Virus record (IMG/VR): IMGVR_UViG_3300005341_000003
Source of the DNA: a virus
Reading direction: 5' to 3' (one strand)
Length of the DNA: 38,331 bases
The position numbers and the translations under genes were made by a program. Below the pieces are notes generated by a model. It was not told the origin of the DNA. It saw only the letters and a program-made list of their open reading frames with translations, and ran no database searches. Each line of letters opens with the position of its first letter. The first letter of the stretch is position 1. Positions 1 to 38,331 of this stretch are shown one piece after another.

Positions 1-75
1 GGTGAGCTGAAAAGCATCTGGGACTGCGGCGCAGGCCAGGACGAGGTTTTCATCGCCGGATCGAAGTTCCCATGA
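1..75 (+). CDS. 3' end of a hypothetical protein gene (duplicate copy of 38212..38286; 5' part outside the left window edge)
   Basis: Identical to the last 75 nt of ORF 38023..38286. Its stop TGA at 73..75 overlaps the ATG at 72. Confidence 0.6.
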   Translation, partial: GELKSIWDCGAGQDEVFIAGSKFP

Positions 76-120
76 CCGAGCAGCAAATCGCAATCTCGCT
101 CGCGGCGCTGGCGTTGGCGA
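1..120. repeat. Exact 120-bp direct repeat of the window end (38212..38331). This is a circularisation overlap or terminal redundancy of a ~38211-bp unit.
   Basis: Base-by-base comparison shows 1..120 identical to 38212..38331. The repeat lies inside coding sequence: the 3' end of ORF 38023..38286 and the 5' end of the small ORF at 72..164. Confidence 0.95.
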
Positions 121-164
121 TCGCGGTATTCGGCATGGCGCTGATGGCGTTGGGGGAGGAGTGA
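72..164 (+). CDS. Small single-pass membrane protein (30 aa), hypothetical
   Basis: ATG at 72 overlaps the upstream stop (ATGA). Stop at 162..164 overlaps the downstream GTG at 161 (GTGA). Peptide [30 protein letters not shown] has a hydrophobic core. It is below the ORF-track cutoff. Confidence 0.5.
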   Translation: MTEQQIAISLAALALAIAVFGMALMALGEE

Positions 165-394
165 AAGCGATTCCCGTCAGCTGCCCCGCATGCGGACACG
201 TGATTTATCCGCTGGTCACTGGCGGCATGATTCGCGAGCTTCGCTTGGCGCACGGAATTCGTCAGTCCGAAGCGGCGCGCGCGATTGGCAAAACGGTCTC
301 GTACATCAGCGACATGGAACGAGGCAGCCGAGACGTGAGCAGAGAATTTTGCGATTGGTACCTGGCAGAGCGCGCGCTGAAGGAGCGCACGTGA
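161..394 (+). CDS. XRE-family helix-turn-helix DNA-binding protein with an N-terminal CxxC motif
   Basis: 77-aa ORF. LRLAHGIRQSEAARAIGKTVSYISDMERG matches the XRE HTH pattern. CPACGH lies at the N-terminus. It is coupled to both neighbours. Confidence 0.7.
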   Translation: MKAIPVSCPACGHVIYPLVTGGMIRELRLAHGIRQSEAARAIGKTVSYISDMERGSRDVSREFCDWYLAERALKERT

Positions 395-786
395 CCCCGC
401 TCACCCCCGAGGATATCGCGACGCGCGATCTCGATGCGAAATCCATCGCGCGTGAGCTCGGCTGCTCGCGCTCGTATGCCTACTCGGTCATGGGTGAGAT
501 TGGCTCCTTCCGCTTCGGCCGCCTCCGCCGCGTCTCACGCTCTGATTTCGACGACTGGAAAGCCGCGCACAAATGCCCAAGCACAAGCTCTGGAAACGCA
601 ACGGGATCTATTACACATGGATCCTCGGCAAGCGCGTCTCTACGGGATGCCGCGACGAGAAGGCTGCGCAGAGCGAGGCGTCCGAGCTCGAGCGAGCAGC
701 AGTGGACCCAAAGTATAAAGCCGCGCACGAAACCAGTTTCGGCACGGCCTGCCAGCTCTTCAAAGAGGAGCTCCAATTGCGGGTGA
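391..786 (+). CDS. xis: Excisionase-family (MerR/HTH_17-like) DNA-binding protein; the 3' 214 nt overlap int in another frame
   Basis: GTG at 391 overlaps the upstream stop (GTGA). LDAKSIARELGCSRSYAYSVMGEIGSFRFGRLRRVSRSDFDDWKAA resembles excisionase-type HTH and lies directly upstream of int. The first in-frame stop is at 784..786, and the tail is Ser/Arg-rich. Confidence 0.55.
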   Translation: MTPLTPEDIATRDLDAKSIARELGCSRSYAYSVMGEIGSFRFGRLRRVSRSDFDDWKAAHKCPSTSSGNATGSITHGSSASASLRDAATRRLRRARRPSSSEQQWTQSIKPRTKPVSARPASSSKRSSNCG

Positions 787-1670
787 CGATGGGCAAGCGC
801 TCGGCGGCCACCGTCGACTTCTACTCGTACAAGCTCGCTCATCTGGTGCGCTTGCTGGGAGCTGACCGCCCGATGTTCGAGGTCAACTCGGCGGCGGTGA
901 GCGGTTACCTGAAGAAGCGCGCGGGCGAAGGCGCGCACGCGAGCTCGATGAACAAGGAGCTCATCGCGCTACGGCAGGTGCTCAAGTACGCGAGGCAGCG
1001 CGGGGACTTCGTCGGTGACATCGACGCCGTGATGCCGATCGGGTTCGATCACGAGTACGAGCCGCGAAAAACCTTTCTCAGCCCGGATCAGGCGTGGGCG
1101 TTGCTCGGCCTGTTCGTGCAGAAGCGCAAGGGGGCTTCGTTGGCGGACGGCATCCTGCTCGCCGCGCGCACCGCGTTCTTTCTTGCCACGGCCTGCCGGG
1201 ACGGCGAGCTCGCCCGGGCCCGCCGCGAGGACATCGACCTGTCCAATTGGCTGGTGACGATCCGAGGCACCAAGACGCGCCTGTCCAAGCGCGTAGCCCC
1301 GGTGGTGCTCCCGGACTGCCGCCGGTTCCTGATTGGCGCCCTGATGGCCCCTGAGCGCCGCGACGGACTGCTCTTCGGCCGGTGGCACAATCCGACCCGT
1401 GACCTGGCCCTGGCCTGCAAGCTAGCCGGCGTGCCGCGCGTCACCCCGAACGACCTCCGCCGAACGCACGCGCATTGGCTTCGGGCCAGCGGCGCCCCGC
1501 CGTCACTCATCGGCCCGGTGCTCGGCCACGCCGATAGCCGCATGACCGAGCGCGTCTACGGACGCTTGGAACCAAGCGAATTGCGAGACGAATTGGCGAA
1601 AAGGACAGGCCAAATTCAGTCCAGCGGCGGCTCTTTAAGCGCAAAACCAGGTAAAAACAGCCATGAATAA
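573..1670 (+). CDS. int: Tyrosine integrase (site-specific recombinase)
   Basis: 365 aa. The N-terminus NGIYYTWILGKRVSTGCRDEKAA is arm-binding-like. Catalytic boxes are ATACRDGELARARREDIDL, RRTHAHWL (HxxR) and LGHADSRMTERVYGR (Tyr). Confidence 0.93.
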   Translation: MPKHKLWKRNGIYYTWILGKRVSTGCRDEKAAQSEASELERAAVDPKYKAAHETSFGTACQLFKEELQLRVTMGKRSAATVDFYSYKLAHLVRLLGADRPMFEVNSAAVSGYLKKRAGEGAHASSMNKELIALRQVLKYARQRGDFVGDIDAVMPIGFDHEYEPRKTFLSPDQAWALLGLFVQKRKGASLADGILLAARTAFFLATACRDGELARARREDIDLSNWLVTIRGTKTRLSKRVAPVVLPDCRRFLIGALMAPERRDGLLFGRWHNPTRDLALACKLAGVPRVTPNDLRRTHAHWLRASGAPPSLIGPVLGHADSRMTERVYGRLEPSELRDELAKRTGQIQSSGGSLSAKPGKNSHE

Positions 1671-2253
1671 GCGAGAAGCACTGGATTGTGGCTCCGGTTG
1701 TCGCGGGTTCGATCCCCGTCACTCACCCCTAAATCCCGCAGAAACCCCCGGCGTCGACTCTCCACAGGTCGCGCCGGGCGCGGCTAATCGCGCTGGTTAC
1801 AGTTCAGATTCAGTTCAGGACCTCGTCGCGGCGATCCTTCCGCGCGCCGAATGGGACTCCGTCAGCCGGGTCTACTTCATCGGCTGCGACGGGTTCGTAA
1901 AGATTGGATTCAGTGACCGGCTAGCGGCCCGGTTCGCTGAGCTGCAGAATTCGACGCCGCACGATTTGGAGATTCTGGTGGTGCTCGAGGGCACCAGGGA
2001 CCTCGAGCGAGAGCTACATGCGCGGTTCGCCGGGCTGCGTCACCGGCGAGAGTGGTTTCTAAAGGAAGGGCAGCTCGCTGAGCTGGTGGCGTGCCCCGAC
2101 GCCTTGCGGGCGCGCGCGAAGCGGGAGCGCGAATCGGTAGCGGAGGCGCTCAAGTCGTGGACCGCCGATCTCGAGGCCATTCGCACTGACCCTCAGCGAC
2201 AAGCGGCGCTTCGTGAGGAGTGTCGTCTGGCGCTTGCTCAGGTGGGGCGATGA
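1663..2253 (+). CDS. T5orf172 / GIY-YIG-like (MUG113) domain protein
   Basis: VYFIGCDGFVKIGFSDRLAARFAELQNSTPHDLEILVVLEG...ELHARFAGLRHRREWF matches the T5orf172 pattern. The only canonical in-frame start is ATG 1663, so the frame reads through the attP core. Confidence 0.65.
   Translation: MNKREALDCGSGCRGFDPRHSPLNPAETPGVDSPQVAPGAANRAGYSSDSVQDLVAAILPRAEWDSVSRVYFIGCDGFVKIGFSDRLAARFAELQNSTPHDLEILVVLEGTRDLERELHARFAGLRHRREWFLKEGQLAELVACPDALRARAKRERESVAEALKSWTADLEAIRTDPQRQAALREECRLALAQVGR
1675..1729 (+). other. attP core: 3' portion of a tRNA-His gene (anticodon arm, variable loop, T-arm, acceptor 3' strand, discriminator C, CC)
   Basis: The segment reads as follows:
- 1681..1697: ctgga/ttgtggc/tccgg, a stem-loop with anticodon GTG
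- ttgtc: variable loop
- gcggg-ttcgatc-cccgt: T-arm
- cactcac + c: acceptor 3' strand and discriminator
No complementary 5' acceptor strand lies upstream, so this is a fragment. It sits 5 nt after the int stop. Confidence 0.75.
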
Positions 2254-2438
2254 CGACTCGCTTTTTTTTGGCCAAAAATACTGAACGTAAGTTCGCCGCG
2301 CACATTGCCGCCACGGCAGCCCGACGCGAGCGTCACGAGCTCGCCTGCCGCCTCGTAGTCGCGTCATCGCCGCGGCTGCGACGGATGCGTGGTCGATGGC
2401 AATCGCTGCGCGCTGACGGCGTGTGGAGGGACGTGTGA
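2250..2438 (+). CDS. Hypothetical protein (62 aa)
   Basis: ATG 2250 overlaps the upstream stop (ATGA), and its stop overlaps the next ATG (TGATG). The composition is Arg-rich, so coding status is uncertain. Confidence 0.4.
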   Translation: MTTRFFLAKNTERKFAAHIAATAARRERHELACRLVVASSPRLRRMRGRWQSLRADGVWRDV

Positions 2439-2629
2439 TGCCGTTACAGAGGGCATTCCGAGTGGTGTGGATGATCGAGCGCCGCCCGCTGCGTGGCGGT
2501 CGCAACTGGCGCGCGATCGAGTGGCCGCTCACTGAGCGGGAGGGCCGCGAAAAGGTCCGCCAATACAACCGGCTGATTGCCGACTGCGAGTATCGGTTGA
2601 CGCGGTACGCACCGGAGGAGTCCCGGTGA
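2438..2629 (+). CDS. Hypothetical protein (63 aa)
   Basis: ATG 2438 is coupled upstream, and its stop overlaps GTG 2626. The sequence MPLQRAFRVVWMIERRPL...REKVRQYNRLIADCEYRLTRY looks protein-like. Confidence 0.5.
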   Translation: MPLQRAFRVVWMIERRPLRGGRNWRAIEWPLTEREGREKVRQYNRLIADCEYRLTRYAPEESR

Positions 2630-2832
2630 GCGCGCCGTGCAATTGCGACGACTCGCTCGAGCTGCGCGCTGAGCTCGCCATCGTGAAGCGCGAGCGCGAT
2701 TACCTGCTGCAGTTCGCGGACCCGAAAGACATTGCGCAGATGCGCCGCGAGCTCGCCGCCGAGTGGGAGCGCAAGCAGGGATGGGCGAACGAGAGCGACC
2801 GGAGTGATTTCGGAAAGGTACTGGGCGAATGA
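2626..2832 (+). CDS. Hypothetical protein (68 aa), predicted helical
   Basis: GTGA overlap upstream and ATGA overlap downstream. Its charged, helical composition is typical of real small phage proteins. Confidence 0.55.
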   Translation: MSAPCNCDDSLELRAELAIVKRERDYLLQFADPKDIAQMRRELAAEWERKQGWANESDRSDFGKVLGE

Positions 2833-3296
2833 GGCGCAGAAGCTTGCAAGATATTCTCGACAACTACTGCCCTGAGCCGAACACCGGGTGTCACCTCTGG
2901 ACTGGAGCCACTAGCCCAGACGGGTACGGCGTCATAGACAAGCGCCGTGTGCTTGGGGAGAGGGTGATCACGCGGATTCTATGGGCGTATGAGCGCGGAC
3001 CAATCGCTGCAGGGCTTAAGGTTTGCCACAGATGCGACACGCCTAGATGCATAAACATAAGGCACCTCTTTCTGGGAACGCAGCGCGAAAACATCATCGA
3101 TATGCGAATGAAGAGGAGGAACAAAAGAGGCTCTCAGTGCCGCTTGTCGAAGCTCACTGAGGAGAGTGTCCGCGCCATGCGCGCCGACTATTCGGCTGGC
3201 GGAGTTACGACTCGAGATCTCGCAAAAAGATATGGCGTAGGCCCCACCGTCGCTTTCTTGGTGGTCACTAATCAGAGGTGGCGCCATGTCACGTAA
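2829..3296 (+). CDS. HNH homing endonuclease (HNH_3-like)
   Basis: CHLWTGATSPDGYGVI...CHRCDTPRCINIRHLFLGTQRENIIDM is a classic phage HNH motif. G+C content is visibly lower than in the flanks. Confidence 0.88.
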   Translation: MRRRSLQDILDNYCPEPNTGCHLWTGATSPDGYGVIDKRRVLGERVITRILWAYERGPIAAGLKVCHRCDTPRCINIRHLFLGTQRENIIDMRMKRRNKRGSQCRLSKLTEESVRAMRADYSAGGVTTRDLAKRYGVGPTVAFLVVTNQRWRHVT

Positions 3297-3762
3297 ACCA
3301 GGTGAAAAGCCGAGAATTTTGGTCGATTCTCGCGAGCAGGCGCCGCTCACCTTTTGCGACACCTTCACCGTCGAGCGCGTGCTGCTCCCCGTCGGCGACT
3401 ACTCGCTTGCCGGCGCGACCGATACCGTCGCCATCGAGCGCAAGCGCAACGGTGAGTTGCAATCGTGCTGCGGCACGGACCGTGATCGCTTCATCGCGCA
3501 GATCGAGCGCATGCGCGAATACCCGGTCAGGTGGCTCGTCATCGAGTGCACGATGGATGACGTGGTGCTCGGGCTCAATCGCAGCGCCATCAACCCGATG
3601 TCAGTGCTCGGTACCATCATCAAGTTTGGTAGCGACTGGAACATCCCGACGATGCTGTGCGGCGACGCGCGCAATGCGTCGCTGTTCGTCGAGCGAATCA
3701 TGCTGCGCGAATGGAAGAGACTCAACGAGAAGGCGAAAGCCGAAGTGAAGGAGAGCGCGTGA
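3286..3762 (+). CDS. ERCC4 (XPF/Mus81/Hef)-type nuclease, probable branched-DNA/Holliday-junction resolvase
   Basis: The VDSREQ ... GDYSL ... AIERKRNGEL motif series (GDY...ERK) is diagnostic of the ERCC4 nuclease fold. Confidence 0.8.
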   Translation: MSRKPGEKPRILVDSREQAPLTFCDTFTVERVLLPVGDYSLAGATDTVAIERKRNGELQSCCGTDRDRFIAQIERMREYPVRWLVIECTMDDVVLGLNRSAINPMSVLGTIIKFGSDWNIPTMLCGDARNASLFVERIMLREWKRLNEKAKAEVKESA

Positions 3763-3787
3763 TGGCGAAAATGCGTTTCAGCGGGCG

Positions 3788-4327
3788 ATGGAAGAAGCGG
3801 TAATGCGACAGTACCAAGCCAGCATCCGGGACACGTTCAGTAATCACAGGTTGATGGACGGCGGGTCTTTTCAGGGTCAAGCGACGCTCCAGCAAGAGCA
3901 CTCTAAGCAGCAAGACTACGAGTACCGTGTCCGGGCCTACAGCATGATATCCAATCATCCTGGATACCTGATGCGGGTAGTTGGCGACGAGCCGCGTGAC
4001 ACCATCCCCGCGCCGCCGCTCGTGCCCGAGTGCCGCGAGTGCAGCCGACCCGAGCGCCCGATTGCCGCGACGCATGGGGAACTGTGCGTGTATTGCGACC
4101 ACGCGCTACAGGGAGCGAACAAGCGAATCGAAGGCGAGCCGCCTCGGTATAGGCGCCGTGAAGCCGCGACGGCTCACGTGCTGCTGTACACGAATGGGCT
4201 CGACGCCGACAAGCAGGCCCGCGCGCGTCTAGCCGCAGCAGAGCGCAAAGCCAAGCCGCCAGCCACGGCGGAGAGCCGCATGCTGGCGTTGCCTCACCCT
4301 TGGGAAACCGATGAAAGCGAACCATGA
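3788..4327 (+). CDS. Hypothetical protein (179 aa; alternative start 3803)
   Basis: Long ORF whose stop overlaps the next ATG (ATGA at 4324). It contains CRECSRPERPIAATHGELCVYCDHA, a possible zinc knuckle. Confidence 0.55.
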   Translation: MEEAVMRQYQASIRDTFSNHRLMDGGSFQGQATLQQEHSKQQDYEYRVRAYSMISNHPGYLMRVVGDEPRDTIPAPPLVPECRECSRPERPIAATHGELCVYCDHALQGANKRIEGEPPRYRRREAATAHVLLYTNGLDADKQARARLAAAERKAKPPATAESRMLALPHPWETDESEP

Positions 4328-4569
4328 AAAGAAGCAATAAAGCCAAACACGTTCAATCACGCCCGCGTGGACAGAACCGCGGCAACATTGGGCAACGTCA
4401 CTCCGGCGAGGACGCGCGCTATGCCCGCTACGTCGATGCCGTTCGCCTCGAGGCGTCGGGCGTCAAACTGTCGCAGGTCGGAATCGTCAACCGGCTCGCG
4501 CTGAAGATTCGCGACGCGCGCAATCTCGAGGCCAATCCGCGTGACGGGAGAACTCCGGGAAACCCGTGA
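4324..4569 (+). CDS. Hypothetical basic protein (81 aa)
   Basis: ATGA coupling upstream and GTGA coupling downstream. Confidence 0.5.
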   Translation: MKRSNKAKHVQSRPRGQNRGNIGQRHSGEDARYARYVDAVRLEASGVKLSQVGIVNRLALKIRDARNLEANPRDGRTPGNP

Positions 4570-4955
4570 ACGCCCCCATCGTCCACCGCGACCCGCTCCT
4601 CGCCGGGTACCGCGCGTGTCGCTTCTATGCGATGCGCCGCGCATGCCTCGCGCTCGCGGAGCTGCTGCGCGCCACCGCGTACGACGGCGCCCAGATGCAG
4701 GAGCTGCTGCTCGTGTGGCTGAAGCTGTACGACGCTGCGATCGTCGTCGCGTACGGGCACGCGCTCGCCTGCTGCAATGACCCGCGCCGGGCGTATCGCG
4801 TGTTTTGCGAGCGCGCCGTGCAGGAGCAGCTGAGGGAAAACGTGCAGCGCATGGCGGTGGACATTGTCGGGGAGCCGCGGAACGAGCCGCGAGGGTCGAC
4901 GTTCGAAGAGCGCGTGTTGGATGAAATTGAGTTTGCGAAAGTGAGGGTTGCGTGA
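4566..4955 (+). CDS. Hypothetical protein (129 aa)
   Basis: Coupled on both sides, with a helical, protein-like sequence (LLLVWLKLYDAAIVVAYGHALACCNDPRRAYRVFCERAVQEQL). Confidence 0.6.
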   Translation: MNAPIVHRDPLLAGYRACRFYAMRRACLALAELLRATAYDGAQMQELLLVWLKLYDAAIVVAYGHALACCNDPRRAYRVFCERAVQEQLRENVQRMAVDIVGEPRNEPRGSTFEERVLDEIEFAKVRVA

Positions 4956-5059
4956 CCGAAAGCGAATGGTTGGACATCGTGCACGTGCACTGCGCGTGGC
5001 TGACAATCGAGCGCGATTGGATCGATACGGTCTGGTCCTGGCTGGTGAATCAACCATGA
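4952..5059 (+). CDS. Trp-rich micro-protein (35 aa), hypothetical
   Basis: GTG 4952 overlaps the upstream stop (GTGA), and its stop 5057..5059 overlaps ATG 5056 (ATGA). The peptide MTESEWLDIVHVHCAWLTIERDWIDTVWSWLVNQP looks more protein-like than the Arg-rich alternative frame beginning at 4948. Confidence 0.4.
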   Translation: MTESEWLDIVHVHCAWLTIERDWIDTVWSWLVNQP

Positions 5060-5718
5060 CCGCTGACATGCGCACGCCGCGGGCCGCGCGACAGGTCGCA
5101 GATTGCCGCTTGGTAGCGGCGCTCTACATCGACCCGCGGGGGCCGTATCCGAAGATGGCATATGGGCCTGAGGAGCTGTTCCTCGCGGATGGTCTCGTTA
5201 GCGCTTTTGATCCGCTCCACGTCGACTGCTGGGACGAGTCCCGCGACGCGCGCAAGTACGCCGGCCCGCACCCTGTTGTTGCGCACCCGCCGTGTGGCCC
5301 GTGGGGTCGGCTCAAATTCCTCTGCAATAAGCAGGATCCCGCGTGTGGGCTCCGAGCGGTAGAGCAGGTTCGTGCGTTCGGCGGCGTTCTCGAGCACCCG
5401 CAACACTCGAGCCTTTGGCACGCGTGCGGGTTGCCGCGCCCTGGCGAGCTGCCCGACGCCTTCGGGGGTTACACGGTAGAGATGCGGCAAGTGTGGTGGG
5501 GGCACTGCTGCGAAAAGCTCACGTGGCTTTACCTCGTGGGCGTGCCGCGTGAGGCGCTCGAAGCGCCGCCGTTCCCTGACGCTGTTGCCACGCACCGGGT
5601 AACAAACGCCTCCCGAGGGCGCACGGAGCTGCCTCGCTGCTCAGCGTTCGCTGCGCGCGCAACGCCCCCGCTATTCGCTGAGTATCTCGTGCGTCTTGCG
5701 AGGTTCGCATGCCCCTGA
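5056..5718 (+). CDS. Minimal C5-cytosine-methyltransferase-like protein (PPC and E-H-P core motifs, degenerate SAM motif, no obvious target-recognition domain)
   Basis: The resemblance to C5-MTase motifs is as follows:
- VVAHPPCGPWG (PPC at 5287..5295) resembles motif IV.
- GGVLEHP, about 33 aa later, resembles motif VI (ENV).
- WWGHCCEKLTWLYLVGV occupies the motif VIII position.
- ATPPLFAEYLVRLA resembles motif X.
- N-terminal LVAALYIDPRGPY is only weakly FxGxG-like.
The ORF track starts this frame at 4948. Confidence 0.5.
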   Translation: MTADMRTPRAARQVADCRLVAALYIDPRGPYPKMAYGPEELFLADGLVSAFDPLHVDCWDESRDARKYAGPHPVVAHPPCGPWGRLKFLCNKQDPACGLRAVEQVRAFGGVLEHPQHSSLWHACGLPRPGELPDAFGGYTVEMRQVWWGHCCEKLTWLYLVGVPREALEAPPFPDAVATHRVTNASRGRTELPRCSAFAARATPPLFAEYLVRLARFACP

Positions 5719-6272
5719 AAATCCTCGGCAGCGCCGGCACGTCCCCGAGCTCTGGATGCCCGATTTACCGCGTACAGTGCACCGAATGCGGTGACGAGTA
5801 TCGCCGCGTCGGCTGGCCATGGGACATCAAGCGCCAGTCGCATTGCGTGCGGTGCAACGGCAGCAGTAAACGCAAGCCCGGAACCGTGAACACACGGCGA
5901 AAGGCGCGAAGGGCCGAGCTAAGGAAGTGCCCGCCGGTAGCGGTCCCACGCGCTGCGCCCGCGCAGGAAAAGCCGTGCAACGGCTGCCACACGCCGAAGC
6001 CGCTCACCGACTTCTACCGCAGCAAAAAGACCGCAGATGGCCACCAGGGCATGTGCAAGGCGTGCGACGCGCTGCGTTCGGCTAACCGCGGCAGAGGCCG
6101 CAGCGGTGAGCGCGTCGGCGCCTGCAAGACTGGGAAAATCTGCCTGCTCTGCGGGTCGATGCCCCACCGCGTCGAGGGCAAGCGCTGCCGCCGCTGCGGG
6201 CTCGCCTTCGCCGAAGAGGCGCCGCCCGAGATCGAGCTCCGCCGGTACGACGACATTCGCACGCGCTGCTGA
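5709..6272 (+). CDS. Cys-rich multi-zinc-ribbon protein
   Basis: There are five CxxC-type pairs: CTECG, CVRCNG, CNGCH...CKAC, CLLCG, CRRCG. CNGCHTPKPLTDFYRSKKTADGHQGMCKAC resembles the zinc module seen N-terminal to phage endonuclease VII/HNH proteins. Confidence 0.6.
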   Translation: MPLKILGSAGTSPSSGCPIYRVQCTECGDEYRRVGWPWDIKRQSHCVRCNGSSKRKPGTVNTRRKARRAELRKCPPVAVPRAAPAQEKPCNGCHTPKPLTDFYRSKKTADGHQGMCKACDALRSANRGRGRSGERVGACKTGKICLLCGSMPHRVEGKRCRRCGLAFAEEAPPEIELRRYDDIRTRC

Positions 6273-6278
6273 GGCCCG

Positions 6279-6428
6279 ATGCCTGATGAATTCGAGTGGA
6301 CCGTCATCGACGGGAGCGGCGCTGTCTGCGGAGCTCGCCGCACCGAAGGCGACGCGCGCGCTCTCGCTCGGATGCTGACTGCCACTTCGCCGCAACGCGG
6401 GCCCTACACGTGGAAAAGGAACCAATGA
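6279..6428 (+). CDS. Hypothetical small protein (49 aa)
   Basis: ATG 6279 has GAGG 5 nt upstream. Its stop 6426..6428 overlaps the helicase ATG 6425 (ATGA). It is below the ORF-track cutoff. Confidence 0.45.
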   Translation: MPDEFEWTVIDGSGAVCGARRTEGDARALARMLTATSPQRGPYTWKRNQ

Positions 6429-7888
6429 GCGAGTCTACCGATTTCGAGCAGGCTAAGGCGCGGAAGAAACGCAACGTCCCCAACTCCGCCGAGCAGCTCA
6501 TGGGGTTGCTACTCACCGACCTCGGCAACGCCGAGCGCTTCGTCCGCCGGTACCGCGGCAAGGTCCGCTACTGCCACGGCCGCAAGCGCTGGCTCATCTG
6601 GGACAAGTGCCGGTGGTCGTGGGACGTGAACGGCCGCGTCGAGCGCCTAGCCAAGAATGTCGTGCGCGACCTGTATCGCGAAGCGGCCGCCTGCCGCGAC
6701 ACGACCGAGCGCTACCAGATTGCTCAGCACGCGCGCGCGAGCGAAAAGACCAGCGCCATTGCCAACATGCTCCGCGCCGCGCAGTCCGAGGAAGGCGTCC
6801 CGGTCGCGTTGGAGGACCTCGATGCCGATTCGCTCCTGCTCAATTGCCAGAACGGCACCATCGACCTCAGCACGGGCAAGTTGCGCCCGCACGACCCGGC
6901 CGACCTCATCACGAAGATGTGCCCATGCAACTTCGACCCGGGCGCCATCAGCGGCGTGTGGGCGAAATTCCTCGCCGACGCGACCGCGGGCGATCTGGAC
7001 CTGCAGGCCTACATCCAGCGCGCAGCCGGCTACGCCATTCAGGGTGACGCCACCGAGCGAGCTCTCTTCTTCACATTCGGCCCTCCCGGCTCGGCCAAGT
7101 CGACGCTCATCGACGCGCTCGGGGCCATGCTCGGCGACTATCACGTCTCGAGCTCGCCCGACACGTGGCTCGTCCAGGCGCAGACCGGTGGCAACCGCGG
7201 TGACCTCGTACGCCTCGCGGGCGCACGGCTGGTCACGGCCGTCGAATTCAAAGCGGGCGCGCGCTTCGACGAGGCGCTCATCAAGGCGGTCACGGGTGGC
7301 GACGAAATCACGGCCGCCGCCAAGTACGAAGCCGAGGTTACCATCCGTCCGACGTTCACGCTCTGGTTTGCCGCCAACGACGCCCCCAGCATCCGCTCAG
7401 ACGACGCCGGCATGTGGGCGAGGATGCGGCGCATGCCCTTCGACCACGTCATCCCCAAGGACCGCCAGGACGCCAGCATCAAGGGCCGCCTCAAGCACGA
7501 CGCCGGCTGCCGCTCGGCGGTGCTCGCCTGGGCCGTGGCCGGGTGTCTCCTGTGGCAAATCAACGGGCTCGGCTCGTCCGCTGCGGTTGAAAAAAGCAAC
7601 AAGGCGTACCAGGCAGAGATGGATCCGGTCGGCGACTTCTTTGAAGACAATTTGGTCTTCGCGGAGGGCGAACAAATCGATCAGGGTGAGCTCCGTCGGC
7701 TCTATGGGGCATGGGCGAAGGAGGAGGGCGTAGTGCGCCCGCTGGGTCGAAAACAGCTCCAGAAAGCGGTCACCGACCGAGGCGGTAGGTACGTGAAAGT
7801 ATTAGGCAAAAGAGTCGTGAAGGGGGTCCGAACAAAGGGGGAGTGGGAGAAGAGTGTCGACCAGGTATCATTGGAGTATGGGGCATGA
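6425..7888 (+). CDS. D5/P4-family primase-associated SF3 helicase (NTPase)
   Basis: TDLGNAERFVRRYRGKVRYCHGRKRWLIWD is a D5_N-type region. Walker A is FGPPGSAKST, and the C-terminus is P4-primase-like. The start is taken at ATG 6425; the upstream extension from 6296 is Arg-rich junk. Confidence 0.88.
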   Translation: MSESTDFEQAKARKKRNVPNSAEQLMGLLLTDLGNAERFVRRYRGKVRYCHGRKRWLIWDKCRWSWDVNGRVERLAKNVVRDLYREAAACRDTTERYQIAQHARASEKTSAIANMLRAAQSEEGVPVALEDLDADSLLLNCQNGTIDLSTGKLRPHDPADLITKMCPCNFDPGAISGVWAKFLADATAGDLDLQAYIQRAAGYAIQGDATERALFFTFGPPGSAKSTLIDALGAMLGDYHVSSSPDTWLVQAQTGGNRGDLVRLAGARLVTAVEFKAGARFDEALIKAVTGGDEITAAAKYEAEVTIRPTFTLWFAANDAPSIRSDDAGMWARMRRMPFDHVIPKDRQDASIKGRLKHDAGCRSAVLAWAVAGCLLWQINGLGSSAAVEKSNKAYQAEMDPVGDFFEDNLVFAEGEQIDQGELRRLYGAWAKEEGVVRPLGRKQLQKAVTDRGGRYVKVLGKRVVKGVRTKGEWEKSVDQVSLEYGA

Positions 7889-8023
7889 TGGGGCACCCTG
7901 ATCTCCAGAAGTAGGTAGTCTAATTCTCTATAGGGGTTTTCCGGGAACTGAGTGCCCCAGGGTGCCCCTAAATCTGGATTATGGCGATTAACCGAATGAA
8001 TAAGCAGCGTTACAGAGGGGCAC
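7878..8023. repeat. Iteron-like cluster of GGGGCA(C/T) motifs around an AT-rich core; candidate replication origin and/or bidirectional terminator
   Basis: - ATGGGGCA occurs at 7878..7885 and 7888..7895.
- GTGCCCC occurs at 7952..7958 and 7962..7968, with 10-bp phasing.
- GGGGCAC occurs at 8017..8023.
- An 11-bp perfect inverted repeat ggggcaccctg (7890..7900) / cagggtgcccc (7958..7968) flanks the lowest-GC stretch I noticed in the window. Confidence 0.5.
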
Positions 8024-8087
8024 GGAGGAAACGTCGAGAAAGCGATGATCCACCACCCCCTCGCGCGTGCGCGCGCGGTAGACACGC

Positions 8088-8309
8088 CTACTCAGTAGGT
8101 TGACCAGAATCGTCGCAAGCCCCGGCCGGAGCTTGGCATCGTGGGTCAGGGCAAAACCTTAGAGGGATGCACGCGGCGCCGAGTCTGTGGCCGCATTCGT
8201 TGAACATCCCTATCCAATGCGCCTCGTCAATATCAGCCTGGTAGAGCTTCCAGGCCTCGAGCCCGCACGCCCCGGCTAGGACGATTGTCGCGATCTTCCA
8301 GAGGTTCAT
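8088..8309 (-). CDS. Small secreted or membrane-anchored Cys-rich protein (73 aa)
   Basis: Internal ATG at 8309 gives MNLWKIATIVLAGACGLEAW..., a signal or TM segment, followed by five further Cys residues. The upstream extension to 8507 is Arg/Ser-rich and overlaps the lipoprotein gene. Confidence 0.5.
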   Translation of the reverse strand: MNLWKIATIVLAGACGLEAWKLYQADIDEAHWIGMFNECGHRLGAACIPLRFCPDPRCQAPAGACDDSGQPTE

Positions 8310-8427
8310 GCCGTGGATAGTCGCACTCTCTCTACGAGGACTCAGGAGAGCCCGTGGCAGCTCGGAGCCCCGAGACGCCACAGAAACGCAAACGCGCTCA
8401 GAGTGGCAGCCAGGGGCCCTAGCGAGC

Positions 8428-8994
8428 CTACTGCTCGGGGACGCACACCGGGTAGGTATCACCGCCACTCTCAGAGCAGATGCCGCCGAGGTCACCACAG
8501 CGAGCAATCAGCGCAGCGTCCGGCGCCATGGCCGACACGTGATTCGGGCCCATCTGCAGCGACCAGCAGCCGAACGAGCAGAGCCACTCCTGCGGCTGCC
8601 CGGCCACTGGTGCCCACGGGCCGCAAGACCAATCGGCATCACACATGCGCTGCGTCGGGCTTGGCTCGGGGTCGCACGGGGCGAACAGGCTACCAGGCTC
8701 CGGCCCAGTGCCCGCGGCGCCCGCCGTCGAGTCTGGCGAGCCGGCCGCACCCGCCTCTGCCGCAACGCTGCCTCCCTTCCCAGCTGCTCCGCCCGCATGA
8801 TGCGCGCCGCCCGCGCCGCCGCCACCCGAGCCGAGTCGGCCTGAGGCTCCGCCGTTCGTGCTGCCACCGTCACTCGCGCCAGCTGCGCCGCCGCTCGGGG
8901 CACCGGCGGTGTCATCGCCCGCCGAGGCCGCCCCGCTCGAGCACGAGCACACCGTCAGAAGCGCGAGCGCGGCAATAGCCCCAATGGTTCCCAT
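8428..8994 (-). CDS. Secreted lipoprotein with a Gly/Ala-rich linker and a C-terminal 8-Cys domain (moron-like)
   Basis: MGTIGAIAALALLTVCSCSSG is a signal peptide with a lipobox-like LTVC/VCSC. It is followed by a low-complexity G/A/S linker and then a Cys/Trp-rich globular end (CDPEP...CDADWSCGPW...). Confidence 0.65.
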   Translation of the reverse strand: MGTIGAIAALALLTVCSCSSGAASAGDDTAGAPSGGAAGASDGGSTNGGASGRLGSGGGGAGGAHHAGGAAGKGGSVAAEAGAAGSPDSTAGAAGTGPEPGSLFAPCDPEPSPTQRMCDADWSCGPWAPVAGQPQEWLCSFGCWSLQMGPNHVSAMAPDAALIARCGDLGGICSESGGDTYPVCVPEQ

Positions 8995-9000
8995 CGAGCC

Positions 9001-9028
9001 AGCATACGCAGTCGCCGGCCCAGCGCAA
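9001..9028 (-). promoter_or_regulatory. Candidate sigma70-type promoter giving a leaderless lipoprotein mRNA
   Basis: On the minus strand the order is TTGCGC (9028..9023), N16, TATGCT (9006..9001), N6, ATG (8994). There is no Shine-Dalgarno sequence. The geometry matches the PL/PR-like promoters near 36050 and 36550. Confidence 0.3.
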
Positions 9029-9033
9029 CCGAC

Positions 9034-10485
9034 TCAGCGCGCCGGCCGGTATGCGCCGAGCTTCCGCGCCCGCTGCTCGGCCCGCTTCTTGATGGTCTCG
9101 CGCGTCGCCTTGGCCTCGGCCGCGTACCAGTCCGGTGAGCCGGGCTTGGGCGCCTCGAGCTCCGGTTTGTACCATGTACGCGCAGCTCGCACCCCGTAGA
9201 GCAGCGAGTCGCAGCAGTGGTTCTCGAAGCGCGGATCCTCGGCGACGCGCCCCGGCCCCCACTGCAGCAGGCACATCTCGTCGAGTAGCTGACCGCAATC
9301 GCGCGCCACGATTTTGACCGTGCCACTCCTGAGCTCGCCCTGGACGATTTCCTGGAACGCGCGTTTCTTTGTCTTCTCGGCCGCGACGATGCCAATCCCG
9401 TAGCGTTGGCGCATCTCCTCGGCGTAGCCCTTGCCGAGCCCGCCCTCGTCACCGATAATTTGCAGCCCAGCGCCGAACTCGACGCGCAGGCGCTCCGTGT
9501 GCGCCGCGACCGCGGACGGAATCAGCCCGGTCATGCTCCAACTGCGGAGCACATACACCTCGGGCATGCCGCTCTTCGTGCCGAGGATGGTAAACGCCGT
9601 CGCGTCAGTGAATCCGAAGTCGATGCTCAGGATGTGGCGCAAGCCGTCGGGGACTTGGTCGGGCGTAACCGCGTTCAGCGCCGCCGAATACGGGTACACG
9701 AGCGCGCCCTCGTCGCGCACCCATTCACCGAGGTACTCACGACGGAACGTCGCCGAGCTCTGGTCGAGCCCGTACGTCTCACAGAACAGCGCGATCTCGT
9801 GCTTCGCGTCCGGGATATGCGGGTTGTCGAGGATGGTCCAGTGGTGCGTGGGCCATGCAGGCGAACCGTCGCCCGTGCTCACCTCGTAGAATAGGCCGGC
9901 CGGGATGGGGCTCGGTGTGCCCGCGAGCAGCAGGTGCCCGGCCTTGTCGATGAGCGCCGGCTCGATGCTGTCCGTGATGAGCTCGCGCAGCCAGACGCCG
10001 TACTCCTGCGCCTCGTCGATTGCCGCGCGCTTGTACTTGCTGCCGCGGAACTTGCCGACCTCGGACTTGTCTTTGCAGCCCGCGAGCCAAATAGTGTGCC
10101 GCGTCAGGCCGACCATGAGCAGCAGCTGCCCGTCGACCTCGCGAAGCCGCAGCTGCAGCTCGGGGTAGCGCTGCGCGAAGTAGTCGATGGCCGGCTGCAG
10201 AATGCGGCGCGCGTCACCCTTCGAGCGCGCGATGTACACGCTGAGCCCGGCCGGGTCGGAGAGCGCTCCGTCGATGAGCCACGCGAGGATGCCGTGCGAC
10301 TTGCCGGCGCGGCGGGAGCAGACGGCGACCTTGCGGCGTGACGGGTCACAGACGAACGCGCGCTGCTTTGGGTGCAAATCGCCCAGGAACCGGCGGGCCT
10401 TGCGGACATCGTTCGCCGTGTTGATTCGGCGCTCGAGCTCCCCGCGAAGCTCCGGCGGCAGCTGGGCGATTTGCGCGGGGGTCAC
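9034..10485 (-). CDS. terL: Terminase large subunit
   Basis: Walker A-like CSRRAGKSHG, Walker B AAIDEAQEY, and a C-terminal RNaseH-like nuclease region (ILSIDFGFTD, IIGDEGG, CCDSLLYG). The start is taken at GTG 10485, which overlaps the upstream stop (GTGA). The ORF track extends to 10536. Confidence 0.9.
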   Translation of the reverse strand: MTPAQIAQLPPELRGELERRINTANDVRKARRFLGDLHPKQRAFVCDPSRRKVAVCSRRAGKSHGILAWLIDGALSDPAGLSVYIARSKGDARRILQPAIDYFAQRYPELQLRLREVDGQLLLMVGLTRHTIWLAGCKDKSEVGKFRGSKYKRAAIDEAQEYGVWLRELITDSIEPALIDKAGHLLLAGTPSPIPAGLFYEVSTGDGSPAWPTHHWTILDNPHIPDAKHEIALFCETYGLDQSSATFRREYLGEWVRDEGALVYPYSAALNAVTPDQVPDGLRHILSIDFGFTDATAFTILGTKSGMPEVYVLRSWSMTGLIPSAVAAHTERLRVEFGAGLQIIGDEGGLGKGYAEEMRQRYGIGIVAAEKTKKRAFQEIVQGELRSGTVKIVARDCGQLLDEMCLLQWGPGRVAEDPRFENHCCDSLLYGVRAARTWYKPELEAPKPGSPDWYAAEAKATRETIKKRAEQRARKLGAYRPAR

Positions 10486-10748
10486 TCGCTCACGATTTTG
10501 ACGGATGCGCGCGTCACCGCGGCGTCGGGCACCCAATAGGTCTCGCCCGTGTTCGGACTGTGGTAAGCGAACCCGCCCGAGTAGCGCTCGATTGGGCGCT
10601 CGTTGGTGGCGGTGATCACAGGCTCACCGTCGAGGTTGTGCTGTAGCGACAAGGCGAGAAAGATCACCTTCGTCTTCGGCACCGCTGGCGCTTGCGTGCC
10701 CGCCGCCAGATTCGATTTCCTCGCCGCTTGTTTCGTAGCTTCGTCCAT
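10482..10748 (-). CDS. Hypothetical protein (up to 88 aa) between terS and terL; start uncertain
   Basis: The stop overlaps the terL GTG. The 5' 125 nt overlap the terS 3' end in another frame. Alternative in-frame GTG starts lie at 10667 and 10619. Confidence 0.4.
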   Translation of the reverse strand: MDEATKQAARKSNLAAGTQAPAVPKTKVIFLALSLQHNLDGEPVITATNERPIERYSGGFAYHSPNTGETYWVPDAAVTRASVKIVSE

Positions 10749-11241
10749 TGCTGCTTTCTCCGCTGAGTTGGGCCAGGAAGCGGGATGCCTCCCGCGCTAG
10801 GTCTGAGTCGCTCATCTGCTGGTATCGAATCACCACTTCGCTGTTCGCCCCGCTCAGGCCGAGAATGTCGGCCAGGTGCTTGGCGGCAGTGAGCGCGGTG
10901 CGGTGGTCGGGCTTGCGGATTTCGACGACGTTGCCCTTCGCGTCGACCGTCTCTTCGGTGCGCGTTTCGGCGGCGCGGCCAATCTGCGCGATGCGCTCGA
11001 CGACCGCCATCTTCGCCTCTTCGCCGCCCCACGACAGGCGCAGCAGCCTCCCGGCCTCGGCGCAATACTTCTGCGCGTTCTCGAGCGAGAGCCCGTGCGT
11101 CACCGCGAGCTGGCGGACCGAGCGGTAGGGTAACCACTCGCCCTTGCTCATTGTGTGCGCGATCTCCTCCACGATTTTGTCTTTGGCGAGCGTCGAGCCT
11201 TCGGCGCCGCCGCTGCCGGGCTTGAGCGAACGCCTACCCAC
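10624..11241 (-). CDS. terS: Terminase small subunit (putative)
   Basis: It lies immediately upstream of terL. It has an N-terminal HTH-like region, and TALTAAKHLADILGL resembles the conserved C-terminal helix of Terminase_2/P27-type small subunits. The tail is acidic. Confidence 0.6.
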   Translation of the reverse strand: MGRRSLKPGSGGAEGSTLAKDKIVEEIAHTMSKGEWLPYRSVRQLAVTHGLSLENAQKYCAEAGRLLRLSWGGEEAKMAVVERIAQIGRAAETRTEETVDAKGNVVEIRKPDHRTALTAAKHLADILGLSGANSEVVIRYQQMSDSDLAREASRFLAQLSGESSNGRSYETSGEEIESGGGHASASGAEDEGDLSRLVATAQPRR

Positions 11242-11410
11242 GGTTCACCCTCAATCTCCGGATTCGGGCGCGCCGCGACTTGATCAGCGCATCGAGCCGA
11301 ACGCAGTCCTCTCCGCGCTGCCCGCGCCAACGGCGGACATCGAGCAGACCAGCCAACTCTTCGGTCAACTCAATCAGCTCCGCGCGCTGCTCCGCGCTTG
11401 CTCGTGCCAT
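11234..11410 (-). CDS. Hypothetical small helical protein (58 aa)
   Basis: ATG 11410 shares a base with the upstream stop (TGATG). Its 3' end overlaps the terS GTG by 8 nt. Peptide begins MARASAEQRAELIELTEELAGLLDVRRWRG... and is below the ORF-track cutoff. Confidence 0.45.
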   Translation of the reverse strand: MARASAEQRAELIELTEELAGLLDVRRWRGQRGEDCVRLDALIKSRRARIRRLRVNRG

Positions 11411-11760
11411 CAGCCCTTCGCGCCCTCAGCCGCTGCGGCGCGCCGCGCCAGCTCCTCGACTTCGAACTTCTTGATCTCGTCGACCAAGTCCATGAGCAGG
11501 CTCGGCCCATCGACATCGGGGTCATAGCCCCGACGCATGCGCTTCAGGAACTCGAGGAAGTGCAGCGGGTCCGCCGCGTTGTTCTGCCGTGCCGCGCGCT
11601 CGAGTCGTCGCGAGAGCAGCACGCCCTCGCTCATCGACGGCGCCACCGCGGCAGCAGCGGCAGCCAGGCTCATCCCGGCACGCCGCGACGCGAGCCGAGC
11701 AGCCATCGTTTTGTTGGCGAAGCTCAGGTGCTTCGTGAGCCGTCGCGATACCGAGCCCAT
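11410..11760 (-). CDS. Hypothetical protein (116 aa), possible DNA-binding protein
   Basis: TAATG coupling with the GroES-like gene. The N-terminus is basic and the C-terminus is acidic and helical. Confidence 0.55.
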   Translation of the reverse strand: MGSVSRRLTKHLSFANKTMAARLASRRAGMSLAAAAAAVAPSMSEGVLLSRRLERAARQNNAADPLHFLEFLKRMRRGYDPDVDGPSLLMDLVDEIKKFEVEELARRAAAAEGAKG

Positions 11761-12125
11761 TACTCGGCCGCCTCGTCGCTCTCGACCACCGCGAGCACCT
11801 CTTCCTCCCGCACCACGCGGAAATTCCCGTGCTTATCGGCCCAATCCGCCGCCTTGTTCTGCCGCGGCACGTTCACATCCAGGCAGTAATCCTGCCCCGC
11901 CTGCCGGTCGACGAGCACGATTTCCCCGGGCTTGAGCGTTGTCGGCACGAAATGCCCATGCCCGTTGTCGCGGTAGTGCCCCGGGCCGACCGCGATCACC
12001 TCGGCCTTCAGCGTCTTCTCGGGCTTCGCCGTGTCCGGGAGGAAGATGCATCCGCCGTCAGACACCTTTTTCGGTGGCAAAAATCGAATCACCACATTGT
12101 CCTGAATCGCGCGGATATGTGCCAT
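11760..12125 (-). CDS. groES: GroES/Cpn10-like co-chaperonin
   Basis: It aligns by eye with GroES: IRAIQDNVVIR (IRPLHDRVIVK), GGCIFLPDTAKPEKTLKAEVIAVGPG (mobile loop plus GEVLAVGNG), LKPGEIVLV, EEEVLAVVE. It carries an insertion (CLDVNVPRQNKAADWADKHGNF). Confidence 0.85.
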   Translation of the reverse strand: MAHIRAIQDNVVIRFLPPKKVSDGGCIFLPDTAKPEKTLKAEVIAVGPGHYRDNGHGHFVPTTLKPGEIVLVDRQAGQDYCLDVNVPRQNKAADWADKHGNFRVVREEEVLAVVESDEAAE

Positions 12126-12147
12126 GTTTCGATAGGGCTATCACGAG

Positions 12148-12224
12148 TGGCACAACTTGTCACGCGGATTTGCGTGGCGTTTCTGGATTACCTGCGCCAG
12201 AGTGTGTCACGCAAGAATGGCACA
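12148..12224. promoter_or_regulatory. Paired motifs in the divergent late control region (TGGCACA and TGTCACGC, each twice, in swapped order)
   Basis: TGGCACA occurs at 12148..12154 and 12218..12224. TGTCACGC occurs at 12158..12165 and 12205..12212. All lie in the ~140-bp gap between the GroES-like gene (-) and the portal gene (+). Confidence 0.25.
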
Positions 12225-12267
12225 GACCGGCCAGCTGAAATGGCATCAGCTCGACAAGGGAGCCGAA

Positions 12268-14160
12268 ATGGCTCGCGAACTTGTCGCACTGTGCATTGCG
12301 CTGCAGACCGAGCAGAAGCCGCGCAAGACGCGCTGCCGCGACGCAGCGAGCCGATACGAGATGCGTCGGCTGGGCGGCCTATCGCCGGGCGCGTACTACC
12401 GTTCCGGCGCCTACTCGGGCTCCGATGGCGGGGCATCGCTAGTTTGGCCCGAGGAGCGCAGCATCGCGAACGCCGCGCAGGCCAAGCTCGCTGGACAGCA
12501 AAAGCCGAAGGTCCAATTCGTCACCAGCGATTCGGACTGGCAGACCAAGCGCAAGAGCAAGAAGCTCGACCGGTTCGTCGAGGGGCAGTTCATGCAGGCG
12601 ATCGGCAGCTACGCCGACGTGTGGCAGCTCATGCTCCGCGTGTTCCTCGATGCCTGCGTGTTCCCGACCGGCGGCGCCGTCAAGGTGTTTGCCGACGAGG
12701 AGGACGGGCGCGTCAGCTATGAGCGCGTGTTCACCTGGGAGCTCTTCGTTGACCCGCTCGAAGCGCGCTATGGCCAGCCGCGTAACAAGTTTCACGTCTA
12801 CCCGTACGACCGCGACGAGCTGATCGAAAAGTTCCCCGAGCAGAAAGACGCGCTCGAGCGCGCCCCCGAATACGTCGAGGAGGGCGAAGCCGAGTGGACC
12901 GGCACGAAGCGCATCTCGAATCAGATCCGCGTGTGCGAGGCGTGGCGACTGCCGTTCAGCAAGAACAAGCCTGGGCGCCACGTGATCGCGGTGAATGATG
13001 CCGTGCTCGTCGACGAGGATTGGACCCGCAACGAGTTCCCCTTCATCGAGATCCATTGGTCGAAACACCTCGTCGGCTCCGATGGCACATCGCTTGTCGA
13101 GGAAGTCGCGAGCATCGCCGACGTGGTGAACGACACCGTTCAGCGGATGCAGGACTCGCACAAGCGCACGAGCATGGGCGTGCTCTGCTACGAGGAGGGC
13201 TCGCTGCGTGAGGAGGATCTCCGCACGAATGAGGATGGCATCAATCTGCGCAGCGCGCCGGGCAAGGCGCCGCCGACGTATCAGCAGCCCATCCCGTTCG
13301 GCCCGGCCAACGTGCAATTCCTGCAGATGAATCAGGCCGAGCTCCACGACATTTCCGGCGTGTCCGAGATGCTGACGAGCGGCGACAAGCCAGCGGGGCT
13401 CACGGCCGCCGTTGCGATTCGAGCAACCGAAGATGTCCAGAGCAAACGCTTCAGCGTCATTTATCGCTCGTACGAAGAGAGCTTCGTGTCGCTGGCTCGT
13501 CACACTGTGGCTTGCACTCGCGAGCTGTACGCACAAAACAAGAACTTCGAATCACGCTGGACCGGAAAGGGTTTTCTCAAGACCCTGAAGTGGCGTGACG
13601 TGGACCTCGAGGATGACCGCTACGTCATCCAGATCTACCCGGTCGGCGAGGTGAAGAACACGCCGGCCGATCGCCTGCAGCTCATCCAAGAGATGAACGC
13701 GGCGGGCAAGGTCAGCGACGAGAGCCTCATCGAGGTCATCAAGTACCTCGACTCCTCGAAGGAGCTCGAATCGGTCAGCCGCCAGCGCGAGCTCGTCGAG
13801 AGCTACGTAGACCAATGGCTCGACGCGACGCCCGAGGCCGAGCAAGAGGGCACGTTCCGCTACCGCCCGCCGATCCCGTGGATGCCATCGCTGCCCGATG
13901 CGCTCGTGCAGGTCGCGCAAGCGTACCTCGAGGCCGAGATGGACGACGTGCCGGATTTCAATAAGGACTTCTTCCTGCGCTTCATGCAGGAGGTCGACCT
14001 CGAGATCCAAAAGAAGGAAGCGCGCGCCGCCGCGAACGCCGCCGGCAAACCGATGGCGCCGCAAGCTGACATGGGCGCGCCCGGCGCTCCGGCCGGTCCG
14101 ATGCCGCCGCCCGGTCCGCCCGGCGCTGGCGCCCCACCCCCACTCCAATTGGTGCAGTGA
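12268..14160 (+). CDS. Portal protein (putative)
   Basis: 630-aa first gene of the structural operon, followed by scaffold and capsid genes. ATG 12268 has AAGGGAG 5 nt upstream. The ORF track's start at 12157 lacks an RBS. Confidence 0.72.
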   Translation: MARELVALCIALQTEQKPRKTRCRDAASRYEMRRLGGLSPGAYYRSGAYSGSDGGASLVWPEERSIANAAQAKLAGQQKPKVQFVTSDSDWQTKRKSKKLDRFVEGQFMQAIGSYADVWQLMLRVFLDACVFPTGGAVKVFADEEDGRVSYERVFTWELFVDPLEARYGQPRNKFHVYPYDRDELIEKFPEQKDALERAPEYVEEGEAEWTGTKRISNQIRVCEAWRLPFSKNKPGRHVIAVNDAVLVDEDWTRNEFPFIEIHWSKHLVGSDGTSLVEEVASIADVVNDTVQRMQDSHKRTSMGVLCYEEGSLREEDLRTNEDGINLRSAPGKAPPTYQQPIPFGPANVQFLQMNQAELHDISGVSEMLTSGDKPAGLTAAVAIRATEDVQSKRFSVIYRSYEESFVSLARHTVACTRELYAQNKNFESRWTGKGFLKTLKWRDVDLEDDRYVIQIYPVGEVKNTPADRLQLIQEMNAAGKVSDESLIEVIKYLDSSKELESVSRQRELVESYVDQWLDATPEAEQEGTFRYRPPIPWMPSLPDALVQVAQAYLEAEMDDVPDFNKDFFLRFMQEVDLEIQKKEARAAANAAGKPMAPQADMGAPGAPAGPMPPPGPPGAGAPPPLQLVQ

Positions 14161-15320
14161 TGCCAGGCGAAGAAGCAACCGAATCCACAGCCGCAAGCAC
14201 CACCGTTGCCCCTGTTGCTGCCCCCTCCGGAGGCGGCATCAAGACCGCAGCCGAGGTGATCGCGAAAGTCACGGCGCCCGAGACTCCCGCGAAGGACGCG
14301 AAGGGCAAGTTCGTCGCCGCCGCGAAGCCGACCGAGCCCGCGCGCCGCGTCGAAAAGCTCGAAGCCACAGCGAAGCCCACCGAGGCTCCCACGGCCGCGC
14401 CGGAGCCCGAAGACGACGCGAGCATCATCGCGAAGGCTCGCTTCCACCTGCAGCACGGCAACGTCGCCAAGTTCATCGACACCGTCGTCGGCGACATGAA
14501 CGCGGAAGGCATCCCCGATGCTGTGCGAGAGGCGCTCGGGCGAAAGCTCGGCGTGAGCTCGAAGCAGTGGGAAGAAATCCGCAAGTACGAGCAGGGCGCC
14601 AAGCGCAAGCTCGCGGCGCGCGAACAAGAACTCTCCGGCGTCGTCGAGCGGCTCAAAGCCGAGTATGCCCCGCTCCACCAGGCGCGCGCGGCTTACGAGG
14701 CCGGAGATTACGATGCGGCGTTCAAGGCTGCGTTCGGCGAGGACGCGGCCGACTACCAGCGCAAGATCATCTCGCAGCGGGTCGGCAAGAATCCCGAGAT
14801 CGAAAAGCTTCGCGCTGAGCTCGAGGAGCGCGACAAGCGTATCGCAGCGAAGGAGCGCGAGCAGGCCGAAGCGCGCGCCGCGGCTGAGCAAGCCGAAGCG
14901 CAGCGCGCCTACATGTCCGAGATGCAAGGGCAGCTCGTCAAGTCGGAAGACCCCGAGATCGCGGCGTACGCAACCAAGCCGCAATTTATTCAGCGCTGCT
15001 TCGCAGTGATGCAGCGCGTCTACCAGACGCAAGGCGTAGAAGCCGACCTGGCCGACGTGGTCGAGTATGTGCGCGCCAATCAAGTCTCTGTCGCGGAGGC
15101 CCGCTCATGGGCGCCCGCTGCTACTGCCGGGGCTGCCCCCGCGAATGCTGTCCGGGCCAGCGCACCGCCCGAGAAACCGCCCGCTGCGAAAGCACCGGCG
15201 CGCGCTCTCAAGCAATCGCAAGCCGCAGAGGCGACCGGCAAGCCGCGGAAAGAAACGTCAGCAGAGGTGCGGGAACGCTACCGACGCATGATGGAACAGT
15301 CCGACGAAGCAGCCGAATAG
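14157..15320 (+). CDS. Scaffolding protein (putative)
   Basis: Ala/Glu/Lys/Arg-rich and predicted coiled coil. It lies between portal and capsid. The start overlaps the portal stop (GTG 14157 or ATG 14160). Confidence 0.62.
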   Translation: MMPGEEATESTAASTTVAPVAAPSGGGIKTAAEVIAKVTAPETPAKDAKGKFVAAAKPTEPARRVEKLEATAKPTEAPTAAPEPEDDASIIAKARFHLQHGNVAKFIDTVVGDMNAEGIPDAVREALGRKLGVSSKQWEEIRKYEQGAKRKLAAREQELSGVVERLKAEYAPLHQARAAYEAGDYDAAFKAAFGEDAADYQRKIISQRVGKNPEIEKLRAELEERDKRIAAKEREQAEARAAAEQAEAQRAYMSEMQGQLVKSEDPEIAAYATKPQFIQRCFAVMQRVYQTQGVEADLADVVEYVRANQVSVAEARSWAPAATAGAAPANAVRASAPPEKPPAAKAPARALKQSQAAEATGKPRKETSAEVRERYRRMMEQSDEAAE

Positions 15321-15350
15321 CACGCCTTCACGCGGCCAGGGACAATCCCA

Positions 15351-16616
15351 ATGGCCTCAACTCTGGCGCAATTCGACGCATTTCTCAAAGACTACTACAC
15401 CAAAGACAAGATCGACGACCTGACCAAGAAGGACCGACCATTCTTCGGCATGGTCACGCGTGAGGAAGATCTCGGCGGCGATCAGTACGTCCACCCCTTC
15501 ATCTTCCAGAATCCGCAAGGCTTCGGCGCGACGCTCGCCAAGGCGCAGCAAGGTTCACAGCAAGGATCCGGCAACGGCAACTTGCAGGGCCGCAAATGGA
15601 AGGTCGCGTACGGCGACTACAGCGCGTCAGTCGAAATCGGCGACAAGGTCATCAAAGCATCGCGCTCGAACGTCGGCGCATTCCTCCGTGACCAAGAGAC
15701 GGAAATCAACGGCCTGTACAACGGTTTCGGCGACACCTTCTCGACGTACCTGTACGGCAACGGCGGCCAGGCGCTCGGCTCGTTCACCATCTCGAGCGGC
15801 GTGTGCACGCTCGTCAACGCCGATGACATCGTCAACTTCGAGGTCGGGCAAATCCTCGTCGTTTCCGCGAACGACGGCTCCGATTCCTCGCACATCCTGA
15901 TTGCCAGCTCTGCTCAGGGCTTCGTGGTCAGCGTCGACCGCAACGCGGGCACGTTCAGCGTTTCGGCGACTTCTGGAGGATCGGTGGCAACGCCGACCAA
16001 CTGGACTGGCACGATGTTCGGCTTCCGCGACGGCGACTTCGGCGGCTCGGGCGCGACGCGCATCTTGCTCGGGCTCGGCGCATGGATCCCCGCGGCGGCC
16101 CCGACCTCGACGACGTTCGAGAACATCAACCGCACGGTCGACTCCGCGCGCATGTCCGGCATCCGCCTGACGAGCGCGGAAATCGCGAGCGTGACGCTCG
16201 AGCAGCGCCTCAAGCGCCTGGTGACGCGCATGCGTGGCCGCAACTTCGGTCCCGGCCCGGACGCGGTGTTCCTGAACCCCGAGAAGTGGCAAAACGTGGC
16301 CGACTCGCTCGAGTCGCGCGGCTACCGAGAGATCGGCGCGAATGCCGAGTTCGGCTACGAGAACATCACGTTCAAGGCCGGCGGCAAGACGGTCAAGCTC
16401 TACGCGGATCCGTTCTGCCCGATCGGTACCGCGTTCGCGCTGAAGATGGACACCGTCAAGCTCGGTGGCCTCAGCAAAATCCCCGAGGTCGTCAATGGTG
16501 ACGGGCTCGAAATGCTCCGCAAGGTCGCGAGCAACGACTACGAATACCGCCTGGTCGCGTACCCGGCTTTCGTGGTTGCTGCCCCGGGCTTCTGCGGTCG
16601 CGTCGCAACGACCTGA
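15351..16616 (+). CDS. Major capsid protein (putative)
   Basis: 421 aa, directly after the scaffold gene. Composition and size are typical of HK97-fold coat proteins. No motif-level proof. Confidence 0.72.
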   Translation: MASTLAQFDAFLKDYYTKDKIDDLTKKDRPFFGMVTREEDLGGDQYVHPFIFQNPQGFGATLAKAQQGSQQGSGNGNLQGRKWKVAYGDYSASVEIGDKVIKASRSNVGAFLRDQETEINGLYNGFGDTFSTYLYGNGGQALGSFTISSGVCTLVNADDIVNFEVGQILVVSANDGSDSSHILIASSAQGFVVSVDRNAGTFSVSATSGGSVATPTNWTGTMFGFRDGDFGGSGATRILLGLGAWIPAAAPTSTTFENINRTVDSARMSGIRLTSAEIASVTLEQRLKRLVTRMRGRNFGPGPDAVFLNPEKWQNVADSLESRGYREIGANAEFGYENITFKAGGKTVKLYADPFCPIGTAFALKMDTVKLGGLSKIPEVVNGDGLEMLRKVASNDYEYRLVAYPAFVVAAPGFCGRVATT

Positions 16617-16625
16617 GGTGTAACC

Positions 16626-17015
16626 ATGAGTGCAAGCGCTGGCGACGTTCCTGCCTACGACCTGAAGTCGGGCAGGTTCGATCGCGTACACATGAGGATG
16701 CGAGCGACGATCGGCGCGGCCGGCGCCGTGCCCTCGCCGCTCACTTCGCAGGACGACCAGAACATGAGCGTCACACACGGCACGGTCGGCGTGTACGCGC
16801 TCACGTTCCCGCCTGCTGCAGACGCAGATGGGGAACTCGATGTGACGTTCATTTCCGCTGCAGGGACGATCAAGACGGCGTGGGTCACGGCGTTCTCGCC
16901 AACGACAGGGACCGCGTCCGTCACGTTCGGCAACGGTGGCGGAACGGCCACCGATCCCGCAAGCGGCGACACCGTCACATTCGCCTTCGTGCTGAACCGG
17001 ACGAAGCAATTCTGA
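16626..17015 (+). CDS. Head-associated protein, possibly a decoration protein (129 aa)
   Basis: Beta-rich Thr/Gly/Ala composition, immediately after the capsid gene. Confidence 0.5.
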   Translation: MSASAGDVPAYDLKSGRFDRVHMRMRATIGAAGAVPSPLTSQDDQNMSVTHGTVGVYALTFPPAADADGELDVTFISAAGTIKTAWVTAFSPTTGTASVTFGNGGGTATDPASGDTVTFAFVLNRTKQF

Positions 17016-17278
17016 TGGCCGGCATGCCAGGCATGGAGCCCGACGGCGATGAGCCGAAGGGCAAGAGCAAAGGCAAGGGCTTGGACATCGCCGTCATCAT
17101 GGGTGACAAGCCAAAGCTGGGAGACGGTAAACCAGCGGAGGACCGGGGCGGCGCGCTGCCTCCCGGGTTCGAGGCGGCGTTCTCCGAGGTGTTCCCGGAC
17201 ATGGCCGGGGACCAGGAAAAGATGGCGGCGATGAAGCGCCTCATCGGGACATGCATGAGCGACAGCGACGATTACTAA
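17015..17278 (+). CDS. Hypothetical charged low-complexity protein (87 aa)
   Basis: ATG 17015 shares a base with the upstream stop (TGATG). The ORF-track frame begins at 16880, but that extension is Arg/His junk. Confidence 0.5.
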   Translation: MAGMPGMEPDGDEPKGKSKGKGLDIAVIMGDKPKLGDGKPAEDRGGALPPGFEAAFSEVFPDMAGDQEKMAAMKRLIGTCMSDSDDY

Positions 17279-17297
17279 CCCACCGGAGTGATGCAAC

Positions 17298-18017
17298 GTG
17301 GCAAGAACCCGAACCCTGACCCAAATGCTGGCGGACGTGCGCTGGCAGGCAGATCAGATCGGGGCCACGTTGCGTCACACGGATCCCGACCTCACGCGCG
17401 CAATCAACCAGTCGATCCAGCGCTGGCGTGAGTGGGTGAGTGAACAGGGTTGGCCCCTGTATCTCACCCCATTTTCCAGCACTCTCACCGTCGGCCCCAC
17501 GGCGCCGTACGCCTTCGGTACGCTCGACATGTCCGGTTGGACGGGCGGACCGGTGCTGCACGTCTACCAGCTCGAGTGCACGGTGAACGGCCAGGTGCTC
17601 GACATTCCACAGATCCCATTCGAGCAGCGCAATCAATACCAGGGCATCTTCGGCCCGGTGCCGACCGGCGCGACGCAGAGCATCCCGGTCGGCTTCTTTC
17701 GATTCGGCAACAAGCTTGGCATCGTGCCGCCGCCGCAGTCCGCGTATCCATACACGGGCTGGTTCATGGGTCTTTTCCCGGACCTCGTCGCGGGCACCGA
17801 TACCTTCGATGGCATTGCCGGATGGGAGGAGTGGCTGAACTGGGACGTGCTCGTGAAAATCCTCGTGCGTGACCGCGAGGGCGGCATTTACGCGCTGGCC
17901 ACTTCGGAGCGCGACCGGCTTAAGGCCGAGTTCGAACAGCGACTGCGACAGGACCGCCCGAGCGTCACGCGACGCATCGACATGCGCAACATGCGCAACC
18001 GAAGGACGATGCTGTGA
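17298..18017 (+). CDS. Virion structural protein (possible head-tail adaptor or tail tubular A-like)
   Basis: 239 aa with GGAG upstream of GTG 17298. The call rests on its position between the head genes and the large tail gene. Confidence 0.55.
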   Translation: MARTRTLTQMLADVRWQADQIGATLRHTDPDLTRAINQSIQRWREWVSEQGWPLYLTPFSSTLTVGPTAPYAFGTLDMSGWTGGPVLHVYQLECTVNGQVLDIPQIPFEQRNQYQGIFGPVPTGATQSIPVGFFRFGNKLGIVPPPQSAYPYTGWFMGLFPDLVAGTDTFDGIAGWEEWLNWDVLVKILVRDREGGIYALATSERDRLKAEFEQRLRQDRPSVTRRIDMRNMRNRRTML

Positions 18018-18436
18018 CGCTGAAGCAGATCAATCAGTTCGCGACGGGTGACGCCGAAAAGCTCGGGCGCCAGCTGTCCGCGTTCGAGGACAATGTGCAC
18101 GCCGAGTGCTCCGATATCCGCTTGAACTTCGCGCCGGTGCTCGACGATGTGTCGCGCGTCGCGCTCCCTGCGCCAGCGCCGACTGCCTTCGCTTTACTGC
18201 CTGATCAGCAAGCGGTATTCGACACCACCCGGGGCAACCTCACCGCGATTTTGCCGCCTCTGTCGGCAAAGAACTTCGGTCGGCGCTTCGTAGTGATCAT
18301 GCGCACGGCGCGCAACACGCTGAACGTGATTTGCCAGGACTCAGCGGTGCGGCTCAATGGCAGCGCGTTTCCACTGGCCATCACAGCGACCGGAGTCACA
18401 GTTTTCTACTGCGACGCAGCGGGGTACTACAAGTGA
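18014..18436 (+). CDS. Virion structural protein, hypothetical (140 aa)
   Basis: GTGA coupling at both ends. Confidence 0.55.
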   Translation: MTLKQINQFATGDAEKLGRQLSAFEDNVHAECSDIRLNFAPVLDDVSRVALPAPAPTAFALLPDQQAVFDTTRGNLTAILPPLSAKNFGRRFVVIMRTARNTLNVICQDSAVRLNGSAFPLAITATGVTVFYCDAAGYYK

Positions 18437-21400
18437 GCGATCTGCTCCCGATCTTGTTCACCCGCGGGCAGAACGAGGGAATCGACCCGCGCGTCGCGCC
18501 GCCCGACGTGCATGTCGTCGCACAGAACGTGCGCTGGCGCAAAGATGGCCGCCCCGCGAAGCGCTACGGCTTGCGCTCAATCAGCTTGAGCGGGCTGAAT
18601 TCAGTGAGCGGCGGCCCGCAATACACGTCTTCGCCGGTCAACGCCATCACGCAATGGAGCGGCGCGCCGCTGCTGCTGCTCGGCTCCGGAGCTCGCCAGC
18701 TGAACGGAACGACTTGGACAGACGCGGACATCGCGTCTCGCAACGAGATATCGCATTGGGGCCCAGGCGAACGTTCGCCCGTGGCCATCTCCGACCAGAA
18801 AACGTTTGCGAACGCGTCGGTCGGATACTCGAGCGGGCTGCTGCTCTACGCCTGGGATGACGGGACAGTAACGTACACCTGCGCGCGCACCCCGAGCGGG
18901 TCGGTGGTCATTTCGACCACGGCATTCGCGACGGCCACCTACCCGCGCGTGGTGAGCACGAGCTCCTTTCTCTACCTGTTGACCAGGAACGGGACGACGC
19001 TCAACTGTACTACGTTCGACCCGACAACGGGTCTCCCGGGAGCGACAGTCGCAATCGGGACACTGAACAACGCGGGGGACTATTTCGACGCGGTCGGCCG
19101 TGGCAGCGATTTTGTGGTCGTGTACCAGAGCGCCGTCAACACACTGACGGTCAAGCTGCTCACTGCCGTATCTTCGCCGGCTGTGACGCAGACGCAGACG
19201 ATCGCGTCGGCCGATGTTGGTGTCCAGCATACGAAGATGACGATCGCCGGCACGAGCTCGAGCTCCGTGTTTGTTGCGTGGCTCGAAACGACGCTCGGCA
19301 CAGTCTGCTACGCGGCGCTGGCGAACGCGGTCACCTCCGTTTCGCTCACGCGCACCACGGTCGGCGCAGCGACGGTAAACAACGTCGACCAGCCCGGCGT
19401 GGTCATCGACGACGCGAACAACGCCGGCCTGTACTACGGTGGGCTGTCGGGCGGCGGCGCGAACCTGAGCTTCGTCTCAGTCGTCAACATCAGCGACTCG
19501 GGCAGCGTCGGAACGATCGCTGTTCACCAGTTTTGCCGGCTCGCCAGTAAGCCATTCAATGGGCCAGCGCAGGGCACGCTCGGCAGCCAAGACGGGCGAT
19601 ACGTGTGGGTGCACACGCACAATAGCGACGCAACGAACTCAGGAACGCTGTGGGACACGCAGCGCACCTTCTACTTGATGCGCATGAGCCGCGGCGCAAC
19701 GGACGTGACGTTTCGTCGCCAGCTGCACACGCCAAACATGGTCGGCTCGACGGGCTCATTCACGTCGCATTTGGTCGACGTAGTGAACACGTCAACAGGA
19801 TTCGGCACGAATACCGGGTTCTTCACGGTGCTGCTGAACACGGTGCGCTTCGGAAATGCGGCAGCCGAGTGTTACAGCGTCGAGAGCCTCTCATTTTTCT
19901 CGCTGTTCGTGACGCAGCGCTTTGCCGCGCGCTCGACCGTGCAAGCAGGGCGGGCGCTCCAAATCTCAGGCGGCGCGCTCGCGGAGTTCAATGGACTTTG
20001 CGAGGAGACCGGGTTCAGTAACTTCCCCGTCATCTTCAGCGTCGTTGGCGGCGGCGGCGGCGCCCTCTCGAGTGGCACTTACCTCTACGTCGCTGTGTTC
20101 GAATACCTCGATACGCAGGGACGCAGACACCGGTCGGCTCCGAGCGATCCGTTTACGTTCGCGAGCGGTGCCAATACCTCGGCCACGCTCCAAATCGAAA
20201 CGCTCATCGCGCAAAGCAAGGCGGCAAACGTATCGGTGCACGTGTACCGCACGCTGGTCGGCGGCACGACCTACCATCGCGTGACGCCGAACGTCGGCGC
20301 CCCGAACGCCTTCTCTGGCACCTTCGTCACGTACGTCGACTTGATGGGCGACACCGCCGCGGCCGCAAACGAGTTCATCTACACGGACGGCGGCGTCATC
20401 CCCAATCAGCTCCCCCCGCCCTGCACGTTCATGTGCCTCTGCAATGGGCGGCTGTGGCTCGGGGGGCAGCTCGATCGGTGCGTGCTCACGTCAAGCAAGC
20501 TGCTCGTCGATGGCGAGCCGACACAATTCGGCGACCCGAGCGACTTCGAATTCGAGGTGTTCCTTCCCGAGAATAACACCGGGCTCGCGTCGCTCGACGG
20601 CACACTCGTCGCTTTCGCCCGCGAGGCCATCTACCTGGTGACCGGCGACGGACCGGACGACCAGGGCGTCGGTGGCTACAATCCTCCGCAAAAGCTCCCG
20701 TGCGACGTGGGGTGCATCGATTGGCGCTCGGTAGTCGAGACATCGATCGGCGTGTTCTTCCAGTCGAAGCGCGGGATTTATCTGCTTCCGCGCGGGTTCA
20801 ACGCGCCTGTTTTCATTGGCGCCGAGGTAGAGGACACGCTCGCGTCGTTCCCGATCTGCAAGTCGGCGACACTTGTCTCGGCTCCGGCAAATGCTTCCGG
20901 ACAGGGCGAAATCACCGTTCGGTTCGTGATGACCGATACGGAAAACGGCGTGAATACCGCCTGCCTGGTGTACGACCTGAAGACTCAAGGGTGGAGCGTA
21001 GACACCAATATCGGTGTCGGCTCACAGGGCCCGGGCGGCACGTGGCTCGATACCTTCGTTCAGTCGGGCGCCAACACCGGCTCGCTCAACCTGCTCTTCG
21101 CAGAAGATCGCACGACGTACGCGATCAGCTCGACGTTCATTCCGACGAAGCTCGGTACGGGTGATATTCGGCCATTCGGTGTCGCCGGGTATGGCGGCTT
21201 TGACCACGTGGTGCTCGTCGGAGAATTCCGAGGCGCCGCGAACGTGAATGTGTCCGTGTCCGTAGATGGCGCGACGGCCGACGTTTACCCGTTCCAAGTC
21301 ACCGCGGCGGACGCGCCGGACGGCTCCGTGTATCTCGACGTGACACCGAAGGTCCGGCTCGGGTCGTCCATCCGCGTGACGGTGGTCGACGCGACGAGTT

Positions 21401-21495
21401 CCGGACCGACCGAGGGCTTCATCGCGCAGGCGCTGTTCATCGAGAGCGAGACGATCGGAAAGACGAAGCGGCTTGCCGCAGCGAGGAAAGCCTGA
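18433..21495 (+). CDS. Large tail protein (1020 aa; tail tubular B / nozzle-like, putative)
   Basis: GTG 18433 overlaps the upstream stop. It has a beta-rich Thr/Ser/Gly/Val composition. Size and position resemble podovirus nozzle proteins. Confidence 0.6.
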   Translation: MSDLLPILFTRGQNEGIDPRVAPPDVHVVAQNVRWRKDGRPAKRYGLRSISLSGLNSVSGGPQYTSSPVNAITQWSGAPLLLLGSGARQLNGTTWTDADIASRNEISHWGPGERSPVAISDQKTFANASVGYSSGLLLYAWDDGTVTYTCARTPSGSVVISTTAFATATYPRVVSTSSFLYLLTRNGTTLNCTTFDPTTGLPGATVAIGTLNNAGDYFDAVGRGSDFVVVYQSAVNTLTVKLLTAVSSPAVTQTQTIASADVGVQHTKMTIAGTSSSSVFVAWLETTLGTVCYAALANAVTSVSLTRTTVGAATVNNVDQPGVVIDDANNAGLYYGGLSGGGANLSFVSVVNISDSGSVGTIAVHQFCRLASKPFNGPAQGTLGSQDGRYVWVHTHNSDATNSGTLWDTQRTFYLMRMSRGATDVTFRRQLHTPNMVGSTGSFTSHLVDVVNTSTGFGTNTGFFTVLLNTVRFGNAAAECYSVESLSFFSLFVTQRFAARSTVQAGRALQISGGALAEFNGLCEETGFSNFPVIFSVVGGGGGALSSGTYLYVAVFEYLDTQGRRHRSAPSDPFTFASGANTSATLQIETLIAQSKAANVSVHVYRTLVGGTTYHRVTPNVGAPNAFSGTFVTYVDLMGDTAAAANEFIYTDGGVIPNQLPPPCTFMCLCNGRLWLGGQLDRCVLTSSKLLVDGEPTQFGDPSDFEFEVFLPENNTGLASLDGTLVAFAREAIYLVTGDGPDDQGVGGYNPPQKLPCDVGCIDWRSVVETSIGVFFQSKRGIYLLPRGFNAPVFIGAEVEDTLASFPICKSATLVSAPANASGQGEITVRFVMTDTENGVNTACLVYDLKTQGWSVDTNIGVGSQGPGGTWLDTFVQSGANTGSLNLLFAEDRTTYAISSTFIPTKLGTGDIRPFGVAGYGGFDHVVLVGEFRGAANVNVSVSVDGATADVYPFQVTAADAPDGSVYLDVTPKVRLGSSIRVTVVDATSSGPTEGFIAQALFIESETIGKTKRLAAARKA

Positions 21496-23936
21496 TGCCG
21501 AACCCTGACGGAACGATGACGCCCGAAGAGCGGCAGCGCGCGCTGCTGAGCGCGCAGCAAACGCCGGTCAATCCTGGGTATACGCATCTCGGCGAGGCCG
21601 GCGGCCGGCACGAGACGCAGCTCGGGGTAGACCAGGCTGTGGCGCGCGGCTCCGAATTGGGCGGGAGTCACCAATACGATTACGGCCTCGGCGTTCAGAG
21701 CTCGCTCTTCGGTAACCTCAGCGACGCCGAAGCGCTCGCAAAGCGGCAGGGCGATTTCGGGCTCGGCACGAACAACAACGCTCCGACCGCTGCCATGCTC
21801 GGCAACGCGCAGGCGACGGGGGACAAGTACAGCGGACAGTTCGGCACCGACGCCAGCCGAGCGGGCGACTTGTCGGCAGCCGCGGGCGCGCGCGGGCTCG
21901 GCAGGTTTCAGGGCGACACTGGCGCATACGACGCGGCGACCGCGAACGCGGCGAACGACCGCGCGCTACAGACCGGCGCCTACAACGCGCTGATGAACTT
22001 TTCGAATCAGGGCCCAGGGCCGAGCGCGGCTCAGGCGCAACTGCAGCAGGCAACGAACGCGAACACCGCGAACGCACTCGCGATGGCACGCTCCGGCCGT
22101 GGCATGGGCGGCAGCGCGGCGGCGCTTCGGGGAGCGGTCGCGCAAAATGCCCTCACGCAGCAAGGCGCGAACGCGCAGGCGGCGGAGCTCCGCGCGAACG
22201 AGAATACGGCATTTCAAGCGCAGCGCCTCAGCGCCATGGGCCAAGCAGGGAACGTCGCCGGCCAGGTCGTCACGGGCGACCAGGGGACAGGGCAACTCGG
22301 GCTCGCGGGGGCGCAGTACGCGACGAACACCGCTCTGCAGGGAACGCAGCTCAACGACGCCACCTCGCAGGCATGGGCGCAGCAGCAGATGGCCGGGCAG
22401 CAAGCGGGACTGGGCGCGGAGATGGGCGCTCAGACGCAGCAACTGAACCTCAACGCGACGGCGCTCGCGGGTCGTGAGTCCGAGTGGGCATCGGCGAACC
22501 AGACGCACGGCATCGACACCGGCAACGCGACGCAAGCCGGCATCGCCGACGCGAACCGTCAGCAGGCGTACACCGGCGCGGCCCTCTCCGGGGCGGCCGG
22601 CGTCATCGCCGCGACTTCCGACGAGCGCTACAAAACGAACATCCAGCCGCTGAGCAATCAGGGTCCGGCCCCGCTTCCTAACCAAGCTCCGGCGCAGTCG
22701 ACCGACTCGCTCGGACCGTCGAAGGCAAGTCAGGATTCGGCGGCGCACGCGGCGGAAGGCAGCGCGATCGGCGGCACGGCGGGCAGCGTCGCGGGAGGCG
22801 TGATCGGCTCAGCAGTTGGCGGTCCCGTTGGCGGAGTGCTCGGGAGCATGGCCGGTAACTTCGCCGGCAAGGCGCTCGGCAAACTCGCGTCCGACATTCG
22901 TGCGAAGGACAACATTCAGCCGCTGAGCTACACGCGCGGGGCGCCGCTTGTCGACAGTGACGGCGAGGACCCGCTGATGCACTATGCGCGGCTGCGCGGC
23001 ATCCCGGTGGACTACGACGACGCCGACGAGCCTCAGCAGCCGGCGGCGACGCAGCGGGATCCGCACAACCCGAGCCGCCTCATCTCCTCGTATCAGCCAA
23101 TCTCGGACGCCTCGCGCGGCGCGGGCGGCTCGAAGAGCGCCTACCACGCGCTGCTCTCGATCGCTGACCAGCATGGGCTTTCGACCGCGGCTGACCAGAA
23201 GGACGTAGCGAAGTACGCCAAAATTCCAGCGGACAAGATACCGAAGGCGGACGACGGGACCAATTCGATGACGGGCACTGGGCCTGACGCCAGCAAGGCG
23301 CTCGGCGCCGGTCTGTCGGCGGCCGGACAATCGCTCACGTCGGGGCCGCCGAGCGCGCGCGCATATCAGCGCTTCGCCCGCGACAACTCTCACCCGATTT
23401 TGAGCGAAGGGGACGCGCTGCTGGCCGACTCGGCGCGCAATGCTCCAGGCAGCATCTACCAGTACAAAGACCCGAAGGACGGCGCGGGCACCTACGTCGG
23501 GCCGATGGCGCAGGACCTCGCTGCGCACCCGGTCACGCGCGGCGCGGTCACAGCGGAGCCCGGTACCGGGAAGCTGCAGGTCAACGGCGCGCGACTCGCC
23601 ACGGTGAATACCGCGCAGAATCACGCACAGCAGAACCAGCTCGACGCGCTTGACGCGAAGCTCGCTGAACTAGAAGGCCTGCTCAAAGGCTCGAGCAAGT
23701 ACCCCGAGCCGCAAGAGCCCGGCGCGGAGGCTACATCCGACGAGCGCTACAAGCGCGACACCGTCAAGCTAAGCGCGACCCCGCGCGGCGCGCCGTATCC
23801 GGACTACGCGCCCGCCAAGCAGTCGCCCTATCAGCCGATCGCCGACGCGAGCCGGTACGCCGGGCGCGTCACCTTTCGGCCTACCGGTTCCGACCCATAC
23901 CCGAGCAATCCGCCGTACCAGAGGGCTGCACGCTGA
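21495..23936 (+). CDS. Fibre-like tail protein with a Gln/Ala/Asn-rich N-terminal half and an S74 intramolecular-chaperone-like region
   Basis: SDxRxK cleavage-type motifs lie at 22617..22655, 22890..22928 and 23736..23774. The S74 body-like IYQYKDPKDGAGTYVGPMAQDLAAHPV...LQVNGARLATVNTAQNHAQQNQLDALDAKLAELE lies at about 23454..23690. Confidence 0.6.
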   Translation: MPNPDGTMTPEERQRALLSAQQTPVNPGYTHLGEAGGRHETQLGVDQAVARGSELGGSHQYDYGLGVQSSLFGNLSDAEALAKRQGDFGLGTNNNAPTAAMLGNAQATGDKYSGQFGTDASRAGDLSAAAGARGLGRFQGDTGAYDAATANAANDRALQTGAYNALMNFSNQGPGPSAAQAQLQQATNANTANALAMARSGRGMGGSAAALRGAVAQNALTQQGANAQAAELRANENTAFQAQRLSAMGQAGNVAGQVVTGDQGTGQLGLAGAQYATNTALQGTQLNDATSQAWAQQQMAGQQAGLGAEMGAQTQQLNLNATALAGRESEWASANQTHGIDTGNATQAGIADANRQQAYTGAALSGAAGVIAATSDERYKTNIQPLSNQGPAPLPNQAPAQSTDSLGPSKASQDSAAHAAEGSAIGGTAGSVAGGVIGSAVGGPVGGVLGSMAGNFAGKALGKLASDIRAKDNIQPLSYTRGAPLVDSDGEDPLMHYARLRGIPVDYDDADEPQQPAATQRDPHNPSRLISSYQPISDASRGAGGSKSAYHALLSIADQHGLSTAADQKDVAKYAKIPADKIPKADDGTNSMTGTGPDASKALGAGLSAAGQSLTSGPPSARAYQRFARDNSHPILSEGDALLADSARNAPGSIYQYKDPKDGAGTYVGPMAQDLAAHPVTRGAVTAEPGTGKLQVNGARLATVNTAQNHAQQNQLDALDAKLAELEGLLKGSSKYPEPQEPGAEATSDERYKRDTVKLSATPRGAPYPDYAPAKQSPYQPIADASRYAGRVTFRPTGSDPYPSNPPYQRAAR

Positions 23937-25873
23937 TGGCGAAGGTCATCGATGTGACCGACGTTCCGGAGCTGCCCGGCGCCGGCATGCTCCATTTCGA
24001 CGACGGGCGACCGCCGCTGATGGCGCTGCCGGAGATCGCAGGGCACTACCGCGAACAGCTAGGCCAGTCGGACGATCGGCTCGCGGCGAACGACAAGCCG
24101 CCGGGCGACACCCGCACCGACGCGGGCGGCGGATTCTTCGAGCGGCACCCAACGCTTGGCACCATCGCTCACCTTGCGGCTGGTCCGAACGTGGCGATCG
24201 CGAAGGGTCTATTTGGCCCCGACGCTCCGCCGCCGCCTGCCCCGACCCCCGCGGCGCCCGCCGCAGCGCCCTCCCAGCCTGCGCCGGCACCGCCCGGGGG
24301 AACTCCGCTGCCGCCTGCGCCCGCGCAACCGGAGCCCGCTCCACAGGACACCGTACAGCAAGCGCGTGACGTGGTCGCGCAGCGCGCCGCAGCCGAGCTC
24401 ATCCGCGGCACCACCGGCGGCGGGCCAGCTCGCCCGGCCGGCTACGCGCCGGTATCGCAGCGGACGACGATCGAGGCGGGCCCGGCGTACGACCCGCAAG
24501 CCGCACGCGAACGCCTCGCCGCTGACCAATCGGTGCTTGATGCGCAGCTCGGTCAGCAGGCAACGGCGAAGCAAATCGCCGACGCGCAGGCCGCGAAAGC
24601 CGCCGCCGACCATCTCGCGGCGCAGCAGCAGCTTGCCAAGCAACAGGCGGAGATCCAGCGCAAACAGCAGGCGTATCAGCAGCAAAATCAGCACATGGAG
24701 CGCGAGCTCGCTGACTATTCGCAGTCCGCGCAGCCTGACCCGAATCGGTTCTTTTCTCGGCGCGAGCCGATCGCGAACATCATGAGCGTGATCGGCCAGG
24801 CGCTCGGCGCGGCCGGCGCGAGCCTCGGGCACTCGCAGAACTTCGCCTTCGAGTATGTGCAGCAGCAGATCCGAAACGATATAGCGGCGCAGCAGCAGGC
24901 GTACGAGGCCGGGCGCGCAGACCGAAACAACGCTCTCGCGCGATTCGCCAACTACTACCACGGCGATATCGATATGGCGAAAGCCGGGCTCCAGCAGGCC
25001 ATGAACAAGGTCGCTGAAACCGAGGTGAGCCAATTCGCCGCGCAGGCGCAGAGCCGGACGATTTCGGCGAACGCCGCCGCACTGGCCGCGCAATTCCAGA
25101 AGGACTCGCTCATGCGCGAGCAGCAAAAGGCGGAGCTCGCGCTCGGCAAGACAACGACGGCGACCGAGGACAAGTTTCACCAGGCGGAGGGCGGCGGACC
25201 GCGCCCGCTCACGCCGGCCGAGACCGAGGCTCGACTCAAGCTGCTCCCGAAGGCCGGTAAGGACCAAGGCGCACTCGGTCTCACGCCGCAAGCGCTCGCG
25301 CGCCAGAAGGCGACCTACGGCACAAAGAAAGAGCAGATTGCGCGCCTCTATTCAGCTCTCGAAGAGGAAGCGAAGCTGCAGGGTGTCGCTATCGACAAGG
25401 CGACCGGGACCGTCATCGACCCGAAGACGGGGCGCCCGGCTACCGAGCTGCCGCAGTCCCCGGGCATCGGTTACGTCGCTGGGCACCTGCCCGACTCTCT
25501 TGCCGGCGAAGAAGGGCGCGCGCTGCGGCGCGCTCGAGCGAACAGCGCTCGCCTCCACGCGCAGACGATTTACGACAAGTCGATCACTGCCGAGGAGGCC
25601 GAGCACGAGATACCCACCGTCATGGGCAAGACGCCCGGCGACGCGCTTCGCAGCCTGAAGCAGCGCTTGCACGAGCTCTCGCAATACGACTACCAGCTCG
25701 ACTCGACGGCGGCGACCATCGACCCGCGGATGGTGAACGAGCGCACACGCGCGCAGAAAGACGTGAACGCTTCGCGCGCTACCGGGGAACCCCTGGAAGG
25801 CCCGCGTCCGACGCCATCGGAGAACATCGTCGGCGCACCCGAGCCCGACACTGACACCGGCGGTGGCCCATGA
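23936..25873 (+). CDS. Internal virion / ejection protein (putative), with Pro-rich and coiled-coil regions
   Basis: 645 aa. It has a PPPPAPTPAAPAAAPSQPAPAPPGGTPLPPAPAQPEPAP tract and long Gln/Ala heptad-like regions. It is TGATG-coupled. Confidence 0.55.
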   Translation: MAKVIDVTDVPELPGAGMLHFDDGRPPLMALPEIAGHYREQLGQSDDRLAANDKPPGDTRTDAGGGFFERHPTLGTIAHLAAGPNVAIAKGLFGPDAPPPPAPTPAAPAAAPSQPAPAPPGGTPLPPAPAQPEPAPQDTVQQARDVVAQRAAAELIRGTTGGGPARPAGYAPVSQRTTIEAGPAYDPQAARERLAADQSVLDAQLGQQATAKQIADAQAAKAAADHLAAQQQLAKQQAEIQRKQQAYQQQNQHMERELADYSQSAQPDPNRFFSRREPIANIMSVIGQALGAAGASLGHSQNFAFEYVQQQIRNDIAAQQQAYEAGRADRNNALARFANYYHGDIDMAKAGLQQAMNKVAETEVSQFAAQAQSRTISANAAALAAQFQKDSLMREQQKAELALGKTTTATEDKFHQAEGGGPRPLTPAETEARLKLLPKAGKDQGALGLTPQALARQKATYGTKKEQIARLYSALEEEAKLQGVAIDKATGTVIDPKTGRPATELPQSPGIGYVAGHLPDSLAGEEGRALRRARANSARLHAQTIYDKSITAEEAEHEIPTVMGKTPGDALRSLKQRLHELSQYDYQLDSTAATIDPRMVNERTRAQKDVNASRATGEPLEGPRPTPSENIVGAPEPDTDTGGGP

Positions 25874-28443
25874 GCGGCGCCGCGAAAGCCTACGTCCAGA
25901 CGCGGGACGGCGATGTCATCGAGGTCCCGAAGGACGAGGTCCGCGCGAAGCTCGAGAGCGGCGATTATCTGCCCGCGACCGCGGCCGACAAGGCAGCAGC
26001 CGACAAGCTCGCTGCCAATTCTACCCTCAAAGCCAAGGCGAAAACCTTTGGCGAGTCCGCGGCGGCCGGGGCCATCGACGCCGCTCAGGCCCCGCTCGCG
26101 CTCCCGCTGCGCGCGAACGCGGCGCTTTGGGGCGACGAGGATCCGCTCAAAAACATCGGCGGCCGGCAGACCGTCGAGAATCTAGCTGGCATATTCGGCG
26201 ACGCGCGCGAAGGCGCGACCGGCAAGACCGGCGAAGCCTACGCCCGCGAGTATGGCGAGAACGCGCGGGCGCGCGCAGAGGCGAACCCGGGAACGGCCAC
26301 GGCGGGCAACGTTGCGGGCTCAATAATCGGCGGTGGCGCGCTTTCGGGGGGAGCCGGGGCAATCGGCGGGACCGCGGCCAAAGCGCTCGGAGGCGGCGTT
26401 GCGGCGCGGGCGGCGGGGGCATTCGCGGGCGGGGCGCTCGAGGGGGCCGCGTACGGGCAGGCGCAGGCTGGCGAGGAGGCGTATCTCCACAACATCCCGC
26501 TCTCTGGTGAAAAGCTCATCGCCGCCATGGGATGGGGCGCGCTACTCGGCGGCGGCGTTTCGCTAGCCACGCACGGCGCGGGCGCGCTGCTGCGGAGCGG
26601 TTCGCGCGGGGCGACTCCGCTCGATTCGCCGCGGCTGCCAGACAACGGGCTGGGCGCTGCCGAGGGGGCCGGCGCACCGCTCGACGCTGCCGACGGGCCA
26701 GCTGTTGCGGCAGAGACGGAGCCCGGCGCGTTCTCGAGCGCAGTCCGCGATTTCGCCGACGAGCGCACGGCCAAGGCGCTGGGTGCGCGCGGCTCGACCC
26801 TGAAGAAGCTCGGCCGCACGGCGGATGCCGCCGAATCGACCATGCACGACATGGCGCAGACGGTTCGCGGCGTGACGCTCGACGACGGTACCCCTGTTTT
26901 TCGCGCTCTCGATTCCCAGTCCGACCTTGCTGAGCGCGTGGCGCAGGCCAAGCAGGAAACTGGCGCAAAGCTCGGCGCGTTCCGCGAAGAGGCCGACAAG
27001 ATTTTCGAGGCTCACCCCGAGATCGCGCCGGACGCTCAAGCGATTGCCGAGCGCATCCAGAAGCAAGTGGTGGAGCCGCTCGAGACGCACCCGAGCTCGG
27101 TTGCGCGCGCGCAGGCTGGGCCGATTCGGCAAGTGGCGAACGACCTCCGCGAGCTCGCCTCGCCGGCGATCGGCGGCAGCGAGCCGTTCCCGACCAAGGT
27201 GTCGGACCTGACGAAGTTGCGGCAGTCGCTCGACGAGCAGATCTACCAAGCCAAACGCGGGGTGAACCTCTCGCAGCAGGGCGCGCCGCCAAACCTGAAG
27301 GACCTGGAGCAGGCGCGCGGTATCCTCGAGGAGTCGATTGAGGCCGCGCAGGACAAGGCCGCGACGTTCTTCGACAAGAAGGCGGCGCTTTCCTACAAAG
27401 AGCTGAAAACCCAATACCGCCACCTCTCGCTCGCTTCCGACATTGCGGGCGCGGCCGAACTGCAAAACCTAGGCAACCGCGTCGTGTCCCCGAGCGATTA
27501 CGGCGCGAGCGCGATCGGCGGGATCCTCGGCGGCGGCCCCGTTGGCGCACTCGCTTCGGGCATCGCTCACAAGGCGGCCCGGGAGCACTCGAGCGCGGTG
27601 CTCGCGGTGCTGGCCGACAAGCTCGCCAACAACCTCGACGGCAAGCTCGAATCCGGCCTCGGCGCATTCTTCCGCGAGTCAACGGCGCGCGCTTCGGTTG
27701 GCTTGGACCAGGCGGGGAAGCTTTCCGGAGCGGTACCGATTCGGCGCATCGCGACGCCGGCCGCCGTCGAGGCGTTCATGGGTCGGTCGAAAGACCTCGC
27801 TGCGGCCTACGACAAGCGCGTAGCCGAGCTTTCGAACGCGAACCGGGACATGGGAGCCGGTGTGCGCGCGCACATGCAAACAGCGATGGGGAGCGCCTAC
27901 GAGTCGATGCCGCGCCTGACGCAGGCGGCAACCGTCACGGCGACGCGCGGCGCGCAGTACCTGCAGACGCAGCTGCCGAGCGGGACGAACGCGCCGACCA
28001 TGTTCCAGCCGACGCGCAAGATTTCGCCGAGTGATTTGCAGATCCGCGAGTTCGCACAGAAGTGGGCGGCGGTTGCGAACCCGCTGAGCGTAGTCGATGA
28101 CCTGCGCCGCGGCACGGTCACGCACGCGCAAATCGATGCGATCAAAAACGTATACCCGCAGATGTACGCGGAGATTCAGACCAAGGCGCTCGAAAAGATC
28201 CGCGACCTAGACGCCAAGGGCAAGCGCATGCCCTTCAATGACCGGCTGCAGCTTGACCTATTCCTCGACCTGAACGGCGCTGGCGAACCGACGTTGGCCG
28301 GCGAATTCGTCGATCGCGTCACTGCAACCATGGCGGCGAAGCAACAGCAAGAGGCGCAGCAGAAGCCGCACGGATCCGGCGCGGCCCTCGGCAAGATTTC
28401 GGCATCCCGCCAAGCGGGTTCGGCGACAGTTCTAGGAGAATGA
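25870..28443 (+). CDS. Internal virion / ejection protein (putative) with Gly/Ala-rich hydrophobic segments
   Basis: 857 aa. AGNVAGSIIGGGALSGGAGAIGGTAAKALGGGVAARAAGAFAGGAL and LIAAMGWGALLGGGVSLA are membrane-insertion-like. It is ATGA-coupled. Confidence 0.55.
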   Translation: MSGAAKAYVQTRDGDVIEVPKDEVRAKLESGDYLPATAADKAAADKLAANSTLKAKAKTFGESAAAGAIDAAQAPLALPLRANAALWGDEDPLKNIGGRQTVENLAGIFGDAREGATGKTGEAYAREYGENARARAEANPGTATAGNVAGSIIGGGALSGGAGAIGGTAAKALGGGVAARAAGAFAGGALEGAAYGQAQAGEEAYLHNIPLSGEKLIAAMGWGALLGGGVSLATHGAGALLRSGSRGATPLDSPRLPDNGLGAAEGAGAPLDAADGPAVAAETEPGAFSSAVRDFADERTAKALGARGSTLKKLGRTADAAESTMHDMAQTVRGVTLDDGTPVFRALDSQSDLAERVAQAKQETGAKLGAFREEADKIFEAHPEIAPDAQAIAERIQKQVVEPLETHPSSVARAQAGPIRQVANDLRELASPAIGGSEPFPTKVSDLTKLRQSLDEQIYQAKRGVNLSQQGAPPNLKDLEQARGILEESIEAAQDKAATFFDKKAALSYKELKTQYRHLSLASDIAGAAELQNLGNRVVSPSDYGASAIGGILGGGPVGALASGIAHKAAREHSSAVLAVLADKLANNLDGKLESGLGAFFRESTARASVGLDQAGKLSGAVPIRRIATPAAVEAFMGRSKDLAAAYDKRVAELSNANRDMGAGVRAHMQTAMGSAYESMPRLTQAATVTATRGAQYLQTQLPSGTNAPTMFQPTRKISPSDLQIREFAQKWAAVANPLSVVDDLRRGTVTHAQIDAIKNVYPQMYAEIQTKALEKIRDLDAKGKRMPFNDRLQLDLFLDLNGAGEPTLAGEFVDRVTATMAAKQQQEAQQKPHGSGAALGKISASRQAGSATVLGE

Positions 28444-28446
28444 AAG

Positions 28447-28752
28447 ATGCTCAAGGTTACCAATACTGAATCGTCTGATTCGCAGCGGGTCGCATGGACA
28501 ACGACGCCAGCTGACTACGATATCGGAGCGAACGACCCGATCAAAGGCGCGCAGCCTGGTCTCGCCATGCCGAGCGAGGGGCGCCCGTGTAGACGCATTA
28601 TGGTATTCGGCGCGGGCGCGCTCGCCTATAACGGCCTGGATGGCGTGCAGGTTACGACGCCTTCGTTACCAGCCGGCACGGTGCTGGACATCCAAGCCAT
28701 CAAGCTACTGGCTTCGGGCAGCACCGCAACAAACGTGATGGTGTTTTGGTGA
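28447..28752 (+). CDS. Hypothetical virion protein (101 aa)
   Basis: ORF within the tail operon. Its stop overlaps the next GTG. Confidence 0.5.
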   Translation: MLKVTNTESSDSQRVAWTTTPADYDIGANDPIKGAQPGLAMPSEGRPCRRIMVFGAGALAYNGLDGVQVTTPSLPAGTVLDIQAIKLLASGSTATNVMVFW

Positions 28753-29858
28753 TTCATCTGCCGACACCCGAAGAGGTGCGGCGGATCCGGCCGTACAATG
28801 CCCCTCGCTCCATTCGTTCGCGCCGACCGGAACATCGGCGCGCGATGTACATTGGTGGCGGCGGGGTGCGCATTCCGGGCGAGGCGTTCGCGGTCGCCGC
28901 CGGCTCCGCATTCTCTGGCAACTTCGCCACGCTTTTCCCCGGCGCCTATCAGGTCGCGCAGACCGACCTCGGGCTCACGTACGGCGGCACGCTACTGGCC
29001 GCAGTGGGCAACGCGGGCACCACCGTTGTGACGCTTACCGGCTCGCTGTCGAGCGTCCCAGTGCCGGTTTGGGCCGTCGGCACCAATTCTGCGGCCATAG
29101 GCAGCGGCGCTAACTACAACATTTACTATGACGGCATCGGCACCACGGTGGCGATGAACGTCACTCCTGCGTCGGCTGGGGTAGCGGTTCCGTTGACCGG
29201 CGCCGGGACTGGGCTCTCGCTAACGTGGAGCGCGGGAACGTGCGCGCCCGGTGACCTATATCGAGCTACTTGCTCGGCGCTAGGCGATCAGTCTGGCAAC
29301 GGCCTCGGGTATTCGCAGGCAACGGCCAGCAAACAGCCGATCGTTGGCCCCGGGCTCAACGGCAGGGTCTCGCTAATCCATAGTGGTAGCTCGCTCGTCT
29401 CTCTACTCAACCTGCCGGTACCAGGAACAACGCCGTACTACACGGCCGCCGTGTTCAGGCAGCTGAGCTGGGGCTCGAGCCTCACGATGTGGGGGCGCAC
29501 ATCCGGGCTCGGGGAGACTGTGTTCCAGAGCACGGGCGGCCCAAGCCCGAACCTCACCAGCTATTCGGGCACCGGAATCACCGGCAACACAGGCGCGCCG
29601 CTCGGAACCTGGGTGGACGCCGAGATCAAGCGCAGCAACGCCGCAGGCGACACGCACAAGTTCGGCGCAACCACCGTGACGGGCAGCTCGGGCAACAACG
29701 CGACCACCGGGATGGAGATCGGCTCAGCTACCGGAACGAGCTTCGGCAACATCGAGCTCCTGCTGCTCGTGCACACGCCGAACCTACCTGACTGGGTCGC
29801 GTTCCGCGCGGCGGTGAACAGCGCGGCCGGCTACGGCGTTGGGGCGGTGTTGCTATGA
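28746..29858 (+). CDS. Putative receptor-binding / tail fibre protein with a LamG (concanavalin-like) type C-terminal half
   Basis: The composition is Gly/Thr/Ser-rich and beta-like. SKQPIVGPGLNGRVSLIHSGSS...GNIELLLLV resembles LamG-jellyroll phage proteins. An alternative start is ATG 28845. Confidence 0.45.
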   Translation: MVIHLPTPEEVRRIRPYNAPRSIRSRRPEHRRAMYIGGGGVRIPGEAFAVAAGSAFSGNFATLFPGAYQVAQTDLGLTYGGTLLAAVGNAGTTVVTLTGSLSSVPVPVWAVGTNSAAIGSGANYNIYYDGIGTTVAMNVTPASAGVAVPLTGAGTGLSLTWSAGTCAPGDLYRATCSALGDQSGNGLGYSQATASKQPIVGPGLNGRVSLIHSGSSLVSLLNLPVPGTTPYYTAAVFRQLSWGSSLTMWGRTSGLGETVFQSTGGPSPNLTSYSGTGITGNTGAPLGTWVDAEIKRSNAAGDTHKFGATTVTGSSGNNATTGMEIGSATGTSFGNIELLLLVHTPNLPDWVAFRAAVNSAAGYGVGAVLL

Positions 29859-30175
29859 CCAAGAGCGTAACGAGCGCCGTGCAGGGCGATGCTGACGTGT
29901 GCAACGCGCTTTCGCCGCCGACGAAGGGGTGCCACGCGGGTGGCGGAATACATATTGTGATCCCCGCGGACTGGCAGACGCGCATCGCTGCCGGGCAAGA
30001 GGTGCCGGGGTGCTCGTATGCTCACCTCGAGCCGGACGGATCGCTGTCCGTCGACGCAACCGTGAACGCGAAGATTGCCGTGCCCGCGAATGTCAACGCG
30101 CTCAGCCCGACGCTACAGACCGAGGCTGCAGCGCTTCAGACGAAGCTAGCAACGGTAGTCATTATTTCGTCCTGA
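29855..30175 (+). CDS. Hypothetical protein (106 aa), last gene of the tail operon
   Basis: ATGA coupling with the upstream gene. Confidence 0.5.
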   Translation: MTKSVTSAVQGDADVCNALSPPTKGCHAGGGIHIVIPADWQTRIAAGQEVPGCSYAHLEPDGSLSVDATVNAKIAVPANVNALSPTLQTEAAALQTKLATVVIISS

Positions 30176-30187
30176 AAGGAAACCACA

Positions 30188-30361
30188 GTGATCGAAACCA
30201 TCAAGCAAATCGCACAAGACGGCGCGGCGTTACTCGGCGCGGTGTCGCTGCTCAGCACGGCGCTTTCGCACTTGCCGCTGCCCGCTCGCGTCTCCGAGTT
30301 CTTCGCGCGCGTCGGGCTCGCCACGGCGAAGTTCAGCGTAAACAAGAGGGAAACGCCGTGA
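30188..30361 (+). CDS. Small hydrophobic protein (57 aa), holin candidate
   Basis: GTG 30188 has AAAGGA 8 nt upstream. Peptide VIETIKQIAQDGAALLGAVSLLSTALSHLPLP... has one hydrophobic segment. Its stop overlaps the next GTG (GTGA). It is below the ORF-track cutoff. Confidence 0.4.
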   Translation: MIETIKQIAQDGAALLGAVSLLSTALSHLPLPARVSEFFARVGLATAKFSVNKRETP

Positions 30362-30567
30362 GGCGCCATGTCCTCCGCGCCTTGGTACTGGCGGGCTGCC
30401 TTGGCGGTCTGGCTCATTGCGGCGGCGCGGTCCCAACGCGCGCGAGCATCGAGGCGGACGAAGACAAGTTCTGCCGAGCGGTAGCGCGGGCGCGCGTGCT
30501 CGAGAGCGAATACGGGCTCAACCCGGTCGCGCCGGCTCCCGACGGCGGCGAAGCGGGCAGCAAATAA
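30358..30567 (+). CDS. Small lipoprotein (69 aa), outer-membrane spanin (o-spanin) candidate
   Basis: VRRHVLRALVLAGCLGG carries a canonical LAGC lipobox. The mature part is short, has extra Cys residues and a Pro-rich end (NPVAPAPDGG). It lies in the lysis cassette. Confidence 0.6.
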   Translation: MRRHVLRALVLAGCLGGLAHCGGAVPTRASIEADEDKFCRAVARARVLESEYGLNPVAPAPDGGEAGSK

Positions 30568-30711
30568 GCCAAAGGCGCCCGGACCATCCAGACGCCTCTA
30601 GCCGCTATTGTTCAGCGAAACGCGATCCGGAATGCGCTTTACACCATGAGGCTCAAAGACCTTTACGGACGCTACTCCTGTCCTCCGAATCGCGATTCAA
30701 AGGTAAACGCA

Positions 30712-31368
30712 ATGCCCGACAACATCAAGCCCGAACCCGCACTCTACCTCTGGCAAGACGCCGCGGTGGCGCTGGTTGAATACGCATGCGGCTGGTCTGC
30801 CGGGCGCAGCAAAGATGACCCCGTGTACCTCGCCGTCGTCGAGCGTCGCGATGTGCCGCCGTGGCGCGCGCACTACTCGAGCTGCGGCGACCTCGCGCAT
30901 TGGCTGCTCGAGCGCCTTGGCCTCGATGAGCCCTGGGTGAACCGTGCGAGCCTCGGGCATTATCGCATCGGCGCGAACGTCGCTTCCCTCGCCAGCTGCC
31001 CCATTCATTCGCTGCCGGGCGGCGCGGACTGGCAGCCGGAACCCGGTGACATCATCGAAATCTGGAACGCGGCCACCGGCTCCGACGCGCACGTCTGCGT
31101 GGCGCTCGACGGCTCGCTACCCGGCCGACTGCGCACCGGCAACTACGGCGCAGGCGGCATGTCGGCGGCGGCGACGCCGGGCGCCAAGGTCGCGGACAGC
31201 CCGCTCGTGCACACGCCGACCGGGTGGATACTCGGCTCGCGGCACGTGCAGCGCGTCGTGCGGCTTGCCGACGCTATACGCCTCGCCAGGAAGCCGCCGG
31301 ACCTGACCGGCGCCGAGGTCACGGGCGAACTCATCGACGCATTAGGAGCCAAATGGAGCGATTCATGA
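30712..31368 (+). CDS. Putative endolysin, papain-like Cys peptidase (CHAP/NlpC-P60-like)
   Basis: Cys context AHYSSCGDLAHWLLERLG and His context PEPGDIIEIWNAATGSDAHVCVAL fit a Cys-His peptidase. ATG 30712 has AAAGG upstream, and the gene sits among membrane proteins. Confidence 0.5.
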   Translation: MPDNIKPEPALYLWQDAAVALVEYACGWSAGRSKDDPVYLAVVERRDVPPWRAHYSSCGDLAHWLLERLGLDEPWVNRASLGHYRIGANVASLASCPIHSLPGGADWQPEPGDIIEIWNAATGSDAHVCVALDGSLPGRLRTGNYGAGGMSAAATPGAKVADSPLVHTPTGWILGSRHVQRVVRLADAIRLARKPPDLTGAEVTGELIDALGAKWSDS

Positions 31369-31619
31369 CCGAAGAGGAGCGCACGCCGCTCGCTAGCCCG
31401 CTGAGTCTTCAGGCAGTCGACCGCAAGCTCGACCAAGTGCTCGCCGCCGTACGCGACGTTGCGACCAATCAGCTCTCCGTGCTGACGGAGGTGCGCAGCC
31501 TCGCGACCCGCGTCACCGCGCTCGAGCGAAGCCGGCAGCTGCTACCGCTCGCGATTGCGGGCGCCGCGCTCGGCATCTCCTTCGTTACCGCGCTCTGGGT
31601 GGCGTTCCGGCTCGGGTGA
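31365..31619 (+). CDS. Coiled-coil protein with a C-terminal transmembrane anchor (84 aa), lysis-associated
   Basis: ATGA overlap with the endolysin stop. LLPLAIAGAALGISFVTALWVAF lies at the C-terminus. Confidence 0.5.
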   Translation: MTEEERTPLASPLSLQAVDRKLDQVLAAVRDVATNQLSVLTEVRSLATRVTALERSRQLLPLAIAGAALGISFVTALWVAFRLG

Positions 31620-32023
31620 TGGCTGTCCCCGGAATCCCCGGCATGCGGCTCCCGCCGCGCGAGCATCGCCCGCCGGTGTCGAACCCGCCGCCGCGCGAGC
31701 TCGCGGATTCGCTGGGCGATGGCGTGCACGCCAGCTACGGCAAGGCCAGGTTCTCGGGGCCAGCGTGGGCATTCGTTGCCGTGCTGGTCGCGGGCCTGAT
31801 TGGCGGCAACATCTACTTTGCGAGCCGGCGGCAGCCCGAGGATCCGACCGGAATCGCGCATGACGTTCGCGAGCAGCTGGCGCGTCAGACCGAGGAGATT
31901 CGCAAGCTCGAGGAGGCGCTGACGCATCGAATCGACGGTATCGAGACGAAGGTCGACCGCTTGCAGGATTCGCAGGACCGGGTTCGCGAGCGCGTTTCTA
32001 CGATTGAGAATCGGCGTCAGTAG
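31616..32023 (+). CDS. Type-II membrane protein with a periplasmic coiled coil, inner-membrane spanin (i-spanin) candidate
   Basis: TM segment PAWAFVAVLVAGLIGGNIYFA is followed by IRKLEEALTHRIDGIETKVDRLQDSQDRVRERV. It is GTGA-coupled. Confidence 0.5.
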   Translation: MMAVPGIPGMRLPPREHRPPVSNPPPRELADSLGDGVHASYGKARFSGPAWAFVAVLVAGLIGGNIYFASRRQPEDPTGIAHDVREQLARQTEEIRKLEEALTHRIDGIETKVDRLQDSQDRVRERVSTIENRRQ

Positions 32024-32186
32024 CTGGCTCGACGATTTCGCCAGTGGTCTCGATGACGGGCGTGTACATCCCACAATCAGCTCCGCGCTCAAAGCAATGG
32101 GCGCGAAAGTCGCGTCCGCAGTTGGCGCAGGTTGCGTTTGTCTCAAGCGCCGCGTCCACTTCGCTGGGTGCGTATTCGTCAGCCAT
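31998..32186 (-). CDS. Hypothetical small Cys-containing protein (62 aa), last gene of the leftward early operon
   Basis: ATG 32186 shares a base with the upstream stop (TGATG). Peptide begins MADEYAPSEVDAALETNATCANCGRDFRAHCFERGADCG. Its 3' end converges with, and overlaps, the + strand gene ending at 32023. Confidence 0.45.
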   Translation of the reverse strand: MADEYAPSEVDAALETNATCANCGRDFRAHCFERGADCGMYTPVIETTGEIVEPATDADSQS

Positions 32187-32956
32187 CACTCGCCACCGAT
32201 CCGCTTCTCGAGTTCGGTGAGGGCCTCGTTGGCTTTCGACCATGCGTCATGTTGCATGTTACCGATGCCCTGTCGCATCGTCGCAACCAGCTCCCGCGTG
32301 CTCGGCTGCTGGGGCGCGGACGGCGGCAGTAGGTCGTCAGTGGAAAGCGGCGGAATGATGCCAGCACGCTCTAGTGCCTGAACAAGCGCAAAGTCGCAGG
32401 CCAGTGCGCCCGCGGGGTATTCTTCAGAATCCCGGTCAGCCCAAGCGCGCAACGCCTCGAGCAGATACGGCGCCTCCGTCAGAGCTTCGGGCTTGGCCTG
32501 CTCAGCTGCGCGGGCCGCGCAGGACTCGCAAAGCGTCGCAGGCCGCGAGCAGCCTCCGCTCAAACACGGCCGCGGTGCCTCAGCTGCGCGGGCGCGATAA
32601 CCATAGAGATAGCCGTCTTCGTAACCGGGGCGACGCATCAACCAATCAGGCTCGAAATTGTCCCTCGCGAAGGCGTCGCGCGCCTCTCGCTCAATGTCGT
32701 CAGTCATCGCTCGCGCGCCTCCAGTCAGCGTCCGCAGCGGCCAGTTCGGCATGCACGCCTCGCACTGACACTCGCTGGTATGGGCATCGCCGGTTCGGCG
32801 CTCGGGCTTGAGCTGCTCAGCTGCGCGGACGGCATCAAAAACCGCCAGCACCTCAGTGACCTGTGATGAATCCACGTCGTCTGTTTGCGTCTCGTCATTC
32901 CAGGTCGACAGGCCGAGCGCCTGCAGCAGCTGCATCGCGAGAGCTTCGTCAGTCAT
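32186..32956 (-). CDS. Hypothetical protein (256 aa) with Cys clusters, downstream of recT
   Basis: Long coupled ORF with the motifs SECQCEAC and CLSGGCSRPATLCESC. No nuclease motif was recognised. Confidence 0.6.
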   Translation of the reverse strand: MTDEALAMQLLQALGLSTWNDETQTDDVDSSQVTEVLAVFDAVRAAEQLKPERRTGDAHTSECQCEACMPNWPLRTLTGGARAMTDDIEREARDAFARDNFEPDWLMRRPGYEDGYLYGYRARAAEAPRPCLSGGCSRPATLCESCAARAAEQAKPEALTEAPYLLEALRAWADRDSEEYPAGALACDFALVQALERAGIIPPLSTDDLLPPSAPQQPSTRELVATMRQGIGNMQHDAWSKANEALTELEKRIGGE

Positions 32957-33921
32957 CGGTCGAAATCGTCCGCTGGGTCATGGTCATGCTCCTCGCGATT
33001 GGCGCCGGCAAAGTCGCCGCTGGCGTGCGCCACACCCTCCGCACTCGGCGCCAGCTCCTTCTCGAGCTTCGCGCACTGGCGATTGCAATGCTGCCAAATC
33101 TTGCTCAGCTCCTTGTGCTGCTCCGGCGTGATGGCGCGCGCTTCCTTCGCGGCCTGCACGTCGCGCGTCAGCTGGCTTTGCTTGCCGGCGCTGCCGAGGA
33201 TTTCGCGCAGCTGTAGCGCCTTGTCGTAACTGTCGACGACTTGTAGGAATGCCTTCGCGGCTTCCATGCGGCGGAGCAGTTCGGCGGCCACGTCGGGGTC
33301 AGCCGCGCTCGGCATCTCGTCTTCGTCCGGGTGCGAATGCGGCGAGATGGCGCGGACCTGCGGCTCGAAACTCACCACCTCGCCGCCCTCCGTCGTGATC
33401 GCGCCGACCTCGTCCGGGTCGAGCATGCCCATTGTTGCGTCCGGGAACACGGCGCGCGAAGCCATCGCGAGGCAACGGGCGCGCAGCATCGCCGCCGGGT
33501 ACTTCTTCCAATTGTCCTTGCCAACGAGTCCCGCCGCGCGCGCGTCCGCCATCGAGAACCGGAAGAGCGTCGCCTGTTGGCCCTGCCGCCCGGCTTCAAC
33601 GGTACACTCCTCGTTCGATGTTGACGCGACTCGGAGCAGCGAGCCAGGAAGGCGAGCGAGCACGAGGCCGGCCATGAGCTCTGCGGACATGGTCGGCTTG
33701 CCCTCGATGACGTGAATCGAACGGAGAGCCTGCATGGGCCCGATGCCGAGCTCGCGGCCCGTTTGGATGATCGCGATGGCCTTCTCGGGCGTGTCAACGG
33801 CGCGCGGGAGCAGGCGAGACTTGACCAGCGCCTCGGCTTGCTGGCGCATCACCTCCCAGTCGCGCATGGGGTCGCGCTCGATATGCGCGGGGTCGACTTT
33901 GGCTAGAGCGCGGTCGTTCAT
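32953..33921 (-). CDS. recT: RecT-like single-strand annealing protein (putative)
   Basis: LLPRAVDTPEKAIAIIQTGRELGIGPMQALRSIHVIEGKPTMSAELMAGL and NWKKYPAAMLRARCLAMASRAVFPD resemble conserved RecT-family blocks. Recognised from memory only. Confidence 0.6.
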   Translation of the reverse strand: MNDRALAKVDPAHIERDPMRDWEVMRQQAEALVKSRLLPRAVDTPEKAIAIIQTGRELGIGPMQALRSIHVIEGKPTMSAELMAGLVLARLPGSLLRVASTSNEECTVEAGRQGQQATLFRFSMADARAAGLVGKDNWKKYPAAMLRARCLAMASRAVFPDATMGMLDPDEVGAITTEGGEVVSFEPQVRAISPHSHPDEDEMPSAADPDVAAELLRRMEAAKAFLQVVDSYDKALQLREILGSAGKQSQLTRDVQAAKEARAITPEQHKELSKIWQHCNRQCAKLEKELAPSAEGVAHASGDFAGANREEHDHDPADDFDR

Positions 33922-34325
33922 TTTACACCTTTGAGCATCTCTTCGGTTTCCCTGGCTCGGTAGTCCGCTATTTTAGCCATCGACGTGAGCATATTGTCGC
34001 GCTGCTCTGATACGGTCTCCCCGGTATTCTCGCTGGCCCACCAGTACCGTGTCGTATAGAGGTCGCTGCTTATGAAGGATCGGTAGGTGACATCGTAATC
34101 AGAGAACGGAGGCCACCAATGCACGTGGCGCACGGTAAGAAACCAATTCGTCCGCGTCGCCTCGCGCATCACGTAGTTTACAACCTTCGCCTCTTGCCCT
34201 GGTTCCGTGGTGTGCGACACGTAACGAGCCCACGGTGTGAGCAGCCATCGGCGCGCCCACCAGAGCAGAATCGCGGGCGGCAGAAGCCACCAGGCAAGCG
34301 ACAAGTACGCGGCGATCATCTTCAT
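33918..34325 (-). CDS. Trp-rich membrane protein (135 aa), hypothetical
   Basis: MKMIAAYLSLAWWLLPPAILLWWARRWLL is an N-terminal TM segment. There are 11 Trp residues overall. G+C content is visibly lower than in neighbouring genes. Confidence 0.6.
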   Translation of the reverse strand: MKMIAAYLSLAWWLLPPAILLWWARRWLLTPWARYVSHTTEPGQEAKVVNYVMREATRTNWFLTVRHVHWWPPFSDYDVTYRSFISSDLYTTRYWWASENTGETVSEQRDNMLTSMAKIADYRARETEEMLKGVK

Positions 34326-34519
34326 GACTCATCATCTCCTTCGCGCCAAACATCGGGCGCAGCACCGAGCAACAGGGCCTCAATCTCGCCGTGCACGCGG
34401 TCGAGCTGCTCTTCGGTCGGCAGCTCGCGCGGCGGGCGAATCAGCAGGCTCGCGGCCAGCTGTTCAGCTAGCGACTTCGGGCGATCGGGCCACGCTGGGC
34501 CGGACTTCGCGGCGGTCAT
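34322..34519 (-). CDS. Hypothetical protein (65 aa)
   Basis: ATG 34519 overlaps the upstream stop (ATGA). The upstream extension in the ORF track overlaps the preceding gene. Confidence 0.45.
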   Translation of the reverse strand: MTAAKSGPAWPDRPKSLAEQLAASLLIRPPRELPTEEQLDRVHGEIEALLLGAAPDVWREGDDES

Positions 34520-34761
34520 CGCTTTTTGCCTTTCGATTTGGTCAGCGCGCCACGTAGACCAGCGATAGTCCGTTCGTATTTTTGAACCAGCCCATCTCGC
34601 TCGAAACGCAGTTCGCTGTTCCGTGCGTTCAGCGATTCGCATCTCCGCTTGAGGCACCAGCTGCAGCCGGAATTCGCGTCGGTCTCGATCTGGTAATATC
34701 GCTTACACTCACCGCAGCGATACAGCGTCAGCTCGACGCTTGCGCTGATGATGGTGGTCAT
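34516..34761 (-). CDS. Zinc-ribbon plus coiled-coil protein (81 aa)
   Basis: CGECKRYYQIETDANSGCSWC is a four-Cys ribbon. It is followed by a helical basic tail. Confidence 0.6.
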   Translation of the reverse strand: MTTIISASVELTLYRCGECKRYYQIETDANSGCSWCLKRRCESLNARNSELRFERDGLVQKYERTIAGLRGALTKSKGKKR

Positions 34762-35123
34762 TGCCGCTCCTCGCAGTGGTCAGCCAACTGCTGCCACAAC
34801 ACCGCCTGCTCGAACTCGCCGCGCCCGCGCGCCAGGCACTCACGCCCGCGCGAGTAGGCCAGCATCGAATCGGGCATGAAAAACGGTGACCGGTCCACGT
34901 CGAGCCCATGCTTCAAGTCGGTGACATGCGGCTCCGTCACCGGGCCCTCGTATTCCTCCTCGACGGCAAGCACCTCGGCGGCGTACGCCATCTCGCGCAG
35001 GGCTTCCGCCATCTGCGAGAATGCGGGACGGTCGTCGGGCGATGTTCTTGCGAGGCCGCGGGCGATTTCTTCGTTGGCGGACGTGAGCTGATTGAGCAGC
35101 TCGGGACGAGTGAAGCGGCTCAT
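34758..35123 (-). CDS. Hypothetical protein (121 aa)
   Basis: ATG 35123 overlaps the stop of the 27-aa peptide gene (ATGA). The sequence is acidic and helical. Confidence 0.55.
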   Translation of the reverse strand: MSRFTRPELLNQLTSANEEIARGLARTSPDDRPAFSQMAEALREMAYAAEVLAVEEEYEGPVTEPHVTDLKHGLDVDRSPFFMPDSMLAYSRGRECLARGRGEFEQAVLWQQLADHCEERQ

Positions 35124-35203
35124 TGTCCCACCGAGCCCGCAGCGAAACCCAGTGCGCCCATCAGGTACGTGAGCGTGATTAGCCAGCAGATGAATCGCGT
35201 CAC
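35120..35203 (-). CDS. 27-aa hydrophobic peptide (single TM), hypothetical
   Basis: GTG 35203 overlaps the upstream stop (GTGA), and its stop overlaps the downstream ATG (ATGA). The peptide is VTRFICWLITLTYLMGALGFAAGSVGQ. Confidence 0.4.
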   Translation of the reverse strand: MTRFICWLITLTYLMGALGFAAGSVGQ

Positions 35204-35418
35204 TTTCCAGCCTCCTCGAGAATGCGCAGCACATGGCCGAGCGCACCGATGATGTAGGTCATGTCCTTGCCCTCCGTCGTGCCCGCGGCAATCGCGTCAT
35301 GCGCGCGCTCGCGGGCTGCCGTCGTCCATTGCTTGGCTGATTGCAGCAGCGCGTCGCGTGACGGCTTCGGCAATGTCGTGGCGCCACCCGGGAATGCGAG
35401 TCTGATTGGTTTATTCAC
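35200..35418 (-). CDS. Hypothetical protein (72 aa)
   Basis: ORF coupled on both sides. Confidence 0.55.
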   Translation of the reverse strand: MNKPIRLAFPGGATTLPKPSRDALLQSAKQWTTAARERAHDAIAAGTTEGKDMTYIIGALGHVLRILEEAGK

Positions 35419-35663
35419 AAGAAAGCTCCTCTCGGCAAAAAGTCACCCGCATGCTCCGCGTCCCATCGAGCCCGCGCGCGGTCGTCCGCATCCTCGGCAT
35501 CCACGCCGGCCTGCATCTCGGCCTCGTACGCGGCCAGTGCCTTCGCTTCAGCCGCGTGGCAGTCGCCACACATCGACTTCAGCCAGGCGTCGGATTGCTC
35601 CGCGCCGTGGTCGAATATCGCGCAGCCGCATTCGCAGCAGACCGGCTCGCGGGCGATGGTCAC
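35415..35663 (-). CDS. Cys-rich hypothetical protein (82 aa)
   Basis: CCECGC ... CGDCH motifs and an acidic C-terminal half. Confidence 0.55.
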   Translation of the reverse strand: MTIAREPVCCECGCAIFDHGAEQSDAWLKSMCGDCHAAEAKALAAYEAEMQAGVDAEDADDRARARWDAEHAGDFLPRGAFL

Positions 35664-35851
35664 GCTGTCACCCTGGAAGCTTGCGGCAGCGGGTGTTGAT
35701 GAGCCTTAACCCATACCTCCGCTAGTTGTACAAGCTCTGTACCGATCTGGATCGGTGGGCGATAGTCAATAAGCAGAGCAGCGCCGCACGAGCAGGTAAG
35801 TTCGAGAATTAGCCTGCGCTCGTTGCCGCCGCCGCCGGGCTCATCGCTCAC
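35660..35851 (-). CDS. Hypothetical protein (63 aa)
   Basis: Coupled ORF. Confidence 0.5.
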   Translation of the reverse strand: MSDEPGGGGNERRLILELTCSCGAALLIDYRPPIQIGTELVQLAEVWVKAHQHPLPQASRVTA

Positions 35852-36045
35852 CGTGCACCGACCTTCCGGAACGGCACGACGTTGCTGCTACTGGCGCGGG
35901 TCGACGCGAGCGGGCGCGGGCGGAACGCCGCCAGCACGTCGCGGGTGAATGCGTTCGCCTGCTCGGTCTCGGCAGCGGAACGGGGGGAGTCGGGTACCTC
36001 GAGCACTGCGCGAATCGCGAGCAGCTCGATACTCAGTTGCTTCAT
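35848..36045 (-). CDS. First gene of the leftward early operon, hypothetical (65 aa)
   Basis: ATG 36045 lies 8 nt downstream of a -10-like TAACCT with no SD. The ORF-track extension to 36087 would run through the promoter/operator. Confidence 0.5.
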   Translation of the reverse strand: MKQLSIELLAIRAVLEVPDSPRSAAETEQANAFTRDVLAAFRPRPLASTRASSSNVVPFRKVGAR

Positions 36046-36051
36046 ACAGGT

Positions 36052-36081
36052 ACAGGTTAATGAACCTGAACCACTTGGCAA
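36052..36081 (-). promoter_or_regulatory. PL-like promoter with an embedded operator (OL)
   Basis: On the minus strand the order is TTGCCA (36081..36076), N16, TAACCT (36059..36054), N8, ATG. The 21-bp block 36052..36072 is the perfect reverse complement of 36542..36562. Confidence 0.5.
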
Positions 36082-36113
36082 TGGCAAATCGTACTTGGCC
36101 GGGTCGATTTCTG

Positions 36114-36485
36114 TCAGCGCGCGGCTTTTTGCGGGCTCTGGCTGGGATGCTCGCCCGACTCGCTCTTCTTTTTTGCCTTATTGAGCCGCTCGCGCGCTTG
36201 CTCGAGTAGTACCCGCTCGCGCTCGGCGCGCCCGCTTGCCTCCCACCAGCTGAGCGCGCGGTCGAGCATGACGCCCGGCGTGTAGCCAAAGACCGGGGCA
36301 AATTGGAGAAGCTTCAAAAGGCCTACGCCCAAGCGACCGTTCTCGATCTGCCAGAGGTGCCCCTTCTGGATGCCGAGGCGGTCGAGCAGCTCCGCGCGCG
36401 ATGTGCCGCGCGCCAGTTCCTGCTGCACCAACAGCCTGAAATACCAGGCCAATGCTTCCCCCCGGTCGTCTTCCGGGTCAGTCAT
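36114..36485 (-). CDS. CI-like XRE-family repressor (123 aa)
   Basis: The HTH is RGTSRAELLDRLGIQKGHLWQIENGR. The gene is flanked by inverted operator modules and is divergent from the Cro-like gene. The long ORF-track frame to 37013 is antisense junk. Confidence 0.8.
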   Translation of the reverse strand: MTDPEDDRGEALAWYFRLLVQQELARGTSRAELLDRLGIQKGHLWQIENGRLGVGLLKLLQFAPVFGYTPGVMLDRALSWWEASGRAERERVLLEQARERLNKAKKKSESGEHPSQSPQKAAR

Positions 36486-36491
36486 GCGACG

Positions 36492-36515
36492 ATCATACCG
36501 TTCAGGTTCTTTAAC
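36492..36515 (-). promoter_or_regulatory. PRM-like -10 element plus a third operator copy
   Basis: On the minus strand, TATGAT (36497..36492) is followed by N6 and then the repressor ATG, which implies a leaderless mRNA. GTTCAGGTTCTTTAAC at 36500..36515 matches the operator at 15 of 16 positions. Confidence 0.35.
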
Positions 36516-36532
36516 GGGGATGACGATTTCGG

Positions 36533-36562
36533 TTGCAGATCGGTTCAGGTTCATTAACCTGT
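36533..36562 (+). promoter_or_regulatory. PR-like promoter with an embedded operator (OR)
   Basis: The order is TTGCAG (36533..36538), N16, TAACCT (36555..36560), N9, ATG 36570, with no SD. The operator core is GGTTCAGGTTCATTAACC, made of GGTTCA twice followed by an inverted GGTTAA. Confidence 0.5.
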
Positions 36563-36569
36563 CACAACA

Positions 36570-36821
36570 ATGACTGGCCCCGAACTTCTGACAGAGTTTT
36601 TGACCGCCGAGGCGGTCTCCAGGAACGACTGCGCAGAGCGCCTGCGGGTGAGCCGCACAGCGCTCTATTACTGGCTGACCGGAGAGACAGCCCCGGGACA
36701 GGCGGTGCGCGAGGAAATCGCTGCTTGGACGCGGGGGAAGGTACCCGCCGAATCGTGGGGCCCTCCCACCGATCATCGGAAAAAGCGTGACCCCGGCGCC
36801 GAACCCGAATCGGAGGCGTGA
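36570..36821 (+). CDS. Cro-like HTH regulator (83 aa)
   Basis: SRNDCAERLRVSRTALYYWLTGE is an HTH. It is the first gene divergent from the repressor. Confidence 0.65.
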   Translation: MTGPELLTEFLTAEAVSRNDCAERLRVSRTALYYWLTGETAPGQAVREEIAAWTRGKVPAESWGPPTDHRKKRDPGAEPESEA

Positions 36822-36822
36822 C

Positions 36823-37110
36823 ATGGCTGCGAAACGTAGCGCAGAAATGCCACACGGGGTCGGCCGTAGAATGTCCGGTCGGAAAAAAGAGCGGCAGATT
36901 ATTGCTGTTGCACTTTTGCGCGCCGTGTCTGCCGCGAAGGCGACGAACGCTGAGGCGGCGCGATGGCTCGGCATTTCCGAGCGGACGATGCACGCCTGGT
37001 CGCACCTGCGCACGCCGGTGAATGTCGAAATCGTTCTGGCGTGTCCGCAGTTGCGCGAGCGGTTCCGCGAGGAGCTTTGCGTTCATAACCATGGGGAGGC
37101 TGCGAAATGA
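36823..37110 (+). CDS. HTH DNA-binding protein (95 aa), second early regulator
   Basis: ATG 36823 lies 2 nt after the upstream stop. [18 protein letters not shown] is an HTH. Confidence 0.55.
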
Positions 37111-37310
37111 AGCTGCGCATCGTGCCTCCCTGCAACAGGTCGCTGCCTGCCTGGTCGGTCGCAATCCGCGCGCGGCGGCTCGAACTCGGGCTGACGCAAG
37201 ACGAGGCCGCGCTGCGGTGGGGCGTGGCGCCGCGCACGATTCGCCACTGGGAAGCTGGAATCGGAGATGGGCGCATGTTGGCGGCGTTTTTGGGGCTGAA
37301 GGCGGCTTGA
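37107..37310 (+). CDS. XRE-family HTH protein (67 aa), third early regulator
   Basis: [32 protein letters not shown] is a classic XRE HTH. It is ATGA-coupled. Confidence 0.62.
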
Positions 37311-37321
37311 AAGGCGGAGTG

Positions 37322-38026
37322 ATGATCGAGATTTTGCACCGGTACACGAAGGCGGTTTTGTACAAGGCTGAAGCTGCTGAATCCGTGAAGGATGCAGTGG
37401 CGGAGGCGGTCAGATCCGACGCGAACCTGGGCGGCGCGGACCTGCGCGGCGCGAACCTGGGCGACGCGAACCTGCGCGGCGCGAACCTGCGCGGCGCGAA
37501 CCTGTACGACGCGAACCTGTACGACGCGGACCTGGGCGGCGCGGACCTGCGCGGCGCGAACCTGCGCGGCGCGGACCTGCGCGGCGCGGACCTGTACGGC
37601 GCGAACCTGCGCGGCGCGGACCTGCGCGGCGCGGACCTGTACGGCGCGAACCTGCGCGGCGCGGACCTGGGCGGCGCGGACCTGGGCGATCTGCGAAATT
37701 CGATGCTTGGGGGCGACGCGCCCGATGCTATCGAGCTACGCGCCAAGGTCGCGGCCCACATCGAAGCTCACCCGGAGCTGCATGACCAGAGCGAATGGGG
37801 CGACGGAAAGCCCGACCCCACATGCGGGACACCGTGTTGCGTCGCGGGGTGGGCGTGTCACCTGGGCGGTGGCGATCGCGGGCTCGGCGTGGCGACGGCG
37901 GCTACGCTGTTGCTCACGGCTCCGGGTGTCGATAACCCGAGCTTCGACGCTGGAGTCTCGCGCGAGGAGATTCTGCGCGTGCTGCGGCAGGTGCCGGCGA
38001 CTGGCGCGGAAGGCGGTGCTTCGTGA
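37322..38026 (+). CDS. Pentapeptide-repeat protein with a C-terminal Cys-rich domain
   Basis: ATG 37322 has AAAGGCGGAG upstream. It has 19 consecutive A(D/N)LxG-type pentapeptides, then [35 protein letters not shown]. Confidence 0.9.
37418..37702 (+). repeat. 15-nt tandem coding repeat (about 19 units) encoding the pentapeptide array, including an exact 45-nt tandem duplication
   Basis: The unit is gcgRacctgNNcgRc. 37553..37597 is identical to 37598..37642 ([15 protein letters not shown], twice). Confidence 0.92.
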
Positions 38027-38286
38027 GCTACGTGTATGCAGCGGAGCGCGCGGAGATATTCACCGAATCTGGGCAGATCGCGTTCCTGAAGATTCGCGAC
38101 AACGCGCATCGTATTATCAAGGCGAGCGGCGCGGCGACGATGGGGAAGCTGATGATCGGGACCGGAAGCAGCTGGACCCTCATGGCTTGCGTGCATCGAC
38201 TGGTCGAGATCGGTGAGCTGAAAAGCATCTGGGACTGCGGCGCAGGCCAGGACGAGGTTTTCATCGCCGGATCGAAGTTCCCATGA
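38023..38286 (+). CDS. Hypothetical protein (87 aa)
   Basis: GTG 38023 overlaps the upstream stop (GTGA). The gene runs into the terminal repeat. Confidence 0.55.
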
Positions 38287-38331
38287 CCGAGCAGCAAATC
38301 GCAATCTCGCTCGCGGCGCTGGCGTTGGCGA
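38212..38331. repeat. Exact 120-bp direct repeat of the window start (1..120)
   Basis: See the feature at 1..120. Confidence 0.95.
38283..38331 (+). CDS. 5' part of the small membrane protein gene (duplicate of 72..120, truncated by the window end)
   Basis: Identical to 72..120. Confidence 0.4.
   Translation, partial: MTEQQIAISLAALALA

What the first reader, a model, noticed from the sequence alone, without database searches (positions are those of the whole stretch)
37322..38026. Early-operon pentapeptide-repeat protein fused to a Cys-rich domain: candidate DNA mimic / anti-defence factor
**Seen in the sequence**
- There are 19 uninterrupted A(D/N)LxG pentapeptides, encoded by 15-nt tandem units.
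- The array contains an exact 45-nt duplication, 37553..37597 = 37598..37642.
- The array is followed by a ~110-aa domain carrying [12 protein letters not shown].
- The gene is the fourth in the PR-like early operon, directly behind three HTH regulators.
- It is translationally chained to the genes that continue across the genome junction.

**Established knowledge**
Pentapeptide-repeat proteins such as Qnr, MfpA and AlbG form right-handed quadrilateral beta-helices. These mimic B-DNA and bind gyrase.

**Inference**
A phage producing such a protein at the very start of infection could use it as a DNA-mimic decoy, either against restriction or other DNA-sensing defences, or to modulate a host topoisomerase. 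The perfect internal duplication suggests that the repeat number is evolving quickly.
Basis: partly seen in the sequence, partly recalled or inferred. Interest (0 to 1): 0.72.

Follow-up and report, generated by a model that had tools for sequence, protein, structure and literature searches.

The report
Early phage pentapeptide-repeat protein, unknown Cys domain
A temperate phage encodes, near the start of its early operon, a beta-helix repeat protein fused to a conserved, phage-specific domain of unknown function. It is most likely a host-takeover or counter-defence factor, but the idea that it mimics DNA is only weakly supported.

Summary
**Observation: real.** Window 37322..38026 (+) encodes a 234-aa protein with three parts:
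- an N-terminal cap (aa 1-33);
- a 111-aa C-terminal domain carrying [12 protein letters not shown].

**Setting.** The window is a complete ~38.2-kb temperate phage genome with a 120-bp terminal repeat. The gene follows three small HTH-like genes and is chained by overlapping stop and start codons to the genes that run on to xis and int.

**C-terminal domain.**
- It is the conserved part of the protein, with signature P-x4-Q...C-G-T-x2-C-x-A-G-W.
- It matches 1,138 50%-identity clusters, mostly stand-alone ~120-140-aa proteins.
- It has no Pfam or NCBIfam family, and a confident model (pLDDT 92) finds no PDB fold match.

**Repeat array.**
- It is the variable part: 4-34 repeats across the family.
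- Near-identical relatives have 13, 18 and 23 repeats, and their differences fall only at outward-facing positions.
- Array charge is mixed: -4 here, 0 in the closest relative.
- Scores against the Qnr and MfpA models are far below cutoff.

**Reading.** DNA mimicry or gyrase binding is weak. An early counter-defence or host-factor-binding role is plausible: the gene sits early in unrelated phages, and Vibrio phage 24 gp60, a pentapeptide-repeat protein, counters a RexAB-like system.

**Verdict.** This is a new member of a catalogued but uncharacterised family.

The parts
37322..38026 (+). Gene for the 234-aa pentapeptide-repeat plus Cys-domain protein. The alternative start is TTG 37307. The stop is TGA 38024-38026.
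   Evidence: Translation. Pfam Pentapeptide E = 7.3e-39. PHROG 31265 matches aa 2-184, E = 1.3e-26.
37322..37420 (+). N-terminal cap of the beta-helix (aa 1-33, [33 protein letters not shown]): two short strands plus a helix.
   Evidence: AF2 model gives E2-6, E12-16 and H22-31 at pLDDT 91-96. The same cap occurs in many phage pentapeptide proteins.
37421..37690 (+). Array of 18 perfect 15-nt units encoding A(D/N)L(R/G/Y)(G/D), about 4.5 coils of a quadrilateral beta-helix.
   Evidence: Every Ala codon is GCG and every Leu codon is CTG; all variation sits in codons 2, 4 and 5.
37553..37642 (+). Exact 45-nt (3-unit) tandem duplication inside the array.
   Evidence: One search shows the two 45-mers are identical. 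One search shows the longest exact repeat is 73 nt at offset 45.
37691..38023 (+). C-terminal ~110-aa alpha-helical domain (aa 124-234), the conserved module of the family.
   Evidence: A1 and A4 alignments. 1,138 representative clusters match at E <= 1e-3. AF2 pLDDT 91.9. No Pfam, NCBIfam or PDB match.
37772..37858 (+). Signature core of the domain, aa 151-179 ([29 protein letters not shown]). Family-wide invariant residues are P151, Q156, C168, T170, C173, A175, G176 and W177.
   Evidence: Column frequencies over 173 sequences.
36570..36821 (+). First small gene of the rightward operon (83 aa). It is a weak HTH match and cro-like by position only.
   Evidence: HTH_31 E = 0.002, below cutoff. 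It is not conserved in relative L009.
36823..37110 (+). Second small gene (95 aa), a weak Xre-like HTH. It is co-inherited with the pentapeptide gene in L009.
37107..37310 (+). Third small gene (67 aa), a solid HTH_3 regulator. It is co-inherited with the pentapeptide gene in L009.
   Evidence: HTH_3 E = 5.9e-8, 33.1 bits against a cutoff of 23.
38023..38286 (+). Downstream 87-aa gene of unknown function. Its start overlaps the pentapeptide gene's stop (GTGA).
   Evidence: No PHROG, Pfam or PADLOC match. L009 has a different gene (DUF551) at this position.
38283..38331 (+). Start of a 30-aa hydrophobic peptide gene ([30 protein letters not shown]). It continues across the genome closure and equals window 72..164.
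391..786 (+). Xis-like HTH_17 gene that continues the same rightward gene string after the junction.
   Evidence: PHROG 66 excisionase E = 4.3e-7. HTH_17 E = 4.9e-6. Coordinates.
573..1670 (+). Tyrosine integrase.
   Evidence: PHROG 1 E = 3.2e-42. Pfam Phage_integrase plus SAM-like N domain.
38212..38331 (.). 120-bp terminal direct repeat, identical to window 1..120. It marks a closed, complete ~38.2-kb genome.

Best explanation
**What it is (shown).** An early accessory protein of a temperate phage, built from three modules:
- a capped right-handed quadrilateral beta-helix of 18 pentapeptides;
- a short linker;
- a conserved ~100-aa alpha-helical domain with two invariant cysteines (C-G-T-x-x-C at the N-terminus of a helix), an invariant Gln and an invariant Trp.

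**How it most likely works (inferred).** It is made among the first proteins after infection or induction and acts by binding a host protein. The likely target is a defence sensor or effector, or a DNA-handling enzyme. That makes it a host-takeover or counter-defence factor.
- The conserved C-terminal domain carries the constant function: target engagement and/or dimerisation, possibly through a shared metal or redox site built from the Cys pair.
- The beta-helix is a rigid module of variable length. Its outward-facing residues are reshuffled by recombination between near-identical 15-nt units, which gives a fast-evolving interaction or evasion surface.
- Electrostatic imitation of DNA is not required by this model and is not conserved in the family.
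For: - **Structure.**
  - Pentapeptide Pfam and PDB sequence matches.
  - The AF2 model shows one strand every five residues.
  - The C-terminal domain model has pLDDT 91.9.
- **Phage origin.**
  - The window encodes primase, terminase, portal, capsid, RecT, integrase and Xis.
  - The homologues examined lie in phage-like contigs.
  - The stand-alone domain occurs in 57 actinophage records.
  - Only 2 loci were found among one genome for each of 185,579 species.
- **Early position recurs in unrelated phages.**
  - Here it is the fourth gene of the rightward operon.
  - In Ralstonia phage RpY1 it is the first gene opposite a cI-like repressor.
  - In L001 it is the first gene of a divergent operon followed by RecT.
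  - In L002 it lies directly upstream of ERF.
  - In T7-like RsoP1IDN it lies in the left-end early region.
- **A conserved domain with variable repeats** (except where noted). Among the 171 proteins classified:
  - 45 are pentapeptide array plus domain, with 4-24 repeats; an IMG/VR locus has 34.
  - 106 are the domain alone.
  - 4 carry the domain in tandem.
  - 1 has the domain first and the repeats after it.
- **Arms-race-like pattern against the close relative L009**.
  - The C-terminal domain shows 22 synonymous and 2 non-synonymous codon differences.
  - The aligned array shows 20 amino-acid differences in 90, all at positions 2, 4 and 5, and no synonymous change.
  - Repeat counts are 13, 18 and 23 among proteins with 98% identical flanks.
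- **Experimental precedent.**
  - Vibrio phage 24 gp60 has 8 pentapeptides with the same A(N/D)L(R/Y)(G/D) alphabet, 87% identical over 38 aa.
  - It counteracts the RexAB-like Sucellos system, and escape mutations map at positions 110-115, C-terminal to its eight repeats.
Against: - There is no functional data for this family, and the target is unknown.
- The C-terminal domain of phage 24 gp60 is unrelated, so that precedent covers only the repeat module, which has low complexity.
- Surface-restricted variation could result from unequal recombination and relaxed constraint rather than positive selection.
- Part of the repeat-number variation could be assembly collapse, since 6 of 12 related contigs break inside the array.
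- No PADLOC match was found and no known anti-defence family was hit.
- The link to upstream HTH genes is lineage-specific.
- No promoter was detected by the sigma-70 scan, so 'early' rests on gene order.
Confidence: 0.45

Rival explanations
1. **Topoisomerase-directed pentapeptide protein, like Qnr, MfpA, McbG or AlbG.** It would bind host gyrase or topoisomerase IV, either to modulate supercoiling for phage replication or to protect gyrase from a host toxin or poison.
For: - It has the pentapeptide beta-helix fold, with PDB sequence matches to Qnr, MfpA and McbG-like proteins at E = 1e-13 to 1e-2.
- Phages are known to encode other gyrase modulators (PMC10886550).
- A C-terminal module could mediate dimerisation as in Qnr and MfpA.
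- Some homologues sit beside recombination and replication genes.
Against: - It scores 40 bits against MfpA (cutoff 360) and 30 bits against Qnr (cutoff 240).
- The array is uninterrupted, with none of the loops that interrupt the repeats in Qnr proteins (my recollection; not checked here).
- Repeat number is highly variable (4-34), and charge ranges from acidic to basic.
- The conserved part of the family is the non-pentapeptide domain, which often occurs alone.
Confidence: 0.15
2. **DNA-mimic decoy.** The beta-helix would imitate B-DNA and titrate restriction-modification, BREX or other DNA-sensing defences.
For: - The whole protein is acidic, net -12 with pI 4.8.
- It is in an early position.
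- In P22-like ST104, a pentapeptide gene lies between ral (anti-restriction) and gene 17.
- Phage 24 gp60 counters a RexAB-like system. RexA is thought to sense DNA-protein complexes.
Against: - The array carries 9 Arg against 13 Asp, and the per-face net charge is +1, -2, -3 and 0.
- The array of the closest relative is neutral, and family arrays range from acidic to basic.
- 18 repeats make only about 4.5 coils, and some members have a single coil.
- Most of the negative charge lies in the C-terminal domain.
- McbG and QnrB do not inhibit BREX.
Confidence: 0.1
3. **The C-terminal domain is a thiol-dependent enzyme or a metal/redox module.** In this reading the repeats only target or scaffold it. 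The function could be metabolic or could modify a phage or host macromolecule.
For: - C168, C173, Q156, T170 and W177 are invariant.
- C173 lies at the N-terminus of a helix, a common position for nucleophilic or redox cysteines.
- There is a motif-level resemblance to the CGNGxRC active-site loop of DapF-type racemases, but it is not significant (E = 0.3-1).
- Tandem two-domain variants suggest a dimer that could build a 4-Cys site.
Against: - The family has no invariant His or Asp.
- No fold or sequence match to any enzyme was found.
- The domain is small (~100 aa) and all-helical.
Confidence: 0.12
4. **Lysis-lysogeny accessory or superinfection-exclusion function.** The protein would act with the HTH regulators or the Xis/Int module, or would protect the lysogen from other phages.
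For: - HTH2, HTH3 and the pentapeptide gene move as one cassette at about 92-97% nt identity, while both flanks differ between the window and L009.
- xis and int follow in the same gene string.
- The domain model has a weak structural hit to a protein annotated 'RDF' (recombination directionality factor) in Mycobacterium phage Henry (E = 0.09, TM 0.56).
Against: - Homologues occur in lytic T7-like phages without an integrase.
- Homologues also occur in contexts without HTH neighbours.
- The RDF hit is not significant and its annotation was not verified.
- No PADLOC defence model matches.
Confidence: 0.1

Closest known systems
Vibrio phage 24 gp60 (SBVc24_0060), a pentapeptide-repeat protein reported to counter the RexAB-like Sucellos abortive-infection system (bioRxiv 10.1101/2024.07.02.601686)
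   Same: - It is a phage-encoded, small, non-structural protein.
- It has a short array of near-perfect 15-nt units using the same A(N/D)L(R/Y)(G/D) alphabet, 87% identical over 38 aa.
- The array is followed by a non-repeat C-terminal domain.
   Different: - Its C-terminal domain is unrelated; BLASTP aligns only the repeats.
- It has 8 repeats rather than 18, and a different N-terminus.
- Its function was shown for that protein only.
PHROG 31265 (full length) and PHROG 889 / 30739 (C-terminal domain alone), with GenBank homologues such as Ralstonia phage RpY1_018 and RsoP1IDN gp4, Mycobacterium phage Corndog gp98 and Omega gp104
   Same: - They show sequence homology to the whole protein or to the domain.
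- The Ralstonia phage proteins have the same architecture.
- The Ralstonia genes lie early in the genome.
   Different: - All are annotated as hypothetical or 'putative pentapeptide repeat protein', so they add no functional knowledge.
- The domain of the Ralstonia proteins aligns with the family profile only around the CGTxxCxAGW motif (29 columns). RsoP1IDN gp4 reads GALDMGVWH where the PELHDQ segment would be.
Qnr / MfpA / McbG / AlbG pentapeptide-repeat proteins (gyrase-protecting, proposed DNA mimics)
   Same: They share the right-handed quadrilateral beta-helix built from A(D/N)LXX repeats.
   Different: - Scores are far below the family cutoffs.
- The array is perfect, homogeneous at the nucleotide level and variable in number, whereas my recollection is that Qnr and MfpA have fixed, degenerate repeats and a short dimerisation helix (not checked here).
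- A 110-aa Cys-containing domain occupies the C-terminus here.
- The array surface has mixed charge.
P22-like early-left-operon pentapeptide genes (ST104 orf19; phage L / ST64T orf232)
   Same: - They are early-operon accessory pentapeptide genes in temperate phages, lying next to ral and gene 17.
- Repeat number differs by a 15-bp indel between phages that are otherwise more than 99.9% identical (PMC8022706).
   Different: Only the repeat region of the query (aa 33-106) matched in tblastn. Their function is also unknown.
Ocr / ArdA DNA-mimic anti-restriction proteins
   Same: They are early-expressed, acidic phage or plasmid proteins proposed to act as decoys.
   Different: - Their folds are unrelated.
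- By my recollection (not computed here) they are far more uniformly acidic, with charges arranged to imitate DNA phosphates, whereas this array carries 9 Arg and is neutral in the closest relative.

Membership tests
Pentapeptide repeat family (Pfam PF00805) | Tandem A(D/N)LXX pentapeptides that score above the Pfam gathering threshold | tested here: met
   131.3 bits against a cutoff of 20.2, E = 7.3e-39. There are 18 perfect units.
Pentapeptide repeat family (Pfam PF00805) | Right-handed quadrilateral beta-helix fold | tested here: met
   The AF2 model has one strand or bridge every 5 residues across aa 39-120. pLDDT is 60-91 in the array, lowest in the middle. The protein matches solved pentapeptide structures by sequence at up to E = 1.9e-42.
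Qnr family (NCBIfam NF033086) | Score above the curated family cutoff | tested here: not met
   30.2 bits against a cutoff of 240.
Qnr family (NCBIfam NF033086) | Protection of gyrase or topoisomerase IV from quinolones | not testable with these tools
   This needs supercoiling and MIC assays.
MfpA (NCBIfam NF000349) | Score above the curated family cutoff | tested here: not met
   40 bits against a cutoff of 360.
DNA-mimic proteins (functional class: Ocr, ArdA, MfpA) | An elongated surface dominated by negative charge in a DNA-like pattern, conserved among relatives | tested here: not met
   Tested from sequence only.
- The array has 13 Asp and 9 Arg, with face net charges of +1, -2, -3 and 0.
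- The relative L009 has net charge 0.
- The family ranges from -0.92 to +0.75 per repeat.
- No 3-D electrostatic map could be computed.
DNA-mimic proteins (functional class: Ocr, ArdA, MfpA) | Competes with DNA for a DNA-binding enzyme | not testable with these tools
   This needs biochemical work.
PHROG 31265 / 889 / 30739 (uncharacterised phage protein families) | A significant profile match over the relevant region | tested here: met
   - PHROG 31265: E = 1.3e-26 over aa 2-184.
- PHROG 30739: E = 1.4e-12 over aa 137-186.
- PHROG 889: E = 1.9e-10 over aa 138-188.
Phage 24 gp60-type anti-Sucellos protein | Homology to the gp60 C-terminal part, where the escape mutations map | tested here: not met
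   BLASTP aligns only the pentapeptide arrays.
Known anti-phage defence proteins (PADLOC-DB) | A match to any defence-system model | tested here: not met
   No family matched at E <= 0.01, either for the protein, its C-terminal domain or the downstream gene.

The most novel reading that the evidence does not exclude
**Proposed reading.** The 'pentapeptide array plus P-x4-Q...CGTxxCxAGW domain' proteins would be a widespread, undescribed class of immediate-early phage counter-defence factors.

- **Conserved domain.** It has a fold with no match in the PDB. It may form a Cys2-plus-Cys2 metal or redox site in a dimer, and it would engage a conserved host target.
- **Variable beta-helix.** It is attached to the domain and acts as a built-in hypervariable surface.
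  - Its units are kept identical at the nucleotide level, so recombination keeps reshuffling a small alphabet: 2 x 3 x 2 = 12 possible units.
  - Recombination also changes the helix length in frame.
  - This would be a contingency-locus-like way to evade or retarget host immune recognition.
Probability: 0.2. Interest if true: 0.75.

Novelty: new member of a known kind. Interest (0 to 1): 0.45.

Why it matters
- **Common but almost unstudied.** Pentapeptide-repeat genes are frequent in phage early regions. tblastn found them in 337 phage records. Only one has functional support.
- **The conserved part is the domain, not the repeats.**
  - In this subfamily the conserved element is an unnamed Cys-containing domain that matches more than 1,000 50%-identity clusters.
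  - Its predicted fold is confident and has no PDB match.
  - It is a good target for structural and functional work and for a new Pfam entry.
- **A testable model of surface variation.**
  - The array shows in-frame repeat-number changes.
  - Its variation is confined to outward-facing residues, while the adjacent domain is under purifying selection.
  - This is a testable model for recombination-driven surface variation in a phage protein.
- **A caution for annotation.** 'Pentapeptide repeat, therefore DNA mimic or quinolone resistance' should not be transferred automatically to phage genes.

Tried and rejected
- **Megablast** of 24.9 kb of the window against 50,697 phage records found no match, so no named close relative exists.
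- **Sigma-70 promoter and intrinsic terminator scan** of 35800-38331 found nothing useful: one weak minus-strand site and no terminators. Operon structure therefore rests on gene spacing alone.
- **Function of the C-terminal domain.** None of these searches gave a hit:
  - Pfam, NCBIfam and PADLOC on the domain and on 23 distant homologues.
  - Foldseek against the PDB, best E = 7.4.
  - Profile against PDB sequences, where only non-significant DapF-type motif hits appeared.
  - Foldseek against viral models, which gave only weak hits to uncharacterised actinophage proteins and one protein labelled 'RDF'.
- **The 'RDF' hit.** I tried to inspect Mycobacterium phage Henry by a guessed accession, which was wrong. 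This was not pursued.
- **HTH-plus-pentapeptide cassette as a general, aca/acr-like feature.** Rejected, because neighbours of the homologues examined in L001, L002 and L008 showed no HTH match.
- **Contig-end location as a sign of a genome terminus.** Rejected, because those contigs break inside the array.
- **Diversity-generating retroelement as the source of AAC/GAC variation.** Considered unlikely, because codon 4 varies among CGC, GGC and TAC, which is not adenine-specific. No dedicated reverse-transcriptase search was run.
- **The 334-aa in-frame ORF from 37022, and the long antisense or alternative-frame ORFs across the array** (36562..37761 on the minus strand; 37392..38216 on the plus strand). 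I regard these as artefacts of GC-rich repeats.
Full report

Yes. The ORF at 37322..38026 (+) encodes 234 aa.
- **Repeats.**
- Residues 34-123 are 18 consecutive perfect A(D/N)Lxx pentapeptides.
  - Tandem Repeats Finder reports period 15, 17.9 copies and 88% matches. It also reports a period-45 superstructure at 91% matches.
  - Pfam Pentapeptide scores 131 bits against a cutoff of 20.2.
- **Duplication.** 37553..37597 equals 37598..37642 exactly, and identity at offset 45 runs for 73 nt.
- **C-terminal domain.** Residues 124-234 contain [12 protein letters not shown].
- **Upstream genes.**
  - Three small genes precede it: 36570..36821, 36823..37110 and 37107..37310.
  - Only the third passes the Pfam HTH_3 threshold. 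The other two match HTH models weakly.
- **Chaining.**
  - The first two genes are 1 nt apart.
  - The junctions at 37107 (ATGA), 38023 (GTGA) and 38283 (ATGA) overlap stop and start.
- **Start codon.**
  - It could be ATG 37322, which matches homologues that begin MIEIL.
  - It could instead be TTG 37307, which overlaps the upstream stop as TTGA and is the start called on a close relative.

**2. What is the window?**

- Its first and last 120 nt are identical. It is therefore a closed, complete genome of about 38.2 kb.
- It encodes these phage proteins:
  - primase/helicase at 6296..7888;
  - large terminase at 9034..10536 (-);
  - portal at 12157..14160;
  - major capsid protein at 15351..16616;
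  - RecT-like protein at 32953..33921 (-);
  - Xis-like protein at 391..786;
  - tyrosine integrase at 573..1670.
- It is a temperate phage with no close relative among 50,697 GenBank phage records.
- After the pentapeptide gene the same-strand gene string continues as follows:
  - an 87-aa gene;
  - a 30-aa hydrophobic peptide that spans the closure;
  - xis and int;
  - nucleases and the primase.

**3. Anatomy of the protein**

- **Full-length model.**
  - AF2 gives mean pLDDT 78.
  - It shows a two-strand-plus-helix N-cap at pLDDT 91-96.
  - It shows a beta-helix with one strand per pentapeptide, followed by a helical C-terminal part.
- **C-terminal domain model.**
  - Modelled alone with a 44-sequence alignment, the domain gives pLDDT 91.9 and pTM 0.84.
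  - The model is a five-helix domain, with the second invariant Cys immediately before helix 174-181.
- **Fold searches.**
  - Foldseek finds nothing in the PDB; the best hit has E = 7.4.
  - In BFVD it finds only weak hits, mainly to uncharacterised phage proteins, several from actinophages.
- **Sequence searches.**
  - A profile search of PDB sequences gives only non-significant motif hits.
  - Pfam, NCBIfam and PADLOC do not recognise the domain.
  - PHROGs does, as families 31265, 889 and 30739, all of unknown function.

**4. The family**

- **Close homologues.** A word-indexed search with the domain found 26, at 57-74% identity, with 1-16 repeats in front.
- **Wider search.**
  - An exhaustive profile search of 1.84 billion representative proteins found 1,138 clusters at E <= 1e-3.
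  - The 171 proteins classified, the listed representatives plus the 26 close homologues, break down as follows:

| Architecture | Count |
|---|---|
| N-terminal pentapeptide array plus domain (4-24 repeats) | 45 |
| Domain alone (~120-140 aa) | 106 |
| Two domains in tandem | 4 |
| Domain first, repeats after | 1 |

- **Other fusions.** Some variants carry Ala-rich or Cys-rich repeats instead of pentapeptides.
- **Invariant residues.** Family-wide these are P151, Q156, C168, T170, C173, A175, G176 and W177.
- **Names in the databases.** A second indexed search returned only 'hypothetical protein', 'pentapeptide repeat protein' or 'YjbI with pentapeptide repeats'.
- **Phage records.**
  - tblastn with the domain finds 57 actinophage records, all annotated hypothetical.
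  - The Ralstonia phage proteins RsoP1IDN gp4 and RpY1_018 share the architecture.
  - The RsoP1IDN gp4 domain aligns with the family profile around the CGT motif at 96.5% probability.

The conserved, and presumably function-defining, part is therefore the C-terminal domain. The pentapeptide array is an exchangeable module.

**5. Genomic context elsewhere**

- **L001.** The gene is first in a divergent operon that goes on to RecT.
- **L002.** It lies directly upstream of ERF.
- **L008.** It lies in a small-gene block next to the terminase and portal of a Mu-like head module.
- **L006.** A repeat-less variant sits among small genes of a 184-kb phage-like contig.
- **RpY1.** It is the first gene opposite a cI-like repressor.
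- **RsoP1IDN (T7-like).** It lies 3.5 kb from the left end, before the primase.
- **ST104 (P22-like).** A pentapeptide gene lies between ral and gene 17 in the PL operon. Only its repeat region matched the query.
- **Cellular genomes.** A scan of one genome for each of 185,579 species found only two loci, both on MAG contigs. That scan relied on narrow sequence patterns.

The family is phage-borne and repeatedly sits at or near the start of early transcription units. An HTH neighbour is not a general feature.

**6. Evolution of the array**

- **The close relative L009.**
  - IMG/VR contig L009 carries the same block of second HTH gene, third HTH gene and pentapeptide gene at about 92-97% nt identity.
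  - Both flanks are unrelated, so the block is a mosaic cassette.
  - Its protein has 23 repeats against 18 in the window.
- **Other relatives.**
  - P0185 has a 98% identical domain and 13 repeats. Its array equals the L009 array with ten internal units removed.
  - P0182 has a 95% identical domain but a different N-cap and array.
  - P0004 and P0178 differ by 35 aa, the length of seven repeats.
- **Window against L009**.
  - The C-terminal domain shows 22 synonymous and 2 non-synonymous codon differences.
  - The aligned array shows 20 amino-acid differences in 90, all at pentapeptide positions 2, 4 and 5, which are the outward-facing ones.
  - Every Ala codon is GCG and every Leu codon is CTG in both arrays.
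  - The arrays are thus built from a small alphabet: N/D x R/G/Y x G/D.
- **Generality.**
  - Near-perfect 15-nt arrays (80-93% matches) occur in most of the phage pentapeptide genes examined, including ST104 orf19 and phage 24 gp60.
  - Phages L and ST64T differ by a single 15-bp repeat (PMC8022706).
- **Caveat.** Six of 12 related IMG/VR contigs terminate inside the array, so short-read assemblies handle these arrays poorly. Some count differences may be collapse artefacts.

**7. Testing the DNA-mimic and gyrase idea**

- **Charge in this protein.**
  - The array has 13 Asp, 9 Arg and 4 Tyr, net -4.
  - Assigning units to the four faces gives net +1, -2, -3 and 0.
  - More of the protein's net -12 lies in the C-terminal part (-7) than in the array (-4).
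- **Charge in relatives.**
  - L009's array is neutral.
  - Over 45 family members, array charge per repeat runs from -0.92 to +0.75, with a median of -0.22.
- **Length.** It varies from one coil to more than eight.
- **Family scores.** NCBIfam MfpA and Qnr scores are 40 and 30 bits, against cutoffs of 360 and 240.
- **Literature.** McbG and QnrB fail to inhibit BREX (PMC7261183).

DNA-like electrostatics are therefore not a conserved property. The protein is not a member of the Qnr or MfpA families. Mimicry by this particular protein is not excluded, but nothing here points to it.

**8. What supports a counter-defence or host-takeover role?**

- **Position.** The gene sits early in unrelated phages (section 5).
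- **Evolution.** The surface varies quickly while the adjacent domain is under purifying selection (section 6).
- **Precedent: Vibrio phage 24 gp60.**
  - gp60 has eight pentapeptides with the same alphabet and an unrelated C-terminal part.
  - Phage mutants that escape the RexAB-like Sucellos system carry changes at positions 110-115, C-terminal to the repeats.
  - Deleting gp60 makes the phage highly sensitive to Sucellos (bioRxiv 10.1101/2024.07.02.601686).
  - This is an analogy, not homology of the functional part.

**9. Verdict**

- The structural call is secure.
- The 'early accessory or anti-defence' reading is plausible. It is my preferred mechanism at moderate confidence.
- The DNA-mimic or gyrase mechanism is weakly supported.
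- The protein is a new member of a catalogued but uncharacterised phage family.
- The points of real interest are the unnamed conserved Cys domain with no known fold relative, and the recombination-shuffled beta-helix surface.

Noticed in passing
window 1..120 and 38212..38331: There is an exact 120-bp direct terminal repeat. The window is a closed, complete phage genome of about 38.2 kb, so genes at its end continue at its start.
   Followed up: yes
window 36823..38026 versus L009 1478..2875: The second HTH gene, the third HTH gene and the pentapeptide gene form one block conserved at about 92-97% nt identity with an IMG/VR relative. The gene upstream (first HTH) and the gene downstream are unrelated between the two. 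This is a mosaic cassette boundary on both sides. L009 also has a ~140-nt insertion between the two HTH genes.
   Followed up: partly
L011, L012, L013, L014, L016, L017 (IMG/VR contigs): Six of 12 related viral contigs begin inside the pentapeptide array. These tandem 15-nt arrays systematically break short-read assemblies, so such genes are probably under-counted or truncated in viral databases.
   Followed up: yes
L010 2342..5717: One 39-kb viral contig carries at least five separate stretches of pentapeptide arrays over ~3.4 kb. The last but one belongs to a 314-aa member of this family with 34 repeats. This looks like a cluster of several pentapeptide genes.
   Followed up: no
P0022, P0041 and P0006, P0035, P0029 (homologues): The same conserved domain is fused to repeats other than pentapeptides. 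P0022 and P0041 have C-terminal Cys-rich CSDCS-type repeats. P0006 and P0035 have N-terminal Ala/Asp-rich repeats. The domain seems to be combined with many kinds of repeat scaffold.
   Followed up: no
window 36562..37761 (-), 37392..38216 (+), 37022..38026 (+): Long spurious ORFs of 399, 274 and 334 aa run through the GC-rich repeat array in other frames, or extend the real frame upstream. They could mislead gene callers.
   Followed up: partly
window 391..786 and 573..1670: The Xis-like ORF overlaps the integrase ORF by about 210 nt. Both lie downstream of the early regulators on the same strand, so integration and excision genes appear to sit in the rightward early gene string.
   Followed up: no
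window 9034..10536 (-) versus 12157..14160 (+): The large terminase gene is on the opposite strand to the portal and capsid genes, which is an unusual divergent arrangement for a packaging module.
   Followed up: no
Foldseek hit G1D2E5: The C-terminal domain model weakly resembles (E = 0.09, TM 0.56) a 147-aa protein annotated 'RDF protein' in Mycobacterium phage Henry. This is intriguing because xis and int follow the gene here, but the hit is not significant and the annotation was not verified.
   Followed up: no
L002 4997..5671 and L009 2955..3299: DUF551 proteins, a phage early-region family of unknown function, lie next to the pentapeptide gene in two unrelated loci: upstream in L002 and downstream in L009.
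   Followed up: no
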